A stretch of 62,494 nt of DNA, counting the filler, from Stramenopiles sp. TOSAG23-6 (taxonomy: Eukaryota): the NCBI GenBank assembly GCA_900128565.1. It is 14 parts of 14 records of this genome, joined end to end, with 100 filler letters (N's around TTAATTAATTAA, not from the genome) between each part and the next. Parts side by side here need not be neighbours in the genome. Positions count along the whole stretch, not along the records: positions 49,273 to 53,617 come from LT637188.1; 13 more parts are not named here. The stretch is one strand, 5' to 3'. Made by a program: the position numbers and the translations under genes. Below the pieces are notes generated by a model. That model did not search any database, was not told the origin of the DNA, and saw only the letters and a list, made by a program, of their open reading frames with translations. This document shows, one piece after another, positions 1-62,494 of this stretch. Positions within the stretch are counted from its first letter, which is position 1. The number at the start of each line of letters is the position of its first letter.

Positions 1-157
1 AATAAGTCTGCGAATGCTGGTAATAGTAGTGCACAATGTGATCTTGGTTATTGCTATCGCTGTAGACCAAAAAAAAGCTTTCAAGTGGTTTACTAAATCT
101 GCGAATGCTGGTAATAGTAGTGCACAAAAAAATATTGGTCACTGCTATTGGAAATAA
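1..157 (+). pseudogene. 3' end of Sel1-like repeat gene, frameshifted
   Basis: KSANAGNSSAQCDLGYCY, then in another frame AFKWFTKSANAGNSSAQKNIGHCY; same repeat family as 30726-31323; part of a repeat is missing at ~60 with a frame change. Confidence 0.6.
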
Positions 158-394
158 ACCGCCTGTTATGGGTTGTCGATACGCATTGATACATGGGCAA
201 CGACAAAGGTCTGACGACAAAAAATCGAGACAAACATAAGTATAAGATAAAATGATTCATATAATTTTCATTTGAAATTCTATAAGTGAGAATTACGCAT
301 TTTAAATATTTTTTTTAATTTCTTTTATTTTTTAATTTCATGTGTTCTTACTCGTACTATACAAAAATATAAAAATGTCAAATTATTTGTCTTT

Positions 395-3113
395 TTATCC
401 AGGATATAAAAATGTCAAATTATTTTTTAAAGCTCTCCAAAAGTTTGGATTTATTATAAGTTCACCATTGCTGCTACCAGTCAAAGGGCTCTGCTTTTCC
501 ATAAATAAATCTTCACCATTTGTTATATAGTCAGATCTTGCCTCCATTACAACAACTAAATTATCTGTACTATCCACATAGTAAGACTCAATTGCGCGAG
601 TTCCAATACCAAAATATTCACCAACTCCAACAGATGTGTCACCTTGTAGAACTTTCTGAACCTCATTATCAAAAAAAGTTTCGCAACCGTTTTGTTTTTG
701 TTTTTGTTTGTTGTTTGGTTTTTCAAGTACTGTCGAAAAGAAAATCTTCAAGAGTATCTGAATAGTTTTTGAAATTTCTGATAGTTTCGAATAAACTTCC
801 GCAAAATTGACTTTAGGTAAATAAATAAAATCATTTTTATGCAACGAAATTCCTTGTTGACATTGTCGTTCTTGGACATTTGTGACCCAGTACAAAAGAC
901 CGACAAAATTTATAAATAATGCTTTTTCTTTTTCTGTAATTTGAATTGAGTTTTTCATTTGAGTTTGAAGTTTTTCAAATTCATTTTCTGCTTTATCAAA
1001 TTCATTTTCTGCTTTATGAAATGAATTCACAAAATATTGACGCATTAAATTATCAGTATTCATTGGGGTGATTGGAGGCATCACGAATTCATCTTTTTTT
1101 CCATTATAAACAATGTTAAAGTATTGAAGAAGATCCTTTCTAAAATCATCATCAAAACTACACCTATTTAAAAAGTCCATTCGATCAAAAATAGATCCTC
1201 CTGTTTTTGTTGTATCAACACCAAAACACTTCTGCTTCTCTATGCCTTCGATTAATTTATCAACCTTATATTTCCATTCAACTTGAAAAAATAAATTAGT
1301 TATGCCAAATAACGACATTTTTGTACCAAACGTTGGAACCCAGGGCAAATTTTGAAGCTGGTATGATGAAATTAGTGGCACCGAAAAATTAACTTGTGAA
1401 TAAAAGTCTAATCTCTTGACGTTTTGCTTCATTTTTTGTGGTCTACAACTGTATTGTTGAAAACATATGTCAAATTCGAAATTCGTTAGGTATAAAATGT
1501 AGTAGAAAAATAATTTTAGTTAAAATTAGGGTTAGGATTTGTAATGCAAACATACACAATATATCTGTTTCCATTATCATTAATACTTGCATGCGGAATA
1601 AACTGAAGATCACTGCTGGCATTATACCTTTCAAGAAATGTATTTTGGGAAAATATTTTTTTTTGAAAATTTTACTTTTTTTTGTTAGGTACAAAATTTA
1701 CTACGAAAAAAAATAATTTAAAATTGATCCTGAAAACAAACATTTGTCTACTGTAATACAATGTAAAAACTTATCTTTACTTTCAACAACATGAGATTGT
1801 TGACCGTTTGTGAACTCAAACAATCCTTCGGCTGATATTGCAATACTTGGAGTTTCAAATAATTCACGGAGGGTTTCCATAATAATATTAAAATGACTGC
1901 TAATATCTGCAAAATTTTCATCTGTGGCGTTTAATGGTCCTGAAATGACTTCTAAACCACACGCTACAGGAGCAAAACAGTTATCAACAGTGAATTTAAG
2001 TTTTGGAATATCATTTTTTGGTCCAACTACTTCATTTGTTTGAAAAATGATATTGTTATCCTCCTTGCTGAAGCGGTCAGTATGGACAAGGTCATCTACA
2101 GTCAAGGTAGTTACTGATTCTTCTGGTACAAGTGCTGCTGTATTTAGTTGATATATAAACACTGAATACACTTCTACTTCCAAACCAAAAGTAATCATTT
2201 TAATCCAATCCAATTTCGATTCGTCCGTGGTAATTGGGATAGCATGTATTGGCATTGACAGCAATATTGATTTCATCATTCGTCGGCGCACATCCGATAA
2301 TTCTTTTTTCAATTCTGTTACTTTTTTATCCGCCTCAGCCATTAGCATCATACTTTGCATGAAATACGGGTCATCATAGTCACCCGAATTATTGTCGTCA
2401 GATATTTTCTGTTGATCTTTCATTTCTTTTATCTTTGATTGATATTCTTGTTCTTCTTTTTCGTTAAAATATTTTTTAGCTACAATATTAATTTCTTTAA
2501 TAATGGAAACACGTTGTGGCACTTGATTTTTGGTCAAGATAAGGGAAAACGTATAGGCATTTAATAACGCTCTCATTTCGGTATCAAGATTTTGTTCATC
2601 CTCTGGTGTCAAAGGATACGAATATACACTGGGAGTAGTTGTAGCTGATCTGAGAGATGGAGTAGCTGGTTGTAAAACCTTTACCGTCGGAGTAGTAAAT
2701 GTAGCAGCTTCCTGTTGATTTCGTTGTTCTGCTCGAGCTATAACACCACGGGCAAGAGCTTGAATAATTGTAGCAGCTTCCTGTTGAATTGCTTCATTCT
2801 TCGTAGCTGCTTCCTGTTCATTTCGTTGTTCTGCTTGAGCTATAAAACCACGGGCAAGAGCTTGAATCTGTGTAGCAGCTTCCTCTTCTTTACTTCTTTG
2901 TCTCATCATATAAGTAGTTTGGGCCAGTTGACGAAGCTCTTCTACGGAAGAAAAAGGATCAAGTGTTAGTTGAGCTTTTACGGCTTCTACGAAAGGTTTA
3001 GGTCTTTTAGGAGGATTACTACATCCTGCACACGAAAACATAGCAATACTGAAATGTAATTGAACAGTAAAACAAAAAAGACAAAGTATTGAGATCATTG
3101 GAAGATACTTCAT
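395..3113 (-). CDS. Three-exon putative secreted protein (~835 aa) with IQ-like motifs and a possible amidoligase-like segment
   Basis: Exons 3113-1742, 1637-1556 and 1448-395 join in frame. Hydrophobic N-terminus; EAATQIQALARG and EAATIIQALARG IQ-like motifs; FGLEVEV...GLEVISGPL. Confidence 0.65.
1449..1555 (-). other. Intron, motif class, GT-AG
   Basis: GTATGTTT...TATACCTAAC...AATACAG; phase 2 join restores the frame. Confidence 0.75.
1638..1741 (-). other. Intron, motif class, GT-AT
   Basis: GTTTGTTT...TTTTGTACCTAAC...CCCAAAATACAT; phase 1 join gives an open frame. Confidence 0.75.
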
Positions 3114-3334
3114 TTAAAGACAATAGAAATGAATTTATATACTCGGAAAAAAGAAAGATATATTGTATTGTAATGCTGCGCTTCGTGGAATATTCAAATC
3201 TAAAATTCTAAATCCAATTTTTTTTGGATTTTTTTTGGATTCGTTTTGGATTTAAAAAAAAGTTGAGCGAACTTTTGAAAGCGAAATTTCAAATTTTGTA
3301 AGAAAAAACCCTAACCCTAACTTTTCTAAAAAAA

Positions 3335-4190
3335 TCATCTTCTTTTTATTATATGAGTTACTGAATTTTGATGTCTTAATTTTCGTGTATTTGCGAGTTT
3401 AACTCGTTCAAAATTCATTTCTTTTTGCTCTTTATTGGAACGTTCCTGCTCCTCCACTCTTTTAAAAAGCGTACTTTGTAAACTATACGGAGCACGAACA
3501 GGTCTGTCCTTTCCAGATAACAATCTTTGTCTTGCTTCACGAATGGCACGAATCCATATATTTTGAAAAAATATTTTTTTTTTTGGTAAAATTCGTTAGG
3601 TATGAAATTTTCGTACGAAATTTTCAAAAAAAAAAAAAAATTCGAAATTGAAAAAAAAATCCAGAGCAAAAAAAAAAAAATTTTTTTGTTAGGTATGAAA
3701 TTTCATAGTTAAAAAAAAATGTAGAATAAACATTGAAAAAAAAACCTACATCGTCTTTTTTCAGGTGCTGTTTTGCACACAACTGTAAATGTTTTACTTG
3801 GATGATCAATTTGGAACGCTTGCACAAACCTGTTAGAATTACGCCCTGATCGTTTTTCGTGTTGAATTTCTAAATTTTTAATGACTTTCACTCGAATATC
3901 AATTAAATTTAAAATTCGATGTACACGAAATCTTGATGAAAACCAACCTTTTTTTGCATAAAGTACAACATCACTAAATAAAAAAAAATTATATTTTTGG
4001 TACAAATTTTTTGTACTTATTTTCATTAAAACACCTTCTAATAAAAGTTGTCTATTTTTTTTTAAAATTTTTGCAGATTTTTTAAATTTTTTTTGTAATT
4101 CTTCAAGTTTGACTTTTTCATATTTTGTTTGAATTAATTCTTTTAAATTGGCCACTATTTGATGAACATGTAGTGCGAAGATATATATAT
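3335..4190 (-). CDS. C-terminal part of a DH-PH (RhoGEF, FGD-like) protein, 5' partial
   Basis: RQLLLEGVLMKIS...FFLFSDVVLYAK...AFQIDHPSKTFTVVCKTAPEKRR|WIRAIREA is a PH domain after a DH-like helix; exons ~4190-3750 and 3555-3335. Confidence 0.75.
3556..3749 (-). other. Intron, GT-AT, two branch boxes
   Basis: GTAGGTTT...CAAAATATAT; removal creates the invariant PH-domain Trp codon (t|gg). Confidence 0.85.
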
Positions 4191-4266
4191 ATATATTTCT
4201 TTTTTTCAGAATTGTTTTGTTAGGTACAAAATTTCGTATAAAAACCAAAAAAAAAAAAAAAAAATC

Positions 4267-4315
<49 letters not shown>

Positions 4316-4319
4316 GGAA

Positions 4320-4359
<40 letters not shown>

Positions 4360-4380
4360 CAAACATTTTTTTTTTTTTTC

Positions 4381-4411
<31 letters not shown>

Positions 4412-4413
4412 TG

Positions 4414-4513
4414 NNNNNNNNNNNNNNNNNNNNNNNNNNNNNNNNNNNNNNNNNNNNTTAATTAATTAANNNNNNNNNNNNNNNNNNNNNNNNNNNNNNN
4501 NNNNNNNNNNNNN
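4414..4513. other. Artificial contig spacer (44 N + TTAATTAATTAA + 44 N); also at 8922, 13425, 17905, 22385, 26855, 31324, 35793, 40259, 44725, 49173, 53618 and 58057
   Basis: Identical 100-nt six-frame-stop linker, 13 copies, separating size-sorted contigs. Confidence 0.98.
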
Positions 4514-5908
4514 GAATTTCACTCGGACATAGAAACTGAAAGTGATGATGAAGGCGTCCCAGAATTAGAAGAAGAAGAAGTTCCACGCTGGCGTCAACTC
4601 CTCCCTGACCATAAAGATGTAAAAAATTTAAAACGAGTAAAGAAGAAGAAGAAGAAAAAAAAGGTAAAAAAAGAAAAGGAAACCAAAATAGAAATACCCA
4701 TTGATAGACCAACCATAAAGTGTGTTCGCCCGGGATGTACACAGGAGAAAGTTCTCGCCAAAGGAACAACAGTATTTGATTATTCCGGTACAAACTTTCA
4801 TGCTGTAGACGAAATTATCAAACGTCAGCCCCCCAACTTTTCTGGAACAGATTTGGAGGGCAAATTACGGCACCTGACAGAATGGACAACAAATGGGAGA
4901 CCAACTGTGGTTTGTTTTTACGTTCCATGGTCTGGCCCTTGTGCGCTTCAGATACCAATTTTTCATGATAAAGCATTAAAACATCCGGTGCCAGTAATTC
5001 CACCAGGTGGGGTAGATTTTATCCTTTGCAGTTGTGATCATATTGGTACATTTGACAAAAGTGGTTATGATCTTATACATCAATTTCATAAAAACCATGG
5101 AATGCATGCCTCAAACTTAATTCACATGGTAATATCAAAAGACACTATACACAAGGTACATCAGTATGGTGTTGAATATTTTCCACACCTTTGTCTTATT
5201 AATAAAGATGGAGCGGTTCTAGCAAATTACGACGCTTTTAACTGGGATCTAGTTATAAAAGCAGAAATATTTTCCCGCGTCGCAATAGAAAAACGTACGC
5301 TTAATATGACGGAATTTCATACTGCTTGGCAATTAATGGGTAATCCACGACTGAAAAACTGGGACTTGAAGATAAAATGGAAAGAAATAATGATTAAAAA
5401 GTGGAAGGCTACGGCAATTTCCGAGGCAAACAAGGTTGATAAAGATCAGTTAGACCTCAAAATTGAGTTAGAAGAGAACACAAATAAAAGCGATATACCA
5501 CTGATGGAGGCAGCGGGGCAAAAGATAAAAACAAAGTTTCAATCGGCCGTATTTAAACTGCTAGTTATTGGCAGATTTCTTCGAAGTCAAAACAAAGTAA
5601 AAGAATTGCACATAATTCATGACTCAGAAGAGAAAGTCGAAAACTTAAATGAGAAAGAAATCGATTGGTTTGAACTTGAAAGTAAATGTACATTAGATGG
5701 TTTTGATATTCATCAAATGTTGGATCTACCACTTCCTGGATCTCATCCATCTCCAAAATATAAAATTGATAAAAATACGTCTAGTTATTATAGAGAGATT
5801 GACAGACATCGAGAATTTTGGGAATGTCATGGCTGTTCTACACACAACAAAGATATGCTAACAGATGCGTGTGTCATGTGTGGTTTAGTGAGAGGAAGTC
5901 CTGGATGA
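4514..5908 (+). CDS. Thioredoxin-fold (redoxin-like, WSGPC) protein with C-terminal RanBP2-type zinc finger, 5' partial
   Basis: Frame open from the contig start; PNFSGTDLEGK...GRPTVVCFYVPWSGPC...YGVEYFPHLCLINKDG; WECHGCSTHN...ACVMCG. Confidence 0.7.
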   Translation, partial: EFHSDIETESDDEGVPELEEEEVPRWRQLLPDHKDVKNLKRVKKKKKKKKVKKEKETKIEIPIDRPTIKCVRPGCTQEKVLAKGTTVFDYSGTNFHAVDEIIKRQPPNFSGTDLEGKLRHLTEWTTNGRPTVVCFYVPWSGPCALQIPIFHDKALKHPVPVIPPGGVDFILCSCDHIGTFDKSGYDLIHQFHKNHGMHASNLIHMVISKDTIHKVHQYGVEYFPHLCLINKDGAVLANYDAFNWDLVIKAEIFSRVAIEKRTLNMTEFHTAWQLMGNPRLKNWDLKIKWKEIMIKKWKATAISEANKVDKDQLDLKIELEENTNKSDIPLMEAAGQKIKTKFQSAVFKLLVIGRFLRSQNKVKELHIIHDSEEKVENLNEKEIDWFELESKCTLDGFDIHQMLDLPLPGSHPSPKYKIDKNTSSYYREIDRHREFWECHGCSTHNKDMLTDACVMCGLVRGSPG

Positions 5909-6087
5909 TGATATTGAAAAAGTTTCATCTTGGATGAATGTTAGGAGGAAGTACACTACTATCTCCTCCAATAAATAAGATATACACGGTAATACACACA
6001 AATATAAATTTAATATAAACGATGGGGTATATACCCCAATGTTTTAAGGATTTTTACCAATTAAATAGAAGTGAATTTATTAATCTT

Positions 6088-8921
6088 TCACGTACAAGAA
6101 GTTTCAACGACTTTGTCATTTTTTTCCGCTACATCAATGTTCATCTGTAATAAATCAGGATACACAAACTTATCTGAAGTATAGCGTATTCCTTCAGTTT
6201 CAACATAATATTTACGTGGTTTGTCTTTAAATGGATCATCAAGAATACCTGTATCCCAATCCATTTTACAAGGTTTATTCTGGACTTCTTCTGGAATAAT
6301 TCCTCCAGGGCAAATTATTTCAGTGACCTTTTCATCATCAGCCACCAACGTTTCCGACATTATAAAATTTGGTAAAAATCCTGGCTCAAAATCAGGCAGG
6401 AGAGCTTCTTGATAACCAGTGCGTGGTGTAATACAAATTTTGCGCCTTACACCTTCGTCCAAAAAATACTGAATGACTCTTGTCCACACGAAATGTACGA
6501 ATGATGGTGCTCGTAGAAAATAAAGTTTATGCAATAATTCTGGGTAATTGTCTTGAGTTTCACCTGAACTCGCTTTTATCAAACTCAAATATTTAGGTCG
6601 AAACAATTTCGAATTTACTCCAAAAATATCATCTATGACAACAACCTGAGATCGCCCAGTCTTTAGAAAATGTTTTCGCATTTCATTCTTAACAAACTCA
6701 TTTCGCCATGCACAACAACGTAAAAATAAACGTTGATCTCCACCCAGAGCTTTGTGTAGCCCGGGGACATCAACCCAACCGGTACCATTCATGAGAACAA
6801 GGCGGCGATCAATCGTCTCACCTAAGATACCACCAGGAAAAAATTGTTGAAAACAATATGGTGGTTGCCAATCCGAAATATTGACAACGTCATTTTCATA
6901 TCTCCAAGAAATATGAGCCCAAAACATTTTTTCTGCTTTCTTCAAATTCAGATCCCGAGCATTTAAAAATTTAAGAAGCGTAATACGATCCATTTGTTTC
7001 TCTATTGTCGCTTCAGCCGATGATTCAAACTTTTCAATACTTGAAAATATTCTTGTTTTCGATTGTATACCTAAGGAATCAATATCCGTGTGAGAATCAC
7101 TTTCTGAAGTTTTCGTAACAGCTGCTTCCATTTTCGTTTTATCAGCTGCGTCCGCAATCGCTTGAAGTTTTTCTTTATGTTTCTCCATAAATTTGGGTAA
7201 TGATCTTAAAAGATTTCTCTTAAATTCGAGGAGCAATTCTGTACCATTAATGTAATCATCAACGACAGGCCAAATTTGATCATTACTTCCGTCGCACTTA
7301 TTGTCAAATTCACGAATAGGTTCAATCGTATCAGTTTCACTAGTTGCAATTTTGACGTTTTCATTTTCTGTAATAGAATCGTCTCCATTAGCTTCATGCA
7401 TAATTCCATTATTTTTTCTGTTTCGAAGTTTTGTTTGCTCTCTATTAGATTGTATATTACTGCATCTACTGGAATTTACATTTCTAGTGTTCACTAAAGT
7501 TTCAGATTCTTTGATATGATTTGATAAAACACAACTAGACTTCTTTTTTTCAATTCTTCCTCGAACAGACAATATCAAGGATGGTTTATCAAACCAATTT
7601 TCAATAGCAAACTTTGTTAATCTTCCAAGTAACCCGATTGTAACCACGGAGAGGCAACCAAACCATTCATCTAACATTCGTTTCATTACAAACTTTAACA
7701 AGGAAATAACAAGTTCAGGTTCCCAACCTAGAGGATCAGTGACTAGCCCAATCACAATTGGAACCCACATCCATTTAAGAAATATATACAAATTGACAAT
7801 GATGCGTCTCCCAAGTCCACCTCTTTCAACCCAAGATACTTCATATACACCAGAGTGTTGACTCGATTTCGGAATNNNNNNNNNNNNNNNNNNNNNNNNN
7901 NNNNNNNNNNNNTTTGATAAAGGCACATGGATTTCTTCGTCAATCTCACTAAAACTATTTGGTTTTACCACTAATACAATATTTGTTAATTGCATTGCAT
8001 CCCAAGTGACTTCGGGAAGTGTGGGAAGACAAATTTCTCCTGATTCTTCGTTTTTTTCATGAACGACATGGTGTAAAAATTCATGGGCTTCACTATTCAT
8101 ATCTTTACGTTCTATACGAATATTTTGAATTACTTTTAAACCTTCCCAATTTGAATTTGATGAATTTGGTGAGTCTTCAGGGGTCAACCCTAACCCTAAC
8201 CCTTCGTCCTGTCCATCACACCAAGGAACATAAGCATCGTTTAGTGTGTGGGAATCAAAAGACACCCGATGCCGATAATTACATTTTTTTATTTTTTCTT
8301 GTTCATTTTGAACAGTCCGTTGAAGCATTCGAAACCAATTTTGTCTATCATTTTTATTTGTCGCTCGTAGTATATATTTACCACCAGGCAATTGTGGACA
8401 AGAACTGCATAGAGAAATTGTTTCACTTCCCTCAATTGACATAACTTTTTCAAGTTCTACTCGCTGAACCATTCGTAAATCTAATGCAGCAAGTGGAGAT
8501 GTACCAGAACCTGCGATTTCTTCAGATGCATAATAAAGTAGTAAAGGAGGGCGCAATACGAACCATCGTCTCTGCCAGAAAAATATTCCTGCAGAACTTC
8601 GATTTCGACGAAGTAAAAAAGCATTTCGACTCTTTTCTAAATAACCAGCAAATTGAACTTCAGTTGTTTCCAAGACTGCATTGAATTTAAATGAATCCCT
8701 CCATTTTAATAAAAGAGCTCGATGAGGTGGCAACTTTTCTTTATTATCAACTGCTGGAGGTGTTGTCGGCAGTGCAGGTAATTTTCGTTCGGGAGAATTA
8801 CGTAAAAGACGGTTTTTTTGCTTGCGTTTCTCGTAAAGACATGAACCATAAACAAGCAAGATCGGCCGTGGGTGCACGAACAATGTATTCCCCCTCAGGA
8901 ATCGTTGGGCATTTGGTTCTC
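6088..8921 (-). CDS. PH domain plus CRAL-TRIO (Sec14-like) lipid-binding protein
   Basis: AGYLEK...WQRRWFVLRPPLLLYY (PH); LLKFLNARDLNLKKAEKMFWAHISWR and QDNYPELLHKLYFLRAP (CRAL-TRIO); internal N gap. Confidence 0.85.
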
Positions 8922-9021
8922 NNNNNNNNNNNNNNNNNNNNNNNNNNNNNNNNNNNNNNNNNNNNTTAATTAATTAANNNNNNNNNNNNNNNNNNNNNNN
9001 NNNNNNNNNNNNNNNNNNNNN

Positions 9022-9468
9022 AAAGAAAAAATTAAGGAAGCACTGAAAGAAGCAGAAACATCAGGAGATATCGATAGGAAAAAAAACATTAAAATCATTT
9101 CTCATTCTAAGCTGAAAGAAGAAATCTCAAGTGATGATATTGAAGTGATGAAAGCAGTACTCATGGGTAAAGCCACAAAGAAACAAAAATCTAAATTTGA
9201 CAGTTGGAAATTATTTGAAGAAGATGCGACTAAAGCAAATGTAAAAAATGCCAATATTAAGAAAAAATGGATTTCGACTTACAAAGAATTAAAAGGAGAA
9301 ATGCGAGGAATACTGGAAAAAGACCCAAGATACATCAGAGAGAACAAAAGAATAGATAATCTTATTCAAAATGCTCTTGAACTAGATGATTTTTCAAACT
9401 CTCTTTTAAATGGTACTATGAATGGCACTATGAGTAGTTTTGAAGAAATTATTTACAGTAAAGGATGA
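9022..9468 (+). CDS. C-terminal fragment of a tandem paralogue of the adjacent isochorismatase-like gene
   Basis: DIEVMKAVLMGKATKKQKSKFDSWKLFE and DNLIQNALELDDFS match DIELMKAMVKGTATKEEKQKFHHWKLFE and DNLIKRALEFEKFS in 9788-11575. Confidence 0.7.
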   Translation, partial: KEKIKEALKEAETSGDIDRKKNIKIISHSKLKEEISSDDIEVMKAVLMGKATKKQKSKFDSWKLFEEDATKANVKNANIKKKWISTYKELKGEMRGILEKDPRYIRENKRIDNLIQNALELDDFSNSLLNGTMNGTMSSFEEIIYSKG

Positions 9469-9787
9469 CGTTGGTTTTGATTGAGAAGAATATAGAGACT
9501 TTTTGAACAGACCTGTTTATTAGAATTTGAATTGATTTCATTTTATTTCAAAATGGTAATCGTCTATTCAAGATGACTTATCCACAAAGGAAATTAGCTT
9601 ATTAAAAAATAAAAGTATAAATTCTGAAACAAAAAAAATCTAACTTGGCACAAACATGTCTTTGATTAATTTCAAATATATATATTATATTGCACATAAT
9701 ATCAAATATCGCCGATAAAATTTGAATTTTGAAATTCAAATCAAATTGGACGTATACTACGTATTATATACATAAGATCCAGCAAAC

Positions 9788-11575
9788 ATGAATTTATCTA
9801 CAGTTTTGATTGTGTCTCTTCTATCAGGAGGATACAACTTGTGCCAAGGAGAGAAAAATAAAAACATTCTCGTCGTTGTTGACTCGCAAGAGGATTACTG
9901 GTCTGAAAGTAGTAGCGAAACACTTTGGCTAGAGGGATCAAGCCCTTTGACCAAAATGATACCAAACTCTGTCGAAGTAATCAAAGGAAACTTTGCTTGT
10001 GAGACAAAAACTTTTTCGATTACAAAAGATCAACGTATGAATTGGGATGCAATAGTTGTGACGCAAGACTGGATTCCTTATACAGAAAATTTTATACACT
10101 TATTAGAAGACACAAAGGGAGCAGAAGTAATTACATCGCTCGAAATCCAAATAAAAAAGTGGGAAAAAGNCAATAAAAAAGAAAGAATCGTTCTAAGGAA
10201 AACAACAGATGATTGGTTTACCTTTCTAGCAAGTCCTGATGATTTTATAGAAAAAAGAGAGTCTGATGATGCGATTGATCAGGAGGTTGTTCATCACTAC
10301 CTAACCTCATTTGATAAGAAAACCAAATTTGAGGATTCATCTGGGAAACACAGAAGCCTCTATGAACAGCTTTTACGTAACGGTTATGACAAAAATAACA
10401 CAAAATTGTCTGTGATTGGGATTGCTATGAACCGTTGTGTAAGTAAAGGAGCTGCTCATGCTATGGCAGTAGGATACGAAGTGGAGGTGATTGTACCTGC
10501 AACTTCGGATCGAGAAGATAAACATAATAATTATAGATCTCCTATTGATGATCCAACGTGTATTGAAGAAAACACTTGTAATGCCGTGGATATCAATGAT
10601 GAGGGAGTGAAAGTTTGTTCTGATGGTAAACGATGCGAAGATGATGAATGGTTAAAACAGTTGTACGAGGGTTACAAAGGAGGCCCCACCGATGACAAAA
10701 TATTGCGTCTATTACAAGCAGCAGGTGTAAATCTTTGTGTAAACGCTGCAGAAAATCAATATGAACACCATGGGAAATTGCATAGTGAAAAAGGGCGCCC
10801 AATGTCCTGGAGTATGGCGAGTATGGCCATTGTACATGAGGGTGAAATCGAAATCGGTAAAATACGTAAAATAAGAGGAAAGGTGCGAAAGGTGTTTAAA
10901 AAAAAAGGCAGAATAAGAGGAAAACAGAAGTCGTCAAAGCTTAGAGAAGTGCAAGATCGTCTAGCGAAAGCAAGCACAATTGATGATTCAACAAAAGATA
11001 TTGAACTTATGAAAGCAATGGTAAAGGGCACGGCAACAAAGGAAGAAAAACAAAAATTTCATCACTGGAAATTGTTTGAAGCAAATTCAGTCAAAGAGGA
11101 TAATAATTTTAAAGAAGAAGAGATTTATAGTGATAGTAGTGATGATGATGATGGTGATGATGGTGATGATGGTGATTTGGCACTCATTGGTGTGCGATAT
11201 ATCTCAGATCATATGGAAGAAATCATCAAAAACATGTTGAATGAAGTCCATACCTCAAAAATTAACAGAACAAATGCAGGAACAAATGTTGGAGAAAATG
11301 TCGACAAAGAAGCAAAGGCTAAAGAAAAAGCCAAATTTGATGAAGAGGAAAAAAAAGCTTCACTTAAAAATAAAAGAAAAGAAATATACAAAAGATTAAA
11401 AGAAGATCAGAAAAAGCTGGAAAAAAAGGCCGAAGCAGATAATTTAATAAAACGTGCTCTGGAATTTGAAAAGTTTTCTAGAAAGAGCATAGATATAGAT
11501 ACATCTAGTGCAGACAGAGAGGTAAATTTCAATGAAATATTCCGTCCCGAATTCATTAGGACAATGATGAATTAA
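9788..11575 (+). CDS. Signal-peptide-bearing isochorismatase/nicotinamidase-family cysteine hydrolase with charged C-terminal extension
   Basis: ILVVVDSQEDY (Asp), IVVTQDW, VLRKT (Lys), VIGIAMNRCVSKGAAHAMAVGYEVEV (Cys). Confidence 0.75.
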   Translation: MNLSTVLIVSLLSGGYNLCQGEKNKNILVVVDSQEDYWSESSSETLWLEGSSPLTKMIPNSVEVIKGNFACETKTFSITKDQRMNWDAIVVTQDWIPYTENFIHLLEDTKGAEVITSLEIQIKKWEKXNKKERIVLRKTTDDWFTFLASPDDFIEKRESDDAIDQEVVHHYLTSFDKKTKFEDSSGKHRSLYEQLLRNGYDKNNTKLSVIGIAMNRCVSKGAAHAMAVGYEVEVIVPATSDREDKHNNYRSPIDDPTCIEENTCNAVDINDEGVKVCSDGKRCEDDEWLKQLYEGYKGGPTDDKILRLLQAAGVNLCVNAAENQYEHHGKLHSEKGRPMSWSMASMAIVHEGEIEIGKIRKIRGKVRKVFKKKGRIRGKQKSSKLREVQDRLAKASTIDDSTKDIELMKAMVKGTATKEEKQKFHHWKLFEANSVKEDNNFKEEEIYSDSSDDDDGDDGDDGDLALIGVRYISDHMEEIIKNMLNEVHTSKINRTNAGTNVGENVDKEAKAKEKAKFDEEEKKASLKNKRKEIYKRLKEDQKKLEKKAEADNLIKRALEFEKFSRKSIDIDTSSADREVNFNEIFRPEFIRTMMN

Positions 11576-11723
11576 CATTTTAACTCAAGATACCCGGCAC
11601 CCCGCAGATATCGCGCTCAAAGAATCAGAAACATTCTTTGAAGAACTTTTTTTAAGTGCTTTTTTTAAGTGTCTTTTGAACAAAACTATATTTTTCCAGT
11701 AGTACAATTAATTCGAAAACATA

Positions 11724-12299
11724 ATGATAAATTTGAATGAGCTTAGGAGAGAACGCGAGATGCGCGAGGCGCGTTCAAAATTAAACCAGCGAAATATCAA
11801 TACGCCTATATCAAGGCCTTCATATCGCCGTTCTTTACGGAGTGCTAATCAGTTGAAAAATACACATCGGTCTATTCGTTTGGCTCATTCTCTTGGTCTA
11901 TTTGTATTTATTCTTTTTGGAGGACTATTCAGCTTCGTTCTCTTCGGAAGTTGGAGAGCGGTTTGTATTTGTATAATCTTAGGGACGGGTTTGGCGAGAA
12001 GTGGCGGGGGCTGGTTACACAATACACTACTAGAATCGTTGAAAGAAAGTTCTGAACCCACTGATGCTGAACTGGTAGAAGCCCAACATCTTGGGTTTTC
12101 TTCTCTAGAAGGACTGCAGAATCCAATCATCATGTTGACGTTAGAAAAAGAAATTGCTTTGGAAAATTTAGCGTTTGTATGTACGTATGGTAAAAGAAAC
12201 TGCTTGACGAATGAAATGTACACGGGGCAAATTAGCCTTGGTAAGATCTTTAGTTTAGTTTATGCCAAACTTAGTCAAGGTATTGTTCGTTGCAATTAA
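11724..12299 (+). CDS. Hypothetical membrane protein
   Basis: 191-aa ORF with ATG and two adjacent hydrophobic segments. Confidence 0.5.
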   Translation: MINLNELRREREMREARSKLNQRNINTPISRPSYRRSLRSANQLKNTHRSIRLAHSLGLFVFILFGGLFSFVLFGSWRAVCICIILGTGLARSGGGWLHNTLLESLKESSEPTDAELVEAQHLGFSSLEGLQNPIIMLTLEKEIALENLAFVCTYGKRNCLTNEMYTGQISLGKIFSLVYAKLSQGIVRCN

Positions 12300-12363
12300 A
12301 TTGAGATAATAGCTAGTATATATATATATATATAACATTTTATAAATATCATCACCTTTCCAT

Positions 12364-13107
12364 TTACAAAACCTTGACATCAATTTGATCTCCAGACTCC
12401 AAATCTTCATCCTCTGGGGTACAATTCACTCCAAGGGTATCCCCATCAAGTATAAAGGTGACTTTACTAGCATCCACAGAGCACTTTTCACAGTACAGAA
12501 GCTTAATGTCACTAAATTTTGCATTTATGAAAACAGATATATTTGTCACGTCTTTTCTTCCGCGGACGAATTTCAAATCTATCATAGGGACAACTCTTTC
12601 AGCCTGCTCAGCGGCAGCTACTTCCTTTGCAACGCGAGCTGCTTCTGCATCAGCTTTTAATTTTGCGATACGTTCAGATTCTCGTTTTCTCTCTAGATCC
12701 TTCAATGCAGCTGCCGCAGCAACACTTTCTTCTACTTGAAGAGACTTACTTTTTGCTGTGTCATAACGAGCAAGAAGCTCCTGTAATTTTCTATCTTCTT
12801 CGTTCAGGATAAGTGTTCCAAGAACAGGTCTCCCAGATGCACGACCACCATTAATACATATAATATCATCATCATCAGCATCACTAGAGGAAGAAAGTTC
12901 CAAAATGGCAGGCGACTCATCTTTTTTAATTTCTTTAAGACGTTTTGGTGAGTTGCTTTCCGCTTCGAAAGTAGGATGAGGCCGTTTTCTAGATTCCTTT
13001 ACTACTATAGCATCATCATCCGATTCAAAGGAATCGTTGTCCAACTCTTCATCACTACTACTGAATGCGTTAATAGCATCTGGGTTACCCCTCATAAATT
13101 TTGACAT
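12364..13107 (-). CDS. Rad60/NIP45-like protein with C-terminal SUMO-like domain
   Basis: C-terminal VTFILDGDTLGVNCTPEDEDLESGDQIDV with no di-Gly; acidic, SIM-like N-terminal region; start assumed at MSKF. Confidence 0.7.
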   Translation of the reverse strand: MSKFMRGNPDAINAFSSSDEELDNDSFESDDDAIVVKESRKRPHPTFEAESNSPKRLKEIKKDESPAILELSSSSDADDDDIICINGGRASGRPVLGTLILNEEDRKLQELLARYDTAKSKSLQVEESVAAAAALKDLERKRESERIAKLKADAEAARVAKEVAAAEQAERVVPMIDLKFVRGRKDVTNISVFINAKFSDIKLLYCEKCSVDASKVTFILDGDTLGVNCTPEDEDLESGDQIDVKVL

Positions 13108-13331
13108 TAGACTAAAACCCGGCAAACTATATAAGTTAATACCTGTAGCAGCACGCGAAGAAAAATCAATTAATAATTGATGACTATTCTGCGCGGTCAA
13201 AAAAAAAATTTGATTTGATTGAAGAGTCAAAAATTTGCCTCAAAAATCAATAATGGAATAATGCGAATGTGGAACCAACTTGCTGGTCAAAAACTTAATG
13301 AAAAGAACTCTGAAAAAGACAAAAGTATAAA

Positions 13332-13424
13332 ATGGCAGCAGTCCCTCCAAAGCCACCAGCTAGTATAAAGTTGACATATTTCAACATCCAAGGAGTCGCG
13401 GAAGTTCCACGTTTGGTTCTCAAG
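13332..13424 (+). CDS. Glutathione S-transferase N-terminus, 3' partial
   Basis: MAAVPPKPPASIKLTYFNIQGVAEVPRLVLK. Confidence 0.75.
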
Positions 13425-13635
13425 NNNNNNNNNNNNNNNNNNNNNNNNNNNNNNNNNNNNNNNNNNNNTTAATTAATTAANNNNNNNNNNNNNNNNNNNN
13501 NNNNNNNNNNNNNNNNNNNNNNNNTATTTTGGAAAAATATTTCAAAAAAAATCTAAAAAAATTGTTAGGTACAAAATTTACTATAAAAAAATTTGAAAAA
13601 AAAAAAATTGAAATTTGAAAAAAAATAAAACATAT

Positions 13636-16600
13636 ATAATTGCACCTCGACAAGCTTTTGAAGCAATGACACGACTTACACATTTAGTTTGAAAAAATAT
13701 TTCAACAAAAAAATCTATAATATTTTGTTAGGTACAAAATTTCGTACGAAAAAAAATTCAAATTTTCAAAAAAATAAATGTACAGGGCGGTCTTTTTTTA
13801 TACAAATGTTGTTCATAAAAATTCAATTTTTTTTGATTTTTTGAATTTTTTGAATTTTTTGAATTTTTTTGATTTTTTTCAGTAGGGTTAGGGATAATAT
13901 TAGCATTAGATGCTAATGAAAAAGATGATTCAAGAGCATGACAATATTCAATTAAATCAGCTGAATTAAAAGTATATCCAAGTAAACTTGGAACTTTTTG
14001 TATATGCAATCTTTTTTGGATTATTTCGTGTTTTTTGATTGTTTTGATATTTTTTTCGTGTTTTTCTATTTCATCTTTTTCTATATTTTCATTATCTACC
14101 TTTATATTATCCAATGCGACTGAAATACTTGTTATTGTATACACAAAATTCCATGTAGAGATAATATCTTTATATTGTAACAAAAGTTTTTCATCTATTT
14201 CAGAAATATTTACAATTTGATAAGGTATGATTTTTTTTGTAGATAATAAACTCTTTATATTTTTTTCAAAACGTTCATAACGAACTCTTTCCTATAATGT
14301 GAATATATTACTTTATCATTATTGAAATTTGTTATGAAAAGAATATTGAAAAAAAAATTTAAAAAAAATTTAAAAAAAATTTAAAAAAAAATTTCAAAAA
14401 AAAAAAAAATTTTAAATTTAAAAAAAAAAATTTAAAAAAAAAAAAAAAAATTTTAAAAATTAAAAATTGAAACGTACATGAGCTGCGTGTTGGTCAATAC
14501 ATAAAAGAATATCATTATGTAAAAGTACCATCAAAAATTTACAACTTATACATCCTATATATCTTGCATTGTGTAACATTTCTTTTGTAATAATTATTTT
14601 TGATTTTGTTGACAACTCTCTGAATTTATTCAATTTATCTTTTTTTTTTTTTTTTTTTTCAATTTTTGTGTGTGACGTCATAATTTTCTGCTCTTTTATT
14701 TTTCCAAATAAATGAATATTCGGATTTTTTGGATTCCATACATCCATCGGAAGTTTTTTGTACTTTATTTTTGGTATACAGTTTAATTTTTTTTTAGGTC
14801 TTTCTTTTTCTATTATATCAACTACTGTTGTATCTGTGGATAAACCAGGCCAATTTATAAAATGTTGTTGTTGTTGTTGTTGTTGATTATGTAAATATGG
14901 TTGTTGTTGTTGTTGTTGATTATGTAAATATGGTTGTTGTTGTTGTTGTTGTTGATTTTGTTGATTATGTAAATATGGTTGTTGTTGTAAATATGGTTGT
15001 TGTTGTTGTTGATTATGTAAATATGGTTGTTGTTGTTGTTGATTTTGTTGATTATGTAAATATGGTTGTTGTTGTTGTTGTTGATATTTGAAATCATTCC
15101 TAATTACAGTTGTTGGTTGAATACTAGTTACACGTTCAACGTTTTGACATTTATCATAAAAATCTTCATTGATATTAGTAATATAATCTTTAGTAGTACT
15201 ATTATTAGTAATATAATCTTTAGTAGTACTATTATTACTAATATAATCTTTTGTAGTACTATTATTACTAATATAATCTTTAGTAGTACTATTATTACTA
15301 ATATAATCTTTTGTAGAAGTAGTAATTTGCTGAAAAAAATGATGCACAAAATTATTGATTGCTTTTTCACAATAACTATAATCTAAAAATTGAATTTTTG
15401 TTTTTGTGGCATCAAATAAAATATCGTACATATTATTATCACATTCAATGTACACAATTACTAATGGCAAATGTATATTATATTGTTTTAATGCTGAAGT
15501 TCCACGTTTTGCAATATCTTTGGATTTCGTGTTTTGAAATAGTTTTGAATTTTGTGTATTTTTTACATTTTTTACATTTTTTACATTTTTTATATTTTTT
15601 ATATTTTGTGGAAAATAATAATTAAAAGCATTGTTAAATGATTTTATGATGTTGTAGTGTTTTTGTAAGATTCGTTTGTTAAGAAAAAAATATTGTAGTT
15701 GTTGTGAATGTTTTGGAAATCGTTTTAAAGTAATAAAACCAGAAATTCGAAATTCAGTATTTTTTATATGTTTNGTGTTTTTTGCATTTGAATTCAATTT
15801 TGGTACAAATGTTGTATATGAAATATATTGAAATTCTTTAACTTTGCATAAACCAAAAAATTGACCATATCTACGCAAGATGACGTCACATCCACCATAG
15901 TGCAAATATTTTGGAAAAATATTTAAAAAAAAAATTCAAAAAAATTGTTAGGTACAAAATTTCGTATGAAAAAAAAAACTTTAGTTTTTTTGTTAAAAAA
16001 TAAAATAAAACATACAAATATTTTGGAATATATTCATTATTATGTTTTGATTGTTTTGATTGTTTTGATTGTTTTGATTGTTTTGATTGTTTCTGTCCTT
16101 CAGTCACACGAAATATTCGTTTTGTGGTGGTACGACGAAACCCTAACCCTAATTTTGAATCACTTTGTAGAGATGATTCAAAAAGTGAAAAACCAATCCA
16201 TGGTGTTACTAATGCAATTGTCTGTAGTAGTCTTTTAATACGTTGTACTTCAGCTTTTACATTGATACGCTTTCGACGAACAGGAAATTTTGCAAAGAGT
16301 TGATGACACGTAATTTTTGTTCCACATTTGACAAATTGTTCGAATTGACAATTTTCCAGACTTTTTTGTGATATTTGATAGTTTGAGAGTGTATGAAATG
16401 ATTGTGTCGATCCATCGAATATCTTGACAAGAGGTTCACAACCTTGTTTACTTGATTTTGTTACAATAACTACTGAATTGGATATTGATATAATTGACGC
16501 TAAAGCTTCACCACGAAAACCATATGTCTTGATAGTGTCGAGATCCGAGAGAGATTCTAACTTTGATGTGGCATGAAACGTTCCGATTGCATCTAGATTA

Positions 16601-16791
16601 TCCTGTGTTAAACCAATACCATTATCTTCGATTTGAATAGATAATGTATTTGGATCTATCGTAACTTTTACTGAAGAAGCGTCAGCATCAATTGCATTTT
16701 CCACAAGTTCACGAACGACATGTTCAACGGAAATACAAGTGACTGCGCTGCGGCAAAGAGATACATCTAATAAAGGTACGCGACGAATCAT
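13636..16791 (-). CDS. MLH3: MutL-family mismatch repair/meiotic endonuclease, MLH3-like, 3' partial
   Basis: VRELVENAIDA, IEDNGIG and TYGFRGEALASI; DQHAAH|ER and ASKACRGAI after splicing. Exons 16791-16016, 15903-14478, 14291-13784, 13681-13636. Confidence 0.85.
13682..13783 (-). other. Intron, GT-AT
   Basis: GTACATTT...GTACCTAAC...AACTAAAT; join gives RPP-C-VSRVIASKACR. Confidence 0.85.
14292..14477 (-). other. Intron, GT-AG
   Basis: GTACGTTT...CATTATAG; restores DQHAAHER. Confidence 0.9.
15904..16015 (-). other. Intron, apparent GT-TT
   Basis: GTATGTTT...CCAAAATATTT; flanked by the 14-nt direct repeat TTCCAAAATATTTG, so the exact boundary is ambiguous. Confidence 0.6.
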
Positions 16792-18004
16792 CTATAGTTT
16801 ATTGTGAAATAAAAACTAGATTAAGCGTAGGAGACACATACACAAACAAATATAATACTGTTTACTATATTATGACTTGTATATGTAGCAAAAGTTTTTA
16901 TGTCTCTCTCCAAAAAAAGTTTTTTTTTTGACCCGTTTGAATAATTTTTTGGGCGTAATTTTGAGTTACCCGGTACTCGGTTATTAGTCTATATATCGAT
17001 ATAATATTATTATAATGTTGACATCATCAGGACCTGTTCCTCCATTGTCTGCTACATAATCTCTATCATACGTATAGTCAAACCGATTTTATCGGCCAAA
17101 CATTATTTTTAAGTATTTGTATGTATACAATCTATATTTATACACACACGAAGATATACGTCGATATTTTATGCAAAGTCCTTTTTTTTTATACACAACA
17201 ACAATAAATATGATTTTTTTTTACGGTTTCACAATTTTTTATGACAAAAATACGTTTCCAAACATGATTCTGATTCTCGCTGCTTTCATAAAACTTCAAA
17301 AATCGACAATTCAATCGCTAAACTCTTTCAAAAAGGTAGGTTGTACATTATTCATTCTATTTCTAAACCACTACCATCAACACAAAACATATATACGAAA
17401 CATGAAATACAATCAATACAAATAAAAACAGCTTGAAAAGAGAAAAACGATACCATAGAAAACGAATTATAAAAGTACCGTTACACAATCGAAAGACATG
17501 ACCCAAAGAATGGAAAGAATATAGAGTTCGTTAGATGTAAGCTAAAAACAATATTATTCGTAAAAATACTGCAATTGATGTAGAATTAACAACATGTATA
17601 TGCTTTACAGAGAGAAACAAAATCCATAAAAAAAAACCAAGGAATCAACGATAACAAGATATCATTTACTATATATATTTCAGCAATGCTTAGTGACAAC
17701 ACTTTTTACTTTATTATACTTGACAATACAGTATTTTCAAAATGGTCAACTTGAGCAAACTTTTCAAGGCAACATTATTTGCAGCACTTGCAGTCCAAAC
17801 TATCGCGTACCTTTTCTTTACTTTTTATGCTTAATAATGTTGAGTAAAATGGATATCATTGTTGTTTATTCATTTGTTTTATAATTGTGATATTGTTGAT
17901 GTTGNNNNNNNNNNNNNNNNNNNNNNNNNNNNNNNNNNNNNNNNNNNNTTAATTAATTAANNNNNNNNNNNNNNNNNNNNNNNNNNNNNNNNNNNNNNNN
18001 NNNN

Positions 18005-20076
18005 CCATGACAAGTAGCAAGCCAAATGTTGGAAACGAAACCCTATACGAAAACTATGCTATTGTGGCAGAGTTTTCTGATCAAGAACCAGATGAAGAAG
18101 GGGGGATGTACGTTTTCATTTCAATTTCGAATGTATTGTTTTTTTTTCGTACGAAATTTTGTACCTAACGAGTTTGTTTTTGAAATATTTTTTGACAAAA
18201 TATGGAACATGTTGTGTTTGATTCATTACCCTACTGTGCTGAATCACCAGACACATTAGAAATAGTAAAAGGTATTTTACAAAGTGACGTCATTGACGTA
18301 TCTGTTCGCGATGAGTATGGTAATACGATGCTTCAAGCTGCAGTAGCCGCTAATTGTTTTGATATTGTTCAACTACTTCTTTCCTCATGTGGAGCAACGG
18401 CATACGATTGTAACAATGTTGGAGCAACTCCATTGCACTTTGCTACGACTGTAGAAATGGTCAAAATACTTCTAAAACATGGCGCAGATGTACATGCTGT
18501 TGAGACGGAGTCTGGTTGCTCTTCTCTGCATTATGCAGCACAATATGATGACGTTGGTATTATAGATTTACTCGTCGCTAATGGTGCTGATGCAGGTCTT
18601 TTGGAGTATTATGGTTATACTCCTGCAGATTATGCTATAACGGCAAACAAACATGCCAATGCTGAAAGGCTTGAACAAATTTCGCTTGAATCTGAATTTT
18701 GTGCAATGCTTGATCGAGTAGGTATAAAAAAGGGGTGGCTGAAGGATGATATTGAAACAATCAAAGGATATTTTGATATCATTGAAATTAACAATTGTAA
18801 GAAACTCGAAGATGCAAAAGGGTGCATAAATGATATGCTTGGTGCAAAAGGAATTAGTCCTTTTGATGAAAGCACAATATCCTTGTTTCATCGTGAAATA
18901 ACTCTTTCCAAAACAAATCAAGCTGCAGCGAAAATATTACAGCAAAACCTCAATAGCAATATTGCAGACGATTGTGAATGGGTTGTTCAAATAGATAGTG
19001 AAACTGGTCAGCAGTATGAAATAAATACAAACACAGGGGAAAGTAGGTGGAAAACTTGGGACTTGCATGATGATAAAGCTGTATCTAGTGATATATGGCC
19101 TCACACTAATGAAGGTTCTCAATTGCAAGATCGCTATTCGAATGAGAAGGTAACTTTGGTAGCTAAAATGTCCATCGAAGAATCGTCTGAATTTGTAGAG
19201 AAAACCTTATCCAGTAATTCTATGAGTTATAATCCGCTTGGTAAACAAATTATGGATAGTAATTACGCGTGGCAAGCAGATCCTTTTGATCAATGTCTTA
19301 TAATATCAAATGAAACGACTGAAAATGATCTAATACGAATTCAAAAGGATGCTATAGAGCATGGTATCATTATGACCACACGATGTCTAGAACCTATGAT
19401 GAAAAATGTAAATTCAAAACCCTCTTATACTGATCAAACCGAAGAAAATTCAAATAAGCTTGTGGAATCTGAGCGACTGTGTCGTCAATTAAAACTTCAG
19501 TTAGAAAAAGAAAGAAAATCCAGAATTTCTGGGGCAGTATCGACAGAGGCTAAGGTAAAAAGAGATACTGAAAATGAACATCAACGTTTGACTGAGAGAA
19601 TGTCTGAAATGGAAACTGAAAATAGTAAGATTAAAATACAACTGCAGTTAGAAAAAGAAAAATTAGTTACAGTACATCAAGAGTGTGAGAATAAAAATAG
19701 CGAAATTTTGACTTTAACATCTCAAATACATACTGCAAATGCACATCTAGCACAGAAAATGAAAGATATGAAAATGAATGCTGAAAAAATTGCTGCAGAG
19801 CATGTGAAACGCATCACGGCTGAATCTAATCGAAAAGTAATGCAAGTAGAGGCTGATATGAAAGCTTTGACTGCTCGTTTTCTGAAAGAGCAATCCATGC
19901 GTCGAAAGTTTTATAATGAACTAGAAGATTTAAAAGGAAAGGTACGAGTATTCTGTCGAATGCGCCCTTTTGCAAAATATGAAAAAGAAAGAGGTTGTGA
20001 GTACGCAGTGCAAATAGTAGATCAATATTCATTGAAACTTAAAGTTCGGAAAGATTGGAAGACATTTGAATTTGAT
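18005..20076 (+). CDS. Ankyrin repeat + WW-like + coiled-coil + start of kinesin-14 motor
   Basis: Ankyrin repeats (GATPLHFA, GCSSLHYAA); WVVQIDSETGQQYEINTNTGESRW; RRKFYNELEDLKGKVRVFCRMRP...FEFD; GT-AT intron 18108-18203. Confidence 0.8.
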
Positions 20077-20170
20077 GTATGTTTTATTTTTTTTTTCAAT
20101 TTCGAATTTATTTTTCGTACGAAATTTTGTACCTAACGAATTTTTTTTTAAATATTTTTTCACAATACAT
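20077..20170 (+). other. Intron, GT-AT (possible chimeric junction)
   Basis: GTATGTTT...TTTCGTACGAAATTTTGTACCTAAC...CACAATACAT. Confidence 0.7.
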
Positions 20171-22280
20171 CGTAAGTTATTATTAAATATGCGCCGATAT
20201 ACTCCAAACATTTCAGCAAATACAAGTGGAAGTAAAAATAAGAATTATAGTTCATGCTGGGAATATATTATCACTCTTGTCCCACCACTATCTCAAGAGA
20301 CTGAAAGAAGTGATGACGAAAGCTTAATAAGTATTCCATCTAGTGTACTCGATATTATAAAAGATAACAGCCAATCTGACAAGATTCGTTTATATCACAT
20401 AAAACAAATATCTAATTCGTATGGTGGAAATTCAAAAGTCGGGGTAGTTTTAACCGAAATCGCAGCAGATAAAAACGTTTCTAACGTCCTTCGCTTTTAT
20501 ATACTGAAAATCATAGGAACTTCATTTCATAAACAAGCGCAATCAATGGCATTGCAGGTATGTTTCGATTTGCTTATTCCTTTAGTGGTACAATGTTTGA
20601 TGGTATGCGCAGATGCCATGCCTGAAATCGAAGCCATTCGAGCGTTGCTTGTAACTATGCATCCTAAATCAGGTATTCTTGAATTTCGTACTTTTATGAA
20701 AAATCTTGTACAATCAACACTGAAAACGGCACTACAAGCTCGCCCAAATAGTAGTAGCTGGCAATTTTCTCCCCTGCGTGGTGGTAGCCCTGTAAATGAA
20801 GGAAAAGCTTTAGAGATTGCCTTTGGAGTTGGTCCATTCTTTGCCACAAATGCCTTACGAGTTTGTGCTATAGCTGCTGAGGAATTTATTGAGGAGCAAA
20901 AGATGCCTCAAAATACTATAATAGAGTATGATAAATTGCTTGAACTGGCATCATTTTTTTCTCCGTTGATTATCTATGCTACCCGAGAAAAGCGTTCCTC
21001 TGTCTTATTTTCAGGGTCCTCAAATAGTATTACCTCAAATAATGCCACAAGTTCTGATACAGATGACGAATGGGAAGTTTTACAGTTAAAACAGATAAGA
21101 AAAGCAGCTGGAATTCAACAGTTACTACTTCGATTAATATTTACTCAATTTCAAAAAGCATGTCGGTCGAATGACCAAATATTTAGACGTCGAACTGCAT
21201 CATGTCTTCCATATATTTTGCAGCGTTGGGGCTGCTGGAAGGTACCCGGTAAGGTTAATATAAACACTGAAGATTCCCCATATCAACATATAGTTGTAGC
21301 GCGAAGCCCAGCAGAAGAAAAGGTTTTACTTTGGGCCTCAACTATGGCATTTATGGTTCTTAAAAAAACGTTACAAGTAAAATGGGTCGAAGGGAAACAC
21401 CAATTAAAAAATATGCTTCAATCTGTAATTATATCTGATTTCAAATCTTTGAAAGAAGTAGAAGAAATTGTAGGTCAGGAAAAGTTTCTTAAAGCTTATA
21501 AATTAGTAGAGGCTGGTGAAAAAGCATATTTGGCAGGTGTAAGTAAACATAGACGAAATATTCAGAAGAGTACTGTAGCTACATATAATGAATGGATTAC
21601 ATCGATGTCTTCTACTGGTCCAGATGTAAAGACAGATGCAAATTTTTCCATGGTGCAAAGTTGTGTTGAAGTAGCATCGGTGAATATACTGAAACATCGT
21701 AGTTGTGATAGTTGTCGTGTTAGATCTTTGATGAGACTTCTTTACAAACGTCCTGGTCTATGGTTCAAAATGTGCACTACTATTATTGATAATAATGCTG
21801 GGGAAGACGATGATAATATTATTGATAATAATGCTGGGGAAGACGATGATAATAGGTATGGTATGTACACTATTCATCCAAGTACTAGTAAGAAAATGAT
21901 TCGCTATCGTGTAATGCAAAATCCAGAATGCCAACTTCATACAGACCAAGCATATGCGACAAATGATATAGATAATAGTAATTTAACTTGTCTTCCTTTA
22001 ACAAGGTCAATAGAGAGAGCTACCCCTACTAATGATATTCTCAACCAGAAAAATGATAGCAATGAGACTGCAATGTCATCGTTTATGCCGGTTTCTGATG
22101 TTTTAGCTGGACTGCAAGAATTACAAGAATATGTACGTTTTATTTTTTTGAAATTCTAATTGATTTTTTTTATCGTATGAAATTTTGTACCTAACAAAGT
22201 TTTCGACAATTTTTTTTTTTTCACAATGTATAATCAATCAAATAGTGGCTTAGGTCTATTCAACAAACTTGAAGGTGCAT
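20171..22280 (+). CDS. Internal exons of a large helical protein, possibly BEACH-family (pre-PH region)
   Basis: Long open frame; MIRYRVMQNPECQLH resembles the segment preceding PH-BEACH; GT-AT intron 22133-22231; next donor at 22281. Confidence 0.45.
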
Positions 22281-22543
22281 GTACGTTTCATTTTTTTTTT
22301 CAAATTTTTTTTCGATTTTTTTTTTCGTACGAAATTTTGTACCTAACGATTTTTTTTTTTTTTTTTTTAAATATTTTTCCAAAANNNNNNNNNNNNNNNN
22401 NNNNNNNNNNNNNNNNNNNNNNNNNNNNTTAATTAATTAANNNNNNNNNNNNNNNNNNNNNNNNNNNNNNNNNNNNNNNNNNNNATACGAAATTTCGTAC
22501 CTAACGAATTTCAAACAAAAAGACATATTTTTCCACAATGTAG

Positions 22544-22827
22544 TATCACAATCGCCTCTGACCGTATACTGCCAAAGAAAGGGAGACAAGGTCCTACTTA
22601 CAGAAGCAAGACATCGTGCAAATGTTGGCTTGGGGTTATGGCCAGCTGAAGATTTGATTAACGCACGACAGCTTATTAGTGGAGAGGAAAAAAAAAACGC
22701 CATAAAAAAGAAAATCAAAGGAATAAAAAATAATAGCCATTGCGATGATAAGACCATTGGAGGAAACAGAAAATCTGCATTTTCAAAGATAGGTCGTAGA
22801 TTATTTAAATCACAGTTGGAAACGTAA
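22544..22827 (+). CDS. Terminal exon of an unknown gene
   Basis: Open frame following a branch box and CACAATGTAG acceptor. Confidence 0.5.
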
Positions 22828-23061
22828 TACTTTTTTATTTTCAATATAAACAATCTAAGATTATTTTTTAAATTTGGGTGAAAAATGTTTTGTAAAATTT
22901 GTGACTCAAAACTTCGAGTGACGTTACCCGGTTCACATGCACAACTTTACAGTTTCACGTTTCAGATCTACCTGGTCACTTGTTAGGAAAATGACATCAT
23001 ATCAAGTGTAGCTTTTATTTGTCTGTTTCACACATTATTATTAGAATATTCATCGCTAAAT

Positions 23062-24627
23062 ATGGCGCTTCCAACTAATTACTCTTTCCCAAGTCAAGAT
23101 TTATCTCTCCAATATAAGTCAATGCGCTCAATTGTACGTGAACAGAAAAAGTGGTCGGCACTCAAGCGTAGCTCAAGACGATTACGAAAGAGACATGAAA
23201 AAACAAAAATAGATTTACGAGATAACCCTTTTTGTGTTGATAGACAACTAACGGATAAGCATTTTAGTGTTATGGGAAATACAAATCCAAGACTCTTGCA
23301 GAAACATAATAAAGACAAAAAATATAAAACACAAACGGACAAATGGGGTGAAACAAACCTGCTGTACAACAAGTCTCCCTCGGCACTAAGCCAGAAAAAA
23401 GAACCCTGGAAAATTGGTTCGTCTTTTTCGACTCTGGGTAAAACAGGCGGACGTACACAAAGATTTCGCAACCAAACCAGTTCAAGAAATATACCAAAAG
23501 CTCAAAATATGCAAAGTGCAAATATACAAGCCATCACTACATTTGGCCACAGACCTTCCTCAGCTGCGCGCATGTACGACCCACTGAGTGACTCTGTACG
23601 TAGGCAAATGGAAACTCCAATATCCGTAGATTCTTTAATGAGTCCAGAGGAAATAGATAACTTATTGCAAGATAGTCCGAGAGGAGTAAAGGCGCGACTG
23701 CAACTCAACCGAGAAAAAGGTTGGCACCCTCAACAACTGTTAACTGCAACAAAGAGTATGATTGGTGTTGGTGGTAATCTAGCTAGTCCATTTTCTATTG
23801 GTCTTTCAGATGACCTGAACTTAGAGGGACCAAAATTTATGACGTCCGCTTTACGTAGACCAGAGGCATATCATAAGGGTGTGTCTAAAAAAGGAAGGAA
23901 AAAGAAATCTCGTAGTAATCAAAAGAGAAGTATATTCCAAAATCAGAAGCAAGTGAAGTATTCTAGTAAAAAAAATGATGATGGTATTAATATTGCAGAA
24001 AAGAGTTGGAATAATAGCATTTATCATTCACCAAAATTAAATAGTAAGTCAAAACGAAAACATTCTGAAAAATCTGAAAAAAGCCTTCGTGAAAAAATTT
24101 TACATTTTAGAAAGTTGCAGCGCAGTCCATTTCGTGGTAATGAATCTCCAAATGCAGCAAATAAACGTAACAATAATGCACTTATACATGAATTGACAAG
24201 TACTACGATTCTATCTAAATCTGATGTTCATAGAGTGCTTAGGAAACATAGTAATAGTCGAATGAGCTCTAAAATTGGCGATAGGGGTGATGAAAGCAGT
24301 AGAAGCCTTGGTAGAAGTGGCAGTTTATATAGTAATATTGAAGGTAGTATGTATCGGAATAATGGATACGCTGGTGTGGATGCATCTCAACCTCCACATT
24401 CTTTAAATTTACCTGATGGTGTTGAATTAAAAACGAGACTCCGATCCCCAAGAGAAGAAATTCTTAGTAGAAGTAAAAGAATGTATACAACATCAAGAGG
24501 TAGTACAATGAGTGATAGAACAACAAATTCTGGTGGTTTCGTTAGTAGAACTGGCAAAGCGCCAACATTACCTCCATCTGCTGGCGGTCTTCGAATGCAT
24601 ACAAAGACTGATCGAGTTCACTTATAA
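23062..24627 (+). CDS. Hypothetical basic, Ser-rich, probably disordered protein
   Basis: 521-aa uninterrupted ORF. Confidence 0.7.
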   Translation: MALPTNYSFPSQDLSLQYKSMRSIVREQKKWSALKRSSRRLRKRHEKTKIDLRDNPFCVDRQLTDKHFSVMGNTNPRLLQKHNKDKKYKTQTDKWGETNLLYNKSPSALSQKKEPWKIGSSFSTLGKTGGRTQRFRNQTSSRNIPKAQNMQSANIQAITTFGHRPSSAARMYDPLSDSVRRQMETPISVDSLMSPEEIDNLLQDSPRGVKARLQLNREKGWHPQQLLTATKSMIGVGGNLASPFSIGLSDDLNLEGPKFMTSALRRPEAYHKGVSKKGRKKKSRSNQKRSIFQNQKQVKYSSKKNDDGINIAEKSWNNSIYHSPKLNSKSKRKHSEKSEKSLREKILHFRKLQRSPFRGNESPNAANKRNNNALIHELTSTTILSKSDVHRVLRKHSNSRMSSKIGDRGDESSRSLGRSGSLYSNIEGSMYRNNGYAGVDASQPPHSLNLPDGVELKTRLRSPREEILSRSKRMYTTSRGSTMSDRTTNSGGFVSRTGKAPTLPPSAGGLRMHTKTDRVHL

Positions 24628-24934
24628 ACTTTATGTATAATTTATTTATTTATAATTTTTGTTTAGAAATGGTACACAATAACAATATGTCAAATTGTGT
24701 TTACAATTCTGCTCCGGATGACTATTTTACAATCTCTGCATGCACATGGAATATTTTCTTTCCATTAAGTATTTGTTCGAATTACGCGAACTGCCATATA
24801 AACATCGATGTGGCACTACATGTATGTTGAAACACTAAAATAGTCGCCATTGGGAATACGTTGGCATAATATACTGTGAAACAATATGCTATTTGAAATT
24901 TGTGTCAGCGGATTTAAAATCTGGATATTTTCTG

Positions 24935-25775
24935 TCAATATATCGGATATCCTTTGAATGTGACTTGATCATCACCCTCTTCCAACATTCGATCAGACGG
25001 TTTCATATCCCAACCTGTATTGTACTTTTTTTTTTTTTTAGGAAAATTTGTTAGGTACAAAATTTACTACGAAAAAAAAAGAGAATTTTTTTTGTTTCGA
25101 CAAAAAAATTTCGTACAAAAACAAAATTCATAATGAAATTGTACAAACGCCTGTAATCTTATACTGAGTTCGTTTGTTGCCATACACAGTAGCTACCCAT
25201 GCACCACGACGGTTATTTTGGCGTGTTCTTTTATTTCGTGACGGAAAATTTTGTTGAGCACTCGGAATGTGAAAAAATAATCCAGGTTTTGACATAGCTT
25301 GAACGTCTTTCATCTTACGTATTGCATTTCGAGTTCGTACAGCTGCGAGTTGACCAAGACCATTAGATTCAACTTCCTTGACATAGATGAATTGTACTTC
25401 ATACGTTGTAGCTTCGTTTGTTTCTGTTGTCATGCGTGCGCGAGGATCAGTTGTTCGTTTGGCTTCCAGCGTGACTTCCACTTTCGTTCCAGGGTCTTTT
25501 GGACATAAAGGTTCACCAACGGTCCATACAATTCCACCATCAGTTTGAGGAGGACGGATTTTGCATATTTGGTGAGCGGTATTACTCTCCATTTCACGAA
25601 GTTTTTCGACACCTTTGTAGATGAGTTTATCACGTAGTGACCTTTCCATGTCACCCACAGAGAGCTTCGTTTCGTCTTGAAAAAAACGCACGTCATGGTG
25701 ATGCCATGTTTCTGCATCAATATGACAACGATATTGATTGGACTTCACAGTTCGAGGAAGTGGAATTCGTCCCAT
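24935..25775 (-). pseudogene. Truncated PIWI/Argonaute-like gene (N domain + partial PAZ)
   Basis: RTVKSNQY...WHHHDVRF...TDGGIVWT (N-domain-like); GAWVATVYGNKRTQYKITGV|CWDMKPSD...VTFKGY (PAZ-like) across GT-AG intron 25015-25144; early stop, no MID/PIWI domain. Confidence 0.55.
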
Positions 25776-26082
25776 AATGTTTTACTGTTTTTTATATCGG
25801 AATGATTTATGTATGAGGTATAATTAGTGTTTCTCTTTGGTTTGGTGGCCACTCCATCCCACGCGTCTTGTTGATGTCAGGTAGATTTGAAAAAATGGGT
25901 GTCAGCTGAGTACAATTCACAAAAAACGTACGTTTGCGAAACTGTCAACCGTTAGTTAGCCAACCTACAGTAGCTAAAACCAACGATTCTATTTCTTATA
26001 CTTTATCTTCTCCTTTATATGTATCCAGAGACTATTAGATAATCAATGATAAAATTGTTGTACTGTACGTATTGAAAATTAC

Positions 26083-26790
26083 ATGTTTACACGTTTAGTT
26101 GAAAACCCACGAAATCGACGTCGAAGTGGTGACGGTAGTGAAAAACAGGATACTAATTACGAGGGTAAAACAAGAACATTACCCATTGAACAAACTCAAG
26201 CGGAGAAAGAACAGGACGATCTTGCACGCGCTGTAAAAGCTCGTGAAGCTGAATGGGATCGTCAGAGAAATCGAACGTTTATTGAAAGCAATGTTGCGAC
26301 TCCGCCACTGCCGAAACCGTTAGCAAGTCTACCTTCACCATCAGTAAGTAGAGCTGCAGCTGCGTCTTCGTCACGTCACAGGGTTCATACTTTGCCAACA
26401 ACACCTGGGCATAAGAGTGTAGCAGTAGGCCATCCGGTACGTGACAGAGAGACTGTATTGGCTGAAGGTGATGAAGCAGCATCTGTGTTATCTCAAATTC
26501 GTGCTACTCTTGCAAAAAGTGAATCTAAAACTTGCTCAAAAGAGGAGAGTATAATAAAAGAAAACTCTAAGAGGTACGTTTTCATCATGAATTTCAAAAA
26601 ACAAATTGTATCAAAATTTGTACCAAACATTTTTTTAACCAATTTCGAATTAACATATTTTTTTTACAATACATAAAGTCTCAGGTAGATTCTGATATTA
26701 ATGCTGTTGACGTTCTAAAGACAGTTAGAGGAACATTGAATCAAGCTACGTCTATCCAGTCAAATGCAAATGCAAAAGCTGCTGAGGCAT
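26083..26790 (+). CDS. Hypothetical protein, 3' partial
   Basis: Exons 26083-26573 and 26675-26790 joined by GT-AT intron 26574-26674; internal repeat AASVLSQIRATL / AVDVLKTVRGTL spans the join. Confidence 0.65.
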
Positions 26791-27291
26791 GTACGTTTCA
26801 TTTTTTTTTCAATTTCGAATTTTTTTTTCGTACGAAATTTTGTACCTAACGAAANNNNNNNNNNNNNNNNNNNNNNNNNNNNNNNNNNNNNNNNNNNNTT
26901 AATTAATTAANNNNNNNNNNNNNNNNNNNNNNNNNNNNNNNNNNNNNNNNNNNNCACAGCAATGAAATTTCTTCATTGGTTCATTACTTCCATATTTATA
27001 TCAATGTTGTTTTATTTTATAACCGCTCTCCACGAAATCTGTAAAAAAATCGAAATGTCGAAAATATTGTACTTGAAATAATCAAATCGAAATCAAATCG
27101 ATCAAAATTTTCTTTTCTTTTCACATTTACTATACACTTGACTAAAGTTTGACTTAGTTTAAAATTAAAAATCCAATTGATTGTTAAATATTGATTGTGA
27201 CTGAATGATATCATCATGCTTCCTATGATATATTTCCCAACTGATTGATATATAGAAGCATTTCTCTTTGATTAAGATTCCTTTAAAAACA

Positions 27292-29443
27292 ATGGAGGAT
27301 GGACATCGGAAAGGATTTGGAGGAAAAACGATTGGAAATATAGGTTCCTTTATTTATTTAGTGAACCAGATTTTCGGGCCTGGTGTCCTTGCTCTTCCTT
27401 ACGTTGTTATACAGAGTGGATTCATCCCATCGTTATTGATGAATGTATTCATGTGTATGGCTTCGGCGTTATCTTCAACAATGCTAATGGGTGCAATACG
27501 TGCAATTCCTCAAAATAGACATCTTCAACAAAGATTAGGATTTTTTAGTGCAATTCGTTTTTACTATGGTACAAAAGTCGCAACAGTGTTTCAATTTTTT
27601 CTTCATTTAACGTTACAATCGTTAAATATTGCTTCAATCATCGATGTGGCTTGTGCATTTGATAAGTTACTACTAAAACTAGTTGGTAAAACACCAGCAT
27701 TAGAAGTTTCACCTCACTTTCATTTTGGATTATTTGATCTTAATTGGGTGAGTTCAGTTTATGGCTCAGATCAATCTACAATAACATTTGCATTAACTTT
27801 AGGGTATTGTATTGTTGGTTTGTTATGTATACCAATGGGAATGTTTAATATTGATGATAACATCATTGTACAAATTGTCTCTTTTATATTTTTAGTCATT
27901 CTCATTGGTATTTTTGTACTTCAATGTATTATTGATGGATTTCGTGCAGATCATTTTGACAATAATGATGAAGATTTCGTATTTCCTTCTTTTTTTGGTT
28001 CAGAGTATCGAGGATTAATGGCAGTCTATATATTTTCATACAGTTATACAATGCTAATTCCTCCATGTAACTATATATTTTTTACATTTATTTGAATTTT
28101 TTTTTTTCAAAATGAATTTTTGTTTCGTACGAAATTTTGTACCTAACAAAATATTTGAAATTTTTGAAATATTTTTTTTATATTTCATGGGCAAATGAAG
28201 CGAAACGAAACGTTAATATTGGAAAACAAATTTGGTTATCTGCTTTAACATCATGCATTGGTTATTTGATTGTTGGTATGTAATTCAATAATATATTTTG
28301 AATTTGAATTTTTTTTGAATTTTTTTTTTGAATTTGAATTTTTTTTCATACCTAACAAAATTTTAACTTTGATTTGTTAGACTTTTACATGGACTCTACT
28401 CGCTTGTGCATATCCAAATATTACAACAGATAATGTTCTTCTCAGTATATTAAACAGTAAATATTCTAATTGTGTGTTTATATTTTAAATATCATTTTTT
28501 TTTTAAATACAAAANTNTATACCNAANAAAAAAAAANTCATTTTTTTTTNATATATTTTTCAAAAATATATTAATTACAAGAATTGCTGCATATGCATTT
28601 GCTGCCACAATTATATTACCAGGTATCCCTGTGTTTTGTATAACAACTCGGTATGATTTACAAATGAGTGGAATATGTTCGTATGTACGTTTTTTCGTAC
28701 TATTTTTTTATTTTTTTGAAATTTTATTTTTCGTACGAAATTTCATACCTAACAAAAAAAAATATTTTTTTTATGAAATATTTTTCAACATGTAGAGACA
28801 AAGTATTTTTTTTGGAAACATTGCTCCATGGTTAATTGCTTGGTGTTTATCATCTGCTACTGCTTTTTCATCCATGTTGGTATGGACAAGTTTGGTATGT
28901 GGATCTGTAGTGAATTACATTGTACCTTTATTTTTATACAGAACATCAATTTTAAAAGCCAAAGAAAACCCTAACCCTAGTACTATGAACCCTAACCCTA
29001 GTATAAATGATGATAGAATAAGTCCTAACCCTAGTTCAAATGATGATGAAGAAGAAGTAAAAGAACAACAACAAATTCGAAATTCATTAGGTATGAAATG
29101 TAGAATAAATTCAATTTCAAATTTATCTGTACTTGAGTCACCACTAATTGAAAACTTTTATAATCAATACAATGATGAAAGAAAAATGAATGAAATAAAT
29201 ACTATAGACATGAACCCTAACCCTAATCAACAATCCTCGTATAATGGCTTTTATAATGAAGAAGAAAATTTATTGAATATAGACATGAACCCTAACCCTA
29301 ATCAACAAAACCCTAACCTTAATCAACAATGGACTGTTTACCCTAAATGTGTTCAAAAATACGAAATGTATATAACAAATTGTATATTAGTGTTGATTCT
29401 GATTTCAGTCATTACTTGTATCACTATACAAATTTTTAAATAA
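27292..29443 (+). CDS. Amino-acid transporter (Aa_trans/AAAP family), five exons
   Basis: LVNQIFGPGVLALPYVVIQSGF and multiple TM segments; introns 28067-28188 (AT), 28276-28390 (AT), 28472-28571 (AT) and 28685-28795 (AG) give one open frame. Confidence 0.85.
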
Positions 29444-29808
29444 AGTTGAAATGAGTTGAAATGTCCAAAACAATTTCGAGAGTAAATGACAATCTATATT
29501 GAAGTTGAATACTATATATGATATATATGTATATATATGTATATAATAATAATACAATTAATTTGAATCATCTTTTTATTTTATTTCTTCACAAAACCAA
29601 ATAAATCACTTTTTTGTTGTTCAATTCAAAACACAAAAATACAAAATAATGACAAGCCCATTTGACTTGGACTAAATATTTTCATTGTACCATTTCTCAC
29701 CATGACTCCAAAATATTCTTGTGCATATCGATCAATGTAGACCAATCTACTTCACTTGTATATTCTTTTCGAAACAAACCAAATGTATTCTATACCTGAT
29801 TTTGTTAG

Positions 29809-30370
29809 TTAAACACTTTTACGATCTGTCATGACACGAAGTATAGAACCAACACCGACTTTTGTGTTTAATAATGAATGCCACCTAAATAGTGTTGAAG
29901 CGCGTTTTGGATCTTCTAAACCTTTGTAAATATATTTCATAAGTACATCATAGTATTCTGGTGAAAGTTTATTGATACATGACTTAATTTTATCGTCTCT
30001 ACATCCGTATAAAACTTTATAAACACATTCTGCGTTAGCTTCCTATAATGTAAATGAAAATGTCAAAGTGTCAAAAATGAAGGAATAAGTTCAAAAGTAT
30101 GTACAACTATACGATTCAAGTATATTATAAAAACACAGTATCAAAGGGTATAAACGGGATGTTGAATTCTGATGAGTGAAAATACTTGTAAAAGATGATA
30201 TGATGTTGTACTTTTGAAGAACTTACCTTGACTTCTTTGTTTTTACTACCCAATGGTGGGTTCTCCAAAGATTTAGAAAGAGCTTGCAAGAAATTATTTT
30301 GACTTAGTAAATCTTCCACTTCTGATTTTTTTATGCGAATGCTATCTAGAAAAGCAGCATCATTTGACAT
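29809..30370 (-). CDS. ARPC5: Arp2/3 complex subunit 5 (p16-Arc)
   Basis: ALSKSLENPPLGSKNKEVK|EAN...DVLMKYIYKGL...LFRWHSLL...GVGSILRVMTDRKSV; canonical intron 30043-30226 (GTAAGT...TAG). Confidence 0.92.
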
Positions 30371-30725
30371 TATTATACTCCTAACACTTCTTCTTATTGT
30401 TTACGATGCCTTGGCTATACTTAACACAATTTGTCACTTTGACTATTATTACTATCAGATTTTATTACGCAAGCAGAATGATGATGATTGAAATGAAGAA
30501 AATGGTTTTGGGAAAATTTTATGGGTCAGAAAAGGTACCAGGTAACGGTATCAAATTTCGAATTAATTCATCGATATTATTTTATTGATTTTTTTATCTA
30601 ATTTCTCAAATTTAATCAAATATGTGTTATTATTTTTGTTTGTATATGAAATGTTTCACCCTTTTATAAACAACAGGGAAACATTTTAGTACAATAATAA
30701 ACAGATAATAATAAGAAAAATAAAT

Positions 30726-31323
30726 TTAAAAATATTTTTCAAGCATTGCTTGTGCATACTTATTACTGGCATTAGCAGCTTTGGTATACCACTTTTTAGC
30801 TTCTTTTTTGTCTACAGCAACACCATGACCAAATTGATAGCAATAACCAAGATTATTTTGTCCACTGCTATGACCTGCATTAGCGGATTTAGTATACCAC
30901 TTGAAAGCTTCTTTTTTGTCTTCAGCAACACCAATACCATATTCATAACAATAACCAAGATTACTTTGTCCACCACTATTACCTGCATTAGCGGATTTAG
31001 TATACCACTTGAAAGCTTCTTTTTTGTCTTGAGCAACACCACGACCATGTTGATAGCAATAACCAATATAATTTTGTGAAATACTATCATCACTATTATC
31101 CATAAACATCTTAAATGCTTTTTCCTCATCCTTTTTATAACCATTCCAACCACTAAGTGTACAAAATGCAATAGCTGTTGGAAAACCAGCAATAGCCACA
31201 GATTCAATCATTAGTCGTCCATTCTCTTTATCAATAGTCTGAAAGTCATTACCATAAAACTTCGCATAACCAAGTTCAAATAAATTCTGTGCACCTTTAT
31301 TTTCTATCTTTTGACGTTTTACT
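30726..31323 (-). CDS. Sel1-like repeat protein, 5' partial
   Basis: Three 36-aa repeats QxNLGYCYxxGxGVAxDKKEAFKWYTKSANAG. Confidence 0.9.
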
Positions 31324-31760
31324 NNNNNNNNNNNNNNNNNNNNNNNNNNNNNNNNNNNNNNNNNNNNTTAATTAATTAANNNNNNNNNNNNNNNNNNNNN
31401 NNNNNNNNNNNNNNNNNNNNNNNCACAGCAATGAAATTTCTTCATTGGTTCATTACTTCCATATTTATATCAATGTTGTTTTATTTTATAACCGCTCTCC
31501 ACGAAATCTGTAAAAAAATCGAAATGTCGAAAATATTGTACTTGAAATAATCAAATCGAAATCAAATCGATCAAAATTTTCTTTTCTTTTCACATTTACT
31601 ATACACTTGACTAAAGTTTGACTTAGTTTAAAATTAAAAATCCAATTGATTGTTAAATATTGATTGTGACTGAATGATATCATCATGCTTCCTATGATAT
31701 ATTTCCCAACTGATTGATATATAGAAGCATTTCTCTTTGATTAAGATTCCTTTAAAAACA

Positions 31761-33912
31761 ATGGAGGATGGACATCGGAAAGGATTTGGAGGAAAAACGA
31801 TTGGAAATATAGGTTCCTTTATTTATTTAGTGAACCAGATTTTCGGGCCTGGTGTCCTTGCTCTTCCTTACGTTGTTATACAGAGTGGATTCATCCCATC
31901 GTTATTGATGAATGTATTCATGTGTATGGCTTCGGCGTTATCTTCAACAATGCTAATGGGTGCAATACGTGCAATTCCTCAAAATAGACATCTTCAACAA
32001 AGATTAGGATTTTTTAGTGCAATTCGTTTTTACTATGGTACAAAAGTCGCAACAGTGTTTCAATTTTTTCTTCATTTAACGTTACAATCGTTAAATATTG
32101 CTTCAATCATCGATGTGGCTTGTGCATTTGATAAGTTACTACTAAAACTAGTTGGTAAAACACCAGCATTAGAAGTTTCACCTCACTTTCATTTTGGATT
32201 ATTTGATCTTAATTGGGTGAGTTCAGTTTATGGCTCAGATCAATCTACAATAACATTTGCATTAACTTTAGGGTATTGTATTGTTGGTTTGTTATGTATA
32301 CCAATGGGAATGTTTAATATTGATGATAACATCATTGTACAAATTGTCTCTTTTATATTTTTAGTCATTCTCATTGGTATTTTTGTACTTCAATGTATTA
32401 TTGATGGATTTCGTGCAGATCATTTTGACAATAATGATGAAGATTTCGTATTTCCTTCTTTTTTTGGTTCAGAGTATCGAGGATTAATGGCAGTCTATAT
32501 ATTTTCATACAGTTATACAATGCTAATTCCTCCATGTAACTATATATTTTTTACATTTATTTGAATTTTTTTTTTTCAAAATGAATTTTTGTTTCGTACG
32601 AAATTTTGTACCTAACAAAATATTTGAAATTTTTGAAATATTTTTTTTATATTTCATGGGCAAATGAAGCGAAACGAAACGTTAATATTGGAAAACAAAT
32701 TTGGTTATCTGCTTTAACATCATGCATTGGTTATTTGATTGTTGGTATGTAATTCAATAATATATTTTGAATTTGAATTTTTTTTGAATTTTTTTTTTGA
32801 ATTTGAATTTTTTTTCATACCTAACAAAATTTTAACTTTGATTTGTTAGACTTTTACATGGACTCTACTCGCTTGTGCATATCCAAATATTACAACAGAT
32901 AATGTTCTTCTCAGTATATTAAACAGTAAATATTCTAATTGTGTGTTTATATTTTAAATATCATTTTTTTTTTAAATACAAAANTNTATACCNAANAAAA
33001 AAAAANTCATTTTTTTTTNATATATTTTTCAAAAATATATTAATTACAAGAATTGCTGCATATGCATTTGCTGCCACAATTATATTACCAGGTATCCCTG
33101 TGTTTTGTATAACAACTCGGTATGATTTACAAATGAGTGGAATATGTTCGTATGTACGTTTTTTCGTACTATTTTTTTATTTTTTTGAAATTTTATTTTT
33201 CGTACGAAATTTCATACCTAACAAAAAAAAATATTTTTTTTATGAAATATTTTTCAACATGTAGAGACAAAGTATTTTTTTTGGAAACATTGCTCCATGG
33301 TTAATTGCTTGGTGTTTATCATCTGCTACTGCTTTTTCATCCATGTTGGTATGGACAAGTTTGGTATGTGGATCTGTAGTGAATTACATTGTACCTTTAT
33401 TTTTATACAGAACATCAATTTTAAAAGCCAAAGAAAACCCTAACCCTAGTACTATGAACCCTAACCCTAGTATAAATGATGATAGAATAAGTCCTAACCC
33501 TAGTTCAAATGATGATGAAGAAGAAGTAAAAGAACAACAACAAATTCGAAATTCATTAGGTATGAAATGTAGAATAAATTCAATTTCAAATTTATCTGTA
33601 CTTGAGTCACCACTAATTGAAAACTTTTATAATCAATACAATGATGAAAGAAAAATGAATGAAATAAATACTATAGACATGAACCCTAACCCTAATCAAC
33701 AATCCTCGTATAATGGCTTTTATAATGAAGAAGAAAATTTATTGAATATAGACATGAACCCTAACCCTAATCAACAAAACCCTAACCTTAATCAACAATG
33801 GACTGTTTACCCTAAATGTGTTCAAAAATACGAAATGTATATAACAAATTGTATATTAGTGTTGATTCTGATTTCAGTCATTACTTGTATCACTATACAA
33901 ATTTTTAAATAA
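31761..33912 (+). CDS. Amino-acid transporter (duplicate copy)
   Basis: Identical to 27292-29443. Confidence 0.8.
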
Positions 33913-34277
33913 AGTTGAAATGAGTTGAAATGTCCAAAACAATTTCGAGAGTAAATGACAATCTATATTGAAGTTGAATACTATATATGATATATATGTA
34001 TATATATGTATATAATAATAATACAATTAATTTGAATCATCTTTTTATTTTATTTCTTCACAAAACCAAATAAATCACTTTTTTGTTGTTCAATTCAAAA
34101 CACAAAAATACAAAATAATGACAAGCCCATTTGACTTGGACTAAATATTTTCATTGTACCATTTCTCACCATGACTCCAAAATATTCTTGTGCATATCGA
34201 TCAATGTAGACCAATCTACTTCACTTGTATATTCTTTTCGAAACAAACCAAATGTATTCTATACCTGATTTTGTTAG

Positions 34278-34839
34278 TTAAACACTTTTACGATCTGTCA
34301 TGACACGAAGTATAGAACCAACACCGACTTTTGTGTTTAATAATGAATGCCACCTAAATAGTGTTGAAGCGCGTTTTGGATCTTCTAAACCTTTGTAAAT
34401 ATATTTCATAAGTACATCATAGTATTCTGGTGAAAGTTTATTGATACATGACTTAATTTTATCGTCTCTACATCCGTATAAAACTTTATAAACACATTCT
34501 GCGTTAGCTTCCTATAATGTAAATGAAAATGTCAAAGTGTCAAAAATGAAGGAATAAGTTCAAAAGTATGTACAACTATACGATTCAAGTATATTATAAA
34601 AACACAGTATCAAAGGGTATAAACGGGATGTTGAATTCTGATGAGTGAAAATACTTGTAAAAGATGATATGATGTTGTACTTTTGAAGAACTTACCTTGA
34701 CTTCTTTGTTTTTACTACCCAATGGTGGGTTCTCCAAAGATTTAGAAAGAGCTTGCAAGAAATTATTTTGACTTAGTAAATCTTCCACTTCTGATTTTTT
34801 TATGCGAATGCTATCTAGAAAAGCAGCATCATTTGACAT
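34278..34839 (-). CDS. ARPC5: Arp2/3 complex subunit 5 (duplicate copy)
   Basis: Identical to 29809-30370. Confidence 0.88.
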
Positions 34840-35194
34840 TATTATACTCCTAACACTTCTTCTTATTGTTTACGATGCCTTGGCTATACTTAACACAATT
34901 TGTCACTTTGACTATTATTACTATCAGATTTTATTACGCAAGCAGAATGATGATGATTGAAATGAAGAAAATGGTTTTGGGAAAATTTTATGGGTCAGAA
35001 AAGGTACCAGGTAACGGTATCAAATTTCGAATTAATTCATCGATATTATTTTATTGATTTTTTTATCTAATTTCTCAAATTTAATCAAATATGTGTTATT
35101 ATTTTTGTTTGTATATGAAATGTTTCACCCTTTTATAAACAACAGGGAAACATTTTAGTACAATAATAAACAGATAATAATAAGAAAAATAAAT

Positions 35195-35792
35195 TTAAAA
35201 ATATTTTTCAAGCATTGCTTGTGCATACTTATTACTGGCATTAGCAGCTTTGGTATACCACTTTTTAGCTTCTTTTTTGTCTACAGCAACACCATGACCA
35301 AATTGATAGCAATAACCAAGATTATTTTGTCCACTGCTATGACCTGCATTAGCGGATTTAGTATACCACTTGAAAGCTTCTTTTTTGTCTTCAGCAACAC
35401 CAATACCATATTCATAACAATAACCAAGATTACTTTGTCCACCACTATTACCTGCATTAGCGGATTTAGTATACCACTTGAAAGCTTCTTTTTTGTCTTG
35501 AGCAACACCACGACCATGTTGATAGCAATAACCAATATAATTTTGTGAAATACTATCATCACTATTATCCATAAACATCTTAAATGCTTTTTCCTCATCC
35601 TTTTTATAACCATTCCAACCACTAAGTGTACAAAATGCAATAGCTGTTGGAAAACCAGCAATAGCCACAGATTCAATCATTAGTCGTCCATTCTCTTTAT
35701 CAATAGTCTGAAAGTCATTACCATAAAACTTCGCATAACCAAGTTCAAATAAATTCTGTGCACCTTTATTTTCTATCTTTTGACGTTTTACT
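35195..35792 (-). CDS. Sel1-like repeat protein (duplicate copy)
   Basis: Identical to 30726-31323. Confidence 0.85.
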
Positions 35793-35944
35793 NNNNNNNN
35801 NNNNNNNNNNNNNNNNNNNNNNNNNNNNNNNNNNNNTTAATTAATTAANNNNNNNNNNNNNNNNNNNNNNNNNNNNNNNNNNNNNNNNNNNNTACGAAAT
35901 TTTGTACCTAACGATTTTTTTTGAAATATTTTTCCAAAATACAT

Positions 35945-36087
35945 GTGATAAACCATATCCTTCCCCAACGCAGCAACAAATAGATGATTTACACGAAAAA
36001 TACTGCCAAGCACTTAAAAAACTTTATGATCAGTATAAGGATGTGTACGCAAAAGATCGTTGTGAAGAATTATTATTTGTTCAATAA
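35945..36087 (+). CDS. Last exon of a DGAT2/MOGAT-family acyltransferase
   Basis: PSPTQQQIDDLHEKYCQALKKLYDQYKDVY...ELLFV; preceded by branch box and CCAAAATACAT. Confidence 0.75.
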
Positions 36088-36848
36088 AAAAAAAAAATTG
36101 TAGTCGTGTAAAACTTTCAAATTTAATTAGACATTTGCTTTGATTGTTCAATAAAAAAAAATATTTTGTAGTCGTGTAAAACTTTCAAATTTAATTAGAC
36201 ATTTAATTAAAATTGGAAATAAAATCAAAGCTGTGTACGAGGCTAAGGATGATTTATAGAGGGTACAGAAAGAAAAATATTATTTTCAATATGTACCTTC
36301 AAAGTCAAACGCATGAATATTTTTTCACATTAAATTGATATAATGTCAGTGGTCTTCTTAGATTGGCCAAGTGTATCAAAATAAAATGTTCTTAAAAAGG
36401 ACCAATAATATGTAAAAATTGTTAGGTACGAAATTTTGTACCAAACCCGTATACGCTTGACCTTTACGTAAAAAAATTGTTAAAAAATTCGTCGAAAAGT
36501 GTATGACATTGTCCCTTTGGTTCGAATCCCGCTTTGGTTACAAATACAAAATAAGTTAGAACATACTTATAGTAGTACCCAACATTAAGGCACGAAAGCC
36601 CTAACCCTAATAACCCTATTTAGATTTCCAANATTGAATTTTTGAAGCGTTTGAAAGTGTTAAAACGTTACTTGTAGATTATACGTTAATATTAAACGTA
36701 AAAATGTTTTTTAACACCCAGCGGTAAATTACATCTATTAGTAGCTAGTAGTAGTAAACTTGAGTAGCATTTAACATCCTCCATCTGAAGCCTAAAAACA
36801 CAAGGGAGGAAGGTAAAAGTTGTGTTCTTCTCCACTTAAATTGGGAGA

Positions 36849-39626
36849 ATGTCGAACGCCAGTACTGTAAACCAGGGCTCAGTTGCCTGGAGTAGAAGGA
36901 AAGTAAGACCTGCTACAGCTGGTCGTGTCCGTTCTTCTACATCAACAGTCGCTTCACCAGATATACGTAATGTCAATAGAATAATTCAAACGAAACGCAA
37001 AAAACGCGAAAGACCTAAAAGTGCAGCAAGCCAGAGAACTGGCAGTCAAGCAAGAAGACAAGTAAGTCTTTTAAAGGAGCGTCGAAATATATATATTGGT
37101 AATAATATAATAAAGAGACCGAATGCTGTTTCCGGAAAAAAGAGAATTATGAAACCGGAGTTCGGTACACAAAGATATTCAGTAGTAAAACAACGAGCTA
37201 AAAGAGGTTCACCAAAGAAAGATTCCAATGGTTTGAATTCATTTAAGGACAAAATGTTACCATCTAGTAATCAGTTAGAAGCTTTGCGTGATCAAATATC
37301 ACTGTTAAAACAGCAAAATCTTGAGTCTTCACAAAATTTGAAAACCGCTACTGCAAAAATAAAATGGCTTGAAGGTGAAATTCGAAGAAGTGATCAACAA
37401 ATGGAAGAAGCTGTAACACAAAAATCTGGGTGTGTAACAACACCAATGGTGCAGACTGTAGTGCAGCTTAGAAGACTTCGAGTGCGATTACAACATGTGG
37501 AACAAACTTTATTTAGAAAGAACAAACAAATTTTTAATATACAAAAAAATCAAAAATACACTCGGTATATGGAACTTGAAACGGTTAATAAAGAATATTA
37601 TTCAGAGATCATGAGACTAAGACAAACAATGGCTAAACAAGCTAGATCAAATATACAACAAAATTCTCAGGCAAAAGCAGCCATCAACGCATCATACCAA
37701 GTCGTTACTGAAGTCGAAAAGCTTCAAGCAGAAAATAGTAAATTAAAAAAGACTGTTGAAGCAATAAAATCTTCTGCGTTAATTTCTAAGAGTGAAAGTG
37801 TAGATACAGACGGAATTTTATATTCAGATAAAGTTGTTGAACATAAATGTACAATATCCAAATTAGAGAGTGAAATAAAAAAATTACGTTGTGATATTAA
37901 GAGACTTCGAGGATATCTTAAACAGAAGAATAGTGGCGATACTAGAGATGTAAGTAATAGTAATAATAACAAAAAAAAGGATAAATCTAAGTATTTAAAT
38001 ACAGTAATTAATCCTGTGGTTCAAAGGCAAGAACTTCGAGATGCAGCACGATCAGAACAGTTAGAAAAACTGCGATTACGGCATGAAGCTGAACGTAAAA
38101 AACAACTTTTGGTAGGGAAAAGAAAACGTGCAAATATGGAAGCTAGATGGAAGCGCGCCGAAGAGAAAAAACATGTTATTGCCAAGCAGAAGGCTTATGC
38201 AAAAGAAATGGAGAAAAAAACACAGTTACAGATGAAACGTAATCGAATTAAAGAATTAAAAGAACAAGAGGCTTTGTGGAAAATGCGAAGTGATGTCGCT
38301 TTTGATGATGCTAGAAATAATGGGGGTGGATTAAATATGCGCCGAAGAAATATAGTAAAAGCTCAAAATGATACTAAAACATCTAAGCGAATAAATCCAT
38401 CAAAACGAGTACGAAAGATACAACATCAAGGGGTAAAATCAAAAAGAAACAAAACGGAAGCTAGAAAATGGGCAAAAAAACAGCTGAGACAAAACAGCAT
38501 GAAAAAGCATTTGAAGATTTCAGAGTTGTATGGTGTTACGTCGAGTCAAAAGAATATTATAAAGCAAAGTAACACTCAAAAAGGGTCTGCTTCACAGCGT
38601 AGGCCTGTGAAGAAAGCAACAAAACTTGGGATTCGTCGAAATGCACAGCAGAATAACATAATGAGTAACGATAGCAGTTACTCTTCAAATATAGTTGGTC
38701 TAAGTGGTGGCATTGCTGGAGGAAATGAAGATATAAAAATGCAGTTGCGACAGCAGAAGAAATCTATTATAGTTAATGAGAAAAACATAACTAAAAACGA
38801 GTTTAATGCTAAGAACGCAGAATACAAGCAAAATAGTGATAAATGCAAAACTGTGCAGCAAACAATAGTTATAAAAGAGAAAACACAAAGTTCAAAGTTA
38901 AAAGATAAATATGCAACACGCATTCAAGCAATGGAACGAGGTAGGTCGACACGAAATAAATTTCAATCACAAAGGGGAAAACGCCAAAAAGAGGCGAATC
39001 ATCGCTATCATGTTGCTGCAATGAAAGTGCAAGCCAGACAACGAGGAATCATAGACAGAACTACAGTACGTAAAATGACGTTAATCAATCAAAACAAATC
39101 TCAAGTTGAAAGTGATTCTAGAAGTACCTCTCAAAGCACATCTGTAAATGATTCTGATGATGCTATTTTTGAACGAGCCATGGAAAGGAAAAGAGAGTCT
39201 GAAAGATTGAAAAATGAACGAGCCATAGAAAGGAAAAGAGAGTCTGAAAGATTGAAAAATGAACGAGCCATGGAAAGGAAAAGAGAGTCTGAAAGATTGG
39301 AGATTGAAGAGCGTAGAATGGAAGAGCATTTTCAAAACGAATTAAAGAAAAAACAAGATAAAAGAGCCACCGAAAGAATACAGAAAGAACTTATGAGGAA
39401 AAAAGAATTATCTAAACTTCAACATAATGAAGAAGAAGATTTATACCCATCAGATGAAGACAGCCTTGATAATTCAGATGATGACTTTGAAAGCGATGAA
39501 TCAGAAAAAANTATCGAACCTTCAAAAGTATATGATGCCGAATTTGAAAGTGAAAAAGAGTCATATAAATCACCCGAAGAATACGATAGTGTTACCGGAA
39601 ATGAATCTGATCCATTTGACATGTAA
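36849..39626 (+). CDS. IQCE-like coiled-coil protein with IQ motifs
   Basis: KYTRYMELETVNKEYYSEIMRLR segment; ATRIQAMERGRSTR and AMKVQARQRG IQ motifs; 14-aa tandem repeat ERAMERKRESERLK. Confidence 0.65.
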   Translation: MSNASTVNQGSVAWSRRKVRPATAGRVRSSTSTVASPDIRNVNRIIQTKRKKRERPKSAASQRTGSQARRQVSLLKERRNIYIGNNIIKRPNAVSGKKRIMKPEFGTQRYSVVKQRAKRGSPKKDSNGLNSFKDKMLPSSNQLEALRDQISLLKQQNLESSQNLKTATAKIKWLEGEIRRSDQQMEEAVTQKSGCVTTPMVQTVVQLRRLRVRLQHVEQTLFRKNKQIFNIQKNQKYTRYMELETVNKEYYSEIMRLRQTMAKQARSNIQQNSQAKAAINASYQVVTEVEKLQAENSKLKKTVEAIKSSALISKSESVDTDGILYSDKVVEHKCTISKLESEIKKLRCDIKRLRGYLKQKNSGDTRDVSNSNNNKKKDKSKYLNTVINPVVQRQELRDAARSEQLEKLRLRHEAERKKQLLVGKRKRANMEARWKRAEEKKHVIAKQKAYAKEMEKKTQLQMKRNRIKELKEQEALWKMRSDVAFDDARNNGGGLNMRRRNIVKAQNDTKTSKRINPSKRVRKIQHQGVKSKRNKTEARKWAKKQLRQNSMKKHLKISELYGVTSSQKNIIKQSNTQKGSASQRRPVKKATKLGIRRNAQQNNIMSNDSSYSSNIVGLSGGIAGGNEDIKMQLRQQKKSIIVNEKNITKNEFNAKNAEYKQNSDKCKTVQQTIVIKEKTQSSKLKDKYATRIQAMERGRSTRNKFQSQRGKRQKEANHRYHVAAMKVQARQRGIIDRTTVRKMTLINQNKSQVESDSRSTSQSTSVNDSDDAIFERAMERKRESERLKNERAIERKRESERLKNERAMERKRESERLEIEERRMEEHFQNELKKKQDKRATERIQKELMRKKELSKLQHNEEEDLYPSDEDSLDNSDDDFESDESEKXIEPSKVYDAEFESEKESYKSPEEYDSVTGNESDPFDM

Positions 39627-39700
39627 TTAATAAAATAAATGACTGCTTCAATTAAATGAATCTGATCCATTTGACATGTAATTAATAAAATAAATGACTG
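39601..39700 (+). repeat. Direct duplication (~45 nt, period 56) spanning the stop codon and 3' UTR
   Basis: ATGAATCTGATCCATTTGACATGTAATTAATAAAATAAATGACTG occurs twice. Confidence 0.85.
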
Positions 39701-39810
39701 TTTCAATTTTAATTTTTGTTTCAACAGTAGTTTTATTTTTTGATCTAGTTCATTTATCTATGATACTTTAATTTTTGTTCAGGAACTCTTAGGAGTTTAA
39801 GTAAAATTAT

Positions 39811-40258
39811 TCATACACCCAAGTGATCTATATGTAAAAGTATTTTTAAATGTTCATAAGTATAGAAAATTATAGCATTCACCCAAAACCCTCTCAAGGT
39901 CAAAGGCAAAATACCTTTAATAAACCCACGCCAACCACTTTGGGTGAATATACGCCGAGATACTTCGGTTGCTTTAGGTGCTCTCTGTCCTGCTGCGATA
40001 GATGCAGCCTGAATATTAGTTTTTATGACATCAAATGGGATTGTACTACCCCATCTGATAACACCAGCAAAACCACCGCTAATTAATTCAGGAAAACCTG
40101 GTCCAGCTTGTATCATATTAGATACACTATTACTCTCATATTCGACTTGTTTTCCCATGTATTGCCTGAAAAGTTTCTTGCATTCTTCATACATAACAAA
40201 CTGTAAGCCTGCAGACGGGACATCACGAAGCAACGTGACATACCATCCTCGGTAAAGG
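39811..40258 (-). CDS. Mitochondrial carrier (SLC25), 5' partial
   Basis: LRDVPSAGLQFVMYE; PFDVIKTNIQ signature; GWRGFIKG. Confidence 0.9.
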
Positions 40259-40413
40259 NNNNNNNNNNNNNNNNNNNNNNNNNNNNNNNNNNNNNNNNNN
40301 NNTTAATTAATTAANNNNNNNNNNNNNNNNNNNNNNNNNNNNNNNNNNNNNNNNNNNNCATACGAAATTTCGTACCTAACGAATTTTTTTTGAAATATTT
40401 TTCCAAAATACAT

Positions 40414-40573
40414 AGTAGTACAACAAAAAACAGATGAAACATTTGAACATGTGTTTGAGACAGAAGATGATGCTGGTGTCTTTTCTATGATGCAAAATAT
40501 AGTTGATGAAACTAGCCTTGAAAACAAAACTAGTGAAAACACTCAACATGCAAATTATGAGACAAAATTATGA
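40414..40573 (+). CDS. Terminal exon of an unknown gene
   Basis: Open acidic frame after branch box and CCAAAATACAT. Confidence 0.45.
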
Positions 40574-40735
40574 TATCATTAAATAAACTTTATAAAATTT
40601 GAATTTGAACTGACTCACTATTTCCTCTATATTCTTTGAGAGTTATATTTCGTAAACATAATTGTAATTGACTATATCAGGTTACCATAAATGTCGCCCA
40701 ACATAAAAACATAAAAACATAAAAAAGAGTCTCAG

Positions 40736-42286
40736 TCAGTGTTGTACGTATGATTCAACTGGTGTAGTATGATATTCTACGTATGATTCAACTGGTGTAG
40801 TATCATATACTTGATAGTTTTGGTATTCTTCTGCTTGTTTATACTCAGAGACATAACAACCTGAAGAAGGAATAAAATCTTTTTGTTTTTTAAATCTTGG
40901 TGCTCCAAATGTTTCATTGAAAACACACGCTTCCTGTATAAATTGAGGAAAACACAATTGCGAATCTAATCCTTGATCATATGTAACTTGCTCTTGGTAA
41001 TTGTTATAAGGATGATGCTGAGAAAAACTTTTGAAACTGGCTTCTACTGGAACACGTTTCCCATCTTCGGGCTTTAACGTCAATAAAATTGCAAAACACA
41101 TCTGCCTTCGAGATATCACTTTTATAGCAATATATCGATCACCGATATATTCTCTGTTTTTCTTGCTCATCAACTTTTCCGCATCTTCTTCGCTTTGAAG
41201 CTCACAATATCCGTCACCATTGTAATTACCAAGAACAACGATTCCGTTAGGTGTAATGTTCAATTCAGCCATTTCTGCTGCGAGAAATTGTTCAACATCA
41301 TATATATCAGAACCGTATGGAAGACCTCTTAGACGTATACAACACTTAGTATGATCAGGATACATGCTTCCCACACATATAGTATCAAATTCAGAAAAAT
41401 GATATTGAACTCTCGAAAGTACATCAAAAAACTCTTGTCGTTGTTTTAAGAGATACCTTACAAGTTCGATCTTAGACGAAGCAAATACTTCACAATATCT
41501 ATTTTTAATCATTTTTCTGTGTATTGACAGAACTTTTTCGAAATCNTTTTCATTATTTACTTCGACAAAACATTCACCTGTTGGAGTTCCACATATTCTG
41601 AGAATATGATGTATTTGACACTCTTTTATATGGATTTCGCTTTTCGAAAAGCGTTTGATAATGTCGCTATTCGTGGTATCATATGGAAGACCTCGCATGC
41701 GAGCGACAAACTGATAACCTTGGTGTTCACTATTGCCACGATAAATGCCACTATCTGTATCCATTTTCTTAATATTTTGTAACATTTTAGTCAAATTTGT
41801 CTCTTCCTTTTCTGCCGCTTTCCTCAATGTTTCATACTGCTGAAAATCCATAGGAAATACCTCAACGTATCTCCTACCGATTGCTTTAAGGTTATTTTTC
41901 AAGGCCAGGGCAGCCTTTTCAGAAGTTGTAAATTCGACGTAAGCTCCACCATTTGGACGACCTAAGTAATTACGTGTCATGAGCACATTCTTGATATCAT
42001 TTGCTGTAATACGACCAAGTGTAAAGAAATTCCGAATCATCTTTTCGGAGACTTGCCAGGGGATTCCTCTCAGTCGAACAACATTTGCTTTTTTTGATTC
42101 AGGTTCATGATCGTTGGACGTAATAGGATCATACCCAGTCCCCACATTATTTTCTTCATAAGTTAATTCTGGATTGACTTTATCTTTAATATTTTCATCC
42201 AAACTCCTACTTAAGCTTGGAACATCGCTGTGAAGTTTCGCTCTACTATTTGATTTTGACGTATTCTGAAAAGGTGTATAGCTCAT
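40736..42286 (-). CDS. hnRNP F/H-ESRP-GRSF1 family RNA-binding protein with three quasi-RRMs
   Basis: VVRLRGIPW...IGRRYVEVF; ARMRGLPY...IKNRYCEVF; IRLRGLPY...IGDRYI. Confidence 0.88.
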   Translation of the reverse strand: MSYTPFQNTSKSNSRAKLHSDVPSLSRSLDENIKDKVNPELTYEENNVGTGYDPITSNDHEPESKKANVVRLRGIPWQVSEKMIRNFFTLGRITANDIKNVLMTRNYLGRPNGGAYVEFTTSEKAALALKNNLKAIGRRYVEVFPMDFQQYETLRKAAEKEETNLTKMLQNIKKMDTDSGIYRGNSEHQGYQFVARMRGLPYDTTNSDIIKRFSKSEIHIKECQIHHILRICGTPTGECFVEVNNEXDFEKVLSIHRKMIKNRYCEVFASSKIELVRYLLKQRQEFFDVLSRVQYHFSEFDTICVGSMYPDHTKCCIRLRGLPYGSDIYDVEQFLAAEMAELNITPNGIVVLGNYNGDGYCELQSEEDAEKLMSKKNREYIGDRYIAIKVISRRQMCFAILLTLKPEDGKRVPVEASFKSFSQHHPYNNYQEQVTYDQGLDSQLCFPQFIQEACVFNETFGAPRFKKQKDFIPSSGCYVSEYKQAEEYQNYQVYDTTPVESYVEYHTTPVESYVQH

Positions 42287-42611
42287 TATGATAATGCCTT
42301 GCGTATATATATCCTTTATATATGTATATACAGGATTTATTAATAATCTGAGGAAAAGATCAATACAGTCATCAAGTAATCTAGATTTTTTTTGGGATTC
42401 GGTGTTCTCTCTCTGTCCAATATGGTTCGAATTATAGGATACGGCGCGTTGAAATCCAACATTTTTTTTGAAAAAATATTTTTGTCTAATTTTTTAGGAT
42501 TTCGTGTTTATAAATGATTTCTATCTAGATCACCAACCAACAAAAGCATTGGGCACATTTGTTTACTAACAAACCTATAATATGAAGTAAATTAAAAAAA
42601 CTATATCAACA

Positions 42612-42908
42612 TTAGAATTTCAAAACTGTAAGTCCATCAGAAACGGCAACACAATCTTCTTTGTTTTGATCATAATTGTAATTGTCGTAACGATTGATCG
42701 AAGAATCTGATGAATTATCGTCTTCACAACATTTTTCTGAGCTTAAGCGGGCCACTCTAGCAATATTGGCAATGTCTTGGCGTTCGTATTCAAGTTGTTG
42801 TGACACCTGAAAAGTTCTATTGTATATTCTCCGAGTAAAAATTAGAAGAAGAAGAAGTACACCAAGCAGGAATACTGTAAGAAAAACTTCGATGAAATAG
42901 TTTGGCAT
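42612..42908 (-). CDS. Small single-pass membrane protein
   Basis: 98-aa ORF with an N-terminal hydrophobic helix. Confidence 0.45.
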   Translation of the reverse strand: MPNYFIEVFLTVFLLGVLLLLLIFTRRIYNRTFQVSQQLEYERQDIANIARVARLSSEKCCEDDNSSDSSINRYDNYNYDQNKEDCVAVSDGLTVLKF

Positions 42909-43271
42909 TATTTGAAACCTTGAACGTCACATCAACCAAGGATAATATTCTGGTTGTTTATATTTTTATCCATTTAATGTGTTATGTGTGAAGGATTCCG
43001 GCTCTTGATTGTATTTACTTTTACAGAGCAACGATGCGAAGATGAAAACCCACAGATGTCAAAACTATTATAGTGAAGAAGCTCACTTTTTTTTTTTCAC
43101 CACATGTTTTTTTTTTTTTTGACCATTTTGTCATTCGATTATTTCTCTGTTCATTTCTGTTGTGACCCGTTATTATGATTATGTCACACGCGCACTACCA
43201 CGGTGGTCTTTTCTATCTATTAAATACTCTATGAATAAATTTATTTCACTCCTCTATAGCTGCAACTAAAG

Positions 43272-44724
43272 ATGACATCCCACATGTCAAAGGCTGTAAG
43301 ATCAGCTACTGACTCAGAAATATTCGATCTTGGTGGTTATAACGAAGATACTATACACTTGCTAGTTGATCAGTGTTTCAAAGAGCCTTTTCCAATCTCT
43401 ACAATGATCAAAATAAGTTTCATTGTAGGCGCTGGAAAAGCTACACGCGGTAGATACAATAGTTCATTACCAAAGTATATGCGTGCAGCTCTCCAGAAAG
43501 TCGGATTTTCTGAAGATCAAGGAGCATGCTGTATGGATACCAGTGCAGGTTTGTTCAAATATCAACATGATACTGGAAAGAACCAAATTTTTATCCATGT
43601 ATTCCCACTTCTGAAAGTTGCGGATGGGTCGTTTCCACCAGTACCTCCTCAAGCTGAAGAAATAAAGGATCCTCTAACAATGTGTTGTGAATGTAGTTTT
43701 TCTACTTTTAAGAAAATAGTGGAGAAACAAACTCCTTCGGTTACAACTAAACGTCGTCTACATGCATGTTTTATTTATTTTTTTGTTTTCGAAAAAAAAA
43801 AATCGATTTTTTTTTCGTACGAAATTTTGTACCTAACAATTTTTTTTTTTTGGTAAAAAAATTTTGAAATATTTTTCCAAAATACATGCTGCTTTAAAAG
43901 ACGCCAAGAAAGAATTTACTTCTATTGAAAAGAAGTTAATGAATGGTGAGACACTTTCAATCAAAGAATCAGAGAAATATTCTAATTTTGAAGACATAGA
44001 AGATAAAATAGAGTATGTACGTTTTCAAAATTGGATTTTTTTTGAATTTTTTTTTTTTGAAAATTTTGTACCTAACAATTTTTTTTTTTTTTGGTAAAAA
44101 AAAAATTTTGAAATATTTTTCCAAAATAAATGTTCATTCTCTGCAAATCGCTCAAGTAAAGCGTGGTGAAATTACTGCGGAAGAAAAAAATATATTGAGG
44201 TCCAATCTTTTTTCAAAGATAAAAACTTTAGAGATGGAAATAAAAAAATGTGAAGAAAATGCATCAGAAAATGTAAGCAAACCAAATCTAGCTGCAAAAT
44301 ATAACAAACATGTAGAAAAGTTACAGAAAGACAGAACGTTTTATTTATTTTTTTGTTTTTTTTGTTTTCGAAAAAAAAAAAATCGAATTTATTTTTCATA
44401 CGAAATTTTGTACCTAACGAATTTTTTTTTATAGAAAATTTTGAAATATTTTTCCAAAATAGGCAACAAACTGAATATTCGTATGAATTCTCTCAAAGAT
44501 AAACCAACAAAAGACGTTTTGACAATTTTCCCTTTAAAAAATAAAGAAGAATTTGAGTCAATTTGGCTTCAGGCTGATCGAATAAAATCATGTACGTTTT
44601 ATTTTTTTTTTTTTTTCGAAAAAAAAAAAAAAATCGAATTTTTTTTTCATACGAAATTTTGTACCTAAAAAATTTTTTTTTTTTTTTTTTTTGAAATATT
44701 TTTCCAAAATACATATCTATTTTC
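43272..44724 (+). CDS. Uncharacterised protein with four motif-class introns, 3' partial
   Basis: Introns 43764-43887 (GC-AT), 44017-44131 (GT-AT), 44334-44462 (GA-AG) and 44592-44714 (GT-AT); the first three joins give a continuous frame. Confidence 0.75.
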
Positions 44725-44824
44725 NNNNNNNNNNNNNNNNNNNNNNNNNNNNNNNNNNNNNNNNNNNNTTAATTAATTAANNNNNNNNNNNNNNNNNNNN
44801 NNNNNNNNNNNNNNNNNNNNNNNN

Positions 44825-45118
44825 ATTCCGATTCATTACTTGTAGAAATGCACTAAGAATGTCAATATCCGAACCATGAAGTGTATCTAAACCATCAATG
44901 ACGTACATAGTCCGAATATTTGGATGTGCTTCTAAATGACGATATAGAAGCTCTTTGACATATATCACTCTATCACTTTCGGTTATATCGCCTAAATTGA
45001 TATGTAAGACTGAACCAGACTGAAGTCCAAGGGAAAATGATAGAGCATGTGGTAGAGCGATTAAAGTCGAGTTTTCAGTACCTATAAGAAAGTAGGACAC
45101 TGGTCCTGACTGATTCAT
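44825..45118 (-). CDS. Possible AAA+/torsin-like fold fragment
   Basis: VSYFLIG...MYVIDGLDTL resembles degenerate Walker A/B spacing. Confidence 0.3.
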
Positions 45119-45311
45119 ATCAAAGTCGTTACCGATGAGTGTTTCCCCGATCTTAAATCGCGATGAAAATGAAACAAAAATCCAAAAATGCCTTATTAAC
45201 TAGGGATCTAGGGTTAGGGTTAGATTCAAAATCAAACATTTTTTTTTGAAAGCGAAGCCAAGGCTTTCCAAGAGAGGAACGCCATTACAAAAATTGTAGA
45301 CCAACAAGTAG

Positions 45312-45680
45312 ATGAGTAGTAAACAGCAAGATTGGGATGAGGAAAACGAGAAGGTCGATGTAACAGAAGATGTGCCAGATAAATCTTTATTCAAGGCACC
45401 TTCTGTTAGTACTTTAATGTCACTAGAGGGCCGGGGAAAGATTAATGACTTGCGTGGTTTAAAGAGATTAAAAGAAAGGCTCGAAAGAGAAAATACAATT
45501 AAAGAGCTAGACGATGAAACAGATGATGATACAAAGAGCATAGACTATAGCAATAAACATCGGATCTTAAGAGGTGGAAATAATAGCAAATGTCGGCCTG
45601 TGTATTGCGACTCCACCGCACGAGAAACACGATGGTTATGGTATTATAAAGCCTACGAGCAGACTCAAAAGTGTATCTAG
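45312..45680 (+). CDS. Hypothetical protein
   Basis: 122-aa charged ORF. Confidence 0.4.
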   Translation: MSSKQQDWDEENEKVDVTEDVPDKSLFKAPSVSTLMSLEGRGKINDLRGLKRLKERLERENTIKELDDETDDDTKSIDYSNKHRILRGGNNSKCRPVYCDSTARETRWLWYYKAYEQTQKCI

Positions 45681-46118
45681 ATTTGGATCTCTCTTGTAAC
45701 ATTACTATGGTTCACAAAATTATCATGCGTGGTGCAAGTGTCATTTTTTTAGGTTAGTTTTCCTCCAGTTGAGTCTAAATACTACTGTGGTGGATTTAGT
45801 TTATTTTTAGGGTTCTCCTCAGTGTACAAAAGGTAGATATTGCAATATAATAATGATATGAGTAAGATGCAGAGTAAACCTTTGCCTGGTGGCCATGTGA
45901 TTATATATAATAATAAAAATAATAAAATTTAAATATGGCTTGTTTGTTCCAAGATGTCGTCAGTAACCCTAACCCTAGATACTTTTGACCGATGTCATTG
46001 TGTAACTGTAAAGTAAAATTTGATTCTTCTTCTCCAAATTTGAAATTTTAGCTACAACGTTCGAAATTACAACTATATAATGATTGCTTTTATAATATAA
46101 AACAACAATTCATTCGCG

Positions 46119-47432
46119 ATGAATCAGTCTAAAACTAAAGAAGACGAAAACAATGTAGAAAGTAGTGGATACGTGTGGAAAGAAAAGAAGAAAACTGCTT
46201 TTGAATTAGCAGGTATTAAACCACGTTTTTTGGGTGTTCGAGATGGTTTTGGAGGAAAACACCAATTCGGTCAAAGCACTACAGCAGGAAGCTTGAAAAG
46301 CGGCACATTAAATCCAGATGGTATACCTTACAATACACGTGTCTTCAAACGTCGAATATCTCGAAAATGTGGTGAAAAGAAAACCATCAAGTTGAAAGAA
46401 GCTAATCAGAAAATAGTCGAAGATTTGTGTCAACCAAACTCAAAGTTACTTTTGAAAAAACTGCGAGATAAAACGTTTATAAAAGTTTGTCAATTAGTTG
46501 GTCTTCACCGAGAGGATTTACTTCCAAGAAAATTGTCTGATTTTCGCCCCAAATTCGGCCAAGGTCCTTGTCATCCATCCAAGACAGCACAAGAACAATT
46601 GCTAACAGTCCATGAGGTAAGAAGGCGAAAGAATATATGTCTTGTTATCGATTGTCTCTCAAGATTCACTTCAAAGGACAATGAAACAAAAGACCAGTCG
46701 AATAGTTCTGCTCAGGAGTGGTTAAGAAAAAAAAGAAGAAGAAATAAGGAGAAAATTTCACGTAAAATAAAAGTAGAAAAAGCTCGCTTAAAACGTCTAC
46801 AAGAGTGTTTACAGTTGGAAGAGGAAGAAACGGAATATTTAAGAAAAACAACCGAACATAAAAATCGGATTATTTCACGTCGCTTACATAGACGAGAAAT
46901 GATACATGTCCATCATGTCAACTCTCAAAGAGCTCAGTATAAGGCTCGTAGAGAATTAAATGAACTTTCAAGAATAGAACAAGACGTTAAAATAAGAGAT
47001 CAAAATATTTTGAAACAAAAATTACGTGAACAACGTCAAAAAAAATCATTATTAAAAAAGAATAAAACAACACAAAGGAATAAAAATGAAAAAGCGCTTG
47101 CATTAGCACGAGCTAAAGTAGTGCGATTACAAGCTGTAGATGTTGCAACACAACAAGCTGCACATAAAAGACTTCGAAAAGAAGCAACTGCTGAAATGTT
47201 ACAAGTGATGAAACTCGAAAGAATGCAATTGAATAATCAGAAAAAAGCAGCAATAGCTGAAGCAGTTAACGAAAAACGAAAACTTCACAAGAAAAAAGAA
47301 AAAATGCAAATTAAAAAGATACAAGATAAAATAGATAGAAAAAATAGAAAATGGGAAGAACGATGTACCCATAAGGAGAAATTAAGAAAGCAAATGTTGC
47401 ATACAAGGCATTTGCTTCAGATGCTAAAATAA
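46119..47432 (+). CDS. Basic coiled-coil hypothetical protein
   Basis: 437-aa ORF with a K/R/E-rich helical C-terminal half. Confidence 0.7.
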   Translation: MNQSKTKEDENNVESSGYVWKEKKKTAFELAGIKPRFLGVRDGFGGKHQFGQSTTAGSLKSGTLNPDGIPYNTRVFKRRISRKCGEKKTIKLKEANQKIVEDLCQPNSKLLLKKLRDKTFIKVCQLVGLHREDLLPRKLSDFRPKFGQGPCHPSKTAQEQLLTVHEVRRRKNICLVIDCLSRFTSKDNETKDQSNSSAQEWLRKKRRRNKEKISRKIKVEKARLKRLQECLQLEEEETEYLRKTTEHKNRIISRRLHRREMIHVHHVNSQRAQYKARRELNELSRIEQDVKIRDQNILKQKLREQRQKKSLLKKNKTTQRNKNEKALALARAKVVRLQAVDVATQQAAHKRLRKEATAEMLQVMKLERMQLNNQKKAAIAEAVNEKRKLHKKKEKMQIKKIQDKIDRKNRKWEERCTHKEKLRKQMLHTRHLLQMLK

Positions 47433-47452
47433 ATGATTAAATAAAAGTAATT

Positions 47453-49172
47453 TTATTCTTTACTATTGTTACCAGTCTTTGGAGTAATACTAACTCTTGT
47501 TGCATTTGATCTTTTCTCAGATGATACACTTTTTGCTGATCTATTTTCACTTTTTATGTGTCTATCATTAGTATTCGAAATAGTAGGAAAGAAAGATTGC
47601 GNATTTTTTTTCATTTGCTTGTTTTTAGGAGATTTTCTTGACGGCATAAAAGTTTTCATCTTTGCCACATTTGACAACATTTCTAAATTTTTTGGTGACT
47701 TTAGTATATTTTGTGGAGCATTTAACAAGTTTTTTGCCCCCCCCTTCGAAAGTATTGCCATATGTGCAATAGCTCGTAAAGTAAGGGAACTTCTTCTTCT
47801 TTTTATTTGAACAGCGATTCTTCTTGACATCATTTTTGCAACAATTCCTCGTGATAAGGCATATGCACGAGATTCCTTATCTTCATCAACAGTCCTTAGT
47901 ATCATTGGCCAAATGGTAGGTGCTAACATTTTTACTGCATCAAGCCCCACCACCAAAAGTTTTGAATCTTCAACTGCATAAACACTCATTGAATGTTTTT
48001 CATTAAATGCGATTGCAACATGACCAAATATACTCCCCCGTTCTAATTCATTCACTTCAAGGTATTCACCAGAAGGAGATGTTACTGTTCGAAGCAATAA
48101 CCCCTCTACTAAAATATACAATAGATCTGGCGACCCACCTTCACGTATTATAAACTGACCATTACTAAATGATTTCTTTTGTGTATTAATTGCCCAATTA
48201 CAAAGATTTTCTACACTCATATTTCGATAAACGGGTGATATCGATCTGAGAAATTCTGCTCGAGCTCGGTTTTCTTTTGCTGCGTTTGTTTTTTTTACCA
48301 AAATTCGAACAAAATCAGATTTTTTAAGAACCCATAAGTCCGTTGTTTGGACTGCAATGACAGATGCTGTTCTATTACACTCCTCAAGCAAAGCAATTTC
48401 ACCAAAAAACTTTCCAGAGTCAAGAAATATTCCACGTTGAACAGCTTTTTTCGGTTGCTGCCAGCCAAACATTCCTTTAATTTTTCTAATATGCACTTCT
48501 ACTTTTCCTCGTCTGATTACAAAAAACTCATTACCCGGTTCACCCTGTCGAATGATTGTCTCTCCTTTTCGGCATCTTCTTATCACCATACATTCTGCCA
48601 TTCGATTTGCTTCAGTTTTAGTTATTTTCATCATCATTCTCGTACTATTACATAAGGCGATGTATACAAAATTAGCCATATCATATACAGATATAAATCC
48701 CTCTTCTAATTCTGGAAGCTTAATTTTTTCAGCTTCGAAGTCCAACGTTTGTATCAAATTTTTCAGTGTACCCCTAGTACACTGGTGTTTAATCCGGTCA
48801 TCATAAGACATACTCCGGAGTATACCTTGAATTGGGTGATCTATTACATACTTTCTCCAGAAAACTTTGAAACGTGATAGCGGTAGTAAATCACTTTCTG
48901 GATTATTTTCATCTTCCAAACACTCAACAAATAGCTGTTCGACACGTGTCATATAATTTGATTCACTTTGCCCTAGTGAAGATAGAAAGTGTGTGAGACT
49001 ATGTTTTGTTATTACACCATCAAAATTAGCGTCACACAGTTCAAAGGCAGCTCTATAATTTGCTGCAATAAACGACCACGCCAGAACAAATTCATCGAAA
49101 CTCAAACCTTCAGTTCGTTCAACTTTGAAATGTTCAAGAATAATCCGAATTTGTTTCTTCTGCATTGTGCCA
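47453..49172 (-). CDS. EF-hand plus two cyclic-nucleotide-binding domain protein, 5' partial
   Basis: AFELCDANFDGVIT; IIRQGEPGNEFFVIRRGKV...FFGEIALLEECNRTASV; second CNB domain IIREGG...FGHVAI. Confidence 0.85.
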
Positions 49173-49394
49173 NNNNNNNNNNNNNNNNNNNNNNNNNNNN
49201 NNNNNNNNNNNNNNNNTTAATTAATTAANNNNNNNNNNNNNNNNNNNNNNNNNNNNNNNNNNNNNNNNNNNNTATGTTTTATTTATTTTTTAAATTTTGA
49301 AATTGAATTTTTTTTTTTTTGAAAATTTTGTACGAAATGTTGTACCTAACAAATTGAAATTTTTTTTTTCTGAAAATATTTTTACAAAATACAT

Positions 49395-52300
49395 CGATCT
49401 CCATTGTGTTATGCTTGTCAAAGAGGAAATGAAGATATCGTACGTTTTTTGTTATCACAGGGAGCTAATATTCATCATTGTGATGATACATTACAAATGC
49501 CTCTAGGGTATTCAACATCTTTGAATATTATATCTTATTTACTGTCTAACTTGTTTGAAAAGAACAAATTCGAAAAAAACAAATTGGAAAAAAACAAGTT
49601 TGAAACCAATGAAAACAACAAGTTTGAAACCAATGAAACAAACGGTATATCAATTCGTCCAATTCAAAATAATCCAACACAAAATCATATTGATAATCCT
49701 ATTTTGTTAAATAATACTGAAAAACAACAATTAAAGAAATATTTGAATCATTTAAATCAAGATAATAAATCAGCTTTAACATTTGCTTGTCAAAATGGAA
49801 ATCTAAAAGTAATTAAATATTTATTAGAAAAAGGTCTTGATGCTACAATTCTTGATACAAACAAAAAAACATTGTTGATGCATGTTCCACAATGTCAAAA
49901 TCAAATTCAAATTTTTCAATGCTTATTTGAAGCAGGTATGTTTTTTTTTTTTTTTTACAGAAAAATCGAATTTATATTTTTTTTTTTATAAAAAATTTGT
50001 ACCTAACGGGTTTTTTTTTGAAATATTTTTCCAAAACACAGGCACAAATGTAAATGCGAGAGATAGCACAGGTAAAACTATAATGCATTATGTAGCTGCA
50101 CAGACCAATGGAGCAAACCTGATGAAGTTAATAACCTCTTCATTTGAAACAATGATGTCCGTTTTCAATTTCGAATTTCAAATTTCAAATTTATTTTTTT
50201 TTATTTTTTTTTTTTGGTTTTTCAAATTTATTTTTTTTTATTTTTTTTTTTTTGGTTTTTGGTTTTTGGTTTTCATACGAAATTTCGTACCTAACATTTT
50301 TTTTTTATAGAAAATTTTAAAATATTCTTTCATAATATATTGATGCTATTGATGAAACCAAGCGAACACCTTTAAGTTATGTATCTAATTCAGATAGTGC
50401 ATCTCATTTGCTTCAAATAGGATCAAATGTAGATATTGAAGATATTCAAAAAAGAACGGTGTTAAGTTATATATGTGAAGCAGCAAGAGACCCTAACCCT
50501 AACCATAACCAAAATTATAAGAGAATATTACAATTATTATTTTCTTGTGGTGCTGATTTCTCAGGAGGTCATGCTAAACGCAATGCAATAACATTTGCAT
50601 CAAAACCTAATATATTAAAACAATTTGTGAAATCTGGTGCAAATGTTTTTTCCACTGATTCGCATGGGCGAAATATTTTGCATTATTTTGCTTGGAAATG
50701 TTCTCAAAACCCTAATTCTTGTTGTAATGAATTGACGACAAGTTGGAATTCTGAGGATAAAAAATGGGTTTTGAACCCTAACCCTAATCCTAGTTCAACT
50801 ATAAAAAGTCATACATTGATACAATCTACATCTTCAGACTTTTCTAATGATATTGAAATTGCTAAAGTACTCCAAGTGAACATGGAAAAAGCAAAGGCAA
50901 TTCATATAACTGCAGAATCCGTCCGAGCAAATGCTGCGGTTCATTGTGTGCTCCAACAGACGTATAGAATAGCAAAAGCAGAAGAAAAACGATTTCAAAA
51001 ATATGCTGATATTAAAGTTACACTTGAATTGGCTGCAAGGCAACGATGGAACAAAGCACAATATGGAATACCTGCAGAAACTCTTGTCACAATAAATAAT
51101 GAATTATTAAAGTCTAAAATAAATGAAACTGCTGCAAGAGTACAGTATAATTTAATGGCTGCAGGAAAACATGATGCAACAGCATTGACAAAGTTATCCA
51201 AACATGTATAATTTCATCATGAATTTATTAATTTATTTTTTTATACGAAATTTCGTACCTAACTATTTTTTTTTTTGTAATTTTTTTTTTTTTTTTTTTT
51301 TACCAAATTTTGGACCCAAACTTTTTTTTTTTTTTTTTTAAACATGTCGCATCTATGGTCGATACATACCAACAGACTGTGCGTAGATGTACGTTTTCAA
51401 TTTTGATTTTTTTTTTAAACTTTTGAAATTTTTTTTTGTATGAAATTTTGTACCTAACCAAAAAAAAACCCAAAAAAAAAACTAAAAAAAAAATTTTTTT
51501 TTTTTCAAAATATTGTTCAAAAATGTATGGTTTGTTGCTCATGGCATTTTATCCGATGACAAGGTGAAACAATTAGGTAGACAACTTTCTGAACAGAAAG
51601 ATGTTTTACAGTCTCAAGAAAGATCTTTACAATCATATTTGGATAAATTGCAAATTGCAATGGAAAAGAAAGCAACAATACAAAAAATACAAAAACAATC
51701 TAAATCAAAATATTCAAAATATTCAAAATATTCAAATTCAGATAAAACAGACAGTTTTTTGAAAGACGAAAAAAACATTGAAAACAATGAAAACAATGAA
51801 AAAGAAATCAAACAACTTGAAGATAAAAAGAGAGAAGTATCTAATGAAGTCGAGGTATGTTTTTGTTTCAATCTTTTTTTTTTTTCAATCTTTTTTCGAT
51901 TTCAAATTTGCTTCATTTTTACATAGTAAATTTTGTACCTAACAATTTAAAAAAAAAAAAAAAAATGAAAAAAATATTGTTTTGTAATATAGGTAGCACG
52001 CCAAATAGTACACAAATTACAAGAAACATATACAAAAGCATTAAATGCAAAAAACCTTTCAAATGCTTATATAAAGATAAGAGATAATAAAGTTGCCCAA
52101 GAAAAAATATATAAACAATTACAAAATGTGTTGGGTGTAATACCTACAGAAGAAAAGAAACAATTGAAAACAAAATGGATGTATGTTTTAATTTTTTTTT
52201 TTGAGACTTAAAAAAAAATCGATTTTTTTTTTATAAAAATTTTGTACCTAACAATTTTTTTTTGAAAATATTTTCCAAAAATATATGAATATTCAATTTG

Positions 52301-53546
52301 TACTTGCTGAAGCGATGCATTCCGTTGTGAAATCAAAAGCCAAAACTAAACAAGCGTATATAAAAATGAAAAATGCATGGAAACAATGTCAAGATGCACA
52401 TATTGAATATGGAATGGCTTGTTTGTTTTATATATTTTTTTATATATTTTTATATATTTTTATATTTTTTATATATTTTTTTATATTTTTTTTTTTTTTT
52501 CATAGTAAATTTCATACCTAACAAAAAAAAAATAAAATATATTTTTCACAAAACATGTTTGACAAAAGAATCTCGTGATAATCTACTTAAATATCGTACC
52601 ATGAAAGAATTTGAATCAGATTCAAATCCAGGAAAATATTTTGGCATTTTAGGAACATTACAAACAAGTTTTGGGCTTGGTATTGATGTGAATAGTGTAG
52701 ATAGAAAAGGTCGTTCAATATTGCATTACATTATTGGCGTGTACAACCCTAACCCTAACACTACTATACACACAAAAAACAAAAAAAACAAAAAAAACAA
52801 AAAAAACAAAAAAAACAAAATACAAAATTCAAATTCAAACATACATATAAATATTGTAGATTCAGGTATATTACACGTTATACAAAAGCAACAGAGATTG
52901 GCTTTACAATTAGCCTTATCCATGGGAGCAAATATTGACATTTGTGATTGTGAAGGACGTTCGACGTTAAGCTATGCATGTATCTTTTAATTTTTTTTTT
53001 AAATTTTTTGTCTACATTTTTTCATAGTAAATTTTATACCTAACAATTTTTTTTTTTACTAACCAAAAAAAAAAAAATTTTGAAATATTTTTCCAAAATA
53101 CATGTGAATATGAAAATCATCAAGCCATTGAACTTCTTTTGTTTGCTGGAGCAAATGTACATTGTACAGATAATTCAAATAGAGATCCAATTACGTAGGT
53201 TTTTTTTTTTTTTTTGTAAAACTTGTTAGGTACAAAATTTCGTACGAAACCAAAAAAAAAAAATATATTTTTTTTTTTAATTTTTTTTCTTACATTTTTT
53301 TTTATAGTAAATTTCATACCTAACAATTTTTTTTTATAGTAAATTTTTAAATATTTTTTCACAATATATATATGCTTGTAGTTTAAAAAGTCTTTTACTT
53401 TTATTAGACGCCGATGCATCGCCAAATAGTAAAATCAATGCAGAAAATGTAACTATATTAATGGAAGCATCTAAGAATGGTTCAGTTTTAATTGCCAAAG
53501 CTCTGTTAGCAAAGGGTGGTTCAATTTTGGTACGAGATGTTGATAT
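49395..53546 (+). CDS. Large ankyrin-repeat/coiled-coil protein, partial, ten exons
   Basis: Introns 49936-50041 (AG), 50157-50340 (AT), 51206-51345 (AT), 51389-51528 (AT), 51855-51992 (AG), 52181-52286 (AT), 52421-52556 (AT), 52980-53103 (AT) and 53195-53369 (AT) give a continuous frame with intact ankyrin repeats. Confidence 0.85.
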
Positions 53547-53564
53547 GTTTGTTTTTTTCATCCA

Positions 53565-53617
<53 letters not shown>

Positions 53618-53989
53618 NNNNNNNNNNNNNNNNNNNNNNNNNNNNNNNNNNNNNNNNNNNNTTAATTAATTAANNNNNNNNNNNNNNNNNNNNNNNNNNN
53701 NNNNNNNNNNNNNNNNNATATCTGATATAATTGTATTTGTACCATTTTTTTATACTTGAAAAATTTGTACAACTTTTTTTTTTTTTTTCTTTTTTTAAAT
53801 GTGTACTTTTTTTTTTATACTTGAAATGTTCTATGAAAAAAAATCTCAAAAAATACAATTGTATATATATACATTATATATATACATTATATATATACAT
53901 TATCTCCAGAGATAATTACTACAATACAATAATATATTGTATTTTTTTTTTATATTTTTTATATTTTTCATATAATTTTACTTTTGACA

Positions 53990-54350
53990 TATTATTCACA
54001 TTTTAAAAAAGTTATTATTGGGCATGTACGTTTTTTTTTTCATACGAAATTTTGTACCTAACAAAAAAAATGACCAATTTTGAAATTTTGAAATTTTGAA
54101 ATTTTGATTTTTTTTTTTTTGGTTTCATACGAAATTTTGTACCTAAGAAAAAAAAATTAACCAATTTTGAATTTAATTTTTTTTCACAATATATCGAGGT
54201 GCAGTNAATGCATGCGCATTTTTACCTGAAGGGGATAGTTGTATTTCTGTTGGAAATGATAAATCATTACGCATTTGGAGCACATTACCAAATGATATTG
54301 ATGAGAGTTATGCAACTGATAGTGAATATGAATATTATACTGATGATTAA
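53990..54350 (+). CDS. Last WD40 repeat of a WD40 protein, 5' partial
   Basis: IIGH|RGAVNACAFLPEGDSCISVGNDKSLRIWS after removing GT-AT intron 54026-54194. Confidence 0.75.
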
Positions 54351-54388
54351 ATGGATAAAAAAAATATTATGGTTATATTATATATATA

Positions 54389-54439
<51 letters not shown>

Positions 54440-54522
54440 AAATTTTTTCAAAAATTTCAAAAAAAATTTTTTTTTTTGAAAAAATTAAAAAAATAGGAAA
54501 AAAAGGTTTCATGAAAAAATAC

Positions 54523-56332
54523 ATCTTTTGTGTTTGATAGAAGCATTGCCGTATTATGAAGACGTTGAACAGCTTCAAGTAACCAAGCATTCATATCACT
54601 AGGTACATAGGATGCAGCAAAATTTTGTAATGCAGCAATAGCATCAGTATAATCTCTTGATATTTCTTTTGTTTTTTCAAATAAATTTTCATTATTTTTT
54701 TTTTCAAATTTTTTTTCAAAATGTTTTGTTTTTTTTGTTTTTTTTATTTTTTCATCATCTTGTTCAGTATATTGTTCATCATCTTGTTCATCATCTTGTT
54801 CAGTATATTGTTCATCTATATTTTCATCATCTTGCTGATTATGTTGTACATCACGCACAGTGTCTATGTTTAATGGATGGAATGAACCAACACTTTCTCT
54901 TTCAAGTTGTTTTTCTTTGAAATCAGTCATGANTATATATATTTTGGAAAAATATTTCAAAAAAAAAAAATCTAAAATTTTTTTTGTTAGGTACAAAATG
55001 TCGTATGAAAACCAAAAAAAAAAAAAAAAAAATTTTAAATTTAAATTTAAAAAAAAAAAAAAAAAAAACATACATTTTCAGCAATATTGCTCTGTTTTGA
55101 TATTTTTTCTACTTCAAATGTTTTACTACAAAATCCTGAAAATCCTGAAATAAACTGAGTTGATACTCCAAGTTCTTCCATTGTAAATGATTGTAACCAT
55201 ATCATTTGTTTTTGCCATCGTTTGTCCTCTTTATCAATAATTGATTGATTATAACATTGACATAATTTTTTTATAGGTGCTAAATTATAAATTGCATTTG
55301 AGGCGAGTAATAGTAAACAATTATTTTCTTCTTTTTCCGCCTTTTCACAATATCGTTTTGTTTTTTCAATTTCAGTTGCGAGACACTGAGCTTCAATTTC
55401 TGTAGTTGATGTATTTTGGAAAAATATTTCAAAAAAAATTTTTTACCAAAAAAAAAAAAAATTTGTTAGGTACAAAATTTTCAAAAAAAAAAAATGTAGA
55501 CTAAAAAAACATTGAAAAAAAACAAAAGATACATGTTGGCGAAGTGGATAAAATGGTTGTCAACCGTCTTGAAATACGTGAAGATGTTGTTTCGGATATT
55601 TTAGGTGTTTCGGATGTTTTAGGTGTTTCGGAGGTTTTAGGTGTTTCGGAGGTTTTAAAGGTTTTTAAGGTTTCATTTTCATCTTTTATATTTTTTTGTT
55701 TCATTACTTTTATTTGAGCTTTCGCAACAATACGAGATTTAACTTTAGCTAATCGAAGTTTTTTTGATAGTCTTTTTGTATCATATTGACCAATTTCAAA
55801 ATGTGCAGCTACAGCTTTAGAAAAATATTCAACAAAAGCATGAACTAAACCAGGAGGCAAATAATAATTATTATTATTATTATTATTATTATCATTATTA
55901 TTATTTGTAGTAGTAGTAGTAGTAGTATTTGTAGTAGTAGTATTATTATTATTAGTAGTAGTAGTATTATTATTATTAGTAGTAGTATTATTTGTAGTAG
56001 TATTATTATTATTATTATTAGTAGTAGTAGTAGTATTATTAGTACTAGTAGTAGTATCATAAATATTATTATTATTATTAGTAGTAGTAGTATCATTTAT
56101 AGTATTTTTTTGTTTTTTTCGTTCCTTCAAAACTTCTTCCGTACGTGTTCTAACTCTATTTAACCATCGATACAAAAGTCTTCCTGGTCTGTTTCTCACA
56201 TCTAATGCAATTGAATTAAACATATTTTGTAAAATAAAAGGAATTTTCAAACCCTTTGGTGACTCAAAATTCCACACAGCTCCTTTATCATCATTATCAT
56301 CATTATTATTATTTGTTGTATCATCATTACTA

Positions 56333-56363
<31 letters not shown>

Positions 56364-57969
56364 TATTATCATTATTATTATCATCACTAGTATCATCATC
56401 ATTATTATCATCATTATTATCATCATCAGTATTATCATCATCATTATAACAATAATCACGAAAAACACTTTGTAATCCAATATAATCAAATTGTCCAGAT
56501 TTCGTGACATCATGAATAATACCTAATAAATCGTTTTTTTGTACTTCATAAGATCGTAATCGAGATCGTGATTCAAGTATTGTGAAAAAATATTTCAACA
56601 AAAATTTTAGAAAAAATTGTTAGGTACGAAATTTTTTTACGAAATTTTTTTACGAAAAAAAAAAAAAATTAAATTAGAAATTCATATAAAATTAAATTAG
56701 AAATTCATATAAAACGTACAACCATTGCGATACGTTTTGTTGAACGGTCAAACTCTTTCTGTATTTCGTGTACTTTTTGAACATGTGTAAATATATAATC
56801 ATCTCGGGCTGCTAGCATGTACTGTGAAAAACAATATTTCATTTTTTGATTTTATTTTGTTTTTGTTAGGTACAAAATTTCGTATGAAAAAAAATTTCAC
56901 AAAAAAAAAAAAAATGTTGAAATTTTTGATTTTGTTTTTTTGTTTTCTATGAAAATTTCGTATGAAAAATCAAAAAAAAATATATCGAAAACATACATTT
57001 CCGGAGGAAGAAAAAAATTACCTGCTAATACAGGAATTGCAATTTTTTTCTTATCAATTAAAAAATTAACACAATCTTGTAACTCAAGGCACCATGAATG
57101 TGATGATTGATAATTTGGTGCAGCTAGAAAAAAAGTTTTAGGCCCAGTACGGGATGGGATACCTAATAAAAATATATTTTGTAAAGAATATTTTTTTTTT
57201 CATATTTTTTTGTTAGGTACAAAATTTACTATGAAAAAAAAACTGTAAAAAAAAAAATGTAATTTTTTTTTTTTTTTTTTTTTTACATTTGTTAGGTACA
57301 AAATTTACTATGAAAAAAAAATTTATGAAAAAAAAAAAAAAAAAAAAAATTCATGAAATGACACAGACGCATTTTCAACACTTCCAAATCCCATAGAAAT
57401 GCATTCTTCGGACGTTTTAGGATCCGATACCCATGTTTCACTAGTAAAATCAATAAATCCTCTAGGAGTCAATTTTTCTTCAATCGCACGTTTTTTATAT
57501 ACAGTGATTNGNTCAGTTNTTTTTTTTNGANTTTTTTTTTGAATTTTTTTTCAAAATTTTTTTTGAATTTTTTTTCAAAATTTTTTTTGAATTGTTTTTC
57601 AAATTATTTTTTGAATTATACAGTGAATCTTCATGTGTAATTGTCGTATCCATTGTAGTATTCCATGGTAACTCTGTCTCTTGATAATAATATAAACGAA
57701 ATGCTAGAGGTCGTACAGAATCGGGATAAATTGTAAAGAAATATATTTTTTTTAGTTTTTTAGTTTTTTAGTTTTTTAGTTTTATAGTTAGGTACAAAAT
57801 TTACTATGAAAAAAAAAAAAAAAAATTTGAAATAACAAACATGATATTGTTTCCATTGTAAAGTAGTATTATTTAATCGGACAATTATCGGTGGATATTG
57901 GAGAGGTGCAAATCGGAAGTTACGCCATTTCCATCTTCGTAGAATATCTGAACGTTTTAATAAATTTCC
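54523..57969 (-). CDS. PH domain plus probable VPS9 (Rab5 GEF) domain protein, partial, Asn/Thr/Asp-rich inserts
   Basis: GNLLKRSDILRRWKWRNF...LYYY...PRGFIDF...ENAF...TFFLAA...W (PH); YTDAIAALQNFAASYVPSDM (VPS9-like). Introns 57726-57840, 57174-57368, 56817-56996, 55409-55532 and 54937-55073 (AT) and 56575-56719 (TT); 57500-57620 unresolved because of Ns. Confidence 0.7.
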
Positions 57970-58156
57970 ATGTATTTTTCAAAAATATGTTTCAAAAAAA
58001 AAAATCGTTAGGTACAAAATTTCGTACGAAAAAAAAAAAAAAAAAATAAAAAAAGGNNNNNNNNNNNNNNNNNNNNNNNNNNNNNNNNNNNNNNNNNNNN
58101 TTAATTAATTAANNNNNNNNNNNNNNNNNNNNNNNNNNNNNNNNNNNNNNNNNNNN

Positions 58157-58425
58157 ATTTTTTGTATTTTTTGTATTTTTTGTATTTTTTGTATTTTTTG
58201 TATTTTTTGTAAAATTTGAAAACTGTTTTTTTTTAATATTTTTACGTATATGCCAATTTTTAAATTCATCTAACGCTGATATTATAGCAACCTTGGCCAC
58301 TTCAGGTGGAAACAAACTAAGATCAATTTGTGATTGAGCAGGTTTGTTTTTATCAATGGACCAAGTTTTAAAGTAACCGTCTCTGTGACTTTGGTTATAT
58401 AACTGTAATGCCTTGGCTTGATGAC
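58157..58425 (-). CDS. Exon resembling a PPR/Smr-domain region
   Basis: ALQLYNQSHRDGYF...IDLSLFPPEVAKVAIISAL. Confidence 0.4.
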
Positions 58426-58684
58426 CTTTTGTATTGTAAAAAAATATTTTTTTTTTTTTTTTTTTTTTTTTGGGAAAAATTTTTTTTTTAAAAAAAAATT
58501 AAAAAAAAAAAAAAAAAAATTAATTTTTGTTTAGGTAAAAAATTTCTTATGAAAAAAAAAAATGAAAAAAAAAAAAAAATTTTCAAAAAAAAAAAAATAA
58601 TAATAATTTTTGTTTTCTATGAAAATTTCGTATGAAAAAAAAAAAATGAAAAAAAAAAAAAATTTTAAATAAAGTATGAAAACC

Positions 58685-59983
58685 AACTTTAACAGTTTGT
58701 TGGACAACGACTCGAGGATTTGGTTGATGTATAACTGAGGATTCCTGTGGTGCAGGGGTACCTCCTAATACAGCGCATATGTCGTGTGATGAAAAACCTT
58801 CCCCTTTCATTCTCATTTTAATCACAATATCAGGTGCACCTGTTTTTTTCATATCGAACCATTGTTGCAATCTTGGATCATGAGTTTTCGTTGCTTCGGC
58901 AAAAACAGATTTTCCTGATGTGAACGGTAAATTGAGTTTTTGTTTTTTTTGTTTAATTTGTTTTTTTTGTTTTATACCATGAACTGTTGGTTGCTCAGCT
59001 GGTCTTTGTTTTCGGATCTGTGGTATCGGTGGTTTTTGTTTACTTTTTACATTACGTGTCGGGCGTATTGGGGCCGATGGTGTTGGCACATTATGCGATA
59101 TTTCGTGTTCATCATCAGAAAAGACTTTTGAAAATGGAATACCATCTTTTTTCATAGCTTTCTTGATTGCTCGAGTTGGGATACCAAGTCCTTTCATATG
59201 TTTATATTTCTTGATCTTGTCTTCAGTAGATAAAGTTGACATTCTACGTTTTGGCTTGGACGATCGAGTGGGCGGTGTTGGTGGAGTTCTATTAGCAACA
59301 TCATTTTGTAGCCTTTCAATCAAAAGTTTTTTAACTTCAGGTTTATTAAAGTCTTTTTTACGAAAACCTTGCTTTTTAAACTCTTGTTTCCATCTTTTTG
59401 GAATTTGAGCCCAGTCGATGTCTCCTTTAGCGTCAATTCCGACATGATATTCATGTTTGACGTTGGCAACACCAACAACTGAAAAATCCACTTCCTTCTT
59501 TTTCCCTCTAAAGTTGTTCCAGCCAGTAGAGAGAGAAGACAAGAAACCTTTACTTTTAGTTGATTTTGCAGCTTTAAAATTGGATAGAGGTGCACCATAC
59601 TTCTTAGTAACATATGTGTTAAATTTTTTAGCCATCTTACGCGCCTCGTCTGGATCAGCATAAGCTATNCCTGCCATATGTGACTCTAGTTCAAATGCAT
59701 GAAACCGATCATTTAGTTCAATTAACTGAATTCCTCGATATACTTCAGTTTCAAAAGCGATACTACATGTTTGAATATTATAAATACGGAGAACTACGGT
59801 TTGAAGTTTTCTATTCATGACTAAAGTTAAAATCCCGGTTGCACCAGTCTCAACCCAATCATAAGCAACTTGTGATTTTGGATCAGCCAACACAAGCTTT
59901 GCTGCAGCATACGCTAATACAGTGCATGAACTAGGCAACTTTTGTTTCACTGATTTTAATTCATCGCTAGTTATCAACGGCAT
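58685..59983 (-). CDS. WASP-like protein (WH1, CRIB-like, proline-rich), 3' partial
   Basis: WVETGATGILTLV...AFETEVY...FHAFE...AYADPDEARK (WH1); VVGVANVKHEYHVG (CRIB-like); two KYxxMxxxGxP-type repeats. Confidence 0.8.
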
Positions 59984-60344
59984 AATTGTATACTTTTTTT
60001 TTTCTTTTTCACTTTTTTTTTTAGCTCTTTTTCCCCCATCATCAACATTTGAAGTTGAAGTTCGTTGAAGTTGAACGATTTGAATGATTTGAATTATTTT
60101 TGGAGAGGAATGAAGCAAATTTAAGGCAGAACAAGTCTGGAAGTCAGCGAATTTCCGCGAATTTCAAATTTATTTTGTTGCGCGCATCAAAAAAATGGAG
60201 CGTCAACTTCTTCTTCTTCTCCCTCATCATCAACCCTGTGTTTGTAACAAAATTACACTGTGCGTACGTGCCCGCTGGTAGTGCTTATATTTACAGAATA
60301 CACAATTTAGGACATTTAACGTATATAATATTAATAGATAGTTC

Positions 60345-60716
60345 ATGGGAAGACGGAGGAAAGCAAAGAAACCTAAAAAAAGGCCAAAGCTTGTTGTAGC
60401 TTCGGTATTCAAATGTCCTCATTGCAACCATGAAAAAAGTGTAGAATGTCGAATGGACCAGAGTACAAGCATAGGTGAACTCGCGTGTCGTATTTGTGGA
60501 TCTACATATCAAGCACGCATCAACTATCTAAGTGAACCTGTTGATGTGTACTCCGAATGGTTGGATGAATTGGAACTGGCGAAAGAGCAAGATGAAGAAT
60601 CTGAAGAAGACACTGTGACGGTTCCAGGTACAGGCGCTTTGAGTGATGGAAGAGCGGTACCATCTACAGGTGGGATTTTCTCTGATAGCGATGACTCTGA
60701 TTCTGATTCTGATTAA
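60345..60716 (+). CDS. ELF1: Transcription elongation factor Elf1/ELOF1
   Basis: MGRRRK...FKCPHCNHEKSV...CRICG...INYLSEPVDVYSEWLD. Confidence 0.95.
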   Translation: MGRRRKAKKPKKRPKLVVASVFKCPHCNHEKSVECRMDQSTSIGELACRICGSTYQARINYLSEPVDVYSEWLDELELAKEQDEESEEDTVTVPGTGALSDGRAVPSTGGIFSDSDDSDSDSD

Positions 60717-61005
60717 ATATAAATTCAATGATTCAATGAGCACAGTTTTTTTTATAGTATTCTTCATATTTTCTTCATTTTCAAATGTATAGTAGATATA
60801 TTATATGGATTGAGTAGTATTCAATACCACTATACTGAATGAATAAAATACACTATAAGTTAGGACGTCACCGGACAACTTTTGATTCTTTTTCATACAA
60901 AACTGTGTACCTAACAAAGGTTTAACCTAGAGAACATATCGATGTTTGCATAGTGTAGTATAGCCTATACTATAAGTATAGCTATATAGTATATTAATGT
61001 AAAAA

Positions 61006-61126
61006 ATGTATCCAATGAGCGTAAAAAAAAAACCAAAAAAAAAAACCCTAACACATTTCAAAAAAAATCGTTAGGTACGAAATTTCGTACGAAAAAATAA
61101 ATTTGAAATTGAAAAAAAATAATTAC
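61006..61126 (-). other. Motif-class intron-like element in apparently non-coding DNA
   Basis: GTAATT...TTTCGTACGAAATTTCGTACCTAAC...GGATACAT. Confidence 0.55.
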
Positions 61127-61515
61127 AGTTTGTTCCATTGTTTTTTTATAGAATATATAATAAAATAAGAATACTAACTTATAATGTTAAAAATGGCTTC
61201 ACCAATTTCAACCGTTATTATTCTACATATTCTAAAAACTGTTTATAATGCATCAATATTTTTTGATTTTAATCTTATTTGAAATGTTTCAATTACAAAA
61301 TTGAGCAAAGATTTTGTAAAAAAAAATGTATCTCAAATAGAAAATTGTCATGAAAAATTGTTGCCACAGTGTTGAGAGAGAGAGAGTGTGTTGTTGTACA
61401 CAATATCATAATTAGAGTATATTTTTTTTCTACTTAATTTTCAGAAAATCAAATATAAAAAAATATCTTCTACTATTGAATACAACAACAAACAATGGTT
61501 ATTCTTGTTCTTCAC

Positions 61516-62442
61516 TCACTCGGAGGAATGTTTGCGTCCTCGGAGTCGACTAAAACCCCGACTAAAAAACCCAGACACTCCTTTGTGGATTTCTTTTGCT
61601 CTACGAGTTATTCCTTGTGCTCTACGAGTTATTCCTTGTCGGACATTTTTGAAACCGTTTTTCAAACCTGTCAGAAAGTGTCCNAANCGTGTTTTTTTTN
61701 GNTTTNCNTGCTGCTNCTGTTGCTTCTGCTGCTGCTGGTCCTTCTTCTTCTGCTGCTGGTCCTTCTTCTTCTTCTTCTGAGTCTGATTCTGCTGATGACA
61801 CTGGGTCGACTGAGTCATCTGAGTCTGATTCGTCGTCTGAGTCTGAGTCTGATTCTTCTGCTCCTTCTGATCCTTCTACTTCTGGTGCTGCTTCTGCTGC
61901 TTCTGCTTGTAATTGTTTTTCTTCCTCTTCTGCTTCTGCTTCGTCTGAGTCGTCTGAGTCTGCTTCGTCTGAGTCTGATTCTGATTCTGTTTGTGATTCA
62001 TCTCCTGCTTTTGCTTCTGCTTCTTTTTCACATTCTTGATTGCCTGGCTCTCCTTGTTGATAACACTCGTAAGCTCCTTTCAATTCACGTAACTCCCCGA
62101 GATTTTTACCATGCGGGACAAGTGCTTCTTTACTTTCAAATATCTCAACAGTAGCAAATATTGTTGGTTTTTTTGCTGGTTTTACAGTACAAAGCCAATA
62201 TGCAACATTTCCCTTCTCGTCTCTGCTGTTTTCTGTTAAGTTTTTGAGTACTTCTTCGATCTTTTCGATCTTTTCATCTTTGTCGTTAGCAGGTTTAAAG
62301 GTAACAAGTATTGATACACCCTCTTCTAGCTTGTAGGGAGGCCGCTTCTCATCTGTAGTTCGTTGAAGTTTTTTTTGGCAGTTTTCTTTGCCATTGCATT
62401 GCCCGTTGTCCGTGTTGCATGTGAGTTCGCCATCAGGGATAC
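61516..62442 (-). CDS. Terminal exon: Cys-rich segment, ABM (dimeric alpha-beta barrel)-like domain and acidic low-complexity tail
   Basis: VSILVTFKP...SRDEKGNVAYWL...IFATVEIFESKEALVPH; end uncertain because of Ns at ~61684-61716; preceded by ACAATACAT acceptor. Confidence 0.6.
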
Positions 62443-62494
62443 ATGTATTGTAAAAAAAATTAAATTCGAAATTTGTTAGGTACAAAATTTCGTA

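Follow-up and report, generated by a model that had tools for sequence, protein, structure and literature searches.

The PH-domain gene on the minus strand near the start of the window (the whole stretch analysed here: 62,494 nt from Stramenopiles sp. TOSAG23-6, GCA_900128565.1, a chain of ~4.4-kb contigs from a 21-Mb assembly of 6236 contigs) raises the question of how an intron could be spliced when it closes with AT instead of AG. The initial annotation had read this intron as GT...AT, with splicing creating the invariant tryptophan of the PH domain, and had held more generally that conserved motifs in the proteins back the AT acceptor. On the minus strand the junction reads GACGAT/GTAGGTTTT (3749) ... 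CAAAATATAT (3556)/GGATT (slashes mark splice junctions), which gives PEKRR-W-IRAI (Table 1). A profile search with the upstream exon retrieved 179 proteins at an E value of ≤0.001, and of the 150 listed we hand-picked the 67 whose match reaches at least query residue 140; assuming gap-free extension from the end of each match, 64 of these 67 carry W at the junction column. The best homologue match runs on gap-free across the junction, and a word-based homologue search with the same exon returned no matches. Scored against a PH profile of 48 homologues, the GT...AT product ranked first of 534 at 55.2 bits, 19 bits above the best GT/GC-AG alternative (36.3 bits). The first AG at this site (+21) is in frame and would delete WIRAIREA, a helix, so it is excluded by homology only and not by frame. 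Judged from these alignments, the non-AG junction is real at the protein level, and the tryptophan proposed by the initial annotation holds. Protein alignment fixes the length removed and not the register, since junctions shifted by -2 or -1 give an identical protein; the GT...AT description of this intron thus depends on the register set by U1 and U6 and on other introns that lack a terminal repeat, both considered below.

The same argument had been extended to four further sites, at each of which the first AG after the branch box was said to lie inside conserved coding sequence. It carries over well to the WD40 intron, where none of the first three AGs keeps the frame and the following exon matches WD40 profile positions 15-39 from exon residue 5 onward. 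The MutL-family junction is frame-consistent as proposed, but the first AG after its box sits within the intron (-33) and not in conserved coding sequence; the AG at +7 is out of frame and that at +27 is in frame with the loss of 9 residues. PDB searches with the MutL exons gave no matches, leaving this junction without a homologue alignment. For the ENA/F intron the first three AGs are again out of frame, but nothing supports the PH label: both flanking exons lack a Pfam match, and the product scores 7 bits against the PH profile (rank 93 of 512). The first AG at the DGAT2 tail (+29, residue 9) falls after the start of the DAGAT match at residue 6, as claimed, but the junction itself is uncovered because the upstream exon lies off the contig. 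We note that the introns at 3556-3749, 54026-54194 and 57174-57368 are all of double length with two boxes each, representing internal duplications or nested copies; in the first of these the boxes are 93 nt apart. The intron at 53195-53369 (plus strand) carries at its 5' end the box region once more in inverted orientation and could fold back onto its own box.

Table 1. Features discussed in the text; positions count along the window unless a contig is named
Feature	Position	Strand	Remarks
Focal intron, GT...AT	3556..3749	minus	194 nt, ~2x family length, two boxes
Focal donor, GAT/GTAGGTTTT	3741..3752	minus	pairs with own U1 at 9/11, with standard U1 at 7.5
First TACCTAAC box of focal intron	3688..3695	minus	duplicate
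Second TACCTAAC box of focal intron	3595..3602	minus	branch-site candidate 1 (putative role)
Focal 3' motif, TTTTTTCAAAATAT+AT	3556..3571	minus	A at -9 (3564), branch-site candidate 2 (putative role)
Focal upstream exon	3750..4179	minus	DH-PH (FARP/FGD-like) PH domain, ends EKRR + T
Focal downstream exon	3335..3555	minus	starts GG (completes Trp), last PH helix and stop
WD40 intron GH/RGAV, GT...AT	54026..54194	plus	two boxes
MutL-family intron, exon end CT, GT...AT	13682..13783	minus	frame-consistent, unaligned
Intron ENA/F, GT...AT	57174..57368	minus	frame only, two boxes
3' half-intron before DAGAT tail, ends AT	35893..35944	plus	5' half off contig
Family intron TT/GT...TT	56575..56719	minus	
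Family intron TT/GT...TT, MutL-family gene	15904..16015	minus	
Family intron AG/GT...AG	49936..50041	plus	
Non-family intron AG/GTAAGT...AG, presumably ARPC5-like gene	30043..30226	minus	no box, A at -9
U5, U2, U1, U4 head-to-tail cluster	L001 9-645 (G000:C1146)		genes 2-23 bases apart

These introns belong to a large family. Across 707 kb (the window plus fetched stretches), 152 introns were called from the box TACCTAAS, with the donor taken from intron positions +1 to +9 and the end from positions -16 to -3 only, the last two bases being unused. Enough flanking coding signal for evaluation was available for 134, and in 124 of these the motif-defined end joins the reading frame (chance 1/3, p = 5e-47); the other 10 are out of frame, several of them visibly miscalled. 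In an earlier pass, joining at the first AG beyond the box kept the frame in 38 of 108 introns, which equals chance, and an AG between box and end is skipped in 34 of the 124. The in-frame introns have a median length of 101 nt and end in AT (94), TT (11), GT (7), AG (5), AA (3), AC (2) or CT (2), so that the AT acceptor of the initial annotation is the commonest end without being obligatory (30 of 124 end otherwise) and the AG end of U2-type introns is found in 5 of 124. Throughout the genome TTTYCAMAATAC is followed by AT 3842 times, by TT 282 times and by AG 142 times (reversed controls: 4, 1 and 2), counts that are to be read as ratios and not as copy numbers because the assembly is partly redundant. 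In a sample of 40, family introns are 73% alike in pairwise comparison and 84% alike to their nearest neighbour (shuffled, 60%), and this occurrence of many similar introns at unrelated sites is a feature of introners. The consensus ends GTAY.../...ATAC can pair along no more than 3-4 bases, short of the terminal inverted repeat of at least 6 bases that is present in some introner families only. A search of viral contigs for the element motif gave no matches. Box copies also occur outside recognised coding genes (61070-61077 and 36421-36428 on the minus strand, 60908-60915 on the plus strand) and may mark UTR introns or decayed copies.

Conserved proteins from outside the initial set agree with the motif-placed ends. 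The inserts lie within invariant motifs of urocanase, SNF2, HSP70, gamma-tubulin and arginyl-tRNA synthetase (ArgRS), and their removal restores the frame. The motif-placed junction ranked first among ~600 junctions each at all three urocanase introns (one of them hand-placed) and 2, 5, 148, 1 and 1 at the five ArgRS introns, beating the best GT/GC-AG alternative at 7 of the 8 sites and tying at the eighth. The SNF2 motif ADEM/GLGKT is restored by the motif-placed junction, and its first-AG alternative leads to a stop. At the gamma-tubulin intron and at one in HSP70, the following AG also keeps the frame, so that frame alone cannot exclude AG there; for HSP70 the Pfam match resumes gap-free only with the AT end. 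The focal PH gene, urocanase, ArgRS and SNF2 thus all agree with the general reading that conserved proteins here need non-AG junctions. An AA-ending intron suspected in a WASP gene was dropped, its frame being unconvincing.

The last two bases of the intron tend to repeat the last two bases of the upstream exon, intron by intron. Matches between exon end and intron end exceeded the expectation from shuffling at -2 (107 versus 83.9, p = 0.0002) and at -1 (113 versus 102.4, p = 0.0002), were weak at -3 (p = 0.04) and +2 (p = 0.008), and were absent at +1 (61 versus 60.9). Exon ends other than AT are copied exactly at the intron end in 18 of 37 cases, and 24 of the 124 introns have no exact two-base repeat and are still in frame. 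These counts are made noisier by contigs that are chimeric exactly at intron ends, as in the gamma-tubulin contigs L201 and L202, which are identical over 875 bases up to the intron's last base, after which their exons differ, a chimera through the repeated intron end. A site-specific match between the ends is the criterion of Gozashti et al. for target-site duplication (bioRxiv 10.1101/2022.06.06.494994), and the per-intron match suggests that the two-base repeat is likewise a target-site duplication.

The U1 snRNA has changed in a way that fits the donors of this family. The sole U1 found starts AAACGUACAUGG (Rfam consensus, AUACUUACCUGG) and differs at positions 2, 5 and 9; its full-length match has an E value of 7.5e-12 and a score of 54.1 bits, below the cut-off of 69.5. 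Two matches to it, identical over the snRNA cluster, probably represent one locus. With 41 of 253 candidates scored, a second U1 is possible; no standard U1 was found in a non-exhaustive search, and none of the three sequences identical to the standard 5' end is a U1 gene. The 5' end is the complement of the donor CAT/GTAYGTTT, including the exonic T at -1. In the usual register A9 would face exon -1 (T in 90%) and U10 exon -2 (A in 79%), two positions unused in calling and for which the AT background is 10%; G5 would face +4 (C 40%, T 56%, A 0%), where C and T both pair with G, and the A run would face +6 to +9 (T in 93-100%). By sequence complementarity only, donors pair on average at 9.6 of 11 positions with their own U1 and at 7.0 of 11 with the standard form, and the own U1 has the advantage at all 124 donors, in part by construction, because positions +1 to +9 were used for donor calling. 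An old-style AG/GTAAGT donor would fit either form of U1 about equally well (7 versus 8), and either U1 or the element may have come first.

The rest of the splicing machinery that we recovered is that of the major spliceosome. U1, U2, U4, U5, U6 and Prp8 are all present, together with one U2AF large subunit-like gene and Slu7, and the branch-pairing GUAGUA of U2, loop I of U5 and the ACAGAGA box of U6 are standard. U6 lies on a different contig from the other snRNAs; both snRNA contigs carry the family motif, and the U1-cluster contig a family intron. The U2AF small subunit, SF1, Prp18, U12 and U6atac were not found in this fragmented assembly, in searches without positive controls, and we reject these absences as evidence of loss for that reason and because the L7Ae family, in which about six genes are expected, has 2 matches in the assembly. 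A search for U1-C gave one weak match, and searches for the U1 of relatives in metagenomes gave no match and then a single chance match. In Prp8, 25 of 1125 near-invariant columns are changed, 6 of them in residues 1250-1700, a stretch in which 6 of 31 homologues show more changes than that. Its residues 1339-1343 (P0001, contig L027) read TAGQA, with S and T at two of these columns in 30-31 of 31 homologues (yeast 1323 and 1326, in a loop), and residues 855-856 are CN instead of VD. Prp8 does not stand out as an outlier and counts as a weak lead only.

Near the 3' end of family introns the best-kept bases are a T run and an A at -9, the latter present in 98% of the 124 and better kept than -2 (84%) and -1 (92%). 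Either this A or the A of the box TACCTAAC, a median of 41 nt upstream, may be the branch site. Pairing with U2 is better for the box, but non-family introns have none. In four hand-checked introns lacking a box, A stands at -9 in all four, and three end in AG and one in AT. This non-family signal rests on the hand-checked cases because two blind scans for ordinary GT-AG introns (1 and 21 calls, mostly doubtful, with no -9 A signal) missed introns that had been verified by hand. The AT-ending one, in a cathepsin L gene (TC/GT...AT/C), has no box, no repeat and no register ambiguity; on solved cathepsin L, the exons joined at the AT end abut at residues 32 and 34, and the first AG is out of frame. 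An A so conserved at -9, together with a non-family AT intron, is most simply explained by a ruler, not a dinucleotide, that would set the cut, and the cathepsin L case suggests that the spliceosome, and not just the element, tolerates ends other than AG. A MutL-family intron at 14292-14477 (minus strand) combines a U1-matching donor, AT/GTACGT, with an AG end and no box.

Taking these results together, we think it probable, with real room for doubt, that these are U2-type introns of a mobile introner family with a duplicated AT end, a cut set by position and a matched U1. The element would carry the donor GTAYGTTTT, and its insertion would duplicate two bases. U1, with its three changes, would pair with AT/GTAYGTTTT; copies landing after an exonic AT would be favoured by this pairing, and the duplicated AT would become the intron end, so that the U1 match to the exonic AT would explain why AT closes most introns. 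The 3' cut would fall 8 bases after the nearly invariant A in TTTTYCAMAATAY, irrespective of the identity of the last two bases, and ends in AT, TT, GT, AG, AA, AC and CT would then all occur with intervening AGs skipped. The changed U1, combined with standard U2, U5 and U6 motifs, favours both the GT register and the major spliceosome. Duplication alone does not account for the non-family AT-ending intron without a repeat, and standard pairing of first and last intron bases does not account for the 15 of 124 donors other than GT (109 start with GT, 8 with AT, 4 with GC and 3 with GA). First and last bases do not covary (G-T 107, A-T 7, G-G 5), and the usual terminal base pair thus seems relaxed. 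One GA donor, CA/GAACGTTTT at 44334-44464 (plus strand), belongs to an intron that by frame probably ends at an AG two bases before its motif-placed end.

Some of these observations could also be read as a switch of the acceptor rule itself from AG to AU, with U1, or a changed U2AF small subunit, reading the 3' end, which we regard as unlikely. In the fission-yeast model U1 pairs with the 3' splice site; Reich et al. in 1992 reportedly described such pairing, which counts for this reading, and Seraphin and Kandels-Lewis in 1993 are said to have found none in budding yeast, which counts against it. The same U1 base change that fits T at exon -1 would fit an AU acceptor, the consensus YAT/G(T) is complementary to U1 positions 7-11 (C at -3 in 76%; G at exon +1 in 51% versus 22% background), and the cathepsin L intron requires an AT end with neither box nor repeat. 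Where the two ends differ, AT stands at the intron end in 12 cases and at the exon end in 5, but this asymmetry is not significant (p = 0.14). TT ends, moreover, outnumber AG ends and follow the exon end, and AG ends still work, in 142 family copies and in three of the four hand-checked non-family introns. A bolder proposal, which we likewise regard as unlikely, is that the single U1 change C9 to A moved the exon-junction code from AG/G to AT/G at both ends, through U1 or U1-templated reading of the 3' end, with an 8-base branch ruler and a dispensable first-G/last-G pair. If true, nature would have supplied in this organism a compensatory mutant for the pairing of U1 with the 3' splice site, which is disputed.

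The two-base repeat leaves 100 of the 124 junctions ambiguous in register, and at these neither protein alignment nor ordinary cDNA can decide between GT...AT and AT...AC. The introns might accordingly be placed two bases upstream, as mostly AT...AC (or AT...AT) introns, possibly of a transformed minor-spliceosome class, which we consider improbable. The branch motif of U12 introns resembles the family box, 8 donors start with A, and ArgRS intron 1 (L071, minus strand) reads AC/ATATGT...AC, an AT-AC family intron with AC as the repeated dinucleotide. Against this, the GT register is the one that suits U1 and the standard ACAGAGA box of U6, the shifted 5' ends would be heterogeneous (TT, GT, AG, AA), a shift of -2 creates a stop at the intron at 28685-28795, and U12 and U6atac were not found in the searches described above, which had no positive control. 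At urocanase intron 1 the unshifted form is slightly preferred (132.0 versus 131.2 bits).

Still less probable, in our view, is that nothing has moved, and that strict selection for long splice signals produced the family look as a by-product, with splicing chemistry itself requiring the two-base repeat. It is indeed the signal-like parts (donor, box and 3' motif) that are most conserved, and the -9 A is common to non-family introns, but the similarity spans the whole intron, near-identical copies collapse in assembly, non-family introns have neither box nor repeat, and the 24 family copies lacking an exact repeat remain in frame. That the inserts are unspliced or an assembly artefact is very improbable, for although three seawater metatranscriptome runs showed no RNA junction and the assembly is fragmented, redundant and partly chimeric, the inserts break and on removal restore five conserved proteins, exist in thousands of copies and have a matching U1.

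The three RNA runs hold 5-9% of the words of window positions 52495-62494. At the cathepsin locus, used as test locus, they contain fragments only, many of them 99% alike, none covering or spanning either intron, which speaks neither for nor against splicing; splicing at the AT-ending junctions is a prediction from the DNA. The redundancy of the assembly shows in two adjacent contigs of 4369 bases, at 26955-31323 and 31424-35792, which have the same sequence.

Individual elements of this system have precedents. AT is the commonest 3' end of the non-canonical U2 introns of Fritillaria borealis and F. pellucida (34% and 44%; PMC13326754), and further likenesses are YAY before the donor and at the intron end, use of the major spliceosome and a proposed transposon origin. 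The main Fritillaria classes are, however, AG-AC and AG-AT, with a strictly preserved U1 5' end and duplicated U2AF, whereas the present genome, known from sequence alone, has GT donors in 109 of 124, AT ends in 94 of 124, a changed U1 5' end and one dominant family. Coevolution of U1 with an atypical donor is described for Entamoeba and Mastigamoeba (bioRxiv 10.1101/2022.06.08.495308); the U1 5' end matches the donor there too, Mastigamoeba has the same ACGUAC core, and an extra A extends pairing into intronic U. In those lineages the changes face intron positions, whereas here position 9, facing exon -1, is also affected, and the accessible text reports neither non-AG acceptors nor an introner family. 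Also comparable are Chrysochromulina-type introners, in which the element carries the donor and the acceptor comes from target-site duplication (bioRxiv 10.1101/2022.06.06.494994); repeated short introns, a site-specific end match, an element-borne donor and no clear terminal inverted repeat are shared. That type duplicates 4 bases, whereas here 2 bases are duplicated that supply no AG, and the host U1 is changed. The supplementary family table of that preprint includes marine metagenome genomes and may list this family. Minor (U12) AT-AC introns are similar in their non-AG ends, strong box and occasional A-starting donors, but the family has the donor GTAYGTTTT and no ATATCCTT-type donor (consensus as given in PMC5029451), with U1 complementarity and U12 and U6atac undetected.

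AT ends, a changed U1 and introners thus each have precedents, and what is new is the U1 match to the donor together with a non-family AT-ending intron. GT-AT introns combined with a changed U1 in a marine stramenopile are not the subject of any paper that came up in our literature search, which had most subscription journals and preprint supplements outside its scope. The intron-end AG and the U1 5' end are among the most conserved signals in eukaryotes, and both have moved here, exon -1 from G to T, U1 position 9 from C to A and the intron end from AG to AT. This joint shift points to a splicing machine that appears to have evolved along with a spreading intron family, and the genome offers thousands of natural variants for studying what determines the choice of a 3' end, and whether an invading element leads and the splicing machine adapts, or the other way round. 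Gene finders that force AG misread such genes. The public ArgRS protein (P0122) is 100% identical over the matched part, yet translates intron sequence and skips parts of exons, errors as expected where GT-AG is forced. Its label contains MAST, which makes an uncultured marine stramenopile the probable organism. The first ArgRS exon (L071, minus strand) also has a DUF5522 domain inserted in frame within the N-terminal part of the protein.

Follow-up and report, generated by a model that had tools for sequence, protein, structure and literature searches.

A palindromic, branch-like box forms the core of a probable introner-like repeat in an AT-rich eukaryote

Results

A repeated element surrounds the box

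The palindromic box studied here is not a free-standing signal but the central block of a repeated element of ~95–195 nt. This element, of which the box is the best-kept part, is probably a short, non-autonomous, transposon-like introner with intron-like behaviour; it lies on the sense strand of protein-coding genes in an AT-rich eukaryote. Within the window (the whole stretch of DNA analysed, 62,494 nt), GTACCTAAC has 40 exact matches on the two strands against 0.13 expected, one of them (32608) in a duplicated contig; the maximum in 100 dinucleotide shuffles was 2. The initial annotation, which described a box of ~25 nt recurring dozens of times, is borne out by these counts. When the duplicate contig is left out, TACCTAAC has 48 matches in the window, versus 6 for TACTAAC and 1 for TCCTTRAC. 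All GTACCTAAC boxes lie inside stereotyped, AT-rich putative introns. Viral contigs and prokaryote genomes scanned for the box gave no match, and among the literature matches listed for TACCTAAC, and for GTACCTAAC with 'intron', the motif was not found as an intron or branch-site signal.

An alignment of 18 copies shows conserved 5', middle and 3' blocks, and the profile built from it has 49 matches at E ≤ 1e-3 in the 62 kb (two in the duplicated contig), a density of ~0.7 per kb, with several copies in some genes. The first base of the element is that of its own 5' splice site (GTACGT/GTATGT; GTACGTTTT, often GTATGTTTT). Behind it lie runs of T with a CAATTTCGAA block, and then, in order, the box TTTCGTACGAAATTT(C/T)GTACCTAAC, a further T run and the tail TTGAAATATTTTTCCAAAATAY. 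The right end of the box is TACCTAAC, with a CTAAC core as the putative branch site. The element closes with CCAAAATAY, after which the 2 nt preceding GT are repeated. Representative copies are collected in Table 1.

As in introners, the copies are near-identical putative introns at unrelated gene positions and are biased to the sense strand: an open stretch of at least 100 codons on the element's own strand adjoins 21 of the 49 profile matches, and one on the opposite strand adjoins 1. Long ORFs are read with the standard code. Of 14 large ORFs scanned, six have no Pfam family and no matched family is a transposase; no autonomous copy was seen. Protein and homologue searches returned no close relatives (the best MLH3-like matches have 36% identity). 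In DNA contigs of the same organism, from two small sequencing runs of one sample (X1 and X2, with 3775 and 3310 contigs aligned to the stretch), summed depth is ~8–20 in exon-only bins and 1e3–3e5 in element bins. These contigs break at elements, and the joints listed connect different element copies. One metagenome contig, L001, has a copy of the element (CAT/GTATGT...ACAT/, slashes marking the junctions) after whose removal the open frame continues. The suggestion that the box might be the core of a mobile element is thus strengthened by its place amid a full-length repeat with conserved 5' and 3' ends, by the piling of contig depth over elements and by a 2-nt flanking direct repeat that exceeds permutation (see below).

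Table 1. Positions of the reported box, of elements read as introns and of related features in the window
Position	Strand	Feature	Sequence and flanks
43811..43837	+	Reported box	TTTTTCGTACGAAATTTTGTACCTAAC; left, decaying palindrome; right, TACCTAAC core
43830..43837	+	TACCTAAC core, putative branch site	Putative branch A 43836, 51 nt upstream of intron end
43764..43887	+	Whole element/intron around reported box, 124 nt	GCATGTTTT...CCAAAATACAT; preceding exon TACAT equals its last 5 nt; removal restores frame (L H / A A L K)
43762..43763	+	Duplicated AT, upstream copy (exon side)	Downstream copy 43886-43887 is the intron's last 2 nt
44017..44131	+	Element/intron	GTACGT...ATAAAT, flanks AT/AT
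44334..44462	+	Element/intron	Odd GAACGT start, TAG end; end set by eye, profile anchor 2 nt off
44592..44714	+	Element/intron, box variant GTACCTAAA	Flanks CAT/GT...ACAT/ (slashes mark junctions)
49936..50041	+	Element/intron, GT-AG	CAG on both sides; ankyrin repeat split (EA[G]TNVNARD)
50157..50340	+	Long element/intron	GTCCGT...ATATAT, flanks AT/AT
51389..51528	+	Element/intron	GTACGT...ATGTAT, flanks AT/AT
52181..52286	+	Element/intron	GTATGT...ATATAT, flanks AT/AT
52980..53103	+	Element/intron	GTATCT...ATACAT, flanks CAT/CAT; removal gives 33-residue ankyrin unit (DCEGRSTLSYA[C]EYENHQAIELLLFAGANVHCT)
53195..53369	+	Element/intron	Also contains inverted partial box copy, 53218-53259, minus strand
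54026..54194	+	Double element	Two tandem boxes (second, GTACCTAAG) in one GT...AT unit
18108..18203	+	Element/intron	GTACGT...AAATAT, flanks AT/AT
20077..20170	+	Element/intron	GTATGT...ATACAT, flanks AT/AT; open stretch on either side (627 and 660 codons)
22133..22231	+	Element/intron	GTACGT...ATGTAT, flanks TAT/TAT
15904..16015	-	Element/intron, GT-TT, MLH3-like gene	13 nt before GT equal its last 13 nt
55409..55532	-	Element/intron	GTATCT...ATACAT, flanks ACAT/ACAT
56575..56719	-	Element/intron, GT-TT	GTACGT...ATACTT, flanks TT/TT
3556..3749	-	Double element	Two CATACCTAAC boxes in one GT...AT unit
14292..14477	-	Degenerate relative, MLH3-like gene	Canonical GT...TATAG; no intact box, TTCATAAC instead; junction DQHAAH/ERVRYE

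Element ends, flanking repeat and reading frame

Both ends are visible in 24 elements (the profile set the 3' end; a simple score for GTAYGTTTT gave the 5' end), and 21 of these have at least 30 open codons on each side. With the acceptor placed one base beyond the profile end, removal is frame-consistent in 15/21 elements as against 4/21 and 2/21 for the other two phases, a fit that alone is no proof of splicing, since deleting an insertion with one repeat copy restores the frame in any case. At this position the termini are GT-AT in 17 elements, GT-TT in two, GT-AG in two and GC-AT in one, with a doubtful donor in two (n = 24); GT-AT is indistinguishable here from AT-AC (or AT-AT, AT-AA), as any shift of the cut within the length of the repeat leaves the product the same. 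In 19/24 elements the 2 nt that close the intron are identical to those directly preceding GT (permutation mean 13.0; 0/5000 permutations reach 19), and a 3-nt repeat flanks 7/24 versus 2.8 by permutation (22/5000 reach 7), consistent with the target-site duplication of an introner. Exon positions -2,-1 are AT in 16/24 elements, the background AT frequency being 0.103.

Given the 2-nt repeat and the frame fit of removal from GT through that repeat, most copies appear to be GT-AT rather than GT-AG introns. The box had been described as preceding an acceptor; judged by the inferred intron ends, mostly no AG is found there, and AG is absent between box and end in 12 of the 21 usable elements. A 'first AG after the box' rule was frame-consistent in only 9/21, near chance, and was rejected. 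Six of the 21 are out of frame at our rule position. The misfit at 52979 reflects a wrongly picked short flanking frame, as judged by ankyrin spacing, and that at 44350 a profile anchor 2 nt off; competing flanking frames are present at 1452, 1639 and 13684, and at 56821 an AG 5 nt upstream fits better. Junction peptides at 49936, 52980 and 53195 match the repeat spacing of the ankyrin consensus. Two other ways of placing the acceptor were dropped: the longest direct repeat picked spurious positions, and a first simple 3' motif score was confounded by A/T richness. A chain search for one open frame across the contig at 49273-53617, allowing any 'repeat or AG' acceptor, works from one starting frame only and gives a 1013-residue open frame; it has 64,512 solutions and was therefore of no use for fixing acceptors.

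What keeps the box

On the sense strand upstream of the inferred 3' end, the box presents a CTAAC-like core of the yUnAy type, and its putative branch A lies 34–71 nt from that end in the 24 elements, in agreement with the ~30–80 nt originally given. TACCTAA is invariant in 46/46 aligned copies, partly by ascertainment, as all were picked by that motif or by a profile containing it; subject to the same caveat, the core is unchanged where neighbouring non-CpG positions vary by 6–15%. Changed cores occur at 44664 (CCTAAA), at 54142 (CCTAAG) and near 26574 (TACCAAAC). The base preceding TACC is G in 40/52 and A in 9/52. The variable positions of the palindromes are mainly three CpGs, where CG has often become TG or CA, and the variants named earlier (CATACG, TAGTAAA and TTTCATACC) are indeed present and all retain TACCTAAC. 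Position, strand and invariance make the CTAAC end of the box a plausible branch site.

Three other accounts of the box have to be weighed. One is that the palindromes fold into alternative hairpins beside the branch site, the structural signal suggested in the initial annotation, with a role in splicing. As that annotation states, TTTCGTACGAAA and GTACGAAATTTCGTAC are perfect palindromes in the ancestral form, and both are retained in L001 and at 61070-61096; in the DNA of most copies, though, the second is imperfect because they have TTTTGTAC (T, not C). Neither covariation nor compensatory base-pair change was found in the aligned copies. The paired share is 70.7% versus 69.9% after column shuffling for one palindrome (123/500 shuffles as high) and 82.6% versus 80.9% for the other (93/500), and the informative pairs are broken in 14–21 of 33 distinct rows (7-22 in 21/33, 10-19 in 14/33, 6-11 in 14/33). 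Predicted whole-intron folds are weak (mean z -1.3) and treat the box inconsistently. End-to-end pairing of at least 6 bp appears in 11/23; a candidate terminal inverted repeat, GTAYGTTTT with AAAATAC (4+3 bp around a bulge, by eye), is short, AU-rich and imperfect. The hairpin idea is already largely refuted and we assign it almost no probability. Alternatively, the box could be kept by a U2 snRNA with an altered branch-pairing region (e.g. GUAGGUA(C) for GUAGUA), to which TACCTAAC would pair without a second bulge. Such a U2 would fit the introner reading and extend it. TACCTAAC, which has one C more than TACTAAC, is the commoner of the two motifs (48 versus 6) and is retained where the left half has decayed (e.g. 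28330-28356 and 1485-1511). Against this, by manual pairing the canonical GUAGUA can still form 4 bp with CUA-C, and 6 bp when one C is bulged out. In addition, TACC is not always preceded by the same base, some copies have a changed core, much of the identity among copies follows from their young age alone and, to our knowledge, GUAGUA is almost universal in U2. An Rfam scan of the window at gathering thresholds gave no match and no snRNA. A precedent for snRNA/splice-signal co-evolution comes from Amoebozoa, where, in the account of a preprint, U1 co-evolved with GUUUGU and GUACGU donors (bioRxiv 10.1101/2022.06.08.495308). We regard a co-evolved U2 as unlikely. The box might, lastly, be merely a conserved piece of a young repeat with the true branch point at another place, such as the TTTTGAAAT block, which lies ~21 nt from the end. 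The copies are very similar over their full length, including parts without an obvious role, the distance from box to end is long and variable, and TTGAAAT stands at a near-fixed distance from the end in many copies. However, the general branch consensus resembles CTAAC far more than TTGAAAT. Moreover, the degenerate copies 28348+, 1452- and 25041- have lost the TTGAAAT tail yet keep TACCTAAC 25–37 nt before AG, and, with the ascertainment caveat given above, the contrast between the unchanged core and its variable neighbours points the same way. In favour of a branch at TTGAAAT, a TTTGA branch motif is described for Physarum minor introns, though at -10 to -12 (bioRxiv 10.1101/2020.10.12.336362). 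On balance this account, too, seems improbable to us.

How the element may be removed

Two further alternatives concern removal rather than the box. The elements could be internal eliminated sequences of the ciliate type, cut from DNA between short direct repeats and not spliced from RNA; they are short, AT-rich and very numerous insertions in coding sequence, bounded by 2-nt direct repeats that must leave one copy behind. The strong sense-strand bias of 21 versus 1 is, however, what RNA processing, and not excision from DNA, would lead one to expect; in sense orientation every copy has a GTAYGT start as well as a CTAAC box, and the standard code suffices for the long ORFs. The elements are also present in the dominant DNA of the two runs, and no element-free joint, i.e. 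no precise skip of a single element, is seen among the joints listed, a weak point given that contigs break at repeats. Elimination from DNA is in our view very unlikely. Even less probable is that the elements are U12-type introns handled by the minor spliceosome. The 3' ends of U12-type introns are flexible (AT-AC, GT-AT, AT-AA etc.), which would suit the non-AG ends seen here, and the box resembles TCCTTAAC in CCT-AAC. The 5' consensus is, however, GTAYGTTTT and not RTATCCTT, which has 6 matches in the window and 0 at element starts, and TCCTTRAC has the single match mentioned above. The elements at 52980 and 55532 do begin GTATCTTT, comparable to the '+6T' minor 5' site described for Physarum; the minor branch sites in that description lie within ~45 nt of the end, versus 34–71 nt for the box (bioRxiv 10.1101/2020.10.12.336362).

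We therefore return to the introner reading, from which the following model can be drawn. Past transposition would have duplicated 2 (sometimes 3) target bases, mostly AT, at each insertion. The spliceosome would then remove the element from RNA, starting at the G of GTAYGT and ending with the second of the two copies of the duplicated bases, with TACCTAAC as putative branch site, and the frame would be restored. The duplicated bases, mostly AT and in a few copies TT or AG, would thereby set the 3' junction, so that AG would not be obligatory. The palindromic left half, with its two TTTCGTAC copies and a further GTACG at the 5' end, would be a DNA-level trait of the ancestral element that is now decaying, and not an RNA helix. 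Beyond this, we tentatively raise the possibility that a major-type spliceosome picks its 3' site without AG and excises thousands of GT-AT (and GT-TT) introns of transposon origin, with the cut falling exactly at the end of the duplicated target bases. It might be guided by the element tail and the long branch box TACCTAAC, the latter perhaps read by a co-evolved U2 snRNA or a branch-binding protein.

Discussion

Introners are the best current explanation of bursts of intron gain, and in most known families the insertion must yield a legal GT-AG pair. The element described here is introner-like: it is of a known kind, from which it differs in its long branch box and in what would be a mostly non-AG 3' junction. 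If the 3' junction is indeed the duplicated target, mostly AT, then a strong donor and branch site would let the spliceosome dispense with AG, and introns could be gained at almost any site. The organism would then be a natural system for studying AG-independent choice of the 3' site and the co-evolution of branch site and snRNA. Were RNA to show ordinary AG use or retention of the element, this would be just another repeat family in a draft genome.

The closest parallels are the introners of Micromonas pusilla and Aureococcus, which a review describes as MITE-like DNA transposons that create introns (PMC11282704). Common to both are many near-identical short introns at unrelated positions, a sense-strand bias and a short target-site duplication, to which short terminal inverted repeats may be added (here a candidate pair, imperfect); in both, the element supplies one splice site and the other junction lies in the duplicated bases (PMC11282704). 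According to the same review the duplication in those algae gives a proper AG, whereas here it is mostly AT (17–19/24), implying a non-AG 3' junction; the element here has a long yeast-like branch box as well, and its splicing is predicted from sequence (PMC11282704). In the tunicate Fritillaria borealis and in Amoebophrya, non-canonical introns derived from MITEs combine terminal inverted repeats (a candidate feature here) and a target-site duplication with a 3' junction taken, as here, from duplicated exon bases (PMC11282704; a tunicate follow-up is PMC13326754), and in the review's account a major spliceosome tolerant of non-GT/AG ends probably removes them (PMC11282704). Fritillaria ends are described there as mostly AG-AC or AG-AT, with no 5' GT, whereas the present elements have a strong GTAYGT and are odd at the 3' end only (PMC11282704). 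The host here is also a different one, an AT-rich protist.

With the yeast-type TACTAAC signal the element shares a CTAAC core on the sense strand upstream of the 3' end and a GTATGT-type donor. It differs in the extra C of TACCTAAC, in a conserved context that extends 8–10 nt further upstream, and in the 34–71 nt to a 3' end that is non-AG in most copies. The nonconventional and 'intermediate' introns of euglenids resemble it, as reviewed, in non-canonical borders, short junction repeats, a suspected MITE origin and ends that can pair and so bring the exons together (PMC11282704). The pairing given there for nonconventional introns is CAG/CTG at +4..+6 / -8..-6; in our elements the donor and branch box are strong and end pairing is weak (PMC11282704). 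Physarum polycephalum U12-type introns, as presented in a preprint, offer a similar picture of mass gain, extended motifs and unusual ends, perhaps also of short terminal inverted repeats, but with RTATCYTT and with TTTGA at -10 to -12, where the present element has GTAYGTTTT and TACCTAAC at -34 to -71 (bioRxiv 10.1101/2020.10.12.336362).

The repeated unit and its box

The window comprises 14 pieces of ∼ 4.4 kb, longest first, and is not one locus; the pieces are separated by 13 N44-TTAATTAATTAA-N44 linkers (4414–4513, 8922–9021 ... 58057–58156). It is a draft sequence with Ns and long homopolymers, where errors are possible. Pieces 26955–31323 and 31424–35792 appear to be duplicates, as their ORFs are laid out alike and their element sequences are identical, and the second was omitted from counts. 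G+C content is ∼ 30%, and the standard code gives long open frames (maximum 961 codons in the window). The encoded domains are eukaryotic: ankyrin repeats, WH1/PBD, CRAL-TRIO/PH, RRM, cNMP-binding and a MutL homologue. In a homologue search the MutL-like protein had MLH3 proteins as its best matches (∼ 36% identity) and no close relative. The MLH3-like gene (14460–15935, minus strand) has long low-complexity inserts, with TKDYISNNST repeats and QQQQQPYLHNQQ repeats.

The recurrence of the palindromic branch-like box described in the initial annotation is real and far above chance, with 40 matches to GTACCTAAC on both strands of the window against 0.13 expected. Outside the duplicate piece TACCTAAC has 48 matches, the yeast form TACTAAC six and the minor-intron form TCCTTRAC one. 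Printing the flanks and aligning 18 copies gave the layout of a whole repeated unit with the box in its middle: reading 5′ to 3′, GTAYGTTTT is followed by T runs, often by CAATTTCGAA, then by the box, a further T run and lastly TTGAAATATTTTTCCAAAATAYAT. A profile of this unit has 49 matches in the window at E ≤ 1e-3, 47 of them outside the duplicate piece. Box copies occur in same-strand runs that match the strand of the adjoining open frames; 21 of the 49 profile matches adjoin 100 or more uninterrupted open codons on their own strand, and only one does so on the other.

TACCTAA is unchanged in all 46 aligned box copies (45 from the window and one from L001, a metagenome contig), a partly circular result, as the copies were picked by that motif. 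The variable columns are chiefly three CpG positions of the ancestral TTTCGTACGAAATTTCGTACCTAAC, many variants being CG to TG or CA, and a TAGTAAA sub-type was found. The donors GTACGT, GTATGT and GTACAT vary at the 5′ end as the box CpGs do. One copy (26574–26680, plus) has a mutated core, TTTGTACCAAAC, so the box core is not untouchable; here AG precedes GT, yet the end is AT. At ∼ 13525–13636 (minus) an element apparently begins with ATATGTTTT in place of GTATGTTTT, which puts A at +1; a linker cuts off the other end, and the termini could be an AT-AC pair. Two copies in opposite orientation ∼ 150 nt apart (60889–60915, plus, and 61057–61117, minus) lie in a region devoid of long open frames and may be intergenic or in a UTR.

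L001 was the one contig found when metagenome contigs were scanned with the 25-mer. It reads ...AAACAT/GTATGTTTT...TTTCGTACGAAATTTCGTACCTAAC...CACAATACAT/GG..., and its open frame continues once the unit is removed. The box was absent from the viral contigs and prokaryote genomes scanned. Among the sequencing runs listed, only two matched this DNA, both small, of DNA type and from a single sample; their contigs (3775 and 3310) were placed on 49273–53617. Summed depth, which is not copy number, was ∼ 8–20 in exon-only bins versus 1e3 to 3e5 in element bins, and is taken only as a sign of very high abundance of the family across the genome. Many joints link different element copies; precise removal of a single element was absent among the joints shown, a weak negative since contigs end at repeats.

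Features of the element family and associated repeats (strand in brackets where positions differ)
Feature	Position	Strand	Detail
Reported box	43811–43837	+	TTTTTCGTACGAAATTTTGTACCTAAC
Two tandem boxes in one unit	3556–3749; 54026–54194		
Inverted partial copy	53218–53259		Within unit 53195–53369
AG-ending units	1449–1555; 25041 (-); 28684 (+); 49936–50041; 51855 (+); 44334–44462		Most without flanking repeat
Degenerate relative in MutL-like gene	14292–14477	-	GTACGT...TATAG; TTCATAAC replaces box; junction DQHAAH/ERVRYE
CCTAACCCTA sites	1527; 3310; 8189; 13883; 16142; 28970–29300; 36600; 45209; 45968; 50492; 50777; 52748; L001 ∼ 160–230		

Boundaries and reading frame

To avoid choosing boundaries by eye, the profile alignment was used to place the 3′ end, and the 5′ end was located with a simple GTAYGTTTT score. 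Both ends were N-free in 24 units. Of these, 21 were usable, as their donors also scored 12 or more and each flank held 30 or more open codons. When the acceptor was slid across ten positions, the rule position (the inferred acceptor, 1 nt beyond where the profile ends) and multiples of three from it joined the flanking frames in 15 of the 21, and the other two phases in four and two. Among the six misses, the rule chose a wrong short flanking frame at 52979, where ankyrin spacing suits the rule position; the profile anchor is 2 nt off at 44350 (44334–44462), where the end by eye is ...AAAATAG at 44462; flanking frames compete at 1452, 1639 and 13684; and an AG five bases upstream suits the frame better at 56821. 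Junction peptides agree with ankyrin repeat spacing: the joined unit at 52980–53103, DCEGRSTLSYA[C]EYENHQAIELLLFAGANVHCT, has 33 residues. Frame restoration as such follows from any insertion.

At the rule position the termini (n = 24) are GT-AT in 17 units, GT-TT in two, GT-AG in two and GC-AT in one; the donors of two are doubtful (44350 begins GAACGT, 49274 is cut by a linker). An AG acceptor was rejected for most copies: the stretch from box to end holds no AG in 12 of the 21 usable units, and an acceptor placed at the first AG past the box restores the frame in only nine, near chance. In a sub-family (13684, minus; 44350, plus; 50262, plus; 53293, plus; 54939, minus) TTTTATAG lies 12–16 nt past the box, a normal-looking branch-to-AG distance, and could be an alternative acceptor. 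Its use keeps a 30–35 nt tail in the exon and, worked by hand, results in a stop in 50262.

Flanking repeats and pairing

In 19 of 24 units the final two bases equal the two that precede GT (permutation mean 13.0; 0 of 5000 reach 19), and three bases match in seven (2.8 expected; a count of seven is reached by 22 of 5000 permutations). The exon bases before GT are AT in 16 of the 24, AT making up 10.3% of window dinucleotides; a TT or AG end is often matched on the exon side (15907, 56577, 49936). Longer matches are 5 nt at the reported copy and 13 nt at 15904–16015 (minus). From its sequence, the flanking repeat looks like a short target-site duplication. The cut can slide within the repeat, so GT-AT and AT-AC would yield the same product. 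At 15904–16028 (minus) the 13 bases before GT (TCCAAAATATTT-like) repeat the last 13 of the element, the usual length being 2 nt; this may be what is left of an older adjacent copy or of a longer duplication.

The unit ends can pair weakly, GUAUGUUUU with AAAAUAC (4 + 3 bp on either side of a bulge). Folding predictions are weak (mean z -1.3, 20 plain shuffles each), with ends paired by at least 6 bp in only 11 of 23. The alternative hairpins proposed for the box did not hold up: paired cells amount to 70.7% in the first (shuffles 69.9%, with 123 of 500 as high) and 82.6% in the second (shuffles 80.9%, with 93 of 500 as high), and 14 to 21 of the 33 distinct rows break the informative pairs. 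The palindrome stems are thus not kept as RNA helices. We infer that the left half of the box is a DNA-level feature belonging to the element: it holds TTTCGTAC two times, and GTACG recurs at the 5′ end.

Telomere-like repeats

CCTAACCCTA, two CCCTAA units, has 21 matches against 0.01 expected, and L001 also carries repeats of this type. They sit between genes and within open frames, where they read N-P-N-P (RDPNPNHN, VLNPNPNPSS, VYNPNPNTT), or LGLG on the other strand, and may be interstitial telomeric insertions.

Discussion

The simplest account of the family is a MITE-like introner, in keeping with the mobile-element core that was among the initial proposals. Such an element would bring a donor and a branch site, and its removal by splicing would account for its tolerance in genes. 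Ciliate-type DNA elimination is unlikely given the strand bias and the sense orientation of the splice signals. A minor-spliceosome reading fails on the 5′ and branch motifs and on distance. U2 could be altered to read TACCTAAC, another of the initial proposals; by hand, standard GUAGUA pairs with it by 4 bp, or by 6 bp with one C bulged. Co-evolution of snRNA and signal has a precedent in U1 of Amoebozoa, GUACGU donor included (bioRxiv 10.1101/2022.06.08.495308). In the literature searched the box motif is nowhere described as an intron signal; accounts of an unannotated draft genome may exist elsewhere.

Element tails (e.g. 43863–43871) contain TTTTGAAAT, the A of TTTGA lying ∼ 21 nt from the end. 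This recalls the Physarum minor-intron branch motif TTTGA, placed at -10 to -12 (bioRxiv 10.1101/2020.10.12.336362). A review (PMC11282704) reports introners from Micromonas, Aureococcus, dinoflagellates and others; relative to those described there, the duplicated-base junction here is mostly AT. The closest parallels in that review come from Fritillaria (AG-AC, AG-AT) and Amoebophrya, which have non-canonical introns derived from MITEs, and from euglenids, whose nonconventional introns have pairing ends.

What the first reader, a model, noticed from the sequence alone, without database searches (positions are those of the whole stretch)
49273..53617. One gene with nine consecutive introns: seven GT-AT and two GT-AG
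All nine joins give a single open frame and rebuild ankyrin repeats across junctions (EAG|TNVNARD, MI|DAIDETKRTPL, SYAC|EYENH, DPIT|YAC). AT- and AG-ending introns carry the same internal boxes, so one machinery probably handles both. This is the best single test locus.
Basis: seen in the sequence. Interest (0 to 1): 0.85.

Follow-up and report, generated by a model that had tools for sequence, protein, structure and literature searches.

The report
Gene split by GT-AT introns
An ankyrin-repeat gene of an AT-rich eukaryote is interrupted by nine copies of one repeated intron-like element, most of which end in AT instead of the near-universal AG, which bears on how cells find the end of an intron.

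Summary
On contig 49273-53617, nine interruptions start with GT; seven end in AT and two in AG. Removing them gives one open frame of 967 codons. All carry the same boxes: GTAYGTTTT, TGTACCTAAC and a 21-22 nt tail ending AYAT.

The best test lies outside the finding. A conserved amino-acid transporter gene at 27292-29443 has three GT-AT introns and one GT-AG intron. Its spliced product aligns without model-specific gaps to nine homologues, one of them transcript-derived. One of these AT ends lies 10 nt past an unused AG.

Among 29 curated introns in the window, 22 end in AT, 5 in AG and 2 in TT. The intron's last two bases copy the upstream exon's last two in 21 of 29 (permutation P = 0.00015), like a target-site duplication. 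The boxes recur in thousands of DNA contigs of the same organism.

I read these as U2-like spliceosomal introns from an introner-like repeat family. Their 3' end seems set by position in the tail, not by AG. No RNA data exist, so RNA-level removal is inferred. The ankyrin HMM test separates models only at intron 8.

The parts
49273..49394 (+). Partial intron 0, 3' part only because the contig starts inside it. It carries the box TGTACCTAAC at 49341-49350 and a tail ending ACAT.
49395..49935 (+). Exon 0 (541 nt) with ankyrin repeats. Residues 1-31 match Pfam Ank model positions 3-33.
49936..50041 (+). Intron 1, GT-AG, 106 nt, phase 1. It splits a Gly codon in ...FEAG|TNVNARD.
50042..50156 (+). 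Exon 1 (115 nt)
50157..50340 (+). Intron 2, GT-AT, 184 nt, phase 2. An unused TAG lies between the branch-like box and the 3' end.
50341..51205 (+). Exon 2 (865 nt): ankyrin repeats, then coiled-coil-like sequence. It holds two in-frame (AACCCT)2 stretches.
51206..51345 (+). Intron 3, GT-AT, 140 nt, phase 0. It lacks the AAATATT box. The boundary rests on frame, on the ACAT|G consensus and on an 8-nt direct repeat, so it is the least certain of the nine.
51346..51388 (+). Exon 3 (43 nt). It is needed to keep the frame.
51389..51528 (+). Intron 4, GT-AT, 140 nt, phase 1
51529..51854 (+). Exon 4 (326 nt)
51855..51992 (+). Intron 5, GT-AG, 138 nt, phase 0
51993..52180 (+). Exon 5 (188 nt)
52181..52286 (+). 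Intron 6, GT-AT, 106 nt, phase 2. No AG-only alternative uses the same donor.
52287..52420 (+). Exon 6 (134 nt)
52421..52556 (+). Intron 7, GT-AT, 136 nt, phase 1
52557..52979 (+). Exon 7 (423 nt). It ends ...EGRSTLSYA, the first third of an ankyrin repeat.
52980..53103 (+). Intron 8, GT-AT, 124 nt, phase 1. This junction is best supported by the ankyrin repeat.
53104..53194 (+). Exon 8 (91 nt). Residues 2-23 match Pfam Ank model positions 12-33, which complements the end of exon 7.
53195..53369 (+). Intron 9, GT-AT, 175 nt, phase 2. It contains an inverted partial copy of the box (53225-53234, minus strand) and an unused TAG.
53370..53546 (+). Exon 9 (177 nt), ankyrin repeats
53547..53617 (+). 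Partial intron 10, 5' part only: GTTTGTTTT then a T-run up to the contig end.
27292..29443 (+). Control locus on another contig: an Aa_trans-family transporter gene. Its introns are 28067-28188 (GT-AT), 28276-28390 (GT-AT, with an AG 10 nt upstream unused), 28472-28571 (GT-AT) and 28685-28795 (GT-AG). All four junctions are confirmed by colinearity with homologues.

Best explanation
The nine interruptions are real introns of one ankyrin and coiled-coil gene. They are most likely removed from the RNA by a U2-type-like spliceosome.

All belong to one high-copy, roughly 95-195 nt intron family with this layout: AT|GTAYGTTTT, a T-run, (C)GTAnnAAATTTTGTACCTAAC, a T- or A-run, then (G)AAATATTTTTYCAMAATAY plus two more bases, followed by |G.

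The 5' end and the CTAAC branch-like box look canonical. The 3' cut falls at a fixed place, two bases past the conserved tail, whatever those two bases are. They are AT in about three quarters of cases, otherwise AG or TT.

Those two bases usually repeat the last two bases of the upstream exon. I infer that the family spread as a small transposon, an introner, which duplicates a 2-3 bp target that is usually AT(G). Splicing from the element's GT to the end of the second target copy then restores the original coding sequence.

Shown here: precise removability, family membership, the AT ends, and the exon-end copy. Inferred: removal at the RNA level, the type of spliceosome, and the transposon origin.
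For: 1. Nine joins give 967 open codons. Two frame-blind rules each of 9 3' ends exactly.

2. Pfam places exon 8 residues 2-23 on Ank model positions 12-33. By my own count, not a tool result, exon 7's last residues EGRSTLSYA plus the split Cys codon then fill about positions 1-10 of a recalled Ank consensus. All 21 AG-only alternatives at intron 8 lower my ankyrin HMM score.

3. The transporter gene gives an independent check. With three GT-AT introns and one GT-AG intron removed, the product is colinear with 9 homologues. The conserved Trp of the PSW.NE motif is rebuilt from T|GG. The product shows 54% identity to P0001 and 46% to P0006. P0006's source name marks it as a complete ORF from a transcript assembly. 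There are no gaps across residues 245-410, which hold all four junctions. Using the AG 10 nt upstream in the second transporter intron gave a mis-framed exon.

4. Of 29 curated introns, 21 are GT-AT, 1 GC-AT, 5 GT-AG and 2 GT-TT. The exon's last 2 nt equal the intron's last 2 nt in 21 of 29, against 14.3 expected (P = 0.00015). Both TT introns follow exons ending in TT, and both exons that end in AG are followed by AG-ending introns.

5. Ten of 29 introns have an unused AG between the box and the 3' end, and all but one (intron 3) have unused AT dinucleotides there. The dinucleotide alone therefore does not set the site.

6. G is invariant at +1. The donor is GTAYGT-like and CTAAC is present in 28 of 29.

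7. All 29 curated elements that interrupt reading frames lie in the sense orientation, which was a condition of the curation. A separate ORF-based scan of the boxes gave 21 sense and 2 antisense of 24. One of the 2 is a curated sense intron and the other shows no other intron features.

8. In the DNA runs of the same organism, 3,775 of 119,919 contigs (X1) and 3,310 of 99,615 (X2) lay on this 4.3 kb stretch. Per-bin depth peaks over the intron-bearing bins. Exon-plus-intron-flank contigs have the same depth of about 10 as other exon pieces. The alignment shows similarity along the whole intron and visible sub-families.
Against: No RNA run is on record for this organism, so RNA-level removal, the branch point and the exact cut are not observed.

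The terminal inverted repeat is weak. It amounts to GTAT/ATAC plus a T-run against an A-run, with ungapped 9-mer identity of 4.3 against 3.2 for internal controls.

No empty site and no autonomous transposon were seen, so the target-site-duplication reading rests on 29 introns curated by me.

The exon-end AT preference could be a splice-site consensus rather than a duplication. The excess over permutation rests mainly on the four AG-AG and TT-TT matches.

Ankyrin HMM scores do not favour the AT model at intron 2, and 2 of 15 AG-only alternatives score 1.4-2.0 bits higher at intron 9.

Logan contigs break in every intron, so exon order in the contig has no second source.

A non-AG 3' end is disfavoured in the second step of splicing in studied major spliceosomes (recalled knowledge, not tested here).
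Confidence: 0.55

Rival explanations
1. These are real GT-AT spliceosomal introns but not transposon-derived. The shared boxes would be unusually long, strictly constrained splicing signals. The match between exon end and intron end would reflect how this spliceosome recognises both sites, or a proto-splice-site preference.
For: The conserved parts coincide with places where splicing signals sit: donor, branch box, T-tract and 3' tail. The inverted repeat is weak. No transposase or empty site was seen. Exon position -2/-1 is AT in 18 of 29 regardless.
Against: Similarity extends beyond the known signal positions, for example the (C)GTAnnAAATTT stretch before the box and shared TTGGTAAAAAA segments in sub-families. 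Composite, inverted and doubled copies lie inside longer introns. Thousands of contigs share the boxes, and nine boxes lie within about 120 nt of a contig end. TT introns follow TT exons and AG-ended exons precede AG introns beyond permutation.
Confidence: 0.22
2. The introns are cut by a minor (U12-type) or otherwise specialised spliceosome. Physarum is the precedent: U12-type introns expanded there, look transposon-like and include GT-AT boundaries.
For: In passages I read of the Physarum preprint, GT-AT makes up 17% of the 1,014 non-canonical U12-type introns. Many Physarum U12-type introns there show inverted repeats flanked by a TA direct repeat, and that system tolerates varied 3' ends. 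Two of 29 donors here are GTATCTT, the Physarum '+6T' form.
Against: The [AG]TATC[CT]T donor occurs in only 2 of 29. TCCTTRAC within 45 nt of the 3' end occurs in 0 of 29 even with 1 mismatch. TTTGA at -10 to -12 occurs in 0 of 29. No intron starts with AT. The CTAAC box lies 25-61 nt from the 3' end.
Confidence: 0.12
3. The elements are cut out of the DNA, like ciliate internal eliminated sequences or precise transposon excision, and not out of RNA.
For: Short direct repeats at both ends (0-8 nt) resemble pointers or target duplications. Removal is precise.
Against: The DNA contigs of runs X1 and X2 carry exon-intron junctions at the same depth as exons, for example a piece spanning 50280-51241 at depth 11.8. 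All curated elements interrupting frames are in the sense orientation, G is invariant at +1, and the donor and CTAAC signals are strand-specific RNA features. The standard genetic code gives reading frames up to 961 codons, so a ciliate-type code is unlikely. A TA...TA reading fits only intron 9 among those I checked by eye.
Confidence: 0.06
4. Nothing is removed. The gene is a pseudogene littered with repeat insertions, or the contig is a chimeric assembly of exons joined through repeats.
For: Introns are repeats at which assemblies break. On contig 18005-22384 a kinesin-like domain stops at an intron and the next exon has no Pfam match.
Against: Nine of nine joins are in phase with no stop in 967 codons. 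Ankyrin positions complement across intron 8. The same rule rebuilds a conserved transporter exactly.
Confidence: 0.02

Closest known systems
Introners / introner-like elements (Micromonas, Aureococcus, dinoflagellates such as Symbiodinium and Polarella)
   Same: Many near-identical introns lie in unrelated genes. The elements are short and non-autonomous. [quoted passage not shown] I read passages of 10.1101/2020.10.14.339549.
   Different: In those systems the 3' end stays AG and variation is at the 5' end (GT, GC or GA recruited from a GHNN duplication). Here the 5' GT is fixed and the 3' dinucleotide varies with the duplicated bases. The duplication would be only 2-3 bp, inverted repeats are weak, and no empty site was seen.
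Physarum polycephalum expanded U12-type introns
   Same: An intron class gained en masse, with transposon-like ends (inverted repeat plus a 2-nt direct repeat). It tolerates non-AG 3' ends, including GT-AT (passages).
   Different: Physarum signals are [AG]TATC[CT]TT and a TTTGA branch 10-12 nt from the 3' end. Both were tested here and are absent. In Physarum non-canonical ends are 0.8% of introns. Here AT ends are 22 of 29.
Non-canonical introns of Amoebophrya, euglenids and some diplonemids
   Same: A large fraction of introns lacks GT-AG. Direct repeats overlap the boundaries, and a transposon-like origin is proposed (passages).
   Different: Those introns have no fixed terminal dinucleotides and rely on pairing of the two intron ends. 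Here GT is invariant and a CTAAC box is present. Eight folded introns show no significant structure (z from -1.6 to +0.6).
Tunicate non-canonical introns (Fritillaria, Oikopleura)
   Same: A genome-wide departure from the GT/AG rule, handled by an altered major spliceosome. I saw the search-listing abstracts of PMC13326754 and 10.1101/2025.08.15.670264. The boundary types AG-AC and AG-AT are recalled.
   Different: Different boundaries. No shared internal boxes of this kind are known to me.
Ankyrin-repeat proteins (Pfam Ank, Ank_2)
   Same: Exon 0 scores 63.4 bits on Ank_2 and 54.3 on Ank. Repeats are found in exons 0, 2, 7, 8 and 9.
   Different: There is a long central coiled-coil-like region. 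No full-length relative was found among proteins of 505-2000 aa.

Membership tests
Canonical U2-type GT-AG intron | GT (or GC) at the 5' end with a GTRNGT-like donor | tested here: met
   G at +1 in 29 of 29 and T at +2 in 28 of 29. GTATGT occurs 9 times and GTACGT 6 times.
Canonical U2-type GT-AG intron | YTRAY branch sequence upstream of a pyrimidine tract | tested here: met
   CTAAC in 28 of 29, lying 25-61 nt from the 3' end and followed by T-runs. Its use as the branch point was not observed.
Canonical U2-type GT-AG intron | AG at the 3' end, usually the first AG after the branch | tested here: not met
   AG in 5 of 29, AT in 22 and TT in 2. Ten of 29 skip an AG. Homology confirms three AT ends.
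U12-type (minor) intron | [AG]TATCCTT donor (or the Physarum form [AG]TATCTTT) | tested here: not met
   2 of 29
U12-type (minor) intron | TCCTTRAC branch sequence within about 45 nt of the 3' end | tested here: not met
   0 of 29 with up to 1 mismatch. TTTGA at -10 to -12: 0 of 29.
U12-type (minor) intron | Minor snRNAs (U11, U12, U4atac, U6atac) present in the genome | not testable with these tools
   No whole genome is held. Rfam finds nothing in the 62 kb window.
Introner (transposon-derived intron family) | Many sequence-similar introns in unrelated genes | tested here: met
   27 introns from nine contigs align along their whole length. The box occurs 36 times against 0.24 expected. 3,775 of 119,919 contigs of run X1 lay on the stretch.
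Introner (transposon-derived intron family) | Target-site duplication flanking the element | tested here: inconclusive
   The exon's last 2 nt equal the intron's last 2 nt in 21 of 29, P = 0.00015 by permutation. No empty site was available.
Introner (transposon-derived intron family) | Terminal inverted repeats or a related autonomous element | tested here: inconclusive
   Only GTAT/ATAC plus a T-run against an A-run. 9-mer identity is 4.3 against 3.2 for controls. Pfam scans of 14 of the 48 long ORFs (130 aa or more) found no transposase.
Introner (transposon-derived intron family) | Removed by splicing (RNA evidence) | not testable with these tools
   No RNA run is listed.
Ciliate-type eliminated sequence (DNA excision) | Absent from somatic or bulk DNA | tested here: not met
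   DNA contigs span exon-intron borders at exon-like depth. The tissue or nuclear source of the DNA is unknown.
Structure-dependent non-conventional introns (euglenid or Amoebophrya type) | [quoted passage not shown] | tested here: not met
   8 of the 29 curated introns were folded. Z-scores run from -1.62 to +0.57, and the ends pair in the minimum-energy fold of only 2.
Ankyrin-repeat protein | Pfam Ank or Ank_2 above the gathering score | tested here: met
   Exon 0: Ank_2 63.4 bits (cut-off 27.3) and Ank 54.3 (cut-off 21.1). Exon 9: Ank 22.8 (cut-off 21.1).

The most novel reading that the evidence does not exclude
This eukaryote has a principal intron class, about three quarters of its introns, that ends in AT. 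Its U2-like spliceosome would pick the 3' splice site by position at the end of a conserved 21-22 nt tail rather than by an AG. The class would have been created in thousands of copies by a small transposon whose 2-3 bp target duplication supplies the last bases of the intron. That would be the 3' mirror image of the 5' flexibility seen in dinoflagellate introners.
Probability: 0.5. Interest if true: 0.88.

Novelty: new variant of a known kind. Interest (0 to 1): 0.8.

Why it matters
The terminal AG is among the most constant features of spliceosomal introns. A genome in which most introns keep a canonical donor and branch box but end in AT, or in whatever two bases were duplicated, would be a natural experiment on how the second catalytic step finds its site. 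It could show which proteins or snRNAs must change for that.

It would add a case in which a transposon's target duplication supplies the 3' end of the intron, and so extend the introner model of intron gain.

There is a practical side too. Gene finders that require AG will mis-annotate nearly every multi-exon gene of this organism. Assemblies break, or may join wrongly, at these repeats.

Tried and rejected
**Searches that gave nothing usable**
- RNA evidence: no RNA holder is listed for the stretch. The three runs I laid are DNA contigs, and the 15 joints listed (164 more were not shown) link repeated intron parts only.
- Rfam at gathering thresholds: 0 hits in the window.
- Full-length relatives of the ankyrin gene: none among proteins of 505-2000 aa.
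- The 20-nt intron box: 0 matches in metagenome contigs and one isolated match in a Bacteroidales MAG that I take as chance.
- DNA around the metagenomic transporter relative P0002: no relative was confirmed by tblastn.
- An MLH3-like exon used for placement: best hits are vertebrate Mlh3 at 32-36%, so no close relative is known.

**Tests that did not discriminate**
- Pfam on short exon ends gave no extra model coordinates.
- Ankyrin HMM against AG-only models is informative only at introns 1 and 8.
- A second HMM iteration shrank the model to 29 columns. I used the seed and first-iteration models instead.
- RNA folds of 8 introns show no significant structure.

**Readings rejected**
- AT-AC fits only introns 3 and 8.
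- TA...TA, ciliate-like, fits only intron 9.
- A branch point inside the tail (TTCCAAAA) would lie about 6 nt from the 3' end, which is too close.

**My own errors, corrected**
- The intron 9 end was 2 nt off.
- I first ended the second transporter intron at its AG and chose the wrong donor for the third. Homology showed the mis-frame.
- My first automatic phase test (14 of 26) was degraded by short exons and mis-picked boxes. The refined caller gave 12 of 16 clear cases in phase. The 4 misses are 1 doubled element, 1 AG intron with a poor tail, 1 possible GA-AG intron, and intron 5 called 2 nt long.

**Literature**
Six full-text searches found no report of a genome with mostly GT-AT introns. 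Subscription journals are not in that library.
Full report
**Setting.** The window averages about 30% G+C. It consists of contigs of about 4.4 kb arranged by falling length and joined by N44-TTAATTAATTAA-N44 linkers. Neighbouring contigs are therefore not genomic neighbours. Long reading frames under the standard code (up to 961 codons) and their Pfam content show a eukaryote. That content includes an MLH3-like ATPase, a kinesin-like microtubule-binding domain with ankyrin repeats, a mitochondrial carrier, cNMP-binding domains, CRAL/TRIO, WH1-PBD and CCDC53. No whole genome is held. The finding covers exactly one contig, 49273-53617.

**The observation.** I located the ten 5' and ten 3' candidate boundaries. 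With the last 3' end moved from my first guess to 53369, the ten exons join into a frame of 967 codons without a stop. Intron phases are mixed (1, 2, 0, 1, 0, 2, 1, 1, 2). Short direct repeats of 0-8 nt at the two ends of each intron make the exact cut ambiguous. Only GT...A[T/G] fits all nine, and AT-AC is possible only for introns 3 and 8. The contig also begins in the 3' part of an intron that ends ACAT, and ends in the 5' part of another that starts GTTTGT.

**Chance and frame-blind controls.** The box TRYACCTAAC occurs 36 times in the window against 0.24 expected. Every complete intron of the gene also carries a GTAYGTTTT-like start, and most carry a tail (G)AAATATTTTTYCAMAATAYAT. A rule that ignores reading frames, '3' end = 21st base from an exact AAATATT box', hits 7 of the 9 annotated ends exactly; introns 3 and 7 have no exact box. 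A semi-global alignment of the tail consensus also hits 7 of 9, missing intron 3 and placing intron 5 two bases long. Each rule thus placed 7 ends on the boundaries that keep the frame open.

**AG-only models.** Frame-keeping GT/GC-AG alternatives exist for every intron, 4 to 28 each. For the AT introns they delete or add at least 4 residues, and intron 6 has none that uses its own donor. The Pfam library cannot be run on joined sequence here. I therefore built an ankyrin-repeat HMM from 41 unrelated ankyrin proteins and scored the spliced forms.
- Reference scores are 53.4 bits (seed model) and 78.9 bits (first iteration).
- At intron 8, none of 21 AG-only forms reaches the reference; the best is -2.3 and -4.7 bits.
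- At intron 1, which is itself AG, none of 26 other AG choices does.
- At intron 9, 2 of 15 score 1.4-2.0 bits higher.
- At intron 2 and the coiled-coil introns the differences are under 1 bit.

There Pfam also agrees: exon 8 residues 2-23 match Ank model positions 12-33. By my own reading, exon 7's last residues plus the split Cys codon supply the missing first ten or so positions.

**Independent validation.** On another contig an Aa_trans-family gene begins at 27292. A search of 1.84 billion representatives with its first exon found 762 relatives at E up to 0.001. The best is P0001, at 53% identity and E = 1.3e-77.

I first ended the second intron at an AG, and the next exon came out mis-framed against the homologues. 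I then used 28067-28188 (GT-AT), 28276-28390 (GT-AT), 28472-28571 (GT-AT) and 28685-28795 (GT-AG). With these the 567-residue product aligns to nine homologues with no model-specific gap at any junction. The Trp of the motif PSW.NE, conserved in most of them, is rebuilt from T|GG.

BLASTP gives 54% identity to P0001 over 341 residues. It gives 46% to P0006, whose source name marks a complete ORF from a transcript assembly, with no gaps across residues 245-410, which hold all four junctions. The second intron's AT end lies 10 nt downstream of an unused AG. The AT rule is thus confirmed by conservation, outside the gene it was proposed for.

**Census in the window.** I curated 29 introns whose flanking frames are in phase; one of them has an N just downstream. 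Of these, 21 are GT-AT, 1 is GC-AT, 5 are GT-AG and 2 are GT-TT.
- Length runs 94-194 nt with a median of 122. The branch-like box ends 25-61 nt (median 44) before the 3' end.
- Ten of 29 skip an AG in that interval, and all but one skip AT dinucleotides there. The dinucleotide does not define the site. The position at the end of the tail does.
- The position counts give AT|GTAYGTTTT at the 5' end and TTTYCAMAATAYAT|G at the 3' end.

**The last two bases copy the exon.** The last two bases of the upstream exon equal the last two of the intron in 21 of 29, against 14.3 expected when intron ends are permuted (P = 0.00015). Both TT introns follow exons ending in TT, and both exons that end in AG are followed by AG-ending introns; Fisher P = 0.025 for each. 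The conserved element thus ends ...AATAY, and the two bases after it behave like a second copy of the insertion target. Because G follows the intron in 18 of 29, a 3-bp target (NNG) that supplies the donor G is equally possible.

**A repeat family.** Twenty-seven introns from nine contigs align along their whole length, including stretches with no known splicing role. Sub-families share extra segments. Longer introns hold doubled or inverted copies. In two DNA runs of the same organism, 3,775 of 119,919 and 3,310 of 99,615 contigs lay on this 4.3 kb stretch. Per-bin depth peaks over the intron-bearing bins, while single-copy exon pieces have depth of about 5-20. Contigs in those runs stop inside every intron. 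Nine boxes in the window lie within about 120 nt of a contig end.

**RNA or DNA.** There is no RNA run. Three indirect points favour RNA.
- DNA contigs carry exon-intron borders at exon depth.
- All 29 curated elements that interrupt frames are in the sense orientation, which the curation itself required. A rough ORF scan gave 21 sense and 2 doubtful of 24.
- The invariant G at +1, the GTAYGT donor and CTAAC are strand-specific spliceosomal signals.

Minor-spliceosome signals are absent: the donor motif is found in 2 of 29 and the branch motif in 0 of 29. End-to-end pairing, as in euglenid-type introns, is not predicted.

**Comparison with the literature.** I read passages only.
- Dinoflagellate introner-like elements recruit the 5' splice site from a 4-8 nt target duplication and so tolerate GT, GC and GA.
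- Physarum gained U12-type introns with transposon-like ends, and GT-AT makes up 17% of its 1,014 non-canonical U12-type introns.
- Amoebophrya has more than 60% non-canonical introns with direct and inverted repeats but no fixed dinucleotides.
- Diplonemid non-canonical introns pair their ends.

None of these matches the present combination of a fixed GT, a CTAAC box, a conserved tail and a 3' end that is mostly AT and tracks the exon end. Six searches found no report of a mostly GT-AT genome. Papers outside that library could exist. The organism has no close relative in the protein databases searched.

**Verdict.** Precise removal at GT...AT is well supported. Removal from RNA by a U2-like spliceosome and an introner origin are the best-supported inferences, and both need RNA data and empty sites.

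Noticed in passing
window 1526-52758, 21 sites, e.g. 50489-50508, 50774-50787, 52745-52758, 28967-29322, 8186-8199, 16139-16152: Telomere-like (AACCCT)2 stretches occur 21 times with up to 1 mismatch, against 0.02 expected. Five of the 21 lie in a duplicated contig. Several that I checked lie in frame inside exons on either strand, read as NPNPN or GLGLG. Origin unknown. Possibly a repair footprint or a second tiny insertion element.
   Followed up: partly
window 26955-31323 and 31424-35792: Two consecutive contigs look identical. They show the same ORFs and the same pattern of single Ns offset by 4469 nt. I counted this locus once.
   Followed up: partly
window 18196-22159 (+): A frame with ankyrin repeats and the first 66 positions of a kinesin microtubule-binding domain stops at intron 20077-20170. 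The in-phase downstream exon of 707 codons has no Pfam match. This is either an unusual protein or a chimeric join through the repeated intron.
   Followed up: no
window about 44350-44464 (+): One family member seems to start GAACGTTTT instead of GTACGTTTT and end in AG. By eye, GA-AG keeps the flanking frames. It may be a GA donor, a dead intron or a base error.
   Followed up: no
window 15904-16030 (-): In the MLH3-like gene the exon upstream of the GT-TT intron ends with about 14 nt (TTCCAAAATATTTG) identical to the intron's own tail. This is far longer than the usual 2-nt copy. Unexplained.
   Followed up: no
window 3556-3749 (-), 53195-53369 (+), 56817-56996 (-), 57172-57364 (-): Longer introns contain two branch-like boxes or an inverted partial copy. 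This suggests nested or tandem insertions of the same element.
   Followed up: partly
window contig ends, e.g. 13525, 22384, 26854, 35893, 49273, 53617, 58056, 62494: Many contigs begin or end inside an intron of this family. Nine boxes lie within about 120 nt of a contig end. The family therefore limits assembly contiguity.
   Followed up: partly

Follow-up and report, generated by a model that had tools for sequence, protein, structure and literature searches.

The AG that closes introns is among the most conserved signals of eukaryotic genes, and its large-scale loss is, to our knowledge, known in very few lineages. In a 62,494-nt stretch assembled from the genome of Stramenopiles sp. TOSAG23-6 (the window; all positions count along it), a minus-strand gene carries an intron, 56996..56817, that appears to end in AT, with a CAG lying 5 nt upstream. 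This raises the question of whether the AG is indeed passed over and, if so, what sets the 3' end of the intron. The parts of the locus are as follows (a slash marks a cut).

56997..57171, minus strand: upstream exon, ...GIPSRTGPK...IPVLAGNFFLPPE; its final AT belongs to an ATG codon, and its 5' border at 57172 is uncertain
57020..57021, minus strand: rival canonical donor CAG/GTAATT, which paired with TAG/ at 56812 gives ...IPVLAAARDDY
56817..56996, minus strand: family intron as placed by the initial annotation, 180 nt, GT...AT, member of a repeat family
56988..56996, minus strand: 5' splice site GTATGTTTT (family consensus GTAYGTTTT), directly preceded by exon AT
56992, minus strand: second GT, a rival donor at +4 inside the 5' splice-site region
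56865..56873, minus strand: branch-like box GTACCTAAC, within the conserved block TTTTCATACGAAATTTTGTACCTAAC, 48 nt upstream of the 3' end
56817..56840, minus strand: 3' box GAAATATTGTTTTTCACAGTACAT (consensus GAAATATTTTTCCAAAATACAT), the last base of which is the intron end
56822..56824, minus strand: CAG within the 3' box; other copies have CACAATACAT, and the G looks like an A-to-G change here
56720..56816, minus strand: downstream exon (M)LAARDDYIFTHVQKVHEIQKEFDRSTKRIAMV; the next family intron is 56719..56575, GT...TT, with the exon end also TT

Reading frame at the cited junctions

Intron 56996..56817 runs from GTATGTTTT to TTTTTCACAGTACAT on the minus strand. The host exon ends in ...CCTCCGGAAAT, the intron starts with GTATGTTTTCG and the next exon with GCTAGCAGCCCGAGATGATTAT. 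The initial annotation had proposed that this intron ends in AT, since the upstream CAG would lead to a stop. With its donor (AAAT/GTATGT, 56996) this is correct: joining to CAG 56822 gives ...PPEITC*, while a cut after CAT leaves an open ...PPEM/LAARDDYIFTHVQK (PPEMLAARDDY). Three further introns had been cited as similar cases.

50157..50340, plus strand: second cited intron, GT...AT, exon end AT; use of TAG 50310 leads to a stop (...ETMIKF*)
28276..28390, plus strand: third cited intron, GT...AT, exon end TG; TAG 28380 is out of phase with donor 28276
26574..26674, plus strand: fourth cited intron, GT...AT, exon end AG; box variant GTACCAAAC

With the donors of that annotation all three behave as described, TAG 50310 giving the stop listed, TAG 28380 a frameshift and CAG 26684 a stop (...SKR*, with donor 26574). 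Once other donors are considered, one or more canonical GT-AG pairs that are in frame and free of stops can be drawn at every one of the four sites, often involving a GT 4 nt downstream of the family donor. At 56817 there are two such pairs, 56992 with CAG 56822 (product PPEMYYMLAARDDY) and 57021 with TAG 56812. The intron ending at 50340 has the +4 donor with AAG 50362, that ending at 28390 has donor 28272 with TAG 28380, and that ending at 26674 has the +4 donor with CAG 26684 or AAG 26678. The four sites alone are thus no proof that AGs are bypassed. A +4 GT is, at the same time, inherent in the GTAYGT start of the introns, so that about one third of nearby AGs fall in phase with it by chance.

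The ankyrin consensus includes a conserved D in its loop, and the rival pair at 50340 deletes this D; the product of the AT junction, ...SSFETM/IDAIDETKRTPL, is closer to the consensus than the rival product. Protein searches with the exons of the 56817 host gene retrieved neither a homologue nor transcript-derived proteins matching these exons. In a large exon of the same gene, (AAT)n, (ACT)n and (GAT)n encode long Asn, Thr and Asp runs (55850-56450, minus strand).

A family of repeated introns

The four introns all belong to a single repeat family, whose borders carry a 2-nt repeat, a point that the initial annotation omitted. In the window, which is eukaryotic and has about 30% G+C, GTACCTAAC occurs exactly 40 times in 62 kb, 22 times on the plus and 18 times on the minus strand. 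Its contexts are near-identical, TTTTTCRTACGAAATTTT-GTACCTAAC-RA-T(n)-GAAATATTTTTCCAAAATACAT, and unrelated exon sequence follows directly; upstream, copies begin with ...AT/GTAYGTTTTATTTTT. An alignment of 21 copies together with 10-nt flanks reveals conservation from ATGTAYG to a sharp stop after ...ATACAT. It contains about 60 conserved columns as well as subfamilies, exemplified by extra blocks common to four introns of the gene at 43260-44724. The signals shared by the family are 5' GTAYGTTTT, a branch-like box (GTA)CCTAAC, a T tract and the 3' box. Many near-identical introns at unrelated sites, a feature of introners, are therefore present here (40 exact boxes, 21 aligned copies).

The terminal inverted repeat ATGTAY...RTACAT is short (5-9 nt). 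A 12-nt perfect palindrome, TTTCGTACGAAA, is located ahead of the branch box in many copies, e.g. at 56865-56890 on the minus strand. Truncated or reversed copies also occur outside an intron role (61078-, 36429- and 53233-, the last reversed inside another intron). In an intron of a plus-strand ankyrin gene, the reversed central box TTGTTAGGTACAAAATTTCGTACGAAA adjoins a forward box (53220-53250, plus strand), which is evidence that insertion can occur in both orientations.

Curated introns and their ends

Curation yielded 27 introns whose two ends both fall in clean sequence. Left out were the region 31.7-35.8 kb, an exact duplicate within the assembly, copies that run into an assembly gap at one end (13572-, 22339+, 22497+, 26842+, 35904+, 40372+, 44661+, 49342+, 58015-, 62483-) and copies whose ends or host gene could not be defined (820-, 4227-, 25058-, 36429-, 53233-, 54054/54139+, 57220/57299-, 58538-, 60907+, 61078-, ~53197-53375). 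Some of the omitted cases count against the AT reading or are neutral to it: 57352..57172 (GA...AT) is out of frame, ~53197..53375 would require odd TA or AC...AT ends, and 58584..58429 may end in AA or in an AG 3 nt later. In the first of these (minus strand), GT is missing from where the 5' end should begin (CAT/GAATTTTT); a low-quality stretch interspersed with Ns (57510-57531) is adjacent, so that a sequence error in this intron is possible. Within the curated set, the reading frame was taken into account in placing the 3' ends 18203, 44462 and 51992, which lie 2 nt from where the automatic prediction had them.

The termini of the 27 introns are GT-AT in 20, GT-AG in three, GT-TT in two, and GC-AT and GA-AG in one each. 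The 3' dinucleotide is accordingly AT in 21, AG in four and TT in two, which departs from the 3' AG of U2-type introns. All three kinds of end share one position in the 3' box of the alignment; A stands at -2 in 25/27 introns, T or G at -1. The other signals are those of U2-type introns: the 5' end is GT in 25/27 (one GC, one GA), with G at +5 and consensus GTAYGTTTT, and a [GTA]TACC[TA]AA box is found in 26/27, 33-70 nt from the 3' end (median 44.5), then a T run. All 27 copies lie in sense orientation. Both variant donors keep the frame, namely GAACGTTTT...ATAG (GA-AG, 44334-44462, plus strand) and GCATGTTTT...ACAT (GC-AT, 43764-43887, plus strand). A supposed skip of ACAT in favour of an AG 4 nt later in intron 28685..28795 was rejected, its ...ATGTAG end aligning with ...ATGTAT of other copies.

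In 20/27 introns, the dinucleotide that ends the preceding exon recurs at the end of the intron (AT and AT in 16, AG and AG in two, TT and TT in two). Shuffled borders gave 13.9 matches on average, with 42/100000 reaching 20; AT is nonetheless dominant on both sides of the borders, and a target or splicing preference could also yield 20/27 matches. Exons end in AT before 17/27 introns, compared with a 10.6% background, and the next exon begins with G in 17/27. The 2-nt border repeat fits target duplication by a mobile element, and origin of the family from a transposon with a 2-nt duplication seems likely.

Reading frames across the introns

All 27 junctions are stop-free over 60 nt on either side, and in 26 exactly one phase is open. 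Longer spliced chains behave in the same way. The chain 18005-22280, with three GT-AT junctions, contains no stop in 3987 nt (101 and 160 in the other frames), and 43260-44724, with four junctions, contains none in 974 nt. The chain 49395-51211, with two junctions, is open until the read-through stop. Finally, the chain 57171-54457 runs through four junctions (56996 down to 54937, including 56817) in frame to a stop codon. This openness of the host gene fits continued use of its AT site, although the pair formed by the +4 donor and the CAG at -5 would keep the frame too.

As a frame-blind control, ends were defined by motif only. Stop-free junctions were then obtained in 16/23 cases at shift 0, in 16-17 at shifts of 3 or 6 nt to either side, and in 7-10 out of phase. 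Among the seven failures, three have N in the tested flanks, two are 2-nt mis-extrapolations of a shortened box and two are unexplained (54139, 57220).

Protein similarity bears on several borders. Ankyrin repeats are spaced at 33 residues, and this spacing is kept by the GT-AT splice 52979/53104. There the exon ends in ...EGRSTLSYA and the Pfam Ank profile resumes at its position 10 on the junction codon, in a weak match (E 0.02; 15.7 bits, cut-off 21.1); in-frame canonical rivals at this junction lose at least 7 residues. In the exon past acceptor 49394, the Ank profile is entered at position 3 (E 7e-9). A 1088-aa relative (48% identity over the best stretch) aligns to ...FEFD, and the window base reached, 20076, is the last one before the motif donor.

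AGs between the branch box and the 3' end

An AG is present between the box and the 3' end in 9/26 introns, 5-37 nt from the 3' end and 5-45 nt past the presumed branch A. By hand-derived positions, 5 or 6 of the nine lie within about 14-16 nt of this A, and AGs so close to it may be skipped by ordinary scanning as well. Only those at 28380 and 56822, perhaps also 50310, are well placed for use. AG is similarly scarce on both sides of the box (11 over the preceding 1614 nt, 9 over the 1143 nt that follow), in both cases below mononucleotide expectation; a special depletion after the box is not seen in the 26 introns.

Some in-frame GT-AG or GC-AG pair exists for 21/23 non-AG introns when donors within 30 nt and acceptors within 60 nt on either side are admitted, yet most of these pairs use the +4 GT or delete open codons. 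The first AGs downstream of the 23 non-AG ends fall at offsets 0, 1 and 2 (mod 3) in 8, 10 and 5 cases (hand count). No phase is preferred, as chance would have it if these AGs were irrelevant.

The initial annotation had stated that AGs are bypassed, in conflict with first-AG scanning, and had suggested that the 3' box positions the acceptor. As regards the former, non-AG ends occur across the family far beyond chance; its own four examples, all with in-frame GT-AG rivals, do not settle the matter. The latter agrees with the fixed position of the end in the 3' box, as opposed to a variable 33-70 nt from the branch-like box, and with in-frame junctions, even if 5 or 6 of the nine AGs are possibly skipped by ordinary scanning.

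Composition of the window

The pieces that make up the window are arranged from longest to shortest, about 4.51 to 4.44 kb, and genes on the two sides of a linker are not necessarily neighbours. Each linker has the form N44-TTAATTAATTAA-N44.

4414-58156: 13 linkers, at about 4458, 8966, 13469, 17949, 22429, 26899, 31368, 35837, 40303, 44769, 49217, 53662 and 58101

Pieces 26955-31323 and 31424-35792 have identical length and identical ORFs (amino-acid transporter-like and Sel1-repeat genes), and they most likely represent one contig filed twice in the assembly. Many contigs end inside copies of the intron element (13572, 22339, 22497, 26842, 35904, 40372, 44661, 49342, 58015), as would be expected if the assembler broke at the repeat, and chimeric joins inside repeats are possible.

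The plus-strand gene at 18205-22132 codes for an ankyrin-WW-coiled-coil protein, whose similarity to a kinesin-14-like relative ends with ...KTFEFD at 20076. The motor domain of the relative (350 aa) is absent from the whole window, and the exon after 20076 is unrelated. Either the gene is built differently, or two pieces have been joined chimerically within the repeated intron. When exon 18205-20076 was used in a whole-library protein search, no near-identical protein was retrieved, the best match (48% identity) belonging to a cluster without an informative name. Metagenome scans with an exon 22-mer and an element 20-mer gave 0 matches each, and Rfam and tRNA scans of the window found nothing. 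Two seawater metatranscriptome runs contain 0.08 of the words of 50300-60200, an overlap given no weight here.

Weighing the possible borders

Were the 56817 intron an ordinary GT-AG intron, TAT/GTTTTC (56992) would be joined to CACAG/ (56822), or CAG/GTAATT (57021) to GCTAG/ (56812), and the AT would mark the end of the repeat only. Both pairs are in frame and stop-free, CAG/GTAAT is a textbook donor, a +4 GT is found in every GTAYGT copy, and like rivals exist at the other three cited sites. The family as a whole is difficult to accommodate in this way. Introns 18108 and 52181 have no in-frame canonical pair in the tested windows, and no pair of the family donor with a downstream AG is available for 9/23 non-AG introns (hand count). 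The absence of phase preference in downstream AGs, the motif-defined ends that stay in frame through long chains and the loss of the ankyrin-loop D at 50340 point in the same direction, and we consider ordinary GT-AG splicing at 56817 unlikely. An identical mRNA would result if the borders were drawn 2 nt further to the left, i.e. AT...AC (ATGTAYG...ATAC). Such introns could be U12-like, U2-type AT-AC, or similar to those of Fritillaria, in which the first dinucleotide varies and the 3' end is YAY. Exon AT precedes GT in 17/27 introns, where the product is the same in either register, and the 3' end would then be constant AC or AT; in the 16/21 AT-ending introns with exon AT, the GT-AT and AT-AC registers are equivalent for this reason. 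G at +5 is, however, a hallmark of the major 5' splice site and marks GTAYG as such, and introns 26574, 28276, 28457, 52421 and 13783 lack exon AT, so that they would need AG-AC, TG-AC, CA-AT, TT-AC and CT-AA ends. These five AT-ending introns, together with G at +5, favour the GT register. The TTTGA motif, which is the U12 branch motif in Physarum, does lie 21 nt from the 3' end in the consensus, and the non-canonical U12 classes reported there include GT-AT and AT-AT (Larue 2020). The 5' site nevertheless does not conform to RTATCCTT, with GTATCTTTT in two copies only (52980, 55532), and in the 21-copy alignment no TCCTTAAC-type branch site is found 10-26 nt from the 3' end, where a T tract is present and TTGA stands 21 nt upstream in the consensus. 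Identity with U12 or Physarum introns was thus rejected on motifs (GTAYGTTTT in place of RTATCCTT; T tract present), and we hold the AT...AC register in any of its forms to be quite improbable.

Removal without a spliceosome might take the form of ciliate-like DNA elimination or of euglenozoan-like, structure-guided non-conventional introns; alternatively, the insertions may simply have broken pseudogenes. Short direct repeats at the borders, inverted ends, an AT-rich body and precise interruption of coding sequence are in keeping with these possibilities. Against them stand the sense orientation of 27/27 copies, the GT, G at +5, CTAAC box and T tract that curated copies carry, borders of AT rather than TA, and long frames maintained across many copies. 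RNAalifold predicted 0 conserved pairs on the 21 copies, neither between the ends nor elsewhere, and on this ground paired ends defining the cut, of the euglenozoan or hairpin-introner type, were dropped. We regard this whole group of explanations as very improbable.

Relation to known introns

Introners with element-borne splice signals, border duplications and precise frame restoration were reportedly found by Huff and colleagues in 2016. We compared the family with several described systems, of which Fritillaria 3'-AT introns and Amoebophrya introners are the nearest. More Fritillaria introns end in AT than in any other dinucleotide (44% in F. pellucida, 34% in F. borealis); these introns close with a YAY triplet, frequently have another ahead of the 5' site, and retain a U-rich tract (Soo et al. 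2026). In our set, CAT or TAT (YAY) ends 19/27 introns and YAY precedes the 5' site in 9/27 (hand count). The 5' end in Fritillaria is non-canonical as well, with AG/AC and AG/AT as main classes and GT/AG at only 5% (Soo et al. 2026), whereas here 25/27 introns start with GT, G at +5 is common, and nearly all introns are copies of one element of about 100 nt. Duplicated U2AF subunits are a further trait of the Fritillaria type. Fritillaria are larvacean tunicates, and neither the gene content of the window nor the GC-rich, protist-like relative is suggestive of a tunicate.

Amoebophrya, a marine protist, has introners that are transposon-like repeated introns with border-overlapping direct repeats and non-GT-AG ends (Farhat et al. 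2021), features which the present family shares. Those introners are described with inverted repeats of 8-20 nt forming hairpins, direct repeats of 3-5 nt and no dominant dinucleotide, in genes with about 54-58% GC (Farhat et al. 2021). The introns analysed here differ in their 2-nt repeat, the lack of a predicted hairpin, uniform GT...AT ends, a clear branch box and a GC content of about 30%.

DNA-transposon introners of Micromonas, Aureococcus and others employ the target duplication as splice site and yield near-identical introns with precise frame restoration (Gozashti et al. 2025). The same account has them spliced at canonical GT-AG, and surveys expect only AG and AC 3' ends. Many near-identical introns, element-borne signals, a 2-nt border repeat and in-frame junctions are likewise found here, but the repeated dinucleotide is mostly AT, and this would become the 3' end.

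Of 1,014 U12-type introns with non-canonical ends in Physarum polycephalum, 17% are GT-AT; there, the spacing from a TTTGA branch motif (9-12 nt) determines where the 3' site falls, and 5' sites resemble GTATCTTT (Larue et al. 2020 preprint). Our family departs from this pattern, as reported there, in the 21-nt distance of TTTGA from the 3' end, in a 5' GTAYGTTTT (with GTATCTTTT in only 2/27), in the CTAAC box with T tract, and in non-AG ends that are a majority here as compared with 0.8% of introns there. Hemistasiid diplonemid introns are described as pairing their ends (Thakur 2025). No description of the present intron element was found in the literature searched, and searches for its motif strings gave primer-type matches only.

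Proposed mode of splicing and its meaning

We propose that 56996..56817 is an introner, one member of a transposon-like intron family that is present in many copies and brings its own signals, and that it is spliced out as GT...AT while CAG 56822 most likely stays unused. From the sequence we put the probability of this at roughly 0.68, and non-AG splicing at 56817 is probably both real and unusual. Counting against it are the two canonical GT-AG pairs in frame at 56817, the in-frame canonical pairs near 21/23 non-AG introns, the three curated ends placed with guidance from the frame, the out-of-frame copy 57352..57172, the odd termini required at ~53197..53375, the shortness of the terminal inverted repeat and a fragmentary assembly that breaks within these very repeats and is possibly chimeric there.

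In the proposed mechanism, each copy would bring its own signals: the major-type GTAYGTTTT, a yeast-like (GTA)CCTAAC as putative branch site, a T tract and, last, a 3' box with a YA(T/G) end. The spliceosome would remove intron 56996..56817 from the transcript as GT...AT, cutting at the last base of the 3' box, which is T in most copies and G in a few. The site of the second step would thus be set by the end of the box, not by distance from the branch box. The CAG 5 nt upstream would be a point change within the box of this copy.

A broader and more tentative possibility, to which we give somewhat less than even odds, is that the major spliceosome of an AT-rich eukaryote routinely removes GU...AU introns, the last base being read by its position in the element-borne 3' box, with U or G accepted. 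A G(+1)-U(-1) pair would perhaps replace the usual G-G contact. Through such tolerance, a transposon that creates a 2-nt AT duplication could have populated the genes with introns.

If true, GU...AU splicing would add an independent example to that of Fritillaria, in a cleaner form, as the 5' site stays canonical. Most introns having a textbook 5' site and branch box with an AT end would isolate the question of the 3' site, and a genome of AT-ending introns would be a natural test of site choice in the second step of splicing. It would also show a mobile element that creates introns without supplying an AG. Gene finders demanding GT-AG would mis-annotate almost every gene of the source organism.
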